In this document: in pieces, positions 1 to 43,797 of the stretch | Position numbering within the stretch: position 1 is the first letter of the stretch | How the letters are laid out: the number at the start of each line of letters is the position of its first letter | From: an uncultured Methanosarcinales archaeon | Lineage (GTDB): Archaea; Nanobdellota; Nanobdellia; Woesearchaeales; JABIAG01 | NCBI GenBank assembly: GCA_964427985.1 | Contig: CAYRWJ010000002.1 | Coordinates: forward strand, 1-43,797 | Length of the DNA stretch: 43,797 nt | Direction of reading: 5' to 3' | Translations under genes and position numbers: made by a program | The notes under the pieces: model-generated | What the model was told of the DNA's origin: nothing | Seen by the model: the letters and a program-made list of their open reading frames with translations, nothing else | Database searches by the model: none

Positions 1-1021
1 TCCATGCTTCTAAATCGAACTTTTTAGCAGCAACAGTGCCCATATCCGCAGTACAAATTTGAACTACTCTAAAATGTAAATTAAGACTGATAAAAAATTC
101 TTTAGCATTATTTAATAAATCATCATGAAGTTTTTCTGAATTTTCTGGTTTACATAAAACAATTTGTTCAACTTTAGTAAATTGGTGAACTCTCCAAATT
201 CCTTTATCTCCTTGATGTGCTCCAACTTCTCTTCTAAAACAATGACTTAACCCCGCCATTTTTATTGGAAGCTTTTTCTCTTCTAATGCCTCATTCATAT
301 ACATTGCAGTAAGTGGATGTTCAGAAGTCGCAATTAAATAAAAGTTATCAGGTTGAACATTATACATGACATTTTCAAAATCATCTAAATCAGTTACACC
401 TTCATACGCTTTTCTATTCATCAGGTGCGGTGGGATAATAAGTTCAAAATCTTTTTTAGTCATGAAATCAACTGCATATCTTTGAAGTGCAAGATCTAAT
501 AAAGCTAAATCTCCTTTTAAAAAATAAAATCTGGCACCACTAATTTTAGCAGCACGTTCTAAATCAACTAAATTTAACTTTTCTATTAAGTCAATGTGGG
601 ATGAAGGTTCAAATTTAAACTCAGGTTTTTTATTAATTTGTTCAACCTCAACATTATCTTCTTCTGTTTCACCAACGGGAACAGACTCATGAAGAATATT
701 TGGAAGGCCCATAAGTTTAGTTTTTATATTAGTTAATAATTTTTCAATTTTAATTTCGATCTCATTAAGTTTTTTAGGAATAGCTTTAGCTTCTTGCATT
801 AAATTAGTTACATCTTCTCCATTCTTTTTACCTTCACTAACTTTTTTAGAAACTTCATTACGTTTTTGTCTAAGAGTTTGAGATTCACTTAATAAGTTTC
901 TATATTCCTCATCGTCATGAAGAACTTCATCAACCCAAGTCTTTTTTTCAAAATCTCTGCGTTTTTCTAAATCATTTCGAATAACATCGGGGTTTTCTCT
1001 TAAGTATTTTAAGTCAATCAT
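1..1021 (-). CDS. serS: seryl-tRNA synthetase; N-terminal 340 codons, 3' end runs off the left edge of the window
   Basis: Not in the ORF track because there is no stop inside the window. Minus-strand ATG at 1021-1019, open to position 1. Translation starts MIDLKYLRENPDVIRNDLEKRRDFEKK (SerRS coiled-coil arm). It continues through FYLIATSEHPLTAMY and HCFRREVGAHQGDKGIWRVHQFTKVEQ (class II motif 2 as in SerRS). TATA-like atatataaata (complement of 1042-1052) lies about 25 nt upstream. Confidence 0.9.
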   Translation of the reverse strand, partial: MIDLKYLRENPDVIRNDLEKRRDFEKKTWVDEVLHDDEEYRNLLSESQTLRQKRNEVSKKVSEGKKNGEDVTNLMQEAKAIPKKLNEIEIKIEKLLTNIKTKLMGLPNILHESVPVGETEEDNVEVEQINKKPEFKFEPSSHIDLIEKLNLVDLERAAKISGARFYFLKGDLALLDLALQRYAVDFMTKKDFELIIPPHLMNRKAYEGVTDLDDFENVMYNVQPDNFYLIATSEHPLTAMYMNEALEEKKLPIKMAGLSHCFRREVGAHQGDKGIWRVHQFTKVEQIVLCKPENSEKLHDDLLNNAKEFFISLNLHFRVVQICTADMGTVAAKKFDLEAW

Positions 1022-1063
1022 GTATTTAAGAGATAAGAAGGTATTTATATATTTTTTGTGTAA

Positions 1064-1645
1064 TTATACTTCATCAACAAATATTAAATCATCAGGCCAA
1101 TCCTTTTTTATGTGCCCCTTTTCCATGTTATATGCGGGAAGATAATTGTGATGAATTCTAATAAGTTTAGTTAAAGAGGTGGTGTTAACACGTCTTATGC
1201 AATCCTTCCCTAATTTACTTCTAAGATATTGAACAATTTTTGTATTGAATTCTTCAATTAAACCCTCGTTATCTTTAGCATCTAAAGCAATAATTAATGC
1301 AAGATGTCCGTTTGAATCTCCTAGATAAGCAAAACTAATATATTTAGAATTAAGTAACCGCCATTTTGCATCACTTTCTAATTTTTCAATATATTCTTTT
1401 TTACTAATTCCTATTTTAAATTGGATAACAAACAGTTTTTTAGCCCCAAAAATTTCCATGCCGAACTCTCCTTTGTCTAAGGAAGTATAATAACGTAAAG
1501 ATTTGTTTTCTTCTAACTTTTTTCTTCGTCTATTGACGGTCATTACTGGAATTCCTGTTCTTTTAGAAATTTCACTATCTGATGCTCGCGTATTTCTAAT
1601 AAGCTCTTTAACAATCTTTTGTTCAGTTTCGTCTAATTTAACCAT
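1064..1645 (-). CDS. Lrp/AsnC-family transcriptional regulator
   Basis: 193-aa ORF. N-terminal HTH EQKIVKELIRNTRASDSEISKRTGIPVMTVNRRRKKLEE is typical of Lrp/AsnC, followed by an alpha/beta effector-type domain. Confidence 0.75.
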   Translation of the reverse strand: MVKLDETEQKIVKELIRNTRASDSEISKRTGIPVMTVNRRRKKLEENKSLRYYTSLDKGEFGMEIFGAKKLFVIQFKIGISKKEYIEKLESDAKWRLLNSKYISFAYLGDSNGHLALIIALDAKDNEGLIEEFNTKIVQYLRSKLGKDCIRRVNTTSLTKLIRIHHNYLPAYNMEKGHIKKDWPDDLIFVDEV

Positions 1646-1721
1646 CTTTGTTAGTTATTTGGTAAGATATAACATAAATGTGGGGTAAAGTATATAAATG
1701 TTTTTCTTTTTATTTATTTTA

Positions 1722-2486
1722 ATGAATGATTTAGATACTGAACGAGATGAATTAGGGTTGAAAGATACTTTAGAAAAAGCCGAACAAGATTTAAATTTAC
1801 ATCGAATTTCTCCTAATGAACGACCAAACGAACTTAAAGTTTTGCTTGAAGAAGTATGTCAACGTTTTTGTATAAAAGATGATTGTGCAGTAAATCCTGA
1901 TTTTGGAAGTGTTCTTAGTATGCCTCAGGGGGTAACAACACAATATTTTATACATTATGACCCTGAAAATCCTAAACGAAAAGTTAAATCTAATGAAGGG
2001 AGGGGTGATGGAAAGAGAATAGTTCCCGCATTTCTTTGTTGTAGAGACTTAATGATTGATGGTGAATTAATAACGCGATATGGCGTATTTGTTGTAAGAA
2101 ATGATTCAATGGGAAAAGATCCACATTTTTATGAACAAGCGTTTATTTTAAGTGCATGTGGGAGTGGACATTTAAGAACTAATATTTCTTTTGTAGGTGA
2201 AAGCGACCCGGTAAATACTAGTTTAGCAATGGATGAAATGCAATTAGCAGTAAATGTAACTAGAAGAATGGCAGAAGTTTATGGTGAAGATGGAGTTCAT
2301 TTTTTAGTAAATGAAATGGGAAGACATAGATATTTTATGGGAGAAAAATTACAAAGGCCGGTAAGTGTTGAAGAAGCATTTGATGGTTATGTGGCGCGAT
2401 ATGCTAATGGTGCAAAACCAATTTTAATGGAACACAAACCTGAATTAATAAGAGAATTACATGAACATTTTGATCATGTTGCATGA
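1722..2486 (+). CDS. hypothetical protein, no family recognised
   Basis: Long ORF. The ORF-track start at 1698 sits inside the TATA box (tatataaa 1691-1698). The first ATG at the usual 24-nt spacing is 1722 (MNDLDTERDEL). Composition is less Lys-rich than the neighbours. Confidence 0.6.
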   Translation: MNDLDTERDELGLKDTLEKAEQDLNLHRISPNERPNELKVLLEEVCQRFCIKDDCAVNPDFGSVLSMPQGVTTQYFIHYDPENPKRKVKSNEGRGDGKRIVPAFLCCRDLMIDGELITRYGVFVVRNDSMGKDPHFYEQAFILSACGSGHLRTNISFVGESDPVNTSLAMDEMQLAVNVTRRMAEVYGEDGVHFLVNEMGRHRYFMGEKLQRPVSVEEAFDGYVARYANGAKPILMEHKPELIRELHEHFDHVA

Positions 2487-4316
2487 TTATTTTTTAAGAA
2501 TAATAATTTCTTCATTTTTTCTTAAAGCAGAAGAAAGTTTTTCACCTAATTTTCCTTTTTTATTAAGTCTAACTGTTGAATTTTTACCCGTAGTGGCAGT
2601 TGCAACAATATCTGAATGTAAATAAATATTAACTTCTTTATTTTTCATACCTTTATTTAATTGAAAAGTAATAGCATTTTTATCTTCATGAACATCAAAT
2701 CTTAATTCATTATTATCTTGTTTATCTCTTTTTTTTGGAGTTCCTTCTAATTCTCTAATATCCAAACTCATTCCTAGTGCTTCTTCCATCTGAGCAATAT
2801 GTGCGCCTTGTTTTCCAATAATTCTTGCAATAGCTTCATCCGGAACGTAAACAATTGCTTTTTCAGGAGAAGCAATTTCAACTTTAACATCATCTGCATA
2901 ATTCTTCATATAATCTTCAATAGTTTCTCGAGCAAGTTTGTTAACGCCACGCTCAACAATTTTAGTATCAGTAACAGGAATAAGAACTGTTTCTTCACCA
3001 TAAGAATAAAGTTCATATTCTGCTTGGTTAGTTTCAAAATCACGAATAACAACAACAGGACGAGCTAAATCTGCTTCAGTCATACCCGCAGGAACTTTAA
3101 CTTCCATTTTCAATGAAAGAACTTTAAAAACAGTACCATTTTTAATAAAAATAACCGTATCAATAACTTGAGGAATAACTCCTAATTCAATTCTTCCAAC
3201 AAATCTTTGAATTGCATCAACTGGAGCAGTACCATGAATAACCCCTGCAAGACCAATACCTGCTAATCTTAAATCCGCATAAAGTAGAAAATCATCAGTG
3301 TTACGCATTTCATCAAACAAAGTATAATCGGGACGTGAAAGTAATAAAATATCTTTAACTTCTTCAGGAGTACCATGCGAAATAGCATATTGAGTTACTT
3401 CATCAGGAAGAACTAAATCTCTTGGAGCCTCAATAGTCTTAACAATTTTCCCTTGTTTAGCATAATGTAGAGTTAAAGCAGCAGCAAAAGTAGATTTACC
3501 CATACCTGGACTTCCAGCAATTAAAACACCCTCTGCTTGTTTACAAATTCTAGCATTTAATTTTTCAGAAAGTTGATACTCTTCTAACGTAAGTTGTTTA
3601 ACTGGACGAACAGCAGTAATTTCCCACCCATCCGAAAATGGCGGTCGAGTAATAACTATTCTAAATAATCCTAATTGTACTATTGTTGAACCCTCTCTTT
3701 CTATTTCAATAAAACCATCACTTCTTGAACGTGTAGCTTCAATAATTTCTCTAGCAACATCTTGAACATCTTTTTGTGATAATCTTTTTTTGGATAAAGA
3801 AACAAATTCTAAATTTCCTGGTGTTCCTTTTTTAGCAGTAGGAAGTGTGCCTTCTTTCAAATGAACAGACATAGTAATTAAATCGAAATAAGATTCTAAT
3901 TTTAATTTAATTTTTTCTTTTGATTGTGCAATAAAAATAGCATTAATTCCTTTAGCTCTAGCAACTTTGTATTGAACTTTATCGGCAGTAATTAAAGTAG
4001 CTTCTTCATCATAAGCTAATTGTCTAATTAAAGCATCAATTTCTCCAAGATGAGCATCTCTGATATGATTGAATGTTGGTCTATTGCCTGTAAAACGAAC
4101 TTTATCTTTAAGAAGAGTTCTAATGGTTTCTATTTCTTCCAAACCCATTAACCCAATTATTTTACCTTCGTTAGCTTGATGTTCTAATTCTGCAAGAACT
4201 GCTTCATGAATGATAAGTTCTTCAATTTCTAATTCTTTATTTAATTTAGAAGATATAATCCCTTCTACAATAACAGATGTATCAGGTACTAATTTGGATA
4301 TAATTTCTTTAGTCAT
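2487..4316 (-). CDS. PIN domain - PilT-like ATPase - KH domain protein (archaeal COG1855-type)
   Basis: 609 aa. N-terminal PIN-like segment (LVPDTSVIVEG), P-loop GSPGMGKSTFAAAL, and a C-terminal KH GxxG motif IARIIGKQGAHIAQMEE. Confidence 0.8.
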   Translation of the reverse strand: MTKEIISKLVPDTSVIVEGIISSKLNKELEIEELIIHEAVLAELEHQANEGKIIGLMGLEEIETIRTLLKDKVRFTGNRPTFNHIRDAHLGEIDALIRQLAYDEEATLITADKVQYKVARAKGINAIFIAQSKEKIKLKLESYFDLITMSVHLKEGTLPTAKKGTPGNLEFVSLSKKRLSQKDVQDVAREIIEATRSRSDGFIEIEREGSTIVQLGLFRIVITRPPFSDGWEITAVRPVKQLTLEEYQLSEKLNARICKQAEGVLIAGSPGMGKSTFAAALTLHYAKQGKIVKTIEAPRDLVLPDEVTQYAISHGTPEEVKDILLLSRPDYTLFDEMRNTDDFLLYADLRLAGIGLAGVIHGTAPVDAIQRFVGRIELGVIPQVIDTVIFIKNGTVFKVLSLKMEVKVPAGMTEADLARPVVVIRDFETNQAEYELYSYGEETVLIPVTDTKIVERGVNKLARETIEDYMKNYADDVKVEIASPEKAIVYVPDEAIARIIGKQGAHIAQMEEALGMSLDIRELEGTPKKRDKQDNNELRFDVHEDKNAITFQLNKGMKNKEVNIYLHSDIVATATTGKNSTVRLNKKGKLGEKLSSALRKNEEIIILKK

Positions 4317-4355
4317 AAAAAAAGGTTAACTTGAAAGGTATTTAAAGGTTTGTTT

Positions 4356-5702
4356 TTATAGTTTAACATTACCGCCTTGTAATTTCTTCATCATGGATTG
4401 CATTTTCTTTTCACTACCGCCCATATTTTTCATCAATTTTTTACTCTGTTTATATTGTTTAAGAAGTTCTCTAACTTCATGAGTTGAAGTTCCACTACCT
4501 TTAGCAATACGTTCAACTCTATCTCCCGAAATAACTTTATCGGGTTCTTCTAATTCTTCTTTAGTGCAAGAATCCATAATAAATCTCCATTTTTTTAATT
4601 TACCTTCTTGAACTTGTAATGCTTCTTTAGGCATTTTAATCTGAGACATTCCAGGAATCATCTCCATAACCTTAGACATAGGACCCATTTTTTTCATAGC
4701 CTTCATTTGTTCATACAAATCAATTAAGTTAAACTCTCCTTTTAATAATTTTTTACCTAAATCCTGGGCTTCTTCTTCATCAATAGCGTCTTTTGCTTTT
4801 TCCATTAAAGCTTCTATATCGCCCATTCCCAAAAGTCTAGAAACAAAACCAGAAGGATTAAAAATTTCTAAATCATCAACCTTCTCACCAACACCAATAA
4901 ACTTAATTGGTGCTTTAGTAACAGAACAAGCAGTTAATGCTCCGCCACCTTTAGCAGTACCTTCCATTTTAGTAATAATAACTCCCGTAATGCCACAAGA
5001 TTCATGAAATTGTTCTGCTTGTTTTTGAGCAGTCTGACCAATATCTGCAGAAATTATTAATAATTTTTCTTTAGGTTGAACGGCTTTAGTAATGCCTTCA
5101 ATTTCTTTAATTAAATCTTTAGAAAGCGCATCTCTACCCGCAGTATCAACAATTACAATATCATATTCTTTAATTTCTTTCTCTATGCTTTTCCAAATCT
5201 TTAAAGGATTTTTTTCTTTTTTATTAACAAATGAATCTACTTGTGCACTTTTAGCAACTTGTTCAAGTTGGTCCATAGCAGCAGGTCTCCAAACATCTAA
5301 ACCCACTACACAAACTTTTTTACTTCTTTTTTTATAATATTTTGCAAGTTTTCCTGCAGAAGTTGTTTTCCCACTTCCAAATAAACCAACCAACATAATT
5401 TTAGTTGGCTTTTCTTTAATATCAAGCTCTTTTTTTTCTTCACCTAAGAATTTAACAAGTTCTTCATAAACAATCTTTACTAAAGCTTCTTTTTTGTTTA
5501 ATCCTGGCGAATCATCTTTTAAAGCTCTTTTTTTAATTTCTTTAGTAAGTTCAAGAACTAATTTTACATTAACATCAGATTGTAAAAGTGCCTTTTGAAT
5601 TTCTTTAACAATCTCATTAATCAGTTTTTCATCTACAAAAATTGCTTTAGTAATTTTACTTAAAGTTTCTTTTAAACTACTCCCTAACTTTTCTAATACC
5701 AT
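4356..5702 (-). CDS. srp54: signal recognition particle protein SRP54
   Basis: 448 aa. SRP GTPase boxes GLFGSGKTTSAGKLA, DTAGR and TKMEGTAKGG. Met-rich M domain MKAMKKMGPMSKVMEMIPGM. TATA ctttataaata about 25 nt upstream. Confidence 0.95.
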   Translation of the reverse strand: MVLEKLGSSLKETLSKITKAIFVDEKLINEIVKEIQKALLQSDVNVKLVLELTKEIKKRALKDDSPGLNKKEALVKIVYEELVKFLGEEKKELDIKEKPTKIMLVGLFGSGKTTSAGKLAKYYKKRSKKVCVVGLDVWRPAAMDQLEQVAKSAQVDSFVNKKEKNPLKIWKSIEKEIKEYDIVIVDTAGRDALSKDLIKEIEGITKAVQPKEKLLIISADIGQTAQKQAEQFHESCGITGVIITKMEGTAKGGGALTACSVTKAPIKFIGVGEKVDDLEIFNPSGFVSRLLGMGDIEALMEKAKDAIDEEEAQDLGKKLLKGEFNLIDLYEQMKAMKKMGPMSKVMEMIPGMSQIKMPKEALQVQEGKLKKWRFIMDSCTKEELEEPDKVISGDRVERIAKGSGTSTHEVRELLKQYKQSKKLMKNMGGSEKKMQSMMKKLQGGNVKL

Positions 5703-5734
5703 TGTAATAATGAGAATATTTTATTTATAAAGTT

Positions 5735-6181
5735 TTACCTTAACCAGTCATAACCCTCTGCAGTTTGATAATTTTGAGGATTATCTTCATCTGAATCATG
5801 AAATGGATGTTCTCTAATTCTACTTTCATGAGAAGTTATATCCTTTTGAGTTGCAGGCAAAAGTCCGAGTAATAGTTGAGCTCTTGCTCTTAATTCAGGA
5901 GAATAATGATGCCCCATTCCCAAAAAAGCATTTTTAGTACACACATATTTTAAAAAATCTACTGTGTAAGGAATACGAATGTTAGAAATGTTTATTAAAG
6001 CACTAAGTTTATCTTTGTTACGTACAAACCGATTTTTAACTGCGTCTATGTGCCTAAATAATTCATTGACGGTATCAAAAACTGCTCCTTGTTCTCCTTT
6101 ATCCTGAGTAGCATGTAGTTCTCTAATAATAATTTGATCGCGTCTTTTGCTGCCCCAATCATCGTTTTCAAATAATGTCAT
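5735..6181 (-). CDS. hypothetical protein
   Basis: 148-aa ORF filling the gap between srp54 and the MBL gene. No recognisable motif. Arg/His/Gln-rich composition unlike the neighbours. Confidence 0.5.
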   Translation of the reverse strand: MTLFENDDWGSKRRDQIIIRELHATQDKGEQGAVFDTVNELFRHIDAVKNRFVRNKDKLSALINISNIRIPYTVDFLKYVCTKNAFLGMGHHYSPELRARAQLLLGLLPATQKDITSHESRIREHPFHDSDEDNPQNYQTAEGYDWLR

Positions 6182-6273
6182 TTTAATTTCGGAAGGGGGA
6201 GTTACTTAAAAGACTTTCTCTTAAAGTCTAGAAAATAGCAATATTTATATACGTTTAAACCCCTAATTTTAAT

Positions 6274-6903
6274 ATGATTATAGAATGGTTAGGTCATGCC
6301 AGTATAAAAATCAAAACAAAAAATAAAATAATATACATAGACCCTTATTCTGGAGATTATACTGACGCAGAAAAAGCTGACTTAATACTAATAACTCATT
6401 CTCATTATGACCATTTTTCAAAAGAAAAAATAAAAAAAATAATTGTGGATGATACAATAATTATTGCACCACCTTCAGTTGGCGCAGAAATAGAAACCGA
6501 AATAATGAAAAACGGAGATAAAAAAGAAATAAAAGGATTAAAAATAGAAGCAGTAGCAGCTTATAATGTAACTAAATCCTATCATCCAAAGGGAGAAGGA
6601 AATGGTTATGTATTTGAAATAGAAGGTAAAAAAGTATATTATTCTGGAGATACAGATTTGATTCCTGAAATGAATTTAATTGAAGCAGATATAGTCTTGT
6701 TGCCAGTTGGAGGAACTTACACAATGGATGCAGAAGAGGCAGCATCTGCCGCAAATATAATCGGACCTGAAATAGCAATTCCAATACACTGGGGTGAAAT
6801 AGTAGGACATGAAGAAGATGCTGAACAATTTAAAGAAGAAGTAGAAAGTGAAACTGAAGTAAAAGTAAAAATTATTAAACCTGGCGAGAGTATAGAAATT
6901 TAG
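6274..6903 (+). CDS. metallo-beta-lactamase-fold hydrolase (UPF0173-like)
   Basis: 209 aa. LGHASIKI, IYIDPY, HxHxDH zinc motif THSHYDH, then GGTYTMD and IPIHWG. Confidence 0.85.
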   Translation: MIIEWLGHASIKIKTKNKIIYIDPYSGDYTDAEKADLILITHSHYDHFSKEKIKKIIVDDTIIIAPPSVGAEIETEIMKNGDKKEIKGLKIEAVAAYNVTKSYHPKGEGNGYVFEIEGKKVYYSGDTDLIPEMNLIEADIVLLPVGGTYTMDAEEAASAANIIGPEIAIPIHWGEIVGHEEDAEQFKEEVESETEVKVKIIKPGESIEI

Positions 6904-7607
6904 TTTTCTATGATAACTTCCATTCCTTCTTTTACAAATTCAACAATTAATTCAAAAATATCTTTGTTATGCAATCTAATACATCCGCCGCTAATTTTAT
7001 GACCCATGCAGTCAGAATCGTTAGTACCATGAATTCCTGTGGGCGAGGTTGGTTGTGGGGGAGTGTAATTAAATAGTTGTGCAAAAGTTTTATCTTCCAA
7101 AAAACATTTTTGGTTACGTCTGCTTGGATGGTTAAGAGTAACTTGGTCAAAAGGAATGTGGGTTGTTTCTGCAATATGTTCAAAAATAGGTTTCCATTTT
7201 TCTTCCATGAATTCACGCCAATCTCTTAACACTTCACCGGTTTCTAAAAAAGAATAATATCTAATTATATCTGGAGGAAGAGGAAAATCAAGTCCAATTA
7301 AACCATTCCCATAAACATTTCTTCCTGCATCTTCAAAAGGTTTACCAAATTTGTGCGCAAGATAAAAAGGATAATACGCAAGATTAGGTTGAACTGGTAA
7401 TCGTGGCTGCCAATTTTCACTATTTGCAAGAAGAGTTACTAATTTAATAGTAAATTTACCTTCTGGTGTTCTAAAATCTTCTTCATATATTCTGGCTTTG
7501 CCATCTGTCCGTTCTCCAATAGCAATAGGATACTCTCTTATTATGGTAGTTCCTTCTAATACTCTTAATTTATACTCGCTTTTGGTAATATGTAATATTC
7601 TTGTCAT
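6900..7607 (-). CDS. YkuD-type L,D-transpeptidase catalytic-domain protein with a large internal insertion
   Basis: 235 aa. N-terminal YKLRVLEGTTIIREYPIAIG...TPEGKFTI and C-terminal GIHGTNDSDCMGHKISGGCIRLHNKDIFEL match the YkuD His/Cys motif. The catalytic Cys codon is at 6983-6981. No signal peptide or TM segment visible. Confidence 0.7.
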   Translation of the reverse strand: MTRILHITKSEYKLRVLEGTTIIREYPIAIGERTDGKARIYEEDFRTPEGKFTIKLVTLLANSENWQPRLPVQPNLAYYPFYLAHKFGKPFEDAGRNVYGNGLIGLDFPLPPDIIRYYSFLETGEVLRDWREFMEEKWKPIFEHIAETTHIPFDQVTLNHPSRRNQKCFLEDKTFAQLFNYTPPQPTSPTGIHGTNDSDCMGHKISGGCIRLHNKDIFELIVEFVKEGMEVIIEN

Positions 7608-7658
7608 ACTTTGTTAATAATTAATGCTTTTTTTTAAAGATGTTGTAAGTCTTAGGTT

Positions 7659-7687
7659 GATATTAATTATTCCTTCAACTTTGTTAT
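7659..7687 (-). repeat. degenerate copy of an internal 3'-proximal thrS segment, located downstream of the thrS stop
   Basis: attccttcaactttgttat (7669-7687) is identical to 7775-7793 inside thrS. Similarity extends to about 29 nt (7659-7687 vs 7764-7793) with one indel and one mismatch. Confidence 0.7.
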
Positions 7688-7716
7688 TGTTGAAATATAG
7701 AAATCAATATAACAAA

Positions 7717-9603
7717 TTATTTCTTATTTTTTATTTCTTCTAATAACCTTTCTTGGAATTCAGAATATTTAATCATTCCTTCAACTTTGTTATCTCTAGT
7801 TCTAACAGTAACTGTTTTATCATTGATTTCTTTATCGCCAACAACTAAAATGTAATTATATCTTTGCAATTCTGAATCTCTAACCTTCTTAGGAATACTT
7901 TCAGTTCTAGCATCAATATCGCATCTAATTCCTGCAGATTTTAAAGAAGAAGCAACTTCTTCAGCATATTCTTGAAATCTATCTGCAACAGGAAGAACAA
8001 TAACTTGATTTGGATTAATCCATAAAGGAAGTTTTCCAGCATAATGTTCTATTAAAACACCCATAAATCTTTCTACACTACCTAAAATAGTTCTATGCAA
8101 CATAACTGGTTTGTGTTTAGTTCCATCTTTTCCTTCATAAGATAAATCAAATTTTTCAGGCATTTGAAAATCAAGTTGGATAGTTCCACATTGCCAAGTT
8201 CTTCCAATAGCATCTTTTAAATGGAAATCAATTTTTGGTCCATAAAAAGCACCATCACCTTCATTAACAACAAATTCTTTTTTAGATTCAACTAAAACTT
8301 CTTTTAATTTAGTTTCGGCAATATCCCAAAGTTTTTCATCACCCATTGCTTTTTCTGGACGAGTTGAAAGTTCAATATGAAATTCAAATCCAAAAGTACT
8401 ATAAATTTCATCCATAAAATTAATTAAATCATTAACTTCACTTTTAATTTGGTCTTCCGTACAAAAAACATGAGCATCATCCTGAGTAAAAGCTCTAACT
8501 CTAAACAAGCCAGATAATACTCCGGATAATTCATGTCTATGAACTAAACCAAATTCTCCTGCTCTTAAAGGAAGGTCTCTATATGAATGAGATTTGGTTT
8601 TATAAATTAAAATATTTCCTGGACAATTCATTGGTTTAACAGCATAATCATTGTTATCAATTTTAGTATAATACATATTTTCTTTATAATGATCCCAATG
8701 TCCTGACTGAAGCCATAAACTTTTATTAAGAATTATGGGGGTTTTGTTAATTTCATAATTTCTAATAATCATTTTTTCCATTACAAAATTAACTAATTTA
8801 TTCCAAATGTAAGTCCCTCTATCATGAAAAAAAGGCATGCCTGGAGCTTCATCATGAAATGAGAAAAAATCAAGTTCTTTTCCAATTTTTCTATGGTCTC
8901 TTTTTTCAGCTTCTTCAATTAAGATTGTGTATTTGTTTAATAATTTTTTATCTGGAAATGAAACTCCATAAATTCTTTGTAAAGAATCATTACTAGAATC
9001 AGCTTTCCAATATGCAGACCCGATTTTAGTTAATTTGAAAGCTTTAAGATATCCTGTTGAGGGAACATGAGGGCCTTTACATAAATCTCTAAATCCATCA
9101 TTAGTATAAATTGTAATATTTTCTAATTCTTCAATCATCTCTAATTTATATTTATTATTTTTGAACATTTCTTTAGCTTCATCTTTAGAAGCATTAACCT
9201 TGACAAAAGGTAAATCTTTTTCAACAAACTCTTTCATCTTAGATTCAATTTTTTCTAAATCTTCTGGCTTGAAGGGTTCACTAGCAAAATCATAATAAAA
9301 ACCATTATCTATGCTTGGACCAATTGTAGGTAAAGCGTTAGGATATAATTCTTTAACTGCCATAGCCATTAAATGGGCAGAGGAGTGCCAAAAAATTTGT
9401 TTTCCTTCTTCATCATTAAAAGTAAGAATTTGGATTTTACAATCAGTAGAAATGGTTGTAGTTAAATCAGTTGTAGTTCCGTCGATTTTAATTGCTAAAG
9501 CTGCTTTAGCTAGTCGTTCTCCAATACCTTGTGCAATTTCTAATCCTGTAACTTCTGCTTCAAACTGTTTTTTGCTTCCATCTGGAAATTCAATATTTAT
9601 CAT
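7717..9603 (-). CDS. thrS: threonyl-tRNA synthetase, bacterial-type architecture (TGS + N2 editing + class II core + anticodon-binding domain)
   Basis: 628 aa. TGS-like N-terminus MINIEFPDGSKKQFEAEVTGLEIAQGI. Editing-site motifs HSSAHLMAMA and CKGPHV. Class II core FRVRAFTQDDAHVF. Confidence 0.95.
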   Translation of the reverse strand: MINIEFPDGSKKQFEAEVTGLEIAQGIGERLAKAALAIKIDGTTTDLTTTISTDCKIQILTFNDEEGKQIFWHSSAHLMAMAVKELYPNALPTIGPSIDNGFYYDFASEPFKPEDLEKIESKMKEFVEKDLPFVKVNASKDEAKEMFKNNKYKLEMIEELENITIYTNDGFRDLCKGPHVPSTGYLKAFKLTKIGSAYWKADSSNDSLQRIYGVSFPDKKLLNKYTILIEEAEKRDHRKIGKELDFFSFHDEAPGMPFFHDRGTYIWNKLVNFVMEKMIIRNYEINKTPIILNKSLWLQSGHWDHYKENMYYTKIDNNDYAVKPMNCPGNILIYKTKSHSYRDLPLRAGEFGLVHRHELSGVLSGLFRVRAFTQDDAHVFCTEDQIKSEVNDLINFMDEIYSTFGFEFHIELSTRPEKAMGDEKLWDIAETKLKEVLVESKKEFVVNEGDGAFYGPKIDFHLKDAIGRTWQCGTIQLDFQMPEKFDLSYEGKDGTKHKPVMLHRTILGSVERFMGVLIEHYAGKLPLWINPNQVIVLPVADRFQEYAEEVASSLKSAGIRCDIDARTESIPKKVRDSELQRYNYILVVGDKEINDKTVTVRTRDNKVEGMIKYSEFQERLLEEIKNKK

Positions 9604-9658
9604 AGTAAATAAAAGAAAAAGAAATTGATTAATAAATTTAACTATTTAAACTAGAATA

Positions 9659-10399
9659 TTAATTGTTTTGGGTTTGGGGTTGTTCGTTTCCGTTTTCAAT
9701 TAACTTATTAAGATACCAATCTGGTGTGTCTGAAACCTTTCCTAAGTTTGTAGTACAAGTTTGACCTTGGCCGGTATAAGTTATTTCATTAAAACCTTCA
9801 TCAGTAGGATGAACTCGTACAGAATAACTAAATTTAGAACCTACTGGTGTGCTTAATCTACTTCTCATTGGTTCATTTGAAAGAATAGTGAGAGTTGCAC
9901 CAGGAAATTCAAAACTTTGACCATCTTTTGCAGACATAATTAATGGGTCTAAATAAGTACGCCATGCCCTAAATTTAACATCTAATTGATCATCATAAGA
10001 TATGCGTGGAAAATCTGCCATTGAAGTATATGCGGGAATTAAATGAACTAAAGCGGCCGCACATTCTTTAAAGTTTCCGTTATCTCTGTTATTTTCAACT
10101 TCGTTTTCTAATAAGTTAATTAAGATGTCACTATTTGGTCTAGTTCTTGAATGACTCATTAAACTAGAATAATCTTCTTTAGATAAAGGACATTTAAGCG
10201 GTTTGCCTTTAAAACCCTCGTATTCACGTTGACCATTCCAACATATTGCACCAACTATAGCAACTAATGAAGTTATAATTAAACCTTTTTGCAATCTTTT
10301 TCTACAGCTTTGAGGGTTAATCTCATTACTTTGAGGTGCATTTCTTTCTTTTAGTCTTTCTGGTAAAAAATCAGTCATTTTATATACCTTATTTTTCAT
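9659..10399 (-). CDS. hypothetical membrane-anchored protein (one N-terminal TM, extracytoplasmic domain)
   Basis: 246-aa ORF. TM segment GLIITSLVAIVGAICW after a basic N-terminus. No family recognised. Confidence 0.55.
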   Translation of the reverse strand: MKNKVYKMTDFLPERLKERNAPQSNEINPQSCRKRLQKGLIITSLVAIVGAICWNGQREYEGFKGKPLKCPLSKEDYSSLMSHSRTRPNSDILINLLENEVENNRDNGNFKECAAALVHLIPAYTSMADFPRISYDDQLDVKFRAWRTYLDPLIMSAKDGQSFEFPGATLTILSNEPMRSRLSTPVGSKFSYSVRVHPTDEGFNEITYTGQGQTCTTNLGKVSDTPDWYLNKLIENGNEQPQTQNN

Positions 10400-10404
10400 A
10401 ATTA

Positions 10405-10520
10405 TAAAAAGGTTCCGTGTACAAATGAATGCACACGGAAGTGTTTGAAAGTGGGTTTGCTCGGAAGAAATCGAGTGTGGGGGGATTAGTTCCGAGCCAC
10501 AAGCCTAAACTTGTACCTAT
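10405..10520 (-). other. GC-rich structured element A: candidate 5' leader of the 9659-10399 gene, or a small RNA
   Basis: Hairpin 1 is TTCCGTGT (10413-10420) with ACACGGAA (10433-10440) and a 12-nt loop. Hairpin 2 is GCTCGGAA (10459-10466) with TTCCGAGC (10490-10497), plus inner AATC/GATT. On the minus strand a TATA (complement of 10542-10549) lies about 25 nt upstream of 10520. Hairpin 1 is followed by a T-run (cctttttat) immediately before the ATG at 10399. Confidence 0.35.
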
Positions 10521-10541
10521 TAGTTAGTAGTGAATAAGTAG

Positions 10542-10582
10542 TATATAAATGTTTTGATTTTATGCTACTTTTGAGTGGTTAC
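10542..10582 (-). promoter_or_regulatory. promoter module copy A (BRE/TATA aaaacatttatata on the minus strand plus upstream element)
   Basis: tatataaatgttttg (10542-10556) and tacttttgagtggttac (10566-10582) recur at 12697-12711 and 12722-12738 in the same order and spacing. Confidence 0.45.
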
Positions 10583-10640
10583 AAAAATTAGTTTGTTTAA
10601 TTTAGAAAAGTTTAAATAGTGTGTGTTTTTTATATTTAAT

Positions 10641-11174
10641 ATGGGTTTATCGAGATTACGAAGAAAACTAAATAAATTTAATGGGGTTCTAAGTAGAACG
10701 GCAATGATTGTATTTTTAGCATTTCAAACAAGTATGCTTGCCGCAGAAAAAAAAGTCGAATCAGATTTAAAATCTTCAGATTCAATTGCGTCTATTACAG
10801 ATGATTTAATTGAAGATGGGGACGCTATCGTTGAAACATTAAAATTAAGTTTGGTTTCTTATAAAGAAGATATGCCTCAAGCCATAATGAAACTTTTTAA
10901 ATTAACTGTTAAAAATTTAGATAAGGCTGTTAAAGAATGTACTAAATCTTTAAGGGAAGCAGAAAAAACAGAGGATGTAGAAAAAAAGAAAAAAATACTT
11001 AAAAAAGCTAAAAAAGATTTAGAATATCGTCTTGCGTTTATGAGACGGTTTGATGATATTAGAAAAGATCTGTTTGAAAAAATGGGAAAAGAAAAGGCAT
11101 ATAAAGAATTTGGTATTGAGGGTATAAAAAAAATGATAACCTTTGTTGATGGTCAACTTTCTAAGCTTGAATAA
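10641..11174 (+). CDS. hypothetical secreted or membrane-anchored coiled-coil protein
   Basis: ATG at 10641 lies 22 nt after TATA tttaaata (10611-10618). The ORF-track start at 10623 is a GTG. Hydrophobic N-terminal segment AMIVFLAFQTSMLAA, then a Lys/Glu-rich helical sequence. Confidence 0.6.
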   Translation: MGLSRLRRKLNKFNGVLSRTAMIVFLAFQTSMLAAEKKVESDLKSSDSIASITDDLIEDGDAIVETLKLSLVSYKEDMPQAIMKLFKLTVKNLDKAVKECTKSLREAEKTEDVEKKKKILKKAKKDLEYRLAFMRRFDDIRKDLFEKMGKEKAYKEFGIEGIKKMITFVDGQLSKLE

Positions 11175-11223
11175 GTAAGCTTAAAGTGTAAAATTTATAT
11201 AGTTGTTTTTTTATAAACAAAGT

Positions 11224-11850
11224 ATGGTATCTGTTTTACGAGAATCTATAAGTGTATTAGACGGAATTGGTTTTTTAAATGTATTACTACCGTTTATATT
11301 TGTATATATAATAATTTTTGCTATTCTTGAAAAAACAAGGGTATTAGGGGTAGAAAATGGTAAAGCAAAAAAGAATTTAAATGCAATGGTTGCATTTGTA
11401 ATTGGATTTGTATTTATAGCATCAACTTCACATGTGGATAGTTTACTTCTTTATTTACAAATATTGGGAATGGCATTAGTATTTGTAATGGCATTATTGT
11501 ATGGTCTGGCATCATTTAAAGAAGATAAACACTTTGATATGAAAAACTTTGTTTACGTAATTGTATTGATCTTTGTAATAGTTGCATTCTTTTATGTAAT
11601 GGGATTTCTAAATAATGCAAAATGGGACTTTATATTGGAATTGATATTTAATCCCGTAGTTATTACTGTAGTTTGCTTTTATTTGATAATAATGTTTGTA
11701 ACTGGTGGAAAGAAAAAGAAAAAAGGGGCAGAATCTGGTGGAAGTGAGTCACAAGCAAATTCAAATAAATCCTCTGAACCATTTGAGGTTCCTGGTGCAA
11801 AACATGTTAAAAGAACTACAAGGGAAGAATTGGAATCAAAAAAATCTTAA
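11224..11850 (+). CDS. hypothetical polytopic membrane protein
   Basis: ATG at 11224 lies 22 nt after TATA tttatata (11194-11201). About five hydrophobic helices, and a Lys-rich cytoplasmic tail GGKKKKKG. Confidence 0.6.
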   Translation: MVSVLRESISVLDGIGFLNVLLPFIFVYIIIFAILEKTRVLGVENGKAKKNLNAMVAFVIGFVFIASTSHVDSLLLYLQILGMALVFVMALLYGLASFKEDKHFDMKNFVYVIVLIFVIVAFFYVMGFLNNAKWDFILELIFNPVVITVVCFYLIIMFVTGGKKKKKGAESGGSESQANSNKSSEPFEVPGAKHVKRTTREELESKKS

Positions 11851-12674
11851 GCTGCATCTTCAAATTCATAGGTGTCAACCCAATCAATTTTTTTATCTTC
11901 TTCGTTAATTTCTATAATGTAAAAAGTATCTGGGGCAGAACGCAATCCTGTAATTTCTCCACCAACAACTAATCCTGAATGAAAGTGTCCGCAAAGTACG
12001 TTTGGTTTTTTTTCTTTTACTAATCTTCCCGTGCCTATGCCTGAGGGATTTTTGTTTGTTAAACTTCCTGTGGGGCCTTTATGGGCAACTAAATAATCTA
12101 AATCTTCATTTTTTAATCTTTGATATGTGGGTGATTGTTCAGACATTTCTTCTATTAACTTTGTTATTTCTTCTTTTTTTAAAGTTCTAGGATCTATTCC
12201 TTGTTGTTGAAAAAACATCATTAATTCTTGGTCTGAAATATCGTCTGCTAAATCAACTAAATTATCTGGGTTAATTCCTTTTGGAACTTCGTAAGAATTT
12301 ATTGCCCCTGCAAATTTAACACCATTTATGGTTGCAGATTCTTTATTTAAAAAATGTGCATTTGTTACTGTATCATACATGCTTTTAAAGTCATGGTTTC
12401 CTGGGATTGCATAAGTTTTAACGCCACTTATTGTTGTGTTAAATGTTTGATATGCTTCTTTAGCCTTTTTTTTTATTTCTTCTTGTGCTTCTTCATTTTC
12501 TCCAACTGCATCTTTTTCTATTCCTCTTTGTTCTGCTTGTTTTTCAACAGCAGAATGACAATCAAACCAATCGCCTGCAAAAACAAAATTAAGAGACTGT
12601 GTTTTGGCAGTATTTGCAATAGTTTCTAACTTAGAAACATCTTGATGTAAATCTGAAGCTTGGATTATTCTCAT
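11847..12674 (-). CDS. calcineurin-like metallophosphoesterase
   Basis: 275 aa. Motifs SDLH, GDWFD, GNHD and GHFH in canonical order. TATA (complement of 12697-12704) ends 23 nt upstream of the ATG. Confidence 0.8.
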   Translation of the reverse strand: MRIIQASDLHQDVSKLETIANTAKTQSLNFVFAGDWFDCHSAVEKQAEQRGIEKDAVGENEEAQEEIKKKAKEAYQTFNTTISGVKTYAIPGNHDFKSMYDTVTNAHFLNKESATINGVKFAGAINSYEVPKGINPDNLVDLADDISDQELMMFFQQQGIDPRTLKKEEITKLIEEMSEQSPTYQRLKNEDLDYLVAHKGPTGSLTNKNPSGIGTGRLVKEKKPNVLCGHFHSGLVVGGEITGLRSAPDTFYIIEINEEDKKIDWVDTYEFEDAA

Positions 12675-12696
12675 AGCTAAAGAAACGCAGAACTCA

Positions 12697-12738
12697 TATA
12701 TAAATGTTTTGTTTGTGTTGTTACTTTTGAGTAGTCAC
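12697..12738 (-). promoter_or_regulatory. promoter module copy B, driving the metallophosphoesterase gene
   Basis: Same two blocks as copy A (15/15 and 15/17 identical positions). The TATA is correctly spaced from the ATG at 12674. Confidence 0.55.
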
Positions 12739-12751
12739 CCAGCTATTTGTT

Positions 12752-12787
12752 TTAAGTAGCATAACGTAAAATAGCAGCGACTTTACG
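12752..12787 (-). repeat. pseudo-copy of the last 11 codons plus stop of aRF1
   Basis: ttaagtagcataacgtaaaatagcagcgactttacg matches 12860-12895 (ttaagcagcataacgtaaaatcgcagcgactttacc) at 33 of 36 positions, offset 108 nt. It would read RKVAAILRYAT-stop against the genuine GKVAAILRYAA-stop. Confidence 0.8.
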
Positions 12788-12851
12788 CAACTACGTTTTC
12801 GTAAGTAGCACCCAAAGTGGGTTTCCCTCATTTTGTTCGATCAAGCCCACA
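12782..12851 (-). other. structured element B, related to element A, between the aRF1 stop and the pseudo 3' end
   Basis: Hairpin TTACG/CGTAA (12783-12787 with 12800-12804, 12-nt loop). Then the shared 11-mer aaagtgggttt (12814-12824; the same 11-mer is at 10448-10458). Then stem GTGGGT/GCCCAC (12817-12822 with 12845-12850). Confidence 0.35.
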
Positions 12852-12859
12852 TAAAAACT

Positions 12860-13954
12860 TTAAGCAGCATAACGTAAAATCGCAGCGACTTTACCTATGT
12901 CTCTTAATTGTGCGCCCTCTCTAGTCTCAGTAGAAATAATCCTGATTTCACTAGACGTCTTTTCTGCTTCTGCTTCAAATTTATCGATTAAATCATCATC
13001 TAAGTCTTCAGAAATCAAAATTGTTTCAACAGCACCCATTTTAAGTTTTTCAAGAACATCATTTTCACCATAAGAAGTCTTTTCAGGTTCTTTAGCAAGA
13101 ATAGTGAAAAACTTTTGCATAATCTTTTTTTCATCAACGATTTCTTCAGCAGCAAGTACATCTTCAGACTTGTCTAATAATTCTTGTAATCCAAACTCAT
13201 CAGTATAACCCAAATCTTTAATAGTAATAATCTTCTTTTTAACCTCATTAGTAATATAATTACCCTCAACAAAAGTATATTTAGTAGGACCTGGCCCCCC
13301 AACAAGAATACCTTTAAGATTTTTTAAATGAAGAAACTGTTCTTTAACATATTCTCCAACTTTATTATAATGATCTTTAGCAGCCCCATCTCTCAAACGA
13401 GCAAATCTTTGTGCACTTTGTCCTCCCGCACGGAACTTTCCAGGAACTTCAGAATGAGTTTTCATTAAAGGAACAATAGTTTTTCCTTTTAACAAAGCAA
13501 TAGTAGCATCTCTCCTATCCATAACAATCATACCATATACTTCCTTAATCTCTAACTGTTCAATTAAGGGTTTAAGAACGAAAGTTTTATCACATCTATA
13601 AATTTTTGTTTTTAATGGATTTGGAGGCTCAATACCCCATACTTGTAAATCTTGTTGACCTTCTTTTTTAGAAATATTACCTGAAAAAGCAGCCAATCCA
13701 TGTTCGGGAGTTTTTTTGTATAATTTTAAATGTTGAAGCATACGTTCTAAAGCATCAATAACATTTTTTCTATTAGTAGCAGATTTAATATTGGTTGCAG
13801 TTCCTTGTTCTTGAGATAATTGATGATTGATTTTATTGATATCATACCCTGCAGGAATGTAAACTGAAACAAGTTCAGTATGCCTACCCCTATATGAACC
13901 TAATTCTTTTATAAGTTTCTTTAACTTATGTTTTTGTTGAGCATCAATTGCCAT
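12860..13954 (-). CDS. prf1: peptide chain release factor aRF1
   Basis: 364 aa. NIKS stop-codon recognition motif (TATNIKSATNRKN), GGQ motif (RAGGQSAQRFARLR), and a typical C-terminus AAILRYAA. Confidence 0.93.
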   Translation of the reverse strand: MAIDAQQKHKLKKLIKELGSYRGRHTELVSVYIPAGYDINKINHQLSQEQGTATNIKSATNRKNVIDALERMLQHLKLYKKTPEHGLAAFSGNISKKEGQQDLQVWGIEPPNPLKTKIYRCDKTFVLKPLIEQLEIKEVYGMIVMDRRDATIALLKGKTIVPLMKTHSEVPGKFRAGGQSAQRFARLRDGAAKDHYNKVGEYVKEQFLHLKNLKGILVGGPGPTKYTFVEGNYITNEVKKKIITIKDLGYTDEFGLQELLDKSEDVLAAEEIVDEKKIMQKFFTILAKEPEKTSYGENDVLEKLKMGAVETILISEDLDDDLIDKFEAEAEKTSSEIRIISTETREGAQLRDIGKVAAILRYAA

Positions 13955-13992
13955 AATAATAAGTGTAAGAAATAAGTTTATAAACGTTGTGG

Positions 13993-14955
13993 TTAAAGAT
14001 TAATCAGGTTATATTTTAAACTACCAATCCCTAATTTTTCAGCATATTCTAATTGAATTAATGGATTTCCCTTACAAAATTCGTCAAAAATATTCTTTTT
14101 TGCTTTTTCAATGCATAAATCATAACAAGCTTTATCCAAAGCAACAGGATCAGAAGAAGCTAAAAAACCAATATCGTTAATAACGGGTTTCATCTCTTTT
14201 CCTAAACAATCACAATTTTCAGTTACATCAACAACTAGGTTAATGAAAAAACTTTTTTTATTTTTTAACACCCCTTTACAATACTCAACAATCTTTTCTT
14301 GAACCTCTTTTGAAGCTCCCCAATCAGTAACATTCATAGCACCAATTGGACAAACTGCAATACATTTAGCACAACCAATACAGTCTTTAGAAACTAAAGC
14401 TTTACCATTAATTGAAATAGCATTAACCGGACATTCATTCTTACAAATACCACAAGCAGTGCAAGAATCATTAGCGGAAGGTTTAGAACCAGAATGCAAT
14501 TGCAACTTTCCTTTTCTAGAAGCCAAACCCATCCCGATATTCTTTAAAGAACCACCAAATCCTGTAAGTCCATGGCCCTTAAAATGAGAAACAAAAAGAA
14601 GAGAATCATAATTTTCTAAACCTTTTCCAAGAAAAGCACTTTTAAAATGTTTCAAATTAATTGGAACTTCAAAATCACCCTCTAAAATATCAATATCTGC
14701 AAAATCAAAACCATGATCTAAAGCAACTTTTTTATGGGATTCAGTTTCAGTTCTTGGGCTTTTATACAAAACATTAGTTTCAATTAAAGTTCCATTAACT
14801 TTATTGCAGAATAATTCAACAATTTTTGGATTAGGAAACGTTTTATTTCCTGGTTCACCAAAATGAGTTTTAACCCCTACTTTGCCTTCCAGTTTAATTA
14901 AATCAAAAAATTTAGATAAATCTTCTTGATTCTTAACAAAATAAACATTTGACAT
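13993..14955 (-). CDS. DUF362-type protein with a 2x[4Fe-4S] ferredoxin insert
   Basis: Two CxxCxxCxxxCP motifs (CTACGICKNECP, CIGCAKCIAVCP). Probable start is ATG at 14955 (MSNVYFVKNQ) rather than the track's upstream non-ATG start. A TATA lies about 26 nt upstream. Confidence 0.75.
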   Translation of the reverse strand: MSNVYFVKNQEDLSKFFDLIKLEGKVGVKTHFGEPGNKTFPNPKIVELFCNKVNGTLIETNVLYKSPRTETESHKKVALDHGFDFADIDILEGDFEVPINLKHFKSAFLGKGLENYDSLLFVSHFKGHGLTGFGGSLKNIGMGLASRKGKLQLHSGSKPSANDSCTACGICKNECPVNAISINGKALVSKDCIGCAKCIAVCPIGAMNVTDWGASKEVQEKIVEYCKGVLKNKKSFFINLVVDVTENCDCLGKEMKPVINDIGFLASSDPVALDKACYDLCIEKAKKNIFDEFCKGNPLIQLEYAEKLGIGSLKYNLINL

Positions 14956-15061
14956 AATAAAAAGAAATAAATAATTGTTTATAAAAGTTTGTAAATTAAA
15001 CAAAAACTAAATATTTTTTTATTCTATAAATATTTATAAACTATCTTTAAGGAGAATGCAC

Positions 15062-15594
15062 ATGATTGGAACAAAAGAACTTCTTAGATTAGTAAAAGAA
15101 TGTAACTTAGTAGAAGGATTATGTGAACGAGAATTAAATAATCCAGAAGGTGCAGGATTTGATCTAAGAGTGGAGAGGTATTTCAGATTAAAAAAGGAGA
15201 GGCATTTCTAGGTGTGGTTGATCGAAGTACTCCAGAAGTAAAATCAATAGCAAAATATGGGAAAGAAAAAGGAATTGTACTAAAACCAGGAGATTATGTA
15301 TTAGTAAAAACCATAGAAACAGTAAACTTTCCAAATAATATTTCTTCAATATGTAGTCCCCGTACAACCCTACAAAGAAGCGGAGTGATGTTAATTACTG
15401 GAGCAACAGATCCAGGATATTGTGGAGAGTTAACTTTTGCAATGTGCAATATGGGAAAGTGCGACTTTAAATTAGAGATGGGAGCACGAATAGTAAGAAT
15501 GTTATTTTTTGAGGTGAGTGAGGTAGTTTCACAATATCGTGGACAATGGCAAGGTGGAAGAGTAACAACAAAAGGAAAGGAGAAACAAGTATGA
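15062..15594 (+). pseudogene. dCTP deaminase/dUTPase-family gene interrupted by a -1 frameshift in an A6 run (error, pseudogene, or recoding)
   Basis: Frame 0 runs from ATG 15062 (SD ggag at 15051-15054) and reads MIGTKELL...GAGFDLRVERYFRLKK, then stops at 15209-15211. The -1 frame continues KKGEAFLGVVDRSTPEV...GATDPGYCGELTFAM...RIVRMLFFEV (dUTPase-superfamily motif 3). The frames overlap at a aaa aag (15190-15196). Confidence 0.65.
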
Positions 15595-16805
15595 AATTTG
15601 CACATTTGGCAGACTGCCACATCGGGGGATGGAGAGACGAAAAATTAAAAGATTTAAATCTCAAAGCGTTTACCACTTCAATAGATAAATGCATAGAAAA
15701 AAAAGTAGATTTTATTCTAATAAGTGGAGATTTGTTCAATACTTCTCTACCTGGAATAGATAAATTAAAAGTATGCGTAAAATATTTAAGAAAATTACGA
15801 AATCAACAAATCCCTGTTTATATTATAGCAGGGAGTCATGATTTTTCACCATCAGGTAAAACAATGCTCGATGTATTAGAAGAAGCAGAACTTGTTAAAA
15901 ATGTAGTTAAAGGAAAAGTAGTGGAAGACAAATTAAAACTAAATTTTACAATAGATCCAAAAACTAACGTAAAAATAACTGGTATGTTGGGAAAGAAAGG
16001 AATGCTTGAAAAAACATATTATGAAAGTTTAGAAACAAACAGTTTAGAACAAGAAGACGGATTTAAAATATTCATGTTTCATACAGCAATAACAGAATTA
16101 AAAACAAAAGAGTTTGAAAATATGGATTCAACACCCATATCTTTACTTCCAAAAGGATTTAATTATTATGCAGGAGGACATGTCCACATAGTAAACAAAT
16201 TTCATTTTGATGATTACAATCACGTAGTTTATCCCGGACCAACATTTCCAAACAATTTTGCAGAACTAGAGAAATTAAAAAATGGTGGTTTTTATATTTA
16301 TGAAGATGGGGTAATTTCATACGAACCAATTTCTGTATGTAAAGTACATTGTATGAAAAAAGATTGTACAAATAAAACACCTGAAGAAATTGAAGCAGAA
16401 CTAATCGAAGATATTAAAGGAAAAACATTTGATAATACCATAATATTAATTAGATTGCTAGGCATATTAAAAACTGGAAAACCTTCTGATGTGAACATTA
16501 ACAAAATAATTAAATTATTATATGATCAATCAGCATTATTTGTAATGAAAAATACTAACAAATTAGAAAGCAAAGAATTTGAAGAAATAAAAGTGCAAGA
16601 AAGTTCAGTAGAAAAAGTTGAAAGTAAATTAATTAAAGAACATTTAGGACAGAATATTGGATTGGGATTAGATATAATAAAAGAAGAAGAATTAACTCAA
16701 AACTTAATTAACGTATTATCTGAAGAAAAACAAGAAGGTGAAAAAGTCTACGAATTTGAAGAAAGAGTAAAGAAAAATGCAAGAAAAATAGTTGAAAAAA
16801 TTTAA
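15591..16805 (+). CDS. mre11: Mre11/SbcD-like DNA repair metallophosphoesterase
   Basis: ATG 15591 overlaps the upstream stop (ATGA). MKFAHLADCHIGGW (motif I), ISGDLFN (II), IIAGSHDF (III) and GGHVH (V). No rad50-like gene follows. Confidence 0.8.
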   Translation: MKFAHLADCHIGGWRDEKLKDLNLKAFTTSIDKCIEKKVDFILISGDLFNTSLPGIDKLKVCVKYLRKLRNQQIPVYIIAGSHDFSPSGKTMLDVLEEAELVKNVVKGKVVEDKLKLNFTIDPKTNVKITGMLGKKGMLEKTYYESLETNSLEQEDGFKIFMFHTAITELKTKEFENMDSTPISLLPKGFNYYAGGHVHIVNKFHFDDYNHVVYPGPTFPNNFAELEKLKNGGFYIYEDGVISYEPISVCKVHCMKKDCTNKTPEEIEAELIEDIKGKTFDNTIILIRLLGILKTGKPSDVNINKIIKLLYDQSALFVMKNTNKLESKEFEEIKVQESSVEKVESKLIKEHLGQNIGLGLDIIKEEELTQNLINVLSEEKQEGEKVYEFEERVKKNARKIVEKI

Positions 16806-17071
16806 GATAAATTTCTTAATCTTTCACTTTCAAGAAACAAAAAAACTTCAGTAGCTTTTGCAACTTCGGCATCAATATTTATAGTGTGATGTATGTGTTG
16901 TACTCTTGCAATGTTAACAAAAGTATCTAACATTAATTTTCGCATTGTTTCATCAGGTCCAATTACTGCAATTCCAAAATTATAATCTTTATCTCCTTGG
17001 TTAATACATCTTCCAGTAATTAAAGTATATTCGCCTTGACCTCTCCAAACCGTGTAAGTCATAGCTTCCAT
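16802..17071 (-). CDS. hypothetical protein
   Basis: 89-aa ORF, no motif recognised. Its 3' end overlaps the mre11 stop by 4 nt. Coding status is uncertain. Confidence 0.4.
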   Translation of the reverse strand: MEAMTYTVWRGQGEYTLITGRCINQGDKDYNFGIAVIGPDETMRKLMLDTFVNIARVQHIHHTINIDAEVAKATEVFLFLESERLRNLS

Positions 17072-17202
17072 TTCTTTTACTCTAGTTAAAAGAGGGGTAA
17101 ATCCTCTAATATCTTTGAACCACCTCTAAAAGAGGTTTATCTACTATCCCCAGCATGCAATTCACTATCACAATATAGAAAAGGAGCAATTCTTTAAAAA
17201 CT

Positions 17203-18600
17203 TTACTTAAGAATTTCTTTTAAAATCTTTTTTACTTCTATTGGATTAGCAGCACCACGAGTTTTACGCATAACCACCCCTACAATAGCATGAAATGCTT
17301 TTTCATTACCACCTTTGAAATCTTCAACAGCTTTAGAAGATTCTTTAATGGCTTCTTCACATAAATTTTTCAATTCACCACTATCTGAAACAATTTTTAA
17401 CTTATTCTCTTTAACATATTGTTCAACATCAAAAGACTTTTCAATAAGTTTTTCTAATATTTTCTGAGCAACATTTTCAGTAATTGTCTTATTTTCAATA
17501 AGTTTTAACAAAGAAATTAATTGAGCTTCATCTAATTTAACCTCTTCTAAAGACTTCTTGTTATAATTTAAAACACGATTAAGTTCATGACGAATCCAAT
17601 TAACAGCTAAAGCGGGAGAAACATGTTCAACAGCTCTTTCAAATAATTCGGCTAATTCTTTTTCTTGAGATAATACTAAAGCATCTTCTTCTCGAATTTT
17701 ATGTTTTTCAACAAATTTTAAAGCTTTATCTCTAGCTAATTCTGGCATGTCTTGTTTTATTTCTTTAATTAAAGAATCTTCAATTTTAGTACTTGTTAAA
17801 TCAGGGTCAATAATATATCCATATTCTTCCTCTGTTTCTTTTTTTCTTAAAGAAATAGTAATTCCCGAATCAGCATCCCATGCACGAGTTTCTTGAACAA
17901 CCTCTTCTTTCTTTTGTCTATTAAGTTCATAATTTAAAGCACGTTCAATTTCTTTAAAACCAGTAATGTTTTTAATTTCAACTCGGGTATAACCTTTTTC
18001 TTTAATAGAAATATTAGCATCTGCTTTAATAATACAAGTTTCTATATCAAAAATTTTCAAATATTTTAAAACAGCAATAAGTTGTTTCATAAAATCTCGT
18101 GCCTCATCTGGACTAGTAAGTTCAGGTTCAGTAACTACTTCACAAAGAGGGTTTCCACTTCTATTGTAATCAACTAAAACATGATTAGAATTTGCCATGC
18201 CATCAGGATGAATTAAAGCAGCAGGGTCTTCTTCCATATGAACCCGAGTAATACTAACACTTTTACCCGATTTTAAATGAAGTTTACCTTTTATTCCCAA
18301 TGGAATTTCATATTGTGTTATTTGATAATTTTTTGCTAAGTCAGGATAAAAATAAGATTTTCTGCTAAAAATAAGATTTGAAGAAATTTCACATTCTAAA
18401 GCAAGAGCAAGTTTAAGAGCATATTTTAAAGCTGCTTTGTTAAGAACAGGTTTTGAACCAGGCATTCCTAAACAAACTTCACAAGTTCTTGTATTGGGTT
18501 CATTATTTCCTTGGGTAGGACAACCACAAAACAATTTAGTTTTAGTATTAAGTTGAACATGAATTTCTAATCCAATTACTACATCTGAAGTAAAGTTCAT
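17203..18600 (-). CDS. gatB: aspartyl/glutamyl-tRNA amidotransferase subunit B
   Basis: 465 aa. N-terminus VIGLEIHVQLNTKTKLFCGC, PGSKPVLN, and a C-terminal YqeY-like tail. Confidence 0.93.
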   Translation of the reverse strand: MNFTSDVVIGLEIHVQLNTKTKLFCGCPTQGNNEPNTRTCEVCLGMPGSKPVLNKAALKYALKLALALECEISSNLIFSRKSYFYPDLAKNYQITQYEIPLGIKGKLHLKSGKSVSITRVHMEEDPAALIHPDGMANSNHVLVDYNRSGNPLCEVVTEPELTSPDEARDFMKQLIAVLKYLKIFDIETCIIKADANISIKEKGYTRVEIKNITGFKEIERALNYELNRQKKEEVVQETRAWDADSGITISLRKKETEEEYGYIIDPDLTSTKIEDSLIKEIKQDMPELARDKALKFVEKHKIREEDALVLSQEKELAELFERAVEHVSPALAVNWIRHELNRVLNYNKKSLEEVKLDEAQLISLLKLIENKTITENVAQKILEKLIEKSFDVEQYVKENKLKIVSDSGELKNLCEEAIKESSKAVEDFKGGNEKAFHAIVGVVMRKTRGAANPIEVKKILKEILK

Positions 18601-19925
18601 TCTTCAACCTCGCTAGCAATTTGAATAATTTTTGATTCTTGTAACTGGTCACCAATAATCATAAACCCAATTGGAAGATTTTGTTTTCCAACCGGAATAG
18701 AAATGTGTGGGAGACCTGCAAGATTAGGACCGCAAGTAAGAACATCCATCATATAATTTTCTAAAGGTGTAAGTTTTTTAACATCTTCAATTTTAGGAGC
18801 AACATTAGGCATGGTTGGACTAACAAGAACATCATACTTCTTGAAAAGTTCTCTATGCTCATTAATTATCAAAGTTCTAATTTTAGCAGACTTAATATAA
18901 TAAGCATCTCTAAATCCAGACATTCGAGCAAAAGTACCAAGAATAATTCTTCTTTTAGCTTCTTCACTAAAATTTTCACTTCTTACTTTAGAAAAATATT
19001 CATTAAAAGAACCTTCAACTTTGTCTTCAGCACCATATCGCATACCACAAAGTTTAGAAAGATTTGTTGAAGCTTCAGATAACGCAATAATATAATAAAC
19101 AGAAATTCCATATTTAAAAGTTAAAGGCAAAGAAACTTCTTCAACAATAGCACCCTTATCTTTTAATTTACTAATTGTTTCTAAAAAAGCAGTTTTTACA
19201 TCTGGTTCAATTCCTGCTTGTAAAGATTCTTTAATTAATCCAATTTTCATACCTTTAATATCTTTATTAAGAAACGTAGAATATTGTTCCACTGGTTTGT
19301 TAATAGAAGTAGAATCCTTTTCGTCATAACCTGCAATTATTTCTAAAACTTCCGCACATTTAGCAACAGTTTTAGCAACAATCCCTAACTTATCTAAACT
19401 ATTACCATAATCAATAAGACCATACCTAGAAATCCTGCCATATGTGGGAGTAAAACCAACAACACCGCAATAAGCAGCAGGACAAGCAATACTTCCTCCT
19501 GTAGATTCACCAAAAGAAACATGATCAAAATCAGCAAGTTTAGTAATGCAAGCACTACCTCCCGAACTACCTCCTGTAACTCTCTCTTTATCAACAGGGT
19601 TTAAAGGCTGAATAAAACCAATGCCAGTATTCATAGAAAAACTACCAAAGCCAAACGCATCTTGGCTAGTCTTTCCAATAATTGTTGCACCTTCACTAAG
19701 AACTTTCTGAACAGCAGTAGCATGAAATACTGGTTTGTAACCTTTTAATATTTTACTTCCAGCAGTACTCTCCATATTCTTAACACAAATACTATCTTTA
19801 ACAGATATTTTAAGACCTTTAAGTTTACCTTCATTCTTTTCTTGAAGTTCTTGAATAACATTAAAACAATGATATTCTGCATTAATCTTTTCTAATTCCA
19901 TTTTAGATAGATTTTGGTCCAACAA
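18597..19925 (-). CDS. gatA: aspartyl/glutamyl-tRNA amidotransferase subunit A
   Basis: 442 aa. Amidase signature GGSSGGSACI. 4-nt overlap with gatB. Confidence 0.93.
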   Translation of the reverse strand: MLDQNLSKMELEKINAEYHCFNVIQELQEKNEGKLKGLKISVKDSICVKNMESTAGSKILKGYKPVFHATAVQKVLSEGATIIGKTSQDAFGFGSFSMNTGIGFIQPLNPVDKERVTGGSSGGSACITKLADFDHVSFGESTGGSIACPAAYCGVVGFTPTYGRISRYGLIDYGNSLDKLGIVAKTVAKCAEVLEIIAGYDEKDSTSINKPVEQYSTFLNKDIKGMKIGLIKESLQAGIEPDVKTAFLETISKLKDKGAIVEEVSLPLTFKYGISVYYIIALSEASTNLSKLCGMRYGAEDKVEGSFNEYFSKVRSENFSEEAKRRIILGTFARMSGFRDAYYIKSAKIRTLIINEHRELFKKYDVLVSPTMPNVAPKIEDVKKLTPLENYMMDVLTCGPNLAGLPHISIPVGKQNLPIGFMIIGDQLQESKIIQIASEVEE

Positions 19926-20190
19926 AATATCCCCCTTGTTTATTTTTAGTCTGAGAAAGTGCTTGTTCTTGAGTTAAACACTTCTTAGGAACGTCTTCTC
20001 TTAAAGCAGTACCCAATTTTACTGGTTGAATGGACATTTCAACATTATCAGTATTAACCTCTTCTATTTTAGAGAAAGCTTCAATAACATCATTTAAATC
20101 TTTTTTAAATTTTCCAATTTCTAAATCAGTAAGGTTAAGTCTAGCAACTTTTGCAATATTTTTAACAAGTTCAGTATCAAGTTTTATCAT
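19903..20190 (-). CDS. gatC: aspartyl/glutamyl-tRNA amidotransferase subunit C
   Basis: 95 aa. VKNIAKVARLNLTDLEIGKF is typical of GatC. Overlaps the gatA start. Confidence 0.85.
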   Translation of the reverse strand: MIKLDTELVKNIAKVARLNLTDLEIGKFKKDLNDVIEAFSKIEEVNTDNVEMSIQPVKLGTALREDVPKKCLTQEQALSQTKNKQGGYFVGPKSI

Positions 20191-20279
20191 TCCTTTTCAC
20201 TCCATTCTAAAACCCAAAAACGTAAAACGTTTTTTATGGTTTCATAATGATTAGAATAAACTGAGTTATTTAAAAGTTT

Positions 20280-21032
20280 TTATGTTTGGTCCCATAAATC
20301 TAAAAAGAATTTTTTATATCTATTAGCAATAATCTTAGATGTTGTAACTATGCCAATAGGTTCTGGATCCCAAATAAAAGTTGCTATCGAATTTCCATAT
20401 ATTAATGTAGATGTTGGAACATTTTGTTTAAAATATTTTATTTGTTTTAATTGAGTTTTATTAAAAAGAAAATCAATTTGTTTTTTCATGGTTATTGAAC
20501 ATAATAGTTTCATTTTAATTCCTTTTTCTGCTCTTTTTAAATGATGATTAATAATAAATTTATCAAAATTTGTTGATTGGTATATTTCTGGTTCAACAGA
20601 AATTGCATAATATTCATCACCTTTATTTAATTCTGATAAGATTGAAGAAAAAATAGTTTTAATACCTTTAATACCTTCATAAACTGTTGCAGTTTGTTGT
20701 GTTTTATGTAATTTCTGTTTTGCTTTAAGAATGGGAATGAGAGAATCTAATTTTTTCTCTTTTTTTATTAATTCTAATTTTTTCTCTTTTAAATATTTAC
20801 TAATTTGACTTGGATTAGATGCATCAAAATATTTTGTATTTTCTTTAATAACATAATTTACTAATCCTTTTTCTATTAATTTATCGAGCATTTCATAAAC
20901 TTTTGACCTTGCAACTTTTGCTTCTTTAACAATTTGTCCTGTTGAACTTTGTCCTAACGAAATTAGAGCTAAATAAACTTTGGCTTGCCCTTTTGTTAAT
21001 CCAATCTCAGTTAAAATATTAATTTCTTCCAT
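20280..21032 (-). CDS. TrmB-family transcriptional regulator
   Basis: 250 aa. N-terminal winged HTH LTKGQAKVYLALISLGQSSTGQIVKEAKVARSKVYEMLDKLIEKGLV. Confidence 0.8.
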   Translation of the reverse strand: MEEINILTEIGLTKGQAKVYLALISLGQSSTGQIVKEAKVARSKVYEMLDKLIEKGLVNYVIKENTKYFDASNPSQISKYLKEKKLELIKKEKKLDSLIPILKAKQKLHKTQQTATVYEGIKGIKTIFSSILSELNKGDEYYAISVEPEIYQSTNFDKFIINHHLKRAEKGIKMKLLCSITMKKQIDFLFNKTQLKQIKYFKQNVPTSTLIYGNSIATFIWDPEPIGIVTTSKIIANRYKKFFLDLWDQT

Positions 21033-21089
21033 TGTCCCCTCCTAAGAGGGAGATAGATTATATAAAGTGTTGGTTTTTCTTTTTATAAA

Positions 21090-22196
21090 ATGAAAAATGC
21101 AATAATTTTGATATGTCTGCTTTTGTTATTAATAGGGTGTCGGAGTATAACTGGAGATGTGGTAAAAGAAGAACAAATTGTTATAGGGGTTAGCTCTCCG
21201 GAAACTGGTTTTGGTGCAAGATTTGGAGAATATGTTAGAAATGGAATGGAACTCGCTTTAGAAAGATTACCTGAAGAAGAAAGAAATAATATAAAAATTG
21301 TTTATGAAGATGATCAATGTAACTCTGTTGAGGGATTTAATATAGCTAGAAAGTTAGTAGCTTTTGATAACGCCAAATTTGTTATAGGTCCTTTTTGTGC
21401 CGCAGTTGTTATTCCAACAACAGATTTTTACGAAGAAAATAAAGTTATAAGATTGGTTACGGGATTGGGAAATGAAGGTTTAAGAGATATAGGAAATCAC
21501 ACATTTGTTTTTTTGGGAGACACAAAAAGTTTAATGACCGCATTGGCAGAACACGCATATGAAAAGGGGGATAGAAAAGTTTCTGTTTTATATCTTCAAG
21601 ATGATTATGGACAAGAAAACATAAACCACTTTAAAAGAATATTTCAGGAATTGGGGGGTGCGGTTATTGCAGAAGAATCTTTTAATCCAAAATCCGTAAT
21701 GGATTATAGAACACAGTTAAAAAAGTTGCAGTCTAAAAATCCAGATAGCATATTTTTAATTGCAATCGGGGGATCGTTAGTTTCATCACTACAACAAATA
21801 GATGAGTTAGGTATTGAAACAAACATATACGGTATAAGAAATACAGAAGATCCTGAAATAATAAAGTCTGCAGGAAAGTTAATAGAAGGGGTTAGTTTTC
21901 CATCTATAACCGTAGAACCAATAACAAATGAAGGAAAGTGGTATTTGGAACAATATCTGGTTAAGTATGGCGAACCACATGAAGTAGTGTCAGCAAACGC
22001 GTATGATAGTTTTAACGTATTGTATAATGCAATAAAAGAATGTAATCAAAATGTTGAATGTGTTAAATTAAAGATAAATAAAATAAAAGATTATGAAGGA
22101 GTAAGCGGTACTTTTTCTATAGATTCAGATGGGTTTGCAATTAGACAACCAGTAATTAAAACTGTTAAGAATGGTGAGTTTGTTATTGTAAGTTAG
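21090..22196 (+). CDS. LivK/Leu-Ile-Val-type periplasmic substrate-binding lipoprotein (orphan, no permease nearby)
   Basis: 368 aa. Lipobox LLLIGC. The pattern IGVSSPETG...ARFGE...DDQCN...GPFCAAV is typical of type I binding proteins. Confidence 0.75.
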
Positions 22197-22552
22197 AACT
22201 CATCTAAATCTTCAATCTTTTTTAAATATCCTTTTCTTTTTAAGAAAACAACTTGTGTAGGATTATATTTGTAAATAATATCTCCCTTCTTATCTCCACC
22301 AAACTCCCAGGGAAGAACAATAACAAAATTACCTTCACGAACCCATAAATGTTTTTTTAATCTGCCTGGAATCCTACAAATACGACTGTTACCATCTAAA
22401 CAACGAGCTCTAACTCTAGAAGCACCCAATCTTTGTTCAACTAATCCAAAAGTTTCACCTTCACGAGGAAGTTTAATTCTAACGGGCTGATCTGAAGGAG
22501 GTGCATTTCTTTTCAAATTTTTCTTTTGTGGCTTTTTCTTTTTCTTATACAT
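22193..22552 (-). CDS. eif1A: translation initiation factor aIF-1A
   Basis: 119 aa. S1-like core [48 protein letters not shown]. Confidence 0.9.
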
Positions 22553-22636
22553 ACATAATAAAAAATTCTATTCGTTATATAAGTGTTTCGTTAAAAATAA
22601 GAAATCTTTTTAATAAAAATCAAACTTCTATGGTGG

Positions 22637-23734
22637 ATGATAGAAAAACTAGAAGCGGGACAAATAACACAACCCAAAAAAGAAAGTGGGGACTTGATGG
22701 CGAAAAAGGGTATAAGGGTTCCAGAAAGAAAATATTGTGGTAAAAATACTCTTTGGCGTAGTGAACATCCTCAAGATTATGCTGGAAGTTCTGATTTATT
22801 CCCTAATGTTCCAAATGATAGAAGATGGGATAAAGTTGAAAATCTTTGGTTAAAATTGACTGAAATTCAATCTGGTAAAGTTCAAAGAAAACTAGGCGAT
22901 ATTGCTATTCATTGTAATTTATTAAACTTAAAATTTTCAGATTTTATTTCTGAGTTAACTTATTCTCCTTGGGAAAAATTAAAAGGAATAAACCGAACAA
23001 TTTGTGCAGATCCAGCAATAAAAGGAAGATATCATGTTTTTGGAGTTAAACCTGAAGAGGGATATGCTGTGGTGGGAGATAAAACCTTGTGGGATGAGAA
23101 TGAAACTTTGAAAACTGTTGGTTCAAACGACATAGCCGGTTTCATAAACTTATATGAACAAGTAAGAGAATTATTTGGGGTAGATCAATGTCCGATTGTT
23201 GAAATTCAAAGTGTTAGAAATAAAGATGGAAGTTTTGACCATTTTGCATTACAAATACATGAAGGGAGATTATTTAGAGAAGCAGGATTTAAAATAGATG
23301 ATGTAATTGAAAAAAAATATGTTGAAGGACATTCTTTTAAACTTCCAAATGTTATAGGGGCAACAAGACCTGAAGGAGAAAGAGCAGTTTTAACTTTGGG
23401 TTATCCTACTGGTTTTATACATTCTCCAGAAATTATTGAAGAAGAAGCATCCAGTGTTTGTTCATCTCATCGTGTTGCGCGTCCTTTTTCAGAAATAATG
23501 TTTCGAAGAAGAAAACTACACCTTTTTTCATTTTTTAATGAATATGAGTCTGATCAAGAACTTGTAAGTCATTGTTCAAGAAATGCATTTATGAAACCTT
23601 CAGTTTCAATACCTGTTAAAAATGAAGATTTAGATAGGGATTTCTTAAATCCCATGTTTGAGGGAAAACTAACTCAAGTTAATGCAAGATTTGTTTCTGA
23701 TGGTAATACTTTATTACTTTCTTATGATGTTTAA
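22637..23734 (+). CDS. hypothetical protein, no family recognised
   Basis: 365-aa uninterrupted ORF with an ATG start. Arg/His/Trp-containing composition unlike the Lys-rich neighbours. An alternative start is MAKKGIRVPE at 22697. Confidence 0.6.
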   Translation: MIEKLEAGQITQPKKESGDLMAKKGIRVPERKYCGKNTLWRSEHPQDYAGSSDLFPNVPNDRRWDKVENLWLKLTEIQSGKVQRKLGDIAIHCNLLNLKFSDFISELTYSPWEKLKGINRTICADPAIKGRYHVFGVKPEEGYAVVGDKTLWDENETLKTVGSNDIAGFINLYEQVRELFGVDQCPIVEIQSVRNKDGSFDHFALQIHEGRLFREAGFKIDDVIEKKYVEGHSFKLPNVIGATRPEGERAVLTLGYPTGFIHSPEIIEEEASSVCSSHRVARPFSEIMFRRRKLHLFSFFNEYESDQELVSHCSRNAFMKPSVSIPVKNEDLDRDFLNPMFEGKLTQVNARFVSDGNTLLLSYDV

Positions 23735-23794
23735 TTTTAACAAAATTTAAATAACACTTAATTAAAATTAACTTAAACACTTGGGGGTGATGAT

Positions 23795-23959
23795 ATGTCA
23801 ATAGTAGTAAAAGCAAAAATAAAAGAAGTTGCAGAAAATTTTAATGTAGCAGGCGATTTTTCAGATGAGTTAGACAAAGTTGTAATGACTTTAGTTAAAA
23901 AAGCAACAGAAAGAGCAGAAGCAAATGGGCGAAGAACAGTAATGGCAAAAGACCTATAA
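23795..23959 (+). CDS. small histone-fold-like protein (DUF1931-like by eye)
   Basis: 54-aa ORF below the ORF-track cutoff. SD gggggtga lies 5-6 nt before the ATG. MSIVVKAKIKEVAENFNVAGDFSDELDKVVMTLVKKATERAEANGRRTVMAKDL has the helix-loop-long helix and ...NGR.T....DL ending that I associate with DUF1931/histone-fold proteins. Confidence 0.5.
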   Translation: MSIVVKAKIKEVAENFNVAGDFSDELDKVVMTLVKKATERAEANGRRTVMAKDL

Positions 23960-24445
23960 GGATGATTTAATCCTTTTTATTCTATTCTTAATTATTTTTA
24001 ATTGTTCAGGATTAACATTTTTTTGTTTTGATAATATTAAATATTTATTTTCTAATAATCGAACTTTTTTATGATAAATAATGTTTTTTGGAGAAGAGTT
24101 CTTTGTTTTAGTATTACTACCTTGTTTAACAAGTTCATCTTTTAAAATAGAAATCTCATCTTCAATCAATAAGTTTTTTTGTGTTAATAAGTTAATAACC
24201 TCTTTTAAGCTTTGAACGCGATTAGAATCAATAAGATTATTTCTAGCTAAATCTGTTTCTTTTTGTAAAGCAGTATTTATCAAATTCGGAAGTTTTTCAA
24301 GACCGGTTTTAGTTGGATTCTTTTTAAGTCTTTCAATATGTGCTTGAAGTACCATTTTAGCTCTTTCTCGCGCATTTAATCTTGTAGAAATAAGACCAAT
24401 CTTTTTAAGAAATACTTTTGCTTTATTTACACCTTGATGATTCAT
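23954..24445 (-). CDS. hypothetical basic coiled-coil protein
   Basis: 163-aa ORF. Its start overlaps the upstream stop (TAATG). Confidence 0.5.
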   Translation of the reverse strand: MNHQGVNKAKVFLKKIGLISTRLNARERAKMVLQAHIERLKKNPTKTGLEKLPNLINTALQKETDLARNNLIDSNRVQSLKEVINLLTQKNLLIEDEISILKDELVKQGSNTKTKNSSPKNIIYHKKVRLLENKYLILSKQKNVNPEQLKIIKNRIKRIKSSL

Positions 24446-24924
24446 TATTTAAAAAACCCCTTCTTCTCTTTTAATGGAGGAGGGGGCATATCTCCTGGAG
24501 GAGGAGGCAAGGTTTGATTTGAAAATTCATTAAAAACAGGTTCTGGGCCTGCAGGAATTCTAGGTTCGGGTAATGGTGGATTAACATTTTGCGGAATTGG
24601 GCGATGTGGTGTTTTAACAATATCTGCTAAAGCAAGAATGCCTTCTGCAATGTCATGATTTTGATCTTCTAAAATTTGCATTTTATCAATAATTGGTTGA
24701 ATTTTTTCTTCAAAACTACTTTCTTCAATCTTATCTTTTTCAATTTCTGTAGCAGCTACTTCAAATAACTGAAATAATTTTTCTAAACTAGAAGCTAATC
24801 TGTCTAAAGTATTAGAAATGGCAAAAGCGGGCGAACCTGCTTTTTCTTTTTTTAAACGTTCAATCTCTTCTTTAAGTTTTTTAACTTCTTTTAAAGGAAT
24901 AATTTCATAATCTTCATTAGCCAT
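24445..24924 (-). CDS. hypothetical coiled-coil protein with a Pro-rich C-terminus
   Basis: ATG at 24924 is preceded by SD aggtgat (the track start at 24933 is a GTG). MANEDYEIIPLKEVKKLKEEIERLKKEK, ending PPPPGDMPPPPLKEKKGFFK. Confidence 0.55.
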   Translation of the reverse strand: MANEDYEIIPLKEVKKLKEEIERLKKEKAGSPAFAISNTLDRLASSLEKLFQLFEVAATEIEKDKIEESSFEEKIQPIIDKMQILEDQNHDIAEGILALADIVKTPHRPIPQNVNPPLPEPRIPAGPEPVFNEFSNQTLPPPPGDMPPPPLKEKKGFFK

Positions 24925-24996
24925 ACATATCACCTACTTTTATTAGTTAAATATTAAATTGTTAGTATTTAAATGTTGCGTTAAGATAATAAAAAA

Positions 24997-25071
24997 CGGG
25001 CCTCACGAGATTCGAACTCGCAACCTTCCGATTAAGAGTCGGATGCTCTAACCAGATTGAGCTAGAGGCCC
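24997..25071 (-). tRNA. tRNA-Lys (anticodon CUU), no encoded CCA
   Basis: Reverse complement is GGGCCTC TA GCTC AATCTGGTTA GAGC A TCCGA CTCTTAA TCGGA AGGTT GCGAG TTCGAAT CTCGT GAGGCCC G. This gives a perfect 7-bp acceptor stem, 4-bp D stem, 5-bp anticodon stem and 5-bp T stem with a TTCGAAT loop. TATA tatttaaat lies about 30 nt upstream. Confidence 0.95.
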
Positions 25072-25179
25072 AATGAGTTTAGAAGTTTTTCTTGCATTTA
25101 AATAACTTTTCATCTATATTCTTTTCTAATATATATATTCTAAACTATAAATATTTAAAAACAAAACAAATAATGAAAA

Positions 25180-25195
25180 ACACAATATGTTGTGG
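25180..25195. promoter_or_regulatory. NrdR box 1
   Basis: acacaatatgttgtgg matches the NrdR-box palindrome acaCwAtATaTwGtgt at 14 of 16 positions. Confidence 0.7.
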
Positions 25196-25210
25196 TTCAG
25201 AATCAACAAA

Positions 25211-25226
25211 ACACAACATGTTGTAG
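25211..25226. promoter_or_regulatory. NrdR box 2
   Basis: acacaacatgttgtag contains the perfect palindrome acaacatgttgt. It lies 31 bp centre-to-centre from box 1, the tandem spacing typical of NrdR operators. Confidence 0.65.
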
Positions 25227-25287
25227 TAACTGTTCAGTAGGACAAACTACTTATTTTCCTTGAGTGAGTCTTGGAAACTATAAAGTC

Positions 25288-25314
25288 GGTCTCTCGCAAA
25301 GATTTGCGAGAACC
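25288..25314. promoter_or_regulatory. GC-rich perfect palindrome/hairpin just upstream of the nrdR start
   Basis: TCTCGCAA agat TTGCGAGA (25292-25311), flanked by gg/cc. It lies between a TATA-like aaactataaag (25275-25285) and the ATG at 25325. Confidence 0.45.
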
Positions 25315-25324
25315 ATTCATAATC

Positions 25325-25771
25325 ATGCGCTGCCCATATTGTTTAGATGAAAATACAAAAGTTGTAGATAAAAGAGATAGTGAAAACTTTACGCGAAGAA
25401 GAAGAGAATGTCTAAAATGTAAAAAAAGATTTACAACACACGAACGTGTTGAGAGTGTAGGTATGATTGTAGTAAAAAAAACTGGGGAAAGAGAACGTTA
25501 TGATCGAGACAAAATAAAAAGGGGATTAATACGTGCATGTGAAAAAAGAAAAATAACTTTGGAACAAATTGAAAACACTTTAGACAAAATAGAAACTGAA
25601 TTAAGAAAATCGAATTCAACTGAAATATCATCTTCCAAAGTAGGTAATGTAGTAATCAAATATTTAAAAAGATTAGATAAAGTTGCATATATTAGATTTG
25701 CATCAGTTTACAAAGATTTCAAAGATGTAGAAGAGTTTCAAGAAGAACTAAAGACATTGTTAAAGAGGTGA
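25325..25771 (+). CDS. nrdR: transcriptional repressor NrdR (zinc ribbon + ATP-cone)
   Basis: MRCPYCLDENTKVVDKRDS...RRRRECLKCKKRFTTHE is the NrdR zinc ribbon, followed by an ATP-cone (VVKKTGERERYDRDKIKRGL). The track's TTG start at 25271 was rejected. Confidence 0.9.
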   Translation: MRCPYCLDENTKVVDKRDSENFTRRRRECLKCKKRFTTHERVESVGMIVVKKTGERERYDRDKIKRGLIRACEKRKITLEQIENTLDKIETELRKSNSTEISSSKVGNVVIKYLKRLDKVAYIRFASVYKDFKDVEEFQEELKTLLKR

Positions 25772-25780
25772 GATAGAAAA

Positions 25781-28700
25781 ATGGTACCTGCTCCAATAAC
25801 GGTAATAAAAAGAAAAGCTTATGGTGAAACTAAAGCAAGATCTGAAGAATATGATCCGGATAAGATTATAGTTGCAATGCAATGTGCATTTCAAGAACTA
25901 GATAAAACTCCTTCTGAATCACAATTAAAAACAATGCTTCCTAAAATAGAAGAAAAACTTAAACCAACAAAGAAGGGGGGAGTTCATAGAAATGCTATAG
26001 ACCGGGCGGTTGTTTTAACATTAAAAGATTCTATGCATCCTGATGTTGCAGAGGCTTATGAAACTTATGGAAAAGATAGATTAAAAGAATTAAGAAGAAT
26101 AAGACTTAAAACTGCTGCAGGAAATGTAAATACAACAGATGCATTATTGCTAATTGAGAGTTCAACAACAGGAACTGCAAATCCTTTTGATAAACATGCT
26201 GTTTCTGATTATTTGGAAAGATTAGAAGTGGATCTTTCTCCTCATTTAATTAAAAGTGTAGCAAGCGCAGTAGAAACGTCTGTTCTTACTTGGGTTAAAG
26301 AAGTTAAAAAAGATGATGAAGTATTGGAATTAACAACATCAGATATTCATACTCTTGTTGGAGCTGAATTAATAAAAAAAGGAATAGATCCACAACAATT
26401 ATTTGCTTCAAGAAATTTTGTAGTTTCAAGAGAAAATTTAGAAATGTTGATGGCTTCAAAATCAAATGAAAATGGAAATGTAAATTCAAACAATCCTGAA
26501 GCAGTTAATTTAGAAATAGCAGAATGGGTATTAAAAAGATGGGCATTAAGTTCTATATTTGATAAATCTGTACGAACTGCACATGATGCAGGAGCGATGC
26601 ACGTACATGATTTGGGTTACCCACATAGAGTTTATTGTTCAGGACATTCATTAGAATATATAAAAAAATATGGGTTAAGAGATTTACTAAATTTATCTAC
26701 TCGTTCATCTCCCGCAAGACATGCAATAACTTTAGTGGGACATACAGCAACATTTTTAGCATCAATGCAAGCATATTATGCAGGTGCGTTAGGAATGGCA
26801 TATGTAAATTTATCATTTGCTCCTTTTTTAGAAAGTATGTCAAGAAAAAATGTAAAAAAAATTAAACAAGATGTATTAAGTTATTTATCTGGCGATGAAG
26901 CATTACAAACTAGATTATCTAAGTATCTTGTCGCTTCAGAAAATTGGAAAAGAGTATCGACAGAACTTGCAAATAGGCCAGTATCTGATTCAGATTTAGA
27001 AGGAATAATCGGTTCAGTTTCAACAAAATTAGAAGGAAAACCAGAATTGGATCAATTTATGAGGTTAGTTAATGATTATAGAGATATGCGAAAACAAGCA
27101 AAACAATTAAATGATATGTTAACTGATTCAGACCTTGTTGGAAGTTTAATGGAAGATGTTTCTGCAAGATTAGAAGGAAACGAATCTTTATCGCAAGAAT
27201 TTCAAAAGTTAATGATTCAATACACTGACATGAAACAAATAGCACAAAACTTTATTTTTACATTATCGCAATGTGCATTTTCAAGAGGAAGTCAAACAAT
27301 ATTTACCGATGCAAATTTACATACTGGAGTTCCTGATGCATTAAAAAAAGTACCCATTGTTGTTCCAGGGGGACGATATAGGCTTTTAAATGAAGAAACA
27401 GGTGAAACAGAAGATTTACGAGCAAGGAAAGATTCAACAAGTAAAGATGGAATAATTTTTACAGATTCTGAAGGCAATGTGTTTTTAGATGGGGAAGGAA
27501 ATTTTAATTATGATTTAGCTAAAGAACAAGGAAGAAGATTTGTGACGTATGGAGATTATGAAGAAACTTCACAAGATTTTTTAGATGCATTACTTGATGT
27601 TTACAAAGAAGGAGACGAAATTGGGATGATGTTTCCATTTCCAAAATGCGATGTTCACATAGATCCTAATACGTTTAAACAAGAAAGGCAAAAACAATTG
27701 TTAAGAAAAACCTGCGAAGTTGCAGCTCATAATTCAAGTGCTTATTTTATTTTTGATAGAGATGCAGTAACTCTTGCAGCTTGTTGTAGATTAAGAACTG
27801 CTGTAGATCCAAGAGCATTAGAACATCCTGAATCATTAAGATTTTGTGGTTTTCAAAATGTAACAATAAATATCCCGCAAGCAGCTTATAGAGCAGCAGA
27901 AGCTGAAAATTTAACTCTTGATGGAGTTATAACTGAAGTGCTTGAAACAATGGATCTTGCATTAGAAGCCCATGTTCAAAAAAGAAAAAAGACTGAAGAA
28001 TTAATGCAACCTGGCGCGCCATTACATCAAATTGGAAAACCGGGCATGGATGGAAAACCTTATGTCGATTTAGATACTGCAACGTATATAGTTGGAATGA
28101 TTGGAGTTAATGATGCAGTAAACTTATTGACTGGTTCAGAATTACATGAAAGTGAAGAAGCAATGCAAGCAGGATTAGAAATTATTGCAGCAATGTATCA
28201 AAGAGCAAAAGAAATGAGCGAAAAAACGGGTTGGAAAATTTCATTAGAAGAAAGTCCGGCAGAAAGTGCAGCAAGAAACTTAGCATTAAGAGATTTAAAA
28301 CATCCTGTTTATGGAAAATATGCAGAAAAAATAGTTCAAGGAACTAAAGACGATCCGTATTACACCAATTCAGTTCATTTTAGAGCAGATGCACCAATAG
28401 ATGCAATAGAACGAATTCAAGGACAATCAAATTTTCATTCTGTAATAGAATCGGGAGCAATAATCCATCTATTTACTGGAGAAGCAAATATTGATCCGGA
28501 TGCATTATATGATTTGGTTCAAAATATTTATGCAAATACTCAATGTGCACAACTAACAGTTTCAGGAACACATTCTTTTTGCCCTGGTTGTGGAACGCAA
28601 ACAAGAGGAGAACATCATTCGTGTCCAAATTGTGGTTCTGAAACTGATGTGATGTCCAAAGTAGTTGGTTATAATTCCAAAGTTACAAATTGGAATGGAT

Positions 28701-29227
28701 CTAAAGTTGAAGAATCAAAAGCAAGAGCAAGAGGAAATTACGCATTAGATACATCTGAGAATATGGCAGAACTGGATGATTTGAGTCAAACATTAATACC
28801 TGAAGGCGAACCAACAATACGCGCTGTAGTTTATGGAATAAAACATCATCATCATTGTGAATGGTGTGAAGATCTTCATGAGTCTGTAACTAACTTAGTT
28901 GGGAAAAATTATGATGGACAAATAGCTGTTGATTTTGTTGATGTTACTGCACCCGGTGTTGAAGGAAGAAAAAATTTAGCAAGAGCTATGCGTGCAGGAA
29001 TAAACATGGGAACTACTCCTGCAGTGGGATTCGAATATAATGTTGAGGGCATACCTCAACCAGTAGATGAAACAAGACCTTTACAAACTGAAAGTGTTGT
29101 AAGACAAAATAGACAAACTGGACAGTTAGATGTAAAATATAAATTCTTACATAAAATGGGTGCACCAAAAGTAAAAAAAGCAATGGCTGCAGTTTTAGCT
29201 GAAGCAGAAATTTATTTAGGAAAATGA
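25781..29227 (+). CDS. nrdD: anaerobic (class III) ribonucleoside-triphosphate reductase, unusually long, with extra domains
   Basis: 1148 aa, SD gaggtga upstream. N-terminal ATP-cone (VIKRKAYGETKARSEEYDPDKI) and a second cone-like segment. Active-site LAACCRL. C-terminal Zn ribbon CPGCG...CPNCG and glycyl-radical motif KVVGY (Gly codon 28667-28669). Also about 135 extra residues at aa 353-487 and about 175 residues after the glycyl-radical site. Confidence 0.9.
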   Translation: MVPAPITVIKRKAYGETKARSEEYDPDKIIVAMQCAFQELDKTPSESQLKTMLPKIEEKLKPTKKGGVHRNAIDRAVVLTLKDSMHPDVAEAYETYGKDRLKELRRIRLKTAAGNVNTTDALLLIESSTTGTANPFDKHAVSDYLERLEVDLSPHLIKSVASAVETSVLTWVKEVKKDDEVLELTTSDIHTLVGAELIKKGIDPQQLFASRNFVVSRENLEMLMASKSNENGNVNSNNPEAVNLEIAEWVLKRWALSSIFDKSVRTAHDAGAMHVHDLGYPHRVYCSGHSLEYIKKYGLRDLLNLSTRSSPARHAITLVGHTATFLASMQAYYAGALGMAYVNLSFAPFLESMSRKNVKKIKQDVLSYLSGDEALQTRLSKYLVASENWKRVSTELANRPVSDSDLEGIIGSVSTKLEGKPELDQFMRLVNDYRDMRKQAKQLNDMLTDSDLVGSLMEDVSARLEGNESLSQEFQKLMIQYTDMKQIAQNFIFTLSQCAFSRGSQTIFTDANLHTGVPDALKKVPIVVPGGRYRLLNEETGETEDLRARKDSTSKDGIIFTDSEGNVFLDGEGNFNYDLAKEQGRRFVTYGDYEETSQDFLDALLDVYKEGDEIGMMFPFPKCDVHIDPNTFKQERQKQLLRKTCEVAAHNSSAYFIFDRDAVTLAACCRLRTAVDPRALEHPESLRFCGFQNVTINIPQAAYRAAEAENLTLDGVITEVLETMDLALEAHVQKRKKTEELMQPGAPLHQIGKPGMDGKPYVDLDTATYIVGMIGVNDAVNLLTGSELHESEEAMQAGLEIIAAMYQRAKEMSEKTGWKISLEESPAESAARNLALRDLKHPVYGKYAEKIVQGTKDDPYYTNSVHFRADAPIDAIERIQGQSNFHSVIESGAIIHLFTGEANIDPDALYDLVQNIYANTQCAQLTVSGTHSFCPGCGTQTRGEHHSCPNCGSETDVMSKVVGYNSKVTNWNGSKVEESKARARGNYALDTSENMAELDDLSQTLIPEGEPTIRAVVYGIKHHHHCEWCEDLHESVTNLVGKNYDGQIAVDFVDVTAPGVEGRKNLARAMRAGINMGTTPAVGFEYNVEGIPQPVDETRPLQTESVVRQNRQTGQLDVKYKFLHKMGAPKVKKAMAAVLAEAEIYLGK

Positions 29228-29934
29228 AATTTGGAAATATATCTTCATCAGTAGATTTAGTAAGTTTTAATAATGCAGAACAGCCAACAACAGTTTTATT
29301 TTATCAAGGTTGTAATTTTAGATGCGGTTATTGCCATAATGGAGGTATCTGGAAATCAGAAACTGAACCTCTTAATGAAGTCGGATTAAAAAGAGTTCTT
29401 TCCATGGCAAAAAGAAGATGGATAAAAACTATTACATTAACTGGTGGAGAACCAACCGAGCAACCAGAAGGATTACAAAATTTAGTTAGACATTTAAAAA
29501 ATCAAGGATTTAAAATTAAATTAGATACAAATGGAAGTAATCCTGAATTATTAGCAGAACTTGTCGATAATAACTTATTAGATTATGTTGCCATGGATGT
29601 AAAAGGAACTTTAGAACAATATCCAGAAATAGTTGGTTTTTCAGATGTTGAAAAAATAAGAGCTTCAATTGGAATTGTGAGAGAGATGGGTGCTTATGAA
29701 TTTAGAACAACCGTAGTTCCAAAATATCATGAAGAACCAGAAATAAGGGAAATTGGAGCTTTGTTGCACGGATCAAGAAGATATGCAATGCAACAATTTA
29801 GACCTGATTTAGATGGGGGCTGTCTAAATCCTGAGTTTTGTAAACTTGATTCATACCAAGGAGATACTTTGAGAGAATTTGCAGAATTAGTAGAAGATGA
29901 TTTTGAACAAGTAATTGTAAGAGCAAGAGATTAA
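29224..29934 (+). CDS. nrdG: anaerobic ribonucleotide reductase activating protein (radical SAM)
   Basis: 236 aa. CNFRCGYCHN cluster motif and GGEPT SAM motif. ATGA overlap with nrdD. Confidence 0.88.
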   Translation: MKFGNISSSVDLVSFNNAEQPTTVLFYQGCNFRCGYCHNGGIWKSETEPLNEVGLKRVLSMAKRRWIKTITLTGGEPTEQPEGLQNLVRHLKNQGFKIKLDTNGSNPELLAELVDNNLLDYVAMDVKGTLEQYPEIVGFSDVEKIRASIGIVREMGAYEFRTTVVPKYHEEPEIREIGALLHGSRRYAMQQFRPDLDGGCLNPEFCKLDSYQGDTLREFAELVEDDFEQVIVRARD

Positions 29935-30275
29935 AACATACTTAGATCTCTAGTAATATCATCAATCTTTTCTTCTTTATCAGGACCAATACCCAAACAA
30001 GTTTCAGTACCTGAAGGAATTTCTGTTAAGCCAGCATCACTAATCAAACAAGTTTTCAAACCAACATCATCCGCTGCTTGCTTATACAAATGTAATTCAG
30101 ATTCGTTCTTAACTTTAAGAACAACTTTTTTAGCTCCAAAACTATTCCATTCACGAACTAAATCATTATCAGATTTCATAACACAATTAACTGCAGCATG
30201 AGCTACTTGAGCGGCCATTTTACCAGCAGATAATTTTAGGTCTGCCCTAACTAATATCACTTGTTTTAGTTCCAT
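29931..30275 (-). CDS. pth2: archaeal-type peptidyl-tRNA hydrolase
   Basis: 114 aa. KQVILVRADLKLSAGKMAAQVAHAAV...DAGLTEIPSGTETCLGIGP is typical of Pth2. Confidence 0.88.
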   Translation of the reverse strand: MELKQVILVRADLKLSAGKMAAQVAHAAVNCVMKSDNDLVREWNSFGAKKVVLKVKNESELHLYKQAADDVGLKTCLISDAGLTEIPSGTETCLGIGPDKEEKIDDITRDLSMF

Positions 30276-30402
30276 AACGTATAGATTTGAAAATGTATTT
30301 TTAAAGGTTGTTATTCAAGAGGATAAAATTTAAATTAAATTTTTGACCATATACTATAAATTAGAAAGTTTTTTAAATAGACTCAAAAAGTTAATATACA
30401 AG

Positions 30403-30615
30403 ATGGACGAAGACTTTAAACCGGAAGAAAACGAAGAAAATGTTTATTCAGAAGAGGGAAGAGAAGGCTACGTTGAAAGTGGAGAAATCTCAGCAGAAGA
30501 AGAAGCCTTTATGAAAGGATATGAAGATGCTGAAGAAGACAAAGAAGAAGACAAAGACGACAAAGAAGATAAAGACGGCAAAGACGCTACCGATTCTGAT
30601 GAAGAAGAACAATAA
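30403..30615 (+). CDS. small highly acidic, low-complexity protein
   Basis: ATG 30403 lies 22 nt after TATA ttttaaata (30371-30379). 70 aa, MDEDFKPEENEENVYSEEGREGY...DKEEDKDDKEDKDGKDATDSDEEEQ. Confidence 0.5.
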   Translation: MDEDFKPEENEENVYSEEGREGYVESGEISAEEEAFMKGYEDAEEDKEEDKDDKEDKDGKDATDSDEEEQ

Positions 30616-30619
30616 ATCA

Positions 30620-30635
30620 TTTTTCTTTTTTTTTT
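30620..30635 (+). terminator. oligo-T tract (archaeal-type terminator)
   Basis: tttttctttttttttt lies directly after the stop at 30613-30615. Confidence 0.5.
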
Positions 30636-30674
30636 ATACTAAAAATTTATAAAGATAATGAGTAGTATTTCTAC

Positions 30675-32330
30675 ATGGATTTTGAAAAAGAAATAAAGAA
30701 ATCTTTGAAAAAAGAAACAGGAAATGATAACTTAGAAATACCTCCTTCTCCAGATTTGGGAGATTATGCTTTCCCTTGTTTTATTTTAGCAAGTAAATAC
30801 AAAAAAACTCCTTCAGAAATAGCTACTGAATTAGCAAACAAACTAGAAATAAAAGGGGTAGAAATAAACGCAACAGGACCTTATTTAAACTTTTTTGTAG
30901 ATAAATCTACAATAGCTAAAGATGTTTTAGTTAAAGCATTTAAGCAAGAAGATTATGGAAGCGAAACAAAAAAAGAAAAAACAATAGTAATTGATTATTC
31001 TGCACCAAATGTAGCAAAACACATGGGCATACATAATTTACGTTCAACAGTAATTGGACAAGCATTATCAAGTACTTACAAATATTTAGGTTATAAAGTT
31101 CAGGGAGTGAATCACTTGGGAGATTGGGGAACCAATTTTGGACAATTAATTACTGGAATAAAAAAATACAGTTCTTTAAGTAAAATAAAAAATGTACAAG
31201 ATCTAAATAAAATTTATGTAAAATTTCATCATGAAATGGAAAAACATCCAGAACTAGAACAAAAAGCAAGAGATGAATTTTCCAAATTAGAAACTGGAAA
31301 TATTGAAGCAAAAAAATATTGGAAAAAGTTTGTTGCAGTATCACTAAAAGATTATGATAAACTTTATACTCGATTAGGAATAAAATTTGAATCAACTAAA
31401 GGAGAATCTGAATACATTCCATTAATTGGAAATACCTTAAAAATTCTAAAAAAACACAGATTAACAAAAGAAAGTGATGGAGCGTTAGTTGTAGAAATGG
31501 GAAAAGATATGCCTCCCTGTTTATTGAAAAAAAGCGATGGTTCAACATTATATGGACTAAGAGATGTAACTGCGGGCTTATTTAGACTAAAACATTACAA
31601 ACCAAAAAAAGTTCTTTACGTAGTAGATATAGCACAATCACTACATTTTCAACAATGTTTCAAAGTACTGGAAAAAATCAACAAAAAAAATAAAGAAATA
31701 TTTGAACACATAATATTTGGGAGACTAAGTTTTAAAGATGGAACAATGTCTACAAGAAAAGGTAAAGTTGTAATATTAGAAGACGTACTAAATAAAGCAG
31801 TAGAAAAAGTATTAAACATAATCAAAGAAAAAAACCCCAAATTAAAAAACAAAAAAGATGTCGCAGAAAAAGTTGGAGTTGGAGCAGTAGTATTCAATGA
31901 CTTGTTCAATGATAGAATCCACAACATAATATTTGATTGGAATAAAGTGTTGGATTTTGAAGGTTCAACAGGACCTTACATACAATATGCATACGCAAGA
32001 TGTTCAGCAATACTTAAAAAATATAATAAAAAGGTAGATGAAAAAGTTGAATTTGAATTATTAAATGAAGATTCTGAATTTGCATTGTTAAAATTATTAC
32101 AAGAATTTCCCGAAGTATTGAATAATGTAATAAAAGATAATAAGCCATCACATTTAGCAAAGTATTCAATTAAATTAGCACAAACATTTAATAATTTTTA
32201 TGGCATTTGTCATGTTGTAACTGAAGATGAAGAATTAACAAAAGTAAGAATACTGTTAGTTTATTGTGTAAGAAAAGTTCTAAAAAAAGGATTAACTTTA
32301 TTAGGAATAGAAGCGCCTTTAGAAATGTGA
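30675..32330 (+). CDS. argS: arginyl-tRNA synthetase
   Basis: 551 aa. Class I HIGH-type motif APNVAKHMGIHNLRS, MSTRKGK in the KMSKS position, and a DALR-type C-terminal domain. TATA tttataaa (30646-30653) lies 22 nt upstream. Confidence 0.93.
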   Translation: MDFEKEIKKSLKKETGNDNLEIPPSPDLGDYAFPCFILASKYKKTPSEIATELANKLEIKGVEINATGPYLNFFVDKSTIAKDVLVKAFKQEDYGSETKKEKTIVIDYSAPNVAKHMGIHNLRSTVIGQALSSTYKYLGYKVQGVNHLGDWGTNFGQLITGIKKYSSLSKIKNVQDLNKIYVKFHHEMEKHPELEQKARDEFSKLETGNIEAKKYWKKFVAVSLKDYDKLYTRLGIKFESTKGESEYIPLIGNTLKILKKHRLTKESDGALVVEMGKDMPPCLLKKSDGSTLYGLRDVTAGLFRLKHYKPKKVLYVVDIAQSLHFQQCFKVLEKINKKNKEIFEHIIFGRLSFKDGTMSTRKGKVVILEDVLNKAVEKVLNIIKEKNPKLKNKKDVAEKVGVGAVVFNDLFNDRIHNIIFDWNKVLDFEGSTGPYIQYAYARCSAILKKYNKKVDEKVEFELLNEDSEFALLKLLQEFPEVLNNVIKDNKPSHLAKYSIKLAQTFNNFYGICHVVTEDEELTKVRILLVYCVRKVLKKGLTLLGIEAPLEM

Positions 32331-33118
32331 TAATCAAAATACCATTTTATGCGGGGGGGTTAGGTAAAACAAAAGGAGTAGAAAAAGCTCCGGATAAAAT
32401 TATTACAAAATTGCGAGAGTTAAATTGTAATGAAGATGGCATTAAGTCTCCAATAAATGAAATGGAAATTAAAGTTAATAATTCTAATATTGAAGAAAGT
32501 CAAAAAGTTATTGAAACAGAAATGAAAAAGATATTTCAAGATTATTCTTGTCCAATTATTCTTGGGGGGGACCATTCAATAACTTATTCAACATTTAAAG
32601 CATTTAATCAAGGAAATTGCGGATTATTAATATTTGATGCACATCCCGACTTAATGCAAGAATTTAATCCCGCAACACATGAAAATTATTTACGAAACTT
32701 AATTGCAGAAGGACTCAATCCTTCAAACATTATTTTGTTAGGAACAAGAAATCAGGATATAGAAGAAATAAATTTTATTAAAAAAAATAATATTAAAAAT
32801 TTCACAATGAAAAAAATAAGTTATCAAGGAATACAAGAAGTGTGTAGCACAATAATGGAAACTTGTAATAAGTTTGATAAATTATATATTTCAATAGATA
32901 TTGATTCAGTAGACCCTGTATTTGCTCCTGGAACAGGGCATCCAGAAATAGGGGGATTAACCTCAAGAGAATTACTATATGTTGTACATCGATTGAAAAA
33001 TTTGAAAAATATTAAAGCAATAGACTTAGTTGAATTAAATCCAGATATAGAAGAAAAGTTAACAATTAGTTTAGGAGCAAAGATTGTTAATGAATTATTT
33101 GGTTCTTCTCCTCAATAA
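32327..33118 (+). CDS. arginase/agmatinase-family ureohydrolase
   Basis: Mn-binding motifs GGDHSITY, DAHPDL and SIDIDSVDPVFAPGTGHPEIGGL. The proposed GTG start at 32327 overlaps the argS stop (ATGTGA). The track's TTG at 32264 would overlap argS by 67 nt. Confidence 0.8.
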   Translation: MIIKIPFYAGGLGKTKGVEKAPDKIITKLRELNCNEDGIKSPINEMEIKVNNSNIEESQKVIETEMKKIFQDYSCPIILGGDHSITYSTFKAFNQGNCGLLIFDAHPDLMQEFNPATHENYLRNLIAEGLNPSNIILLGTRNQDIEEINFIKKNNIKNFTMKKISYQGIQEVCSTIMETCNKFDKLYISIDIDSVDPVFAPGTGHPEIGGLTSRELLYVVHRLKNLKNIKAIDLVELNPDIEEKLTISLGAKIVNELFGSSPQ

Positions 33119-33160
33119 TAACCTAACTCTTTAAATAATCAAAACTCTCCCGTTTTAAGA

Positions 33161-34819
33161 ATGTGCCCTTATACTCCGCCATCTTCAAAAACTTCTGAAC
33201 CTGCAGGTAGTTCTCCCCCTTCTCGTGTTGAACAGATTTATGAAACAATTCTAAAAAGAGATAAAGATTTACCAATATGGTTAGCTACTCCAAATCAGAT
33301 TAGTTTTGATTCAGAAGGACAAATGACAATAATTCTTTCTGGTGAAATGATGCAAGATTCTTTTAGAAGGAATTATGGGAATGTTTTAGAAAAGTTAGCA
33401 AAAGAAACAGGACCATTTACTAAAATAAATTGGGTTGTTGATAGAGCAGAATATGAAAAAATAGTTCCAAAAGAAGAAATTGGAGATTCACCACTCTCTA
33501 TTCCCCGAAGAACTATAAGTGCAGCACAATATTATGCAACTGCAGAAACCGAAGCAGCATTAGCAAAATTACCCATAAAGGATGCAATAGGAAGCGGAGA
33601 TTATGTTAGAGGGAACTGTAATGCAGTGTCTTTTGCAAAAGGATTTGGAATGTTAGATAGATTAAAAGCAAAAAAAACTCCGCAAAGATCTTTATTGGTT
33701 TATGGAGGCAATAATTTAGGAAAAACTACTTTGCTTAAATATTTAGCTACTGAAGCAATCGCCGCGGGATTGATTCCCTTCTTTTTAGATATTAATTTTT
33801 TAGCAAACCAATATCAAACAATGGCAAGAAGAAAGGACGGAGCAACTCCTGAGGATTGGAAAAACGTAGATTTTAGTCATGTACAACACGCAGATTTAGT
33901 TTTATTAGATGGATTAGAAGGCTTGATGACAAGAGGAAATCCAAAAACTCGATTAGGAACACAAAGAAAAGCATTGGAATTAATGGATTCTGCTTTGAAT
34001 AGAGGAAAAGGGTTAATTTTTACTTATTCTGGAACAAAAGAGGGCTGGACTAAACTAGTTATGGCTTTAGCAAAAATGGGCCAGGAAGAACCTGATGAAC
34101 ATTATAAACATTTAGCAGCAAGATTAACAAGAGCAAGTCGAACACAACTTGTTTACCCTTCAGGCGAGGGAAGAATTGAATTTGTAAAAGATGCAATACT
34201 TTCGCTTTCAGAAAGATGTAATGATCAATTAGATCCGGTAGCAAGACATATAAGTGGATTGTTAGGTAGAAATGCAGATCCTGGAAGAATTATGGTTGAA
34301 GTTGAAGAATTAGCAGATTATGCAGACATGCAAGATAAAGAAATAACTCTTGGTTTAACAAGAACAGTATTGGGAACAGAATCATTTTTAATAGAAACAC
34401 CGGGACAATTAAAAGATGAATTACAAACAAACGTAACAAAAATAGCATTAGACCTTTTGAATATAAAAAAACCTTATGTCGCTCAAAAAGGAAGAGAACC
34501 AGATAGAGTTGATAAGAGAGGGTTATTAATTGCAGCAAGAAGAATTTATACCGATATGACTCCTGAAGAAATTGTTGCAGACCTTCCAATATCTTCACAA
34601 ATGGTTCGTCATGCACTTATCAAAGTTGAAGAATTAACAGATAAAACATATTTAAATGATTTTTTAACCCAAATAGAAAAAGTATTATTAGCTTCAGGGC
34701 AAAAAGTAGAAAAAAGAAGTTTGCGGCTTAATAGGCAAGTAAGAAAACCACAAAGTAAGATAGAAGATAAACAACCAATGTTTGATTTAAAAGGAAGTGT
34801 TGCAGATATAAGAACTTAA
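33161..34819 (+). CDS. divergent DnaA-like protein (domain I-like N-terminus, AAA+ module, domain IV-like HTH)
   Basis: 552 aa. TATA tttaaata (33129-33136) lies 25 nt upstream. YVRGNCNAVSFAKG, Walker A LLVYGGNNLGKTTLL (codons from 33701), Walker B-like DLVLLDGLEG, and C-terminal LLIAARRIYTDMTPEEIVADLPISSQMVRHALIKVEEL. See findings. Confidence 0.6.
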   Translation: MCPYTPPSSKTSEPAGSSPPSRVEQIYETILKRDKDLPIWLATPNQISFDSEGQMTIILSGEMMQDSFRRNYGNVLEKLAKETGPFTKINWVVDRAEYEKIVPKEEIGDSPLSIPRRTISAAQYYATAETEAALAKLPIKDAIGSGDYVRGNCNAVSFAKGFGMLDRLKAKKTPQRSLLVYGGNNLGKTTLLKYLATEAIAAGLIPFFLDINFLANQYQTMARRKDGATPEDWKNVDFSHVQHADLVLLDGLEGLMTRGNPKTRLGTQRKALELMDSALNRGKGLIFTYSGTKEGWTKLVMALAKMGQEEPDEHYKHLAARLTRASRTQLVYPSGEGRIEFVKDAILSLSERCNDQLDPVARHISGLLGRNADPGRIMVEVEELADYADMQDKEITLGLTRTVLGTESFLIETPGQLKDELQTNVTKIALDLLNIKKPYVAQKGREPDRVDKRGLLIAARRIYTDMTPEEIVADLPISSQMVRHALIKVEELTDKTYLNDFLTQIEKVLLASGQKVEKRSLRLNRQVRKPQSKIEDKQPMFDLKGSVADIRT

Positions 34820-34826
34820 ATATATT

Positions 34827-34934
34827 CTTCATTTCATTTCGTTCTGGGCATAAAGTTTTTGCTAGAAAACTTTATACTGCATCACTTCATTTCATTTCGT
34901 TCTGGGCATAAAGTTTTTGCTAGAAAACTTTATA
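34827..34934 (+). repeat. perfect 50-bp tandem duplication (period 58) containing the rps17e BRE/TATA and a 10-bp inverted repeat
   Basis: cttcatttcatttcgttctgggcataaagtttttgctagaaaactttata occurs at 34827-34876 and again at 34885-34934, separated by ctgcatca. Each copy holds ataaagtttt tgctag aaaactttat. The distal copy's TATA is about 25 nt from the rps17e ATG. Confidence 0.95.
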
Positions 34935-34958
34935 AAAGGAATAGTGCTACTTTATGGT

Positions 34959-35147
34959 ATGGGACGAATTAAAACACAACTAATAAAGAGAGCATCACAT
35001 AAGTTGATAGAAACACATCCGACAAGGTTTAAAAAAACTTTTGAAGAAAACAAACCCCTGGTAGAAGACTCCGCAGATATAAAAAGTAAGAAATTACGAA
35101 ATGTTATAACTGGGTATGTTACAAGATTAGTAAAAACAAGGAGGTAA
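34959..35147 (+). CDS. rps17e: 30S ribosomal protein S17e
   Basis: MGRIKTQLIKRASHKLIETHPTRFKKTFEENKPLVE...LRNVITGYVTRLVK. ATG at 34959 (the track start at 34917 is a TTG inside the repeat). Confidence 0.9.
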   Translation: MGRIKTQLIKRASHKLIETHPTRFKKTFEENKPLVEDSADIKSKKLRNVITGYVTRLVKTRR

Positions 35148-35149
35148 AA

Positions 35150-35434
35150 ATGTCTGATGACAACTCAATATTTATTGGGAACCGACCGTTTATGAACTAT
35201 GTTACGGGAGTAGTAATGCAATTTACCACAAAGGGCGCAGAAGAAGTGATAGTAAAAGCAAGAGGTAAGTTTATTGCAAGAGCAGTAGATGTATCGGAAG
35301 TTTCTGCAAAAAGATTTCTAGAAGGAAGTGTAAAAGTAAAAGATATTAAAATTGACAGTGAAGAATTTGAAAATAAAGAAGGAAAACAAGTAAGAGTTTC
35401 CACAATAGAAATCGCATTAGAAAAAACCAAATAA
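35150..35434 (+). CDS. albA: DNA/RNA-binding protein Alba
   Basis: 94 aa. NSIFIGNRPFMNYVTGVVMQF...VIVKARGKFIARAVDVSEV. SD ggaggt lies 5 nt upstream. Confidence 0.9.
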   Translation: MSDDNSIFIGNRPFMNYVTGVVMQFTTKGAEEVIVKARGKFIARAVDVSEVSAKRFLEGSVKVKDIKIDSEEFENKEGKQVRVSTIEIALEKTK

Positions 35435-35438
35435 AAAA

Positions 35439-35467
35439 TTTCTTTTTCTTTTTTTTAACTTTTTTTA
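35439..35467 (+). terminator. T-rich tract after albA
   Basis: tttctttttcttttttttaactttttt follows the stop codon. Confidence 0.45.
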
Positions 35468-35509
35468 CAACGATAAATTTATAAAGGTTTTAACTCAAGG
35501 ATTTAATTG

Positions 35510-36391
35510 ATGAAAAAAAGAAAACTTCCTGTCTGGGTAATAATAATTCTTGTTTTAATTGTACTTTCAGTTATTGGATATATGATGCCTGAACATAGTG
35601 GAAATGTGGCTTTAATAAAAGTAGAAGGAGTAATTACGACGCAGGGCGCAAATTCATTATTTACAAAAAGTCAATCATCTTCAAGTATAGTGAAAAAAAT
35701 ACAAATTGCAGAAGAAGATAAACGAATAAAAGCAATAATTTTAGAAATTAATTCTCCTGGCGGAAGCCCAGTTGGAAGTAAAGAAATAGTGGATGCAGTA
35801 TTAAAAACTGAAAAACCAGTAATAGCATATGTTAGAGATGTTGGTGCATCAGGAGGGTATTGGGTTGCATCAGCAGCAGATGTTCTTTTATCATCAGAAT
35901 TATCTTTAGTAGGAAGTATAGGAGTAAATGGAGCATACTTAGAATTTTCAGGATTTTTAAATGAATACAATATAAGTTACATACCTTTAACATCTGGAAA
36001 ATATAAAGATATTAAAAGTCCATTTAAAGAATTAAGTACTGATGATGAAACCAGATTAAGAGAAAAGTTAGATTTAATGCATGAATATTTTTTAGAATCT
36101 GTAAAGAAAAATAGGGGTTTAACAGATGAACAAATACTTGAAGTTAAAGAAGCAGATATTTATTTAGGATTACAAGCAAAAAAACTAGGATTAATAGATG
36201 CTTTTGGCGGAAAAGATGAAGCACTAAAACTTATTGAAGACCAGTTAGATATTGAAACCGAAATAGAACCATTTGAAGACGAAATGGGATTATTAGATTT
36301 GTTCTCAAAAATTATGGCAGAACAAAGTTTTAATATAGGTAAAGGGTTGAGTAATAATTTATTTAAAAATGAAGGTTTAATGTTAAAATAA
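35510..36391 (+). CDS. sppA: signal peptide peptidase SppA (S49 family, short form)
   Basis: N-terminal TM VWVIIILVLIVLSVIGY. EINSPGGSP and the catalytic-Ser context GASGGYWVASAAD. Confidence 0.85.
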   Translation: MKKRKLPVWVIIILVLIVLSVIGYMMPEHSGNVALIKVEGVITTQGANSLFTKSQSSSSIVKKIQIAEEDKRIKAIILEINSPGGSPVGSKEIVDAVLKTEKPVIAYVRDVGASGGYWVASAADVLLSSELSLVGSIGVNGAYLEFSGFLNEYNISYIPLTSGKYKDIKSPFKELSTDDETRLREKLDLMHEYFLESVKKNRGLTDEQILEVKEADIYLGLQAKKLGLIDAFGGKDEALKLIEDQLDIETEIEPFEDEMGLLDLFSKIMAEQSFNIGKGLSNNLFKNEGLMLK

Positions 36392-36392
36392 A

Positions 36393-39300
36393 ATGAAGTG
36401 GGGAGTATTATTAATAGTATTAATTTTCTTAACATCATTAGTTTTAGCATCAGAAAAAAACGAAATAAATACTAAATTTTTTGAAGAATCAAATTTTGTA
36501 ACAAATTCTCAAGAAGTTCAAGGGTATGTGGTAATAAAAGGAAATGTAACTGGGTTAAACGTTGTTGAAAGAATACAAAAAAATATTTATGTAGTTAATA
36601 TAAAAAATACAAAAAATAGGTTGATTGAAGAAACTCAGAATTCAGAGGGTCAAGTAAGGGGTTATGAAGTTCTTGGAAAAATAAAACCTCAAACAAAAAT
36701 AAAACAAGAAATAGAAAACAAAGCAAAAATATTTTTTTATAGTGATGTAAAAGAAAAAGAAAAAGAAGAAATTGCAAAAAAGTATGGAAAAATAATTTCA
36801 AATGATTTGGACGCCATAGAAATAGAATTAATAGGAGATATAAATCATTTAGCATCTGAAGAGACAGTTTATTTCTTAGAATCAGTACCTGTTTTTACTA
36901 CATTTAATAATAATGTGCGGTCATATATGAAAACTTCACAAATCTGGAATATTTTAAATTTGACGGGAGAGGGAATTTCAATAGCAGAATGGGATGAGGG
37001 TTGGGTTGGAAGTCATGTAGATATAGGTGATAAATTAATTATTGGAGACTCTGGACATTCAATAAAGCCACATGCAACTCATGTAGCCGGAATAATGATG
37101 GGAAATGGAACAAGTAATCCACTTTATAAGGGACAAGCACCAAATGTTGCACAATTGATTTCGTGGGAATGGCCAAACTCTGCCATTGAATTAAATAATG
37201 AAACAAATATTTCCGTTTCAACATATTCTGCGGTAGTATCTCAAAATTCTTGGGGATACAATCCCAACGTTAATCCTTATTTTGGTGATTATACTTCTTT
37301 TTCAAGTTATTATGATAGCATAATCTATGGTGATAAATCAGAAACTGATGATAAAATAAGTATTGTGTTTTCTGCTGGAAATTCTGGTAGTCTTGGTTAT
37401 AATAGTACCCTTGGTCCGGGAGGAACAGCAAAAAATGTAATTACTGTTGGGTCAATTGATTATGATGATATGGAAATAAGTTTTTATAGTTCATTAGGAC
37501 CGACAGATGATGGACGAATCAAACCAGATATTGTGGCAATTGGTTGCGGAACTTATGATTCAAATAAGATAACTTCAACATTACCATCTGATTCTTACGG
37601 TGGACTGTGTGGAACATCAATGGCAGCACCAGTAGTATCTGGAATAGTTGCATTAATGCATGAAGCATATAATAAAACAAATGAAGTAGATAGAATTCCT
37701 TCAACAGATAAAGCAATTTTAATTCATACTGCAACAGACCTGGGAAATGTAGGCCCAGATTATACTTATGGTTGGGGATTAGTAGACGCTAAAAAAGCAA
37801 CAAAAACAGCATTAAATGCAAACTCATATATTGTAGAAGGAAATATTTCAACCGGAGAACTATTAAATTACTCATTTAATCTATCTCATACTGCAGAAAA
37901 ATTAAAAGTAACTTTGGTATGGAGTGATCCTCCTGCAACTCCTTTTGCAAATATTGAACTTGCAACAGATTTAGGTATTAACTTAACTTATGCTGATGGA
38001 ACAGGATATTATGGATGGTTGTTAGATAAAGATAACCCCTCTGAGTTAGCAACAAAAGCAACAAATATGGGTGAAGTAGATGGTAGAAACAATGTAGAAC
38101 AAGTAGAAATAAACACTCCTGCATTAGGCGAATATAATATTACTATCCAGGGTTATTATGTAACTGACGGACCTCAAGAATTTTCCTTGATATTTTATCA
38201 AGATATATTTGAAAATGAAACACCGCAAGTGAACTTTACAATATCTTCTCCTTCAGATGGATATGTTACTGGAATATTAATACAAAATATGAGTGTAACA
38301 ACATATGATGATGTATCACAAATAATAAATTGTAGTTTAGAAATAAATGGAACAACAAATTACTCAATGAATGTGGATGCATTTATAACAAATACAACTT
38401 GTCATCTAAATCACACTTTTAAAGTAGGAGAAAACATAACCTATAAAGTATTCGCACAAGATTATAATGAAAATTGGGGAAAAAGCGAACAAAGAGATAT
38501 TAATTTTACACACATTCCAATAATACATAATACACAAATAATTTATATTTTTAATGAATCAAATGTTGTTAATATAACTTTAAACGTAAGCGATGAAGAT
38601 AGTGACACTTTAACTTATGGAATAAACTCTTCCTTGTTTACACAAGATGTAAACTCATTTAATTGGACAACAAATTATGCAGATGCGGGAACATATTCTA
38701 TATTGTTTAACGTAACTGATGGAACTGAGGTAGTAAACCAAACTGTTACTTTAGTAGTTAATGATAAAGTAAGACTAAATGCAAATGCATCAAATATAAC
38801 CTCTTCAGTAGAACTTAATATTTATGTTAATGGGAGTTTAAATGAAACAGAACTTTCTGATGTGAATGCTTTAAATTTAACTGATGCTGCAAATAATACG
38901 TTAGTAACATTTAATTGGAATTTTAGTCAAGAAAATATTAGTTTAGAACTGGATTATGTAGCAGAAAGTGGAACTTTAATAGTAAAAGGACTGAATTTAA
39001 GTTCACAAAATTTTACAAAAACAGTTTATATAAATAAATCAACATCAACATTTAATTATGTGTGTGTTGTGGATGCAGAAGTAGATTTAATATCTTCTCT
39101 TTCTTCAGATTGTTCAAATGCAAATGAAACAAATATTCCTTGCCCAGGTACAACTGGCGCATATACTTGTGCAGTAGAAGGAAATTATTTTAAAGTAGCT
39201 GGATTAAATCATTCAGCACTAAAAGGTCTTACCGTAACCGCAAGTACTCCTAATCTTAATGGTGGAGGGGGTGGTGGCGGTGGTGACGGTGATGATACAG

Positions 39301-39740
39301 AAGAAGTAATAGAAGTTTGTAAAGAAGATTGGATATGTGAAGGATTTGGAAAATGTATTGATGAGAAAAAAACTCAAAGATGTTTTGATGGAAACAATTG
39401 CGGAACAACCTTACAACAACCTTTATTAGAAAAAGAATGTGTGGTGGAAGAAATTGTTTATCAAACACAAGAAGAAATTGAACCCGAACCTGAACCAATT
39501 GTTGTTGCTGTTGAAGAAAAATCAAAATTAAAACAATTTGTTGAAAGTATTGGAATGTGGGTATCAAATTTGAAAAAAGATAAAATAAAAAAAGAAGAAA
39601 TTGAAGAAACAGTAGAAAATAAAGAATCTAATTTTAAAGTAGATAATTTAAACATAAATGAAAAAGGACAAAAAATATTATTATTTTCTATTGGAATTTT
39701 AGCATTTTTAATTGTAATAATTATAATTTTGAAACGATAA
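36393..39740 (+). CDS. large surface-anchored subtilisin-like (S8) serine protease with Ig/cadherin-like repeats and a C-terminal TM anchor
   Basis: 1115 aa. Signal peptide. Asp (AEWDEGW), His (HATHVAGIM), Asn (SAGNSG) and Ser (GTSMAAPVVSG). Cadherin-like DSDTLTYGIN...AGTYSILFNVTDG. Gly7 linker, Cys-rich module, terminal TM ILLFSIGILAFLIVIIIIL. Many N-x-S/T sequons. Confidence 0.85.
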   Translation: MKWGVLLIVLIFLTSLVLASEKNEINTKFFEESNFVTNSQEVQGYVVIKGNVTGLNVVERIQKNIYVVNIKNTKNRLIEETQNSEGQVRGYEVLGKIKPQTKIKQEIENKAKIFFYSDVKEKEKEEIAKKYGKIISNDLDAIEIELIGDINHLASEETVYFLESVPVFTTFNNNVRSYMKTSQIWNILNLTGEGISIAEWDEGWVGSHVDIGDKLIIGDSGHSIKPHATHVAGIMMGNGTSNPLYKGQAPNVAQLISWEWPNSAIELNNETNISVSTYSAVVSQNSWGYNPNVNPYFGDYTSFSSYYDSIIYGDKSETDDKISIVFSAGNSGSLGYNSTLGPGGTAKNVITVGSIDYDDMEISFYSSLGPTDDGRIKPDIVAIGCGTYDSNKITSTLPSDSYGGLCGTSMAAPVVSGIVALMHEAYNKTNEVDRIPSTDKAILIHTATDLGNVGPDYTYGWGLVDAKKATKTALNANSYIVEGNISTGELLNYSFNLSHTAEKLKVTLVWSDPPATPFANIELATDLGINLTYADGTGYYGWLLDKDNPSELATKATNMGEVDGRNNVEQVEINTPALGEYNITIQGYYVTDGPQEFSLIFYQDIFENETPQVNFTISSPSDGYVTGILIQNMSVTTYDDVSQIINCSLEINGTTNYSMNVDAFITNTTCHLNHTFKVGENITYKVFAQDYNENWGKSEQRDINFTHIPIIHNTQIIYIFNESNVVNITLNVSDEDSDTLTYGINSSLFTQDVNSFNWTTNYADAGTYSILFNVTDGTEVVNQTVTLVVNDKVRLNANASNITSSVELNIYVNGSLNETELSDVNALNLTDAANNTLVTFNWNFSQENISLELDYVAESGTLIVKGLNLSSQNFTKTVYINKSTSTFNYVCVVDAEVDLISSLSSDCSNANETNIPCPGTTGAYTCAVEGNYFKVAGLNHSALKGLTVTASTPNLNGGGGGGGGDGDDTEEVIEVCKEDWICEGFGKCIDEKKTQRCFDGNNCGTTLQQPLLEKECVVEEIVYQTQEEIEPEPEPIVVAVEEKSKLKQFVESIGMWVSNLKKDKIKKEEIEETVENKESNFKVDNLNINEKGQKILLFSIGILAFLIVIIIILKR

Positions 39741-40890
39741 AAACTAAATCATTTTTTCTAACTTTACTAACTTTAATTGTTATAGTGCCCTTTTTAGCTG
39801 TTGTGGTGGTTTTTTTCTCTTGAATAATCTCTTTTGCTTTAAGTGTAATAACTCCCGTTGTAGGACCTTGAATCATTAATTCATCTCCTTTTTTGAATGT
39901 ATTACTCTCTATTAATATTTCCGCTACATTATTTTTGTTATAATAATTTGTAACTTTACCAACATATTGTTTATTTTTAGTTGCTTTAGAACCATATTTG
40001 TTAGTAAACTCATTAATTGGTTGATTTAAATAAAAACCAGAAGAAAAACCCCGATTATAAACCGTTTTTAATTTTTTTATTAATTGTTTAATTCTAATTT
40101 TTGTTAATTTATTATCAATAGCGTCTCTATACGCTTCGGTAACTGTTTTAACATATTCTGGAGAACGATTTCTTCCCTCAATTTTAAAAGATGAAATGCC
40201 TGCAGATTTTAATTTGCTTATGAATTCTAAAGTGCATAAATCCTTAGCAGACATAACAAAATTATTATTTAATTTTAGTTCGAATTCTTTATCAATGTCT
40301 TTAATAACATATTCTCTTCGACAATTTTGAAGACATTCCCCTCGATTGGCAGATTTTCCAAAAGTGAATTGAGACATAAAACATCTTCCTGATACTGCTA
40401 CACACATGGCACCATGAACAAAAACTTCTAATTCAATATTTACTTTAGATTTTATTTCTTTAATTTGTTTTAAACTACATTCCCTTGCAATGATTATTCT
40501 TTTTGCTCCAAGCTTTTTGTAAAATTTAGCAGATTCTGAGTTTGATACAGATGCTTGTGTCGAAATATGAAAAGGAACTTTGTGTTTTTTGCAAATTTGA
40601 ATAACAGATAAATCCCAACAAATTACTGCAGAAATATAAGGTTTGGCAGTTTTAATAATTTGTTCAACCCGTTTTAATTCATCTTCATAAACAATTGTGT
40701 TAAGAGTAAGATAACGTTTAACTTTTTTACAAACAGTTTTTATTTTTTTTAAATCAGACAATTTAAAGTTTTTAGCATTAGAACGCATATTTAATTCATT
40801 AACTCCAAAATATACTGCATCTGCTTTAGCTTGAATGGCCGCTCTTAAACTAGTAAAATTCCCTGCGGGTGATAATAATTCAGGTTTCAT
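39721..40890 (-). CDS. peptidase U32 family protein
   Basis: 389 aa. MKPELLSPAGNFTSLRAAIQAKADAVYFG and E.FVHGAMCVAVSGRC are typical of the U32 family. Confidence 0.82.
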   Translation of the reverse strand: MKPELLSPAGNFTSLRAAIQAKADAVYFGVNELNMRSNAKNFKLSDLKKIKTVCKKVKRYLTLNTIVYEDELKRVEQIIKTAKPYISAVICWDLSVIQICKKHKVPFHISTQASVSNSESAKFYKKLGAKRIIIARECSLKQIKEIKSKVNIELEVFVHGAMCVAVSGRCFMSQFTFGKSANRGECLQNCRREYVIKDIDKEFELKLNNNFVMSAKDLCTLEFISKLKSAGISSFKIEGRNRSPEYVKTVTEAYRDAIDNKLTKIRIKQLIKKLKTVYNRGFSSGFYLNQPINEFTNKYGSKATKNKQYVGKVTNYYNKNNVAEILIESNTFKKGDELMIQGPTTGVITLKAKEIIQEKKTTTTAKKGTITIKVSKVRKNDLVFIVSKL

Positions 40891-40928
40891 ATTTGATTGT
40901 TAGAAGAATAGTTTAAGAATCTTGCGGT

Positions 40929-41576
40929 TTATTTAATTTCTGAAAGATTAATACAAGTAAAGTCTTCAATGATTCTAGGACAAGCAGTATTAACCCATGC
41001 TTGAATAAACGAAAAATCTTCTAAAGCTTGAAAATTAATATTATTTTCGATGAAAATAAATGCATTCTTTTTTTGTTTTTCTAATTTTGTTTTAAGTTTT
41101 AATGCAGAATTAAAATCTTCTTGACCTAATTTTGTTGAAACCAAAATGCCAATATTATTAGCAGAATGATATTTTAATAACGCTGTTCGTTTTTTGTTTT
41201 CAATACGGTTAATCTCGGTTTTATCTAATTCGTTTATTAAACCTGTCATAGGATTAAGAACAAAAACTGGTTTTTTAGTTTCTAAAGCAACATTAATAGG
41301 GTGAAACTTACCAGTTCCAACAAATAGAATTGCTTCAGCTTCTTTTATTTTAGCAGAACTAGATTCACATCCTAAAACTTGACCACAAAACGGTTGTTTA
41401 AATTTTTTAATAAAACATTCTTTACCTGCTTTTTCAAGTTTAACTTTTATATCTTTTAGTTGGTTAACAAATTGAACTGTGGTAATTAACCCCACTTTGT
41501 TAGGAAGTTTCTTAATAGAAGAAATATTTAATTTTATTTTATTTTTATATGTTGCATTAATTAATAATGTTTTCAT
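40929..41576 (-). CDS. truncated Dph2-like protein (diphthamide synthesis family, two-domain version)
   Basis: 215 aa. GQVLGC, FVGTGKFHP and AWVNTACPR motifs of the Dph1/Dph2 family. Collinear by eye with roughly residues 110-295 of archaeal Dph2. TATA ttttatata lies about 25 nt upstream of the ATG. Confidence 0.65.
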   Translation of the reverse strand: MKTLLINATYKNKIKLNISSIKKLPNKVGLITTVQFVNQLKDIKVKLEKAGKECFIKKFKQPFCGQVLGCESSSAKIKEAEAILFVGTGKFHPINVALETKKPVFVLNPMTGLINELDKTEINRIENKKRTALLKYHSANNIGILVSTKLGQEDFNSALKLKTKLEKQKKNAFIFIENNINFQALEDFSFIQAWVNTACPRIIEDFTCINLSEIK

Positions 41577-41648
41577 GATTGAAAAGTAATGCTTGTAGTA
41601 TATAAAACTTATTGCTTTAAGAGAAATACTACTTCCTATTCTAAGAGC

Positions 41649-42620
41649 TTAATTAAAAAACCAAAATTGTCCAACTAAAAATATAATATAAAATAATGAC
41701 AAAATAATACCATTAATTCTAGTTAAAAAACCTTTTTTAACAAAATAAAATAAAAGCATGCTGGTAATAATGGTTAATATTCCAATAAAAATATTATTTA
41801 AAACATTAAATTTTAAAGTAGTCATTAAGGCAAAAATTCCAAAAAATAAAAGTGATTTAAGAATCATACTACCCATAATGTCCCCAAACGCAACCCCTTC
41901 ATGCCCTTTTTTAATTGAATTTAGCCCTAAAAATAAATCAGGAATAGATGCACCAAAACCAATAAGAAGCGTTGCAACAATAAAAGAAGGCCAGTTCATA
42001 ATAAAAGAAATTTGCATAGAAAAATCAACTAAAAATCTAGAAGCAAGTAAAACAACAATTAAACTTAAAATAAAAATCAAAGCATCTTTCCAAATAAAAT
42101 TAATTTTAACCCCTTTCTTAAGTTTACCCAATTGTCCTTCTCTTTTCCAAAGTAAAGAAACATAAAAAGCAAAAGCAATAAGTAAAACTATGCCATCAAT
42201 AATGGTGAGTTTGCCATCTAATAATAAAAGAAATGGAAGCGCAATAAGAATTAAAACATCCCATTTAGTTTTTTCAAAGACTTTTTGGTTCATGGGTAGT
42301 TTTTTACCAACAATAGCTAATAAACCAAGAACTAAGGTTATACCCAATAAATTAGAACCAAAGATTGTACCAAATACTATGGAAGAAGAACCATAAAAAA
42401 CTCCACTTAACGAAGCTAAAAATTCTGGAGCAGAAGCACCTGCAGCAACAATAAGTAAACCAACCAAATATTCAGAAATACCTAATTTTTTAGCATAATT
42501 AGCAATACCCAAAACCAAAAAATAAGCTGCTTTAGCAAGTAAGATTAAAGATATAATTATTATAATTAAATGATACCAAATTGGAAAATTAAACGCAAAC
42601 AGTTTTATTAATTCAATCAT
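41649..42620 (-). CDS. Ca2+/cation antiporter (CaCA, YrbG-like)
   Basis: 323 aa, about 10 TM helices. Alpha-repeat motifs GASAPEF and GASIPDL. Confidence 0.85.
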   Translation of the reverse strand: MIELIKLFAFNFPIWYHLIIIIISLILLAKAAYFLVLGIANYAKKLGISEYLVGLLIVAAGASAPEFLASLSGVFYGSSSIVFGTIFGSNLLGITLVLGLLAIVGKKLPMNQKVFEKTKWDVLILIALPFLLLLDGKLTIIDGIVLLIAFAFYVSLLWKREGQLGKLKKGVKINFIWKDALIFILSLIVVLLASRFLVDFSMQISFIMNWPSFIVATLLIGFGASIPDLFLGLNSIKKGHEGVAFGDIMGSMILKSLLFFGIFALMTTLKFNVLNNIFIGILTIITSMLLFYFVKKGFLTRINGIILSLFYIIFLVGQFWFFN

Positions 42621-43797
42621 TTTTTAAACACCTTAAAGATTTCTCCTCCCACTAAAATTGAACAGGAAACAAGCACTATCAAGCCCCAATCTTTTAAACT
42701 TAAAGCAACAGTGCCAAAAATATTTGAAAGGAAAGGAACATATATTACTGATACTTGAAGTAAAATTGACGTTGAAACTGCAAAGAGTAAAAACTTATTA
42801 CTAAAAAAGTTTAATTTAAAAATACTTAATTTTTCAGAACGATTATTAAATACATTAAACATTTGTGAAATCATCAAAGTACAAAAGGCAAGAGTGGAAG
42901 CATAAGCGTAACCTTTAGTTGCCATACCAAAACTAAATAAGCTTAAAGTTCCAACCATAATTAAAATACCAATAATGAATACAAATTTGGCTTCACTTTT
43001 AGTAACAATTTTTTCTTTATTACTTCTTGGGGGAGAGTCCATGATGTTGGGTTCAGTTTTTTCAACCCCCAGTGCTAAAGCAGGAAGGCCATCAGTAATA
43101 AGATTAATCCATAAAATTTGAATTGCAGTAATTGGTAATGTCATTCCCATAACCATGGCTCCAAAAACAGTGAATACTTCACCCGTATTAGCACTTAATA
43201 AATAAGAAACAAACTTCTTAATATTACTAAAAATTGTCTTACCTTCTTCAACTGCGCTAACAATAGACGCAAAATTATCATCTGTTAAAATCATATCTGA
43301 TGCTTCTTTAGCAACATCAGTACCCGTAATACCCATCGCAATACCAATATCTGCTTCTTTAAGTGCGGGGGCATCATTAACTCCGTCCCCCGTCATAGCA
43401 ATAAAATATCCTTTTTTTTGGAGTGCATCTACAAGTTTAGATTTGTGTTTAGGATCAACACGCGCATAAATACTAGTTTCATCAACAATATCAATTAAGT
43501 TAAGTCTGTCTAATTCATTTCCGGTTAGAGCCGTTCCTTCAATTCCGAGATCATGAGCTATGGCTAAAGCAGTATTTTTATGGTCTCCAGTAATCATAAC
43601 AACTTTAATTCCAGCTTTCTTACATTTGGCAATGGCAGTTTTAACTTCTTCACGTGGGGGATCAATCATTCCTTGTAAACCAAGAAAAATCATATTTTTT
43701 TCAATACGTTTATTTTTATTACTTGTCTTGTAAGCAAAACCTAAAACTCTTAACGCATCAGAAGCAAAATTTTCATTAATATCAAGAAGGTGCTTTT
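42617..43797 (-). CDS. P-type cation-transporting ATPase (Ca2+-ATPase-like), C-terminal part; 5' end beyond the right edge
   Basis: The frame stays open upstream of the track's Met to the window end (KHLLDINENFASDALRVLGFAYK). DPPR, MITGDH, TGDGVNDAPALK, then C-terminal TM helices. Its stop overlaps the antiporter start (ATGA). Confidence 0.88.
   Translation of the reverse strand, partial: KHLLDINENFASDALRVLGFAYKTSNKNKRIEKNMIFLGLQGMIDPPREEVKTAIAKCKKAGIKVVMITGDHKNTALAIAHDLGIEGTALTGNELDRLNLIDIVDETSIYARVDPKHKSKLVDALQKKGYFIAMTGDGVNDAPALKEADIGIAMGITGTDVAKEASDMILTDDNFASIVSAVEEGKTIFSNIKKFVSYLLSANTGEVFTVFGAMVMGMTLPITAIQILWINLITDGLPALALGVEKTEPNIMDSPPRSNKEKIVTKSEAKFVFIIGILIMVGTLSLFSFGMATKGYAYASTLAFCTLMISQMFNVFNNRSEKLSIFKLNFFSNKFLLFAVSTSILLQVSVIYVPFLSNIFGTVALSLKDWGLIVLVSCSILVGGEIFKVFKK

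What the first reader, a model, noticed from the sequence alone, without database searches (positions are those of the whole stretch)
33161..34819. Full-length but highly divergent bacterial-type DnaA homologue between archaeal housekeeping genes
By eye the 552-aa product is collinear with bacterial DnaA over all four domains. (1) Domain I-like N-terminus: IYETILKRDKDLPIWLATPNQISFDSEGQMTIILSGEMMQDSFRRNYGNVLEKL. (2) A low-complexity linker. (3) An AAA+ module with the DnaA-type pre-Walker motif YVRGNCNAVSFAKG (cf. FV.G..N..A..AA) and Walker A LLVYGGNNLGKTTLL. It continues with Walker B-like ADLVLLDGLEGL followed by TQRKALELMDSALNRGKGLIFTYSG (cf. DDIQF..tQEEFFHTFN.L...gkQIvlTSD), then RLTRASRTQLVYPSGEGRIEFVKD (cf. 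RL.SRF.wGL...i.pP..EtR.aIL). (4) A C-terminal HTH resembling domain IV: DKRGLLIAARRIYTDMTPEEIVADLPISSQMVRHALIKVEEL (cf. R.i..aRQiAMYL...Lt..Sl..IG..FggRDHtTV.hA..KIe.l). Diagnostic residues differ: GKTT instead of GKTH, DG instead of DD in Walker B, and the RDHTTV signature is lost. Archaea are known to initiate replication with Orc1/Cdc6, so a DnaA-fold protein is unexpected here. The flanking genes on the same contig (ureohydrolase, rps17e, albA) are archaeal. The gene has its own leaderless-type promoter. It may be a recruited regulator or loader rather than an initiator.
Basis: partly seen in the sequence, partly recalled or inferred. Interest (0 to 1): 0.8.

Follow-up and report, generated by a model that had tools for sequence, protein, structure and literature searches.

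The report
Divergent DnaA-family gene in an archaeon
An intact, inherited gene in a tiny (DPANN/Woesearchaeota) archaeon encodes a very diverged, full-length relative of DnaA, the protein that starts DNA replication in bacteria; this matters because archaea are thought to lack DnaA and to use Orc1/Cdc6 instead.

Summary
Window 33161-34819 (+) is an intact 552-aa ORF. Alone it misses every curated DnaA threshold. It does belong to a small family (about 16 clusters among 1.84 billion representatives). Every member whose source names an organism, or whose neighbouring genes could be read, is from a Woese-, Pace- or Nanoarchaeota chromosome. A family profile matches full-length bacterial DnaA end to end (B. 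subtilis 8btg, E 5.6e-46). The two-sequence profile of this clade aligns collinearly with DnaA (hhalign 96.8%). The AlphaFold models hit DnaA first for domains III-IV and for domain I.

The gene is not an assembly artefact. A second assembly is identical across both junctions. A 46%-identical orthologue sits in the same gene order on 762-kb and 1.11-Mb Woesearchaeota contigs. Third-position GC equals that of the host genes.

Kept: Walker A, the Walker B aspartate, the box VII arginine finger, and a basic loop plus HTH. Lost: the second Walker B acid, the sensor II arginine, and the DnaA-box-reading D-H-T residues. There is no DnaA-box cluster nearby.

Best reading: a nucleotide-dependent, oligomerising DNA-binding protein with a non-canonical target site. 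Its role (auxiliary initiator or regulator) is untested. I found no prior description, and a 2026 survey reports dnaA absent from this phylum.

The parts
33130..33137 (+). TATA-box-like element TTTAAATA, about 27 nt upstream of the ATG. It is the putative archaeal promoter of a leaderless mRNA.
   Evidence: Read directly from the sequence. The orthologue has CTTTAAAAAA at the same distance, and other family members have TTTAAA/TTATAAA elements at similar spacing. Inferred; there are no transcript data.
33161..34819 (+). Intact ORF of 552 aa (stop codon included): a DnaA-family protein of the archaeal (Nanobdellota) branch.
   Evidence: GC3 is 0.15, like the host genes. It is identical in a second assembly.
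33215..33463 (+). Domain I (aa 19-101), a DnaA_N-like alpha-alpha-beta-beta-alpha-beta fold.
   Evidence: The profile of 10 archaeal domain I slices hits only DnaA domain I in the PDB (4tps_B 9.5e-10, 8btg 5.5e-9, 2e0g 0.007). The model has pLDDT 94.2. The best fold matches are 2jmp, 4tps_B (TM 0.69/0.71, rmsd 2.2 A) and 2wp0.
33464..33586 (+). Domain II-like linker (aa 102-142), predicted disordered. Its C-terminal half is nevertheless conserved with the orthologue.
   Evidence: pLDDT is below 50 for residues 106-142. Identity to P0006 is 46%.
33587..34375 (+). Domain III (aa 143-405): an AAA+ module with extra helices between beta2 and beta3, as in the initiator-specific motif, plus a lid.
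   Evidence: Foldseek gives DnaA domain III 8bv3 TMt 0.77 and 2z4r TMt 0.73. Secondary structure is E206-210, H211-223, H230-235, H239-243, E246-250. Identity to the orthologue is 51-60%.
33704..33727 (+). Walker A / P-loop G182-GNNLGKT189.
   Evidence: G182, G187 and K188 are invariant or nearly invariant across the family and DnaA.
33896..33919 (+). Walker B LVLLDGLE (D250 kept, second acid replaced by G251, E253 two residues further on).
   Evidence: D250 is invariant. The E. coli D236 column is G/S/Y/Q/A/E in the archaeal family.
34121..34123 (+). R321, aligned with the box VII arginine finger (E. coli R285).
   Evidence: The arginine is kept in 9 of 12 archaeal members, but is T in P0009 and P0014 and N in P0017.
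34283..34288 (+). The sensor II position. G375 occupies the column of E. coli R334. The neighbouring R376 is T in the orthologue.
   Evidence: The rest of the family keeps R/K in this column.
34406..34693 (+). Domain IV (aa 416-511): a helical HTH DNA-binding domain. It has basic-loop R445 (column of E. coli R399) and R453 (column of E. coli R407, nearly invariant across the family). H484 aligns with H439. The D433-H434-T435 positions are S478-S479-Q480.
   Evidence: hhalign gives 85% (E 6e-6) against the other archaeal domain IVs, and those match only DnaA domain IV in the PDB. The direct match to DnaA is weak.
34694..34816 (+). Clade-specific basic, disordered C-terminal tail (aa 512-552).
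   Evidence: pLDDT is below 50 for residues 526-545. Only P0006 shares the tail.

Best explanation
The ORF is a genuine, functional, vertically inherited gene of a Woesearchaeota-type (Nanobdellota, DPANN) archaeon. It encodes a member of a previously unnamed, fast-evolving archaeal branch of the DnaA family. It keeps all four DnaA domains.

How I think it works (inferred). It binds ATP through an intact P-loop and the Walker B aspartate. It assembles head to tail through the box VII arginine finger R321, as DnaA does. It binds double-stranded DNA through the C-terminal basic loop and HTH.

Three differences follow from what it has lost. It lacks the second Walker B acid and the sensor II arginine, so it is probably a slow-hydrolysing or non-hydrolysing ATP switch. 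The residues that read the DnaA box (D433/H434/T435 of E. coli) are replaced, and differ again in the orthologue, so its target is not TTATCCACA. No canonical box cluster lies nearby.

My preferred role is an accessory, nucleotide-gated DNA-binding and oligomerising factor acting on the archaeal chromosome. That would be origin-associated control or gene regulation working alongside Orc1/Cdc6, not a canonical DnaA-box/oriC initiator.

Shown here: the gene is real, its homology, its architecture, which motifs are kept or lost, its synteny and its archaeal host. Inferred: ATP binding, oligomerisation, DNA binding and the biological role.
For: Homology:
- Exhaustive phmmer finds 16 relatives and no ordinary bacterial DnaA within E 1e-3.
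- Relatives P0007, P0009 and P0014 pass the Pfam Bac_DnaA_C threshold (60, 65 and 42 bits against 31.5) and keep RDHTTV-like motifs.
- The family profile matches PDB DnaA end to end: 8btg 5.6e-46, 2z4r 7e-34, 1l8q 4e-23. DnaC, DnaI and generic AAA+ proteins score only about 1e-6.
- 12 of 14 members hit TIGR00362, best 2e-30.
- hhalign of P0001+P0006 against three DnaAs gives 96.8% over 410 collinear columns.

Structure:
- The model has pLDDT 78 and its top nine PDB hits are DnaA.
- The domain I model matches DnaA domain I.

Real and resident:
- A second assembly is identical.
- The 46%-identical orthologue lies in the same order, NrdD-NrdG-PTH2-ArgRS-arginase-[gene]-...-S17e-Alba-SppA-subtilase-U32-Dph2, on 762-kb and 1.11-Mb contigs titled Candidatus Woesearchaeota.
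- GC3 is 0.15, equal to the neighbours.
- No integrase or transposase domain turned up among the ORFs scanned in the window or in the gene lists of the related loci.
- There are no relatives in plasmid or phage records and none of this clade in IMG/VR.

Archaeal hosts for other members:
- NCBI titles name Pacearchaeota and Nanoarchaeota.
- Neighbouring genes include Spt5-NGN with L11 and aIF2-gamma.

Motif state. Family-wide invariant or nearly invariant residues are G182, G187, K188, D250, L318 and R453, which are the nucleotide-binding and DNA-binding residues.

Canonical DnaA boxes (TTWTNCACA): 3 in the window against 9.3 expected, and none near the gene.
Against: - No biochemical or expression data exist.
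- The protein alone fails every curated DnaA threshold.
- Its domain IV is recognisable as DnaA-type only through intermediates.
- The full-length AlphaFold alignment contained three canonical DnaAs, which may bias the model towards the DnaA fold. The domain I model did not use them.
- The ssDNA-contact positions V211 and R245 of E. coli DnaA are not conserved at the aligned columns (Q219, G266). A family-specific R-x-G-T-Q motif lies there instead.
- The putative recognition-helix residues differ between the two orthologues, which could also mean relaxed constraint on specific DNA reading.
- I could not check whether this genome has Orc1/Cdc6.
Confidence: 0.6

Rival explanations
1. It is a true chromosomal replication initiator. 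It would bind a cluster of lineage-specific boxes at an origin, melt the DNA and recruit the replicative helicase, either beside or instead of Orc1/Cdc6.
For: - The complete four-domain DnaA architecture is retained, including the protein-interaction domain I.
- The P-loop, arginine finger and extra helices at the initiator-specific-motif position are kept.
- The gene has stayed in a conserved position over deep divergence, with only 46% identity between orthologues.
- Two of 208 complete Nanobdellota genomes in a 2026 preprint lack a strict ORC1 hit (10.64898/2026.05.13.725050, read).
Against: - No repeat cluster or DnaA-box cluster lies next to the gene in the window or in relatives.
- The only nearby repeat is a duplicated rps17e promoter that is single-copy in the orthologue's genome.
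- The catalytic acid and sensor II are lost in this clade, and the arginine finger is lost in other members.
- The family is rare and patchy, with 16 clusters found.
- ORC1/Cdc6 is present in 206 of 208 complete genomes of the phylum.
- No bacterial-type helicase, loader or dnaN lies nearby.
Confidence: 0.17
2. It is purely a transcription factor or nucleoid protein derived from DnaA. It would use the HTH and ATP-dependent oligomerisation to regulate genes and would have no role in replication. A possible target is the nearby nrdR-nrdDG cluster, by analogy with DnaA control of nrd genes in bacteria (the analogy is from general knowledge).
For: - The DnaA-box-reading residues have diverged.
- Hydrolysis motifs are degenerate.
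- In this clade the gene lies four genes downstream of nrdR-nrdD-nrdG.
- Bacterial DnaA is also a transcription factor (PMC8203912, abstract listed).
Against: - Other family members sit in unrelated contexts, next to Spt5-L11 or MsrA/B, so the nrd link is not general.
- Retention of domain I and the whole AAA+ module is more than a simple repressor needs.
- No operator-like repeat was found.
Confidence: 0.15
3. It is the replication-initiator gene of an integrated or former plasmid or virus, now fixed in the chromosome. It would be a relic of a mobile element.
For: - Distribution is patchy, evolution is fast, and genomic contexts differ between subclades.
- One IMG/VR stretch encodes a relative of P0007, although no locus was returned.
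- Archaeal viruses are known to carry 'DnaA-like' AAA+ ATPases (PMC4158269).
Against: - The gene is embedded between arginase-family and rps17e/albA genes in conserved order in two distant genomes.
- No integrase, transposase or viral hallmark gene was found nearby, and PHROGs gives nothing for the neighbours.
- GC3 is host-like.
- There are no hits in plasmid, phage or IMG/VR collections for this clade.
- BFVD gives only generic AAA+ matches.
Confidence: 0.06
4. It is not DnaA-related at all. It would be a generic AAA+/STAND, DnaC/IstB-like, Orc1/Cdc6-like or defence NTPase with a chance resemblance, or else an assembly chimera or bacterial contamination.
For: Single-sequence searches give only weak, mixed P-loop hits: CLP1_P, ATPase_2, AAA, IstB, DS8_antiphage, mad8.
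Against: - The match to DnaA is end to end and collinear, including the non-ATPase domains I and IV.
- DnaA outranks DnaC/DnaI by about 40 orders of magnitude in the family profile search.
- The Orc1 model scores 12.6 bits against a cut-off of 501.
- An independent assembly is identical, and the orthologue lies in the same gene order on Mb-scale archaeal contigs.
Confidence: 0.02

Closest known systems
Bacterial chromosomal replication initiator DnaA (Pfam DnaA_N PF11638 + Bac_DnaA PF00308 + Bac_DnaA_C PF08299; TIGR00362)
   Same: - Same four-domain order and similar length.
- Domain I fold.
- AAA+ module with P-loop, Walker B aspartate, the T-Q motif after Walker B, and the box VII arginine.
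- Extra helices at the initiator-specific-motif position.
- C-terminal basic loop plus HTH, with the columns of R399, R407 and H439 occupied by R445, R453 and H484.

   Different: - The host is archaeal.
- Identity is about 17%.
- It is below all curated thresholds.
- Substitutions: GKTT for GKTH, D-G for D-D, sensor II arginine replaced by glycine, D433/H434/T435 replaced by S/S/Q, V211 and R245 columns not conserved.
- There is an insertion of roughly 9 to 25 residues, depending on the member, before box VII.
- There is a basic C-terminal tail.
- No dnaN neighbour and no DnaA-box cluster.

Other archaeal (Woese-/Pace-/Nanoarchaeota) DnaA-like proteins found here (P0006-P0020), named 'hypothetical protein' in NCBI
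   Same: They share the architecture, the family-specific motifs (R-P-G-T-Q after Walker B, Y-x-G at sensor I, D-L-x-S-R-L at box VII) and archaeal chromosomal contexts.
   Different: - Apart from P0006, which is 46% identical, they are only about 20% identical to the window protein.
- Several keep the canonical RDHTTV/KDHTT signature and the sensor II arginine, which the window protein and P0006 have lost.
- They lack its C-terminal tail.

Hda / DnaC / DnaI / IstB (DnaA-related AAA+ regulators and helicase loaders)
   Same: They belong to the same AAA+ initiator/loader clade, and weak hits are seen (Hda best 2.4e-7; DnaI 6.5e-7; IstB 3e-6 for family members).
   Different: Those proteins lack DnaA domain I and the DnaA_C HTH. 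Their scores are tens of orders of magnitude weaker than those of DnaA.
Archaeal Orc1/Cdc6
   Same: An AAA+ initiator with a C-terminal DNA-binding domain. It is the expected initiator in this phylum.
   Different: There is no significant similarity (NF001625 gives 12.6 bits against 501). Orc1/Cdc6 has a winged helix, not a DnaA_C HTH, and no DnaA_N domain.
Fusellovirus 'DnaA-like' ATPase (SSV1 B251 type, arCOG07960)
   Same: It is the only 'DnaA-like' label I found for archaea in the literature searched (PMC4158269). It is an AAA+ ATPase.
   Different: The source describes it only as a virus-associated AAA+ ATPase. That it lacks DnaA domains I and IV is from my general knowledge. PHROGs gave no such match for the window protein. 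No direct sequence comparison was run.

Membership tests
DnaA (curated models) | Scores above the curated cut-offs of Pfam Bac_DnaA, Bac_DnaA_C and DnaA_N, and of the NCBIfam TIGR00362 equivalog | tested here: not met
   Bac_DnaA scores 13.5 bits against 23. Bac_DnaA_C and DnaA_N give no hit. TIGR00362 scores 24.9 bits against 343.9. Relatives P0007, P0009 and P0014 do pass Bac_DnaA_C.
DnaA (homologous superfamily membership) | Collinear four-domain architecture I-II-III-IV | tested here: met
   hhalign gives 96.8% over 410 columns, Q35-513 to T26-452 of 457. The family profile aligns positions 17-498 with residues 12-445 of B. subtilis DnaA, E 5.6e-46.
DnaA | Domain I fold (KH-like alpha-alpha-beta-beta-alpha-beta) | tested here: met
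   The archaeal-only profile hits only DnaA domain I. The pLDDT-94 model matches 4tps_B with TM 0.69/0.71 and rmsd 2.2 A, and also 2jmp and 2wp0. Foldseek E-values are weak (0.02-0.04) because the domain is small.
DnaA | AAA+ domain of the initiator clade: Walker A, Walker B, helical insertion between beta2 and beta3 | tested here: met
   GKT188-189 and D250 are present. Helices 211-223, 230-235 and 239-243 lie between strands 206-210 and 246-250 in the model. The best fold matches are DnaA domain III, TMt 0.73-0.77. The insertion is seen only in a model.
DnaA | Second acidic residue of Walker B (E. coli D236) and sensor II arginine (R334), both needed for ATP hydrolysis | tested here: not met
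   G251 and G375 occupy these columns. R376 lies next to G375 but is T in the orthologue.
DnaA | Box VII arginine finger (E. coli R285) | tested here: met
   R321 is in that column, as is R325 in P0006. The alignment near the preceding insertion is uncertain.
DnaA | Domain IV HTH homologous to Bac_DnaA_C | tested here: inconclusive
   The direct tests are weak: no PDB DnaA hit and hhalign 21%, E 1e-3, though in the right register. The transitive test is good: 85%, E 6e-6 against the other archaeal domain IVs, which hit only DnaA domain IV (1j1v, 7e-16). The Foldseek alignments to the domain III-IV chains span about as many columns (366-375) as those chains have residues (317-335).
DnaA | DnaA signature residues that read the DnaA box (E. 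coli R399, P423, D433, H434, T435, H439; the residue roles are from my memory of the 1J1V work) | tested here: not met
   R445 and H484 are kept. The P423 column is E469, with P468 adjacent. D433/H434/T435 are S478/S479/Q480, and G/R/A in P0006.
DnaA | Cluster of DnaA boxes (an oriC or autoregulatory site) near the gene; dnaN as neighbour | tested here: not met
   TTWTNCACA occurs 3 times in the window against 9.3 expected, and none lies near the gene. There are no clusters in the related loci. The neighbours are an arginase-family gene and rps17e.
DnaA | Initiates chromosome replication (origin melting, helicase loading) | not testable with these tools
   This needs biochemistry, genetics or marker-frequency analysis.
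Orc1/Cdc6 | Match to Orc1/Cdc6 models; C-terminal winged helix | tested here: not met
   NF001625 gives E 0.039, 12.6 bits against 501. No chain named Orc1 or Cdc6 is among the best 60 PDB matches of the family profile.
DnaC/IstB and Hda | Best match to these models; absence of DnaA domains I and IV | tested here: not met
   IstB_IS21 scores 11.8 bits against 24.1 and Hda 12.1 against 194.8. Domains I and IV are present.
Anti-phage defence NTPases (PADLOC) | Significant match to a defence-system model and a defence-island context | tested here: not met
   Only P-loop-level hits appear (mad8 E 1.2e-3, PtuA 2.9e-3). The neighbours are housekeeping genes.

The most novel reading that the evidence does not exclude
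Some DPANN archaea run a second, DnaA-type initiation system on their chromosome. In it, a DnaA-family initiator with its own non-canonical boxes would cooperate with, or in some lineages replace, Orc1/Cdc6 and hand over to the archaeal MCM helicase. A related reading is that this archaeal branch is ancient rather than a recent bacterial import. That would mean DnaA-type initiators are not a purely bacterial invention.
Probability: 0.12. Interest if true: 0.95.

Novelty: new variant of a known kind. Interest (0 to 1): 0.7.

Why it matters
The split between DnaA in bacteria and Orc1/Cdc6 in archaea and eukaryotes is one of the textbook divides of cell biology, and it is a pillar of arguments about how DNA replication originated. 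This finding is a full-length DnaA-family protein that is chromosomally fixed and inherited within Woese-, Pace- and Nanoarchaeota.

The databases name it 'hypothetical protein'. Threshold-based surveys miss it: a 2026 study of 208 complete genomes of this phylum reports dnaA absent.

It gives a concrete, testable case of a bacterial-type initiator scaffold working in an archaeal replication and chromatin setting. It raises three questions:
- What does domain I, which docks the helicase in bacteria, bind in a cell that uses MCM?
- What DNA site replaced the DnaA box?
- Was the gene acquired once from bacteria, for example from the co-occurring Patescibacteria, or is it older?

Even if it proves to be only a regulator, it would show how an initiator can be re-used after transfer between domains. 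It would also supply a profile that can improve the annotation of DPANN genomes.

Tried and rejected
- Single-sequence Pfam, NCBIfam, PHROGs, PDB and PADLOC searches gave only sub-threshold, mixed P-loop hits and were not decisive.
- The word-indexed homologue search found only the protein itself. With the family profile it returned only three canonical DnaAs, and it missed known members, so I did not use it for distribution.
- The family alignment was too diverse for a locus search. The two-sequence alignment found only the P0006 genome, in GTDB representatives and in JGI metagenomes.
- A canonical DnaA-box scan showed no enrichment or clustering.
- I first considered the 50-nt perfect tandem repeat just downstream as a possible origin or box array. 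I rejected that. It is the rps17e promoter and palindrome, present once and conserved in the orthologue's genome, and it does not fold unusually (z -1.7).
- Mobile-element origin: there are no matches in plasmids, phages or IMG/VR for this clade, BFVD gives only generic AAA+ hits, and PHROGs finds no viral hallmark genes next to P0007 or the other neighbours scanned there. One unexplained IMG/VR stretch related to P0007 came back without a locus.
- Chimera or contamination is rejected.
- A neighbour-joining tree on 450 columns separates four bacterial DnaAs from the archaeal proteins with only 75% bootstrap. The taxon sample is too small to infer origin.
- Literature searches for DnaA with DPANN, Woese-, Pace- or Nanoarchaeota, COG0593 or PF08299 found no description of such a protein.


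Full report
**1. The observation**

The contig has about 30% G+C, and stop codons are frequent in such AT-rich DNA, so an open frame of this length is itself a sign of selection.

The ORF's third-position GC is 0.15, the same as its neighbours (0.10-0.21). Its amino-acid make-up is the most G/A/R/P-rich on the contig. Codon usage is therefore host-like, and the protein is compositionally constrained rather than freshly imported.

**2. The host and the assembly**

The window is a piece of archaeal chromosome. It encodes:
- ribosomal protein S17e, Alba, PTH2, a diphthamide-synthesis protein, aRF1 (three eRF1 domains), aIF1A, SRP54 and TrmB-type regulators;
- GatA/GatB, ThrRS and ArgRS;
- NrdR-NrdD-NrdG.

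It has one tRNA-Lys. No Orc1/Cdc6 domain appeared among the 37 larger ORFs I scanned with Pfam.

An independently assembled ENA contig (ERZ27315536, k141_584575, 4,992 bp) is 100% identical to window 31731-36722. That stretch includes both gene junctions.

A 46%-identical orthologue, P0006, lies in the same gene order: NrdD, NrdG, PTH2, ArgRS, arginase-family, [gene]..., S17e, Alba, SppA, subtilase, U32 peptidase, Dph2. It is found on a 762-kb GenBank contig titled 'Candidatus Woesearchaeota archaeon SI048_bin101' and on a 1.11-Mb JGI contig. Chimeric assembly and contamination are excluded.

**3. Homology to DnaA**

On its own the protein fails all curated thresholds. Pfam Bac_DnaA gives 13.5 bits against 23, among mixed P-loop hits. 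TIGR00362 gives E 9.7e-6 but only 24.9 bits against 343.9. phmmer against the PDB finds nothing meaningful.

An exhaustive phmmer search of 1.84 billion cluster representatives found 16 proteins. They are itself, P0006 (E 8e-138) and a tail of full-length matches at about 20-30% identity, such as P0007 (1e-19) and P0008 (1e-16). No ordinary bacterial DnaA is within E 1e-3.

Three of these relatives pass Pfam's Bac_DnaA_C threshold (60, 65 and 42 bits against 31.5). They still carry RDHTTV- or KDHTT-type signatures, and several give weak DnaA_N and Bac_DnaA hits.

A profile of 14 family members matches full-length DnaA structures end to end:
- B. subtilis 8btg, E 5.6e-46 (profile 17-498 to residues 12-445);
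- T. maritima 2z4r, 7e-34;
- A. aeolicus 1l8q, 4e-23;
- E. coli domain IV 1j1v, 8e-13;
- B. subtilis domain I 4tps, 2e-9.

DnaC, DnaI and generic AAA+ proteins score only about 1e-6. Twelve of 14 members hit TIGR00362, best 2e-30.

A profile of only the window protein and its orthologue aligns with three canonical DnaAs over 410 collinear columns (35-513 to 26-452 of 457; probability 96.8%, E 2e-10).

**4. Structure**

An AlphaFold2 model from a 16-sequence alignment has mean pLDDT 78. It has confident domains at residues 19-101, 143-405 and 416-511, and disordered stretches at 106-142 and 526-545. Its nine best PDB matches are all DnaA: 8btg at 3.8e-14 over domains III+IV, and domain III alone at TMt 0.73-0.77. 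FtsH and p97 follow.

That alignment contained three canonical DnaAs, so I modelled domain I again from archaeal sequences only. The model has pLDDT 94.2. Its best PDB folds are DnaA domain I of M. genitalium, B. subtilis (TM 0.69/0.71, rmsd 2.2 A) and H. pylori. The corresponding sequence profile hits only DnaA domain I.

Domain IV is the weakest link for this particular clade. Its two-sequence profile finds no DnaA in the PDB. It aligns with DnaA in the right register at only 21% probability. It does match the other archaeal members' domain IV (85%, E 6e-6), and those match only DnaA domain IV (1j1v, 7e-16).

**5. Motif state**

Motif state comes from alignment with E. coli DnaA taken from NC_000913.3.

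Kept:
- Walker A: G182, G187, K188, T189.
- The Walker B aspartate, D250.
- Q268 of the T-Q motif.
- R321 in the column of the box VII arginine finger R285.
- R445 and R453 in the columns of R399 and R407 of the domain IV basic loop and helix. R453 is nearly invariant across the family.
- V482, H484 and A485 in the columns of V437, H439 and A440.

Changed:
- H180 to T.
- D236 to G251, with E253 two residues further on.
- Sensor I D269 to S290.
- Sensor II R334 to G375. The neighbouring R376 is T in the orthologue.
- The V211 and R245 columns to Q219 and G266, with a family-specific R-x-G-T-Q motif there instead.
- D433/H434/T435 to S478/S479/Q480, which are G/R/A in the orthologue.

Other subclades keep sensor II, and some keep the signature, but P0009 and P0014 lose the arginine finger. 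Across the family the residues that never or hardly ever vary are those that bind nucleotide (G182, G187, K188, D250) plus L318 and the DNA-binding R453. The residue roles quoted for E. coli are from my general knowledge of the DnaA literature. They were not tested here.

**6. Who has it**

Where a source names the organism, it is always a DPANN archaeon. P0006 is 'hypothetical protein [Candidatus Woesearchaeota archaeon]'; it occurs on 31 contigs, and one automated source calls it 'chromosomal replication initiation ATPase DnaA'. P0009 is from Candidatus Pacearchaeota and P0013 from a Nanoarchaeota archaeon.

Contexts agree with this:
- P0014 lies next to Spt5-NGN and L11 on a 55-kb contig.
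- P0018 lies near aIF2-gamma.
- P0013 and P0017 share their own synteny.

Upstream regions show TATA-like boxes about 25-30 nt from the start codons and no obvious Shine-Dalgarno sequence, as expected for leaderless archaeal genes.

The contexts differ between subclades but are conserved within them. No integrase, transposase or viral hallmark gene was seen. There is no match in PLSDB plasmids, GenBank phages or, for this clade, IMG/VR. BFVD gives only generic AAA+ matches. One IMG/VR stretch related to P0007 was reported without a locus and remains unexplained.

**7. Surroundings**

Canonical DnaA boxes are not enriched (3 against 9.3 expected), and none lies near the gene. The related loci show no clusters either.

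The striking perfect 50-nt tandem duplication just downstream (34827-34876 and 34885-34934) is the rps17e promoter. It carries a 10+10 palindrome, which is present once and conserved in front of rps17e in the orthologue's genome. In that genome two extra genes separate the DnaA-like gene from rps17e. The duplication is a local rearrangement scar or a doubled operator. It is not a box array for this protein.

**8. Interpretation**

Shown:
- The gene is a real, resident archaeal gene.
- It belongs to the DnaA family by homology and has all four domains.
- It forms a distinct, very divergent archaeal branch with about a dozen other clusters. A small neighbour-joining analysis separates the archaeal proteins from four bacterial DnaAs with only 75% support.

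Inferred:
- It binds ATP.
- It oligomerises through the arginine finger.
- It binds DNA through domain IV, at a site other than the DnaA box.
- It hydrolyses ATP poorly.

For the biological role I favour an accessory, nucleotide-gated DNA-binding factor, acting in origin-linked control or gene regulation beside Orc1/Cdc6. My reasons are that the family is rare and patchy, that different subclades have lost different catalytic elements, that no box cluster accompanies the gene, and that ORC1/Cdc6 is reported in 206 of 208 complete genomes of the phylum. A true second initiator is not excluded.

**9. Novelty**

In the literature I could search I found no description of a DnaA homologue in DPANN archaea. 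The most relevant paper states that dnaA is absent from 208 complete Nanobdellota genomes at KofamScan thresholds. This divergent family would fail such thresholds, as it does Pfam's.

'DnaA-like' in archaea has so far referred to fusellovirus AAA+ ATPases. I therefore rate this a new variant of a known kind. It would be surprising to replication specialists, and it is directly testable.

Noticed in passing
window 34827-34876 and 34885-34934: A perfect 50-nt tandem duplication (period 58) lies between the DnaA-like gene and rps17e. Each copy carries the palindrome ATAAAGTTTT-TGCTAG-AAAACTTTAT, which overlaps the rps17e TATA box. The same motif occurs once, and is conserved, upstream of rps17e in the Woesearchaeota orthologous locus (L002 about 14690-14720). 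There, two extra genes (HTH/CarboxypepD_reg, S-layer/CARDB) sit between the DnaA-like gene and rps17e.
   Followed up: partly
window 25271-25771 (with nrdD 25781-29227 and nrdG 29224-29934): A bacterial-type NrdR repressor (Zn-ribbon plus ATP-cone) lies upstream of the anaerobic ribonucleotide reductase genes in this archaeon. It is a second bacterial-style regulator of DNA metabolism, about 8 kb upstream of the DnaA-like gene. The arrangement is conserved in L002.
   Followed up: no
window 6900-7607 (-): An ORF with a YkuD L,D-transpeptidase domain, which is a peptidoglycan cross-linking enzyme family, occurs in a DPANN archaeon. This is unexpected for an organism without murein.
   Followed up: no
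L003/L004 (P0007; JGI 3300005915 and ENA ERZ27315536): A second, only 23%-identical family member that keeps the canonical RDHTTV signature occurs in the same ENA assembly as the window's twin contig. Either two lineages in one community carry the family, or one genome has two paralogues. An IMG/VR scan reported one stretch encoding a relative of P0007 but returned no locus.
   Followed up: partly
L011 11660-13000 and L015 11697-13064: In the P0013/P0017 subclade the DnaA-like gene is followed by a conserved ORF of about 450 aa with no Pfam hit on record in either locus; the L011 copy also has no PHROGs hit. It is a possible functional partner.
   Followed up: partly
window 32264-32330: The mechanical ORF for the arginase-family gene starts at a TTG that overlaps the end of argS by 67 nt. 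The gene call in the twin contig starts at window 32327 (263 aa), which is more plausible.
   Followed up: no
window 34694-34816 (aa 512-552): A basic, disordered C-terminal tail is shared only with the orthologue. It contains a short conserved motif near the end (DLKGSVADI in the window protein, GLSGNVSDV in P0006). This may be a partner-docking peptide. It does not fit a canonical PIP box.
   Followed up: no
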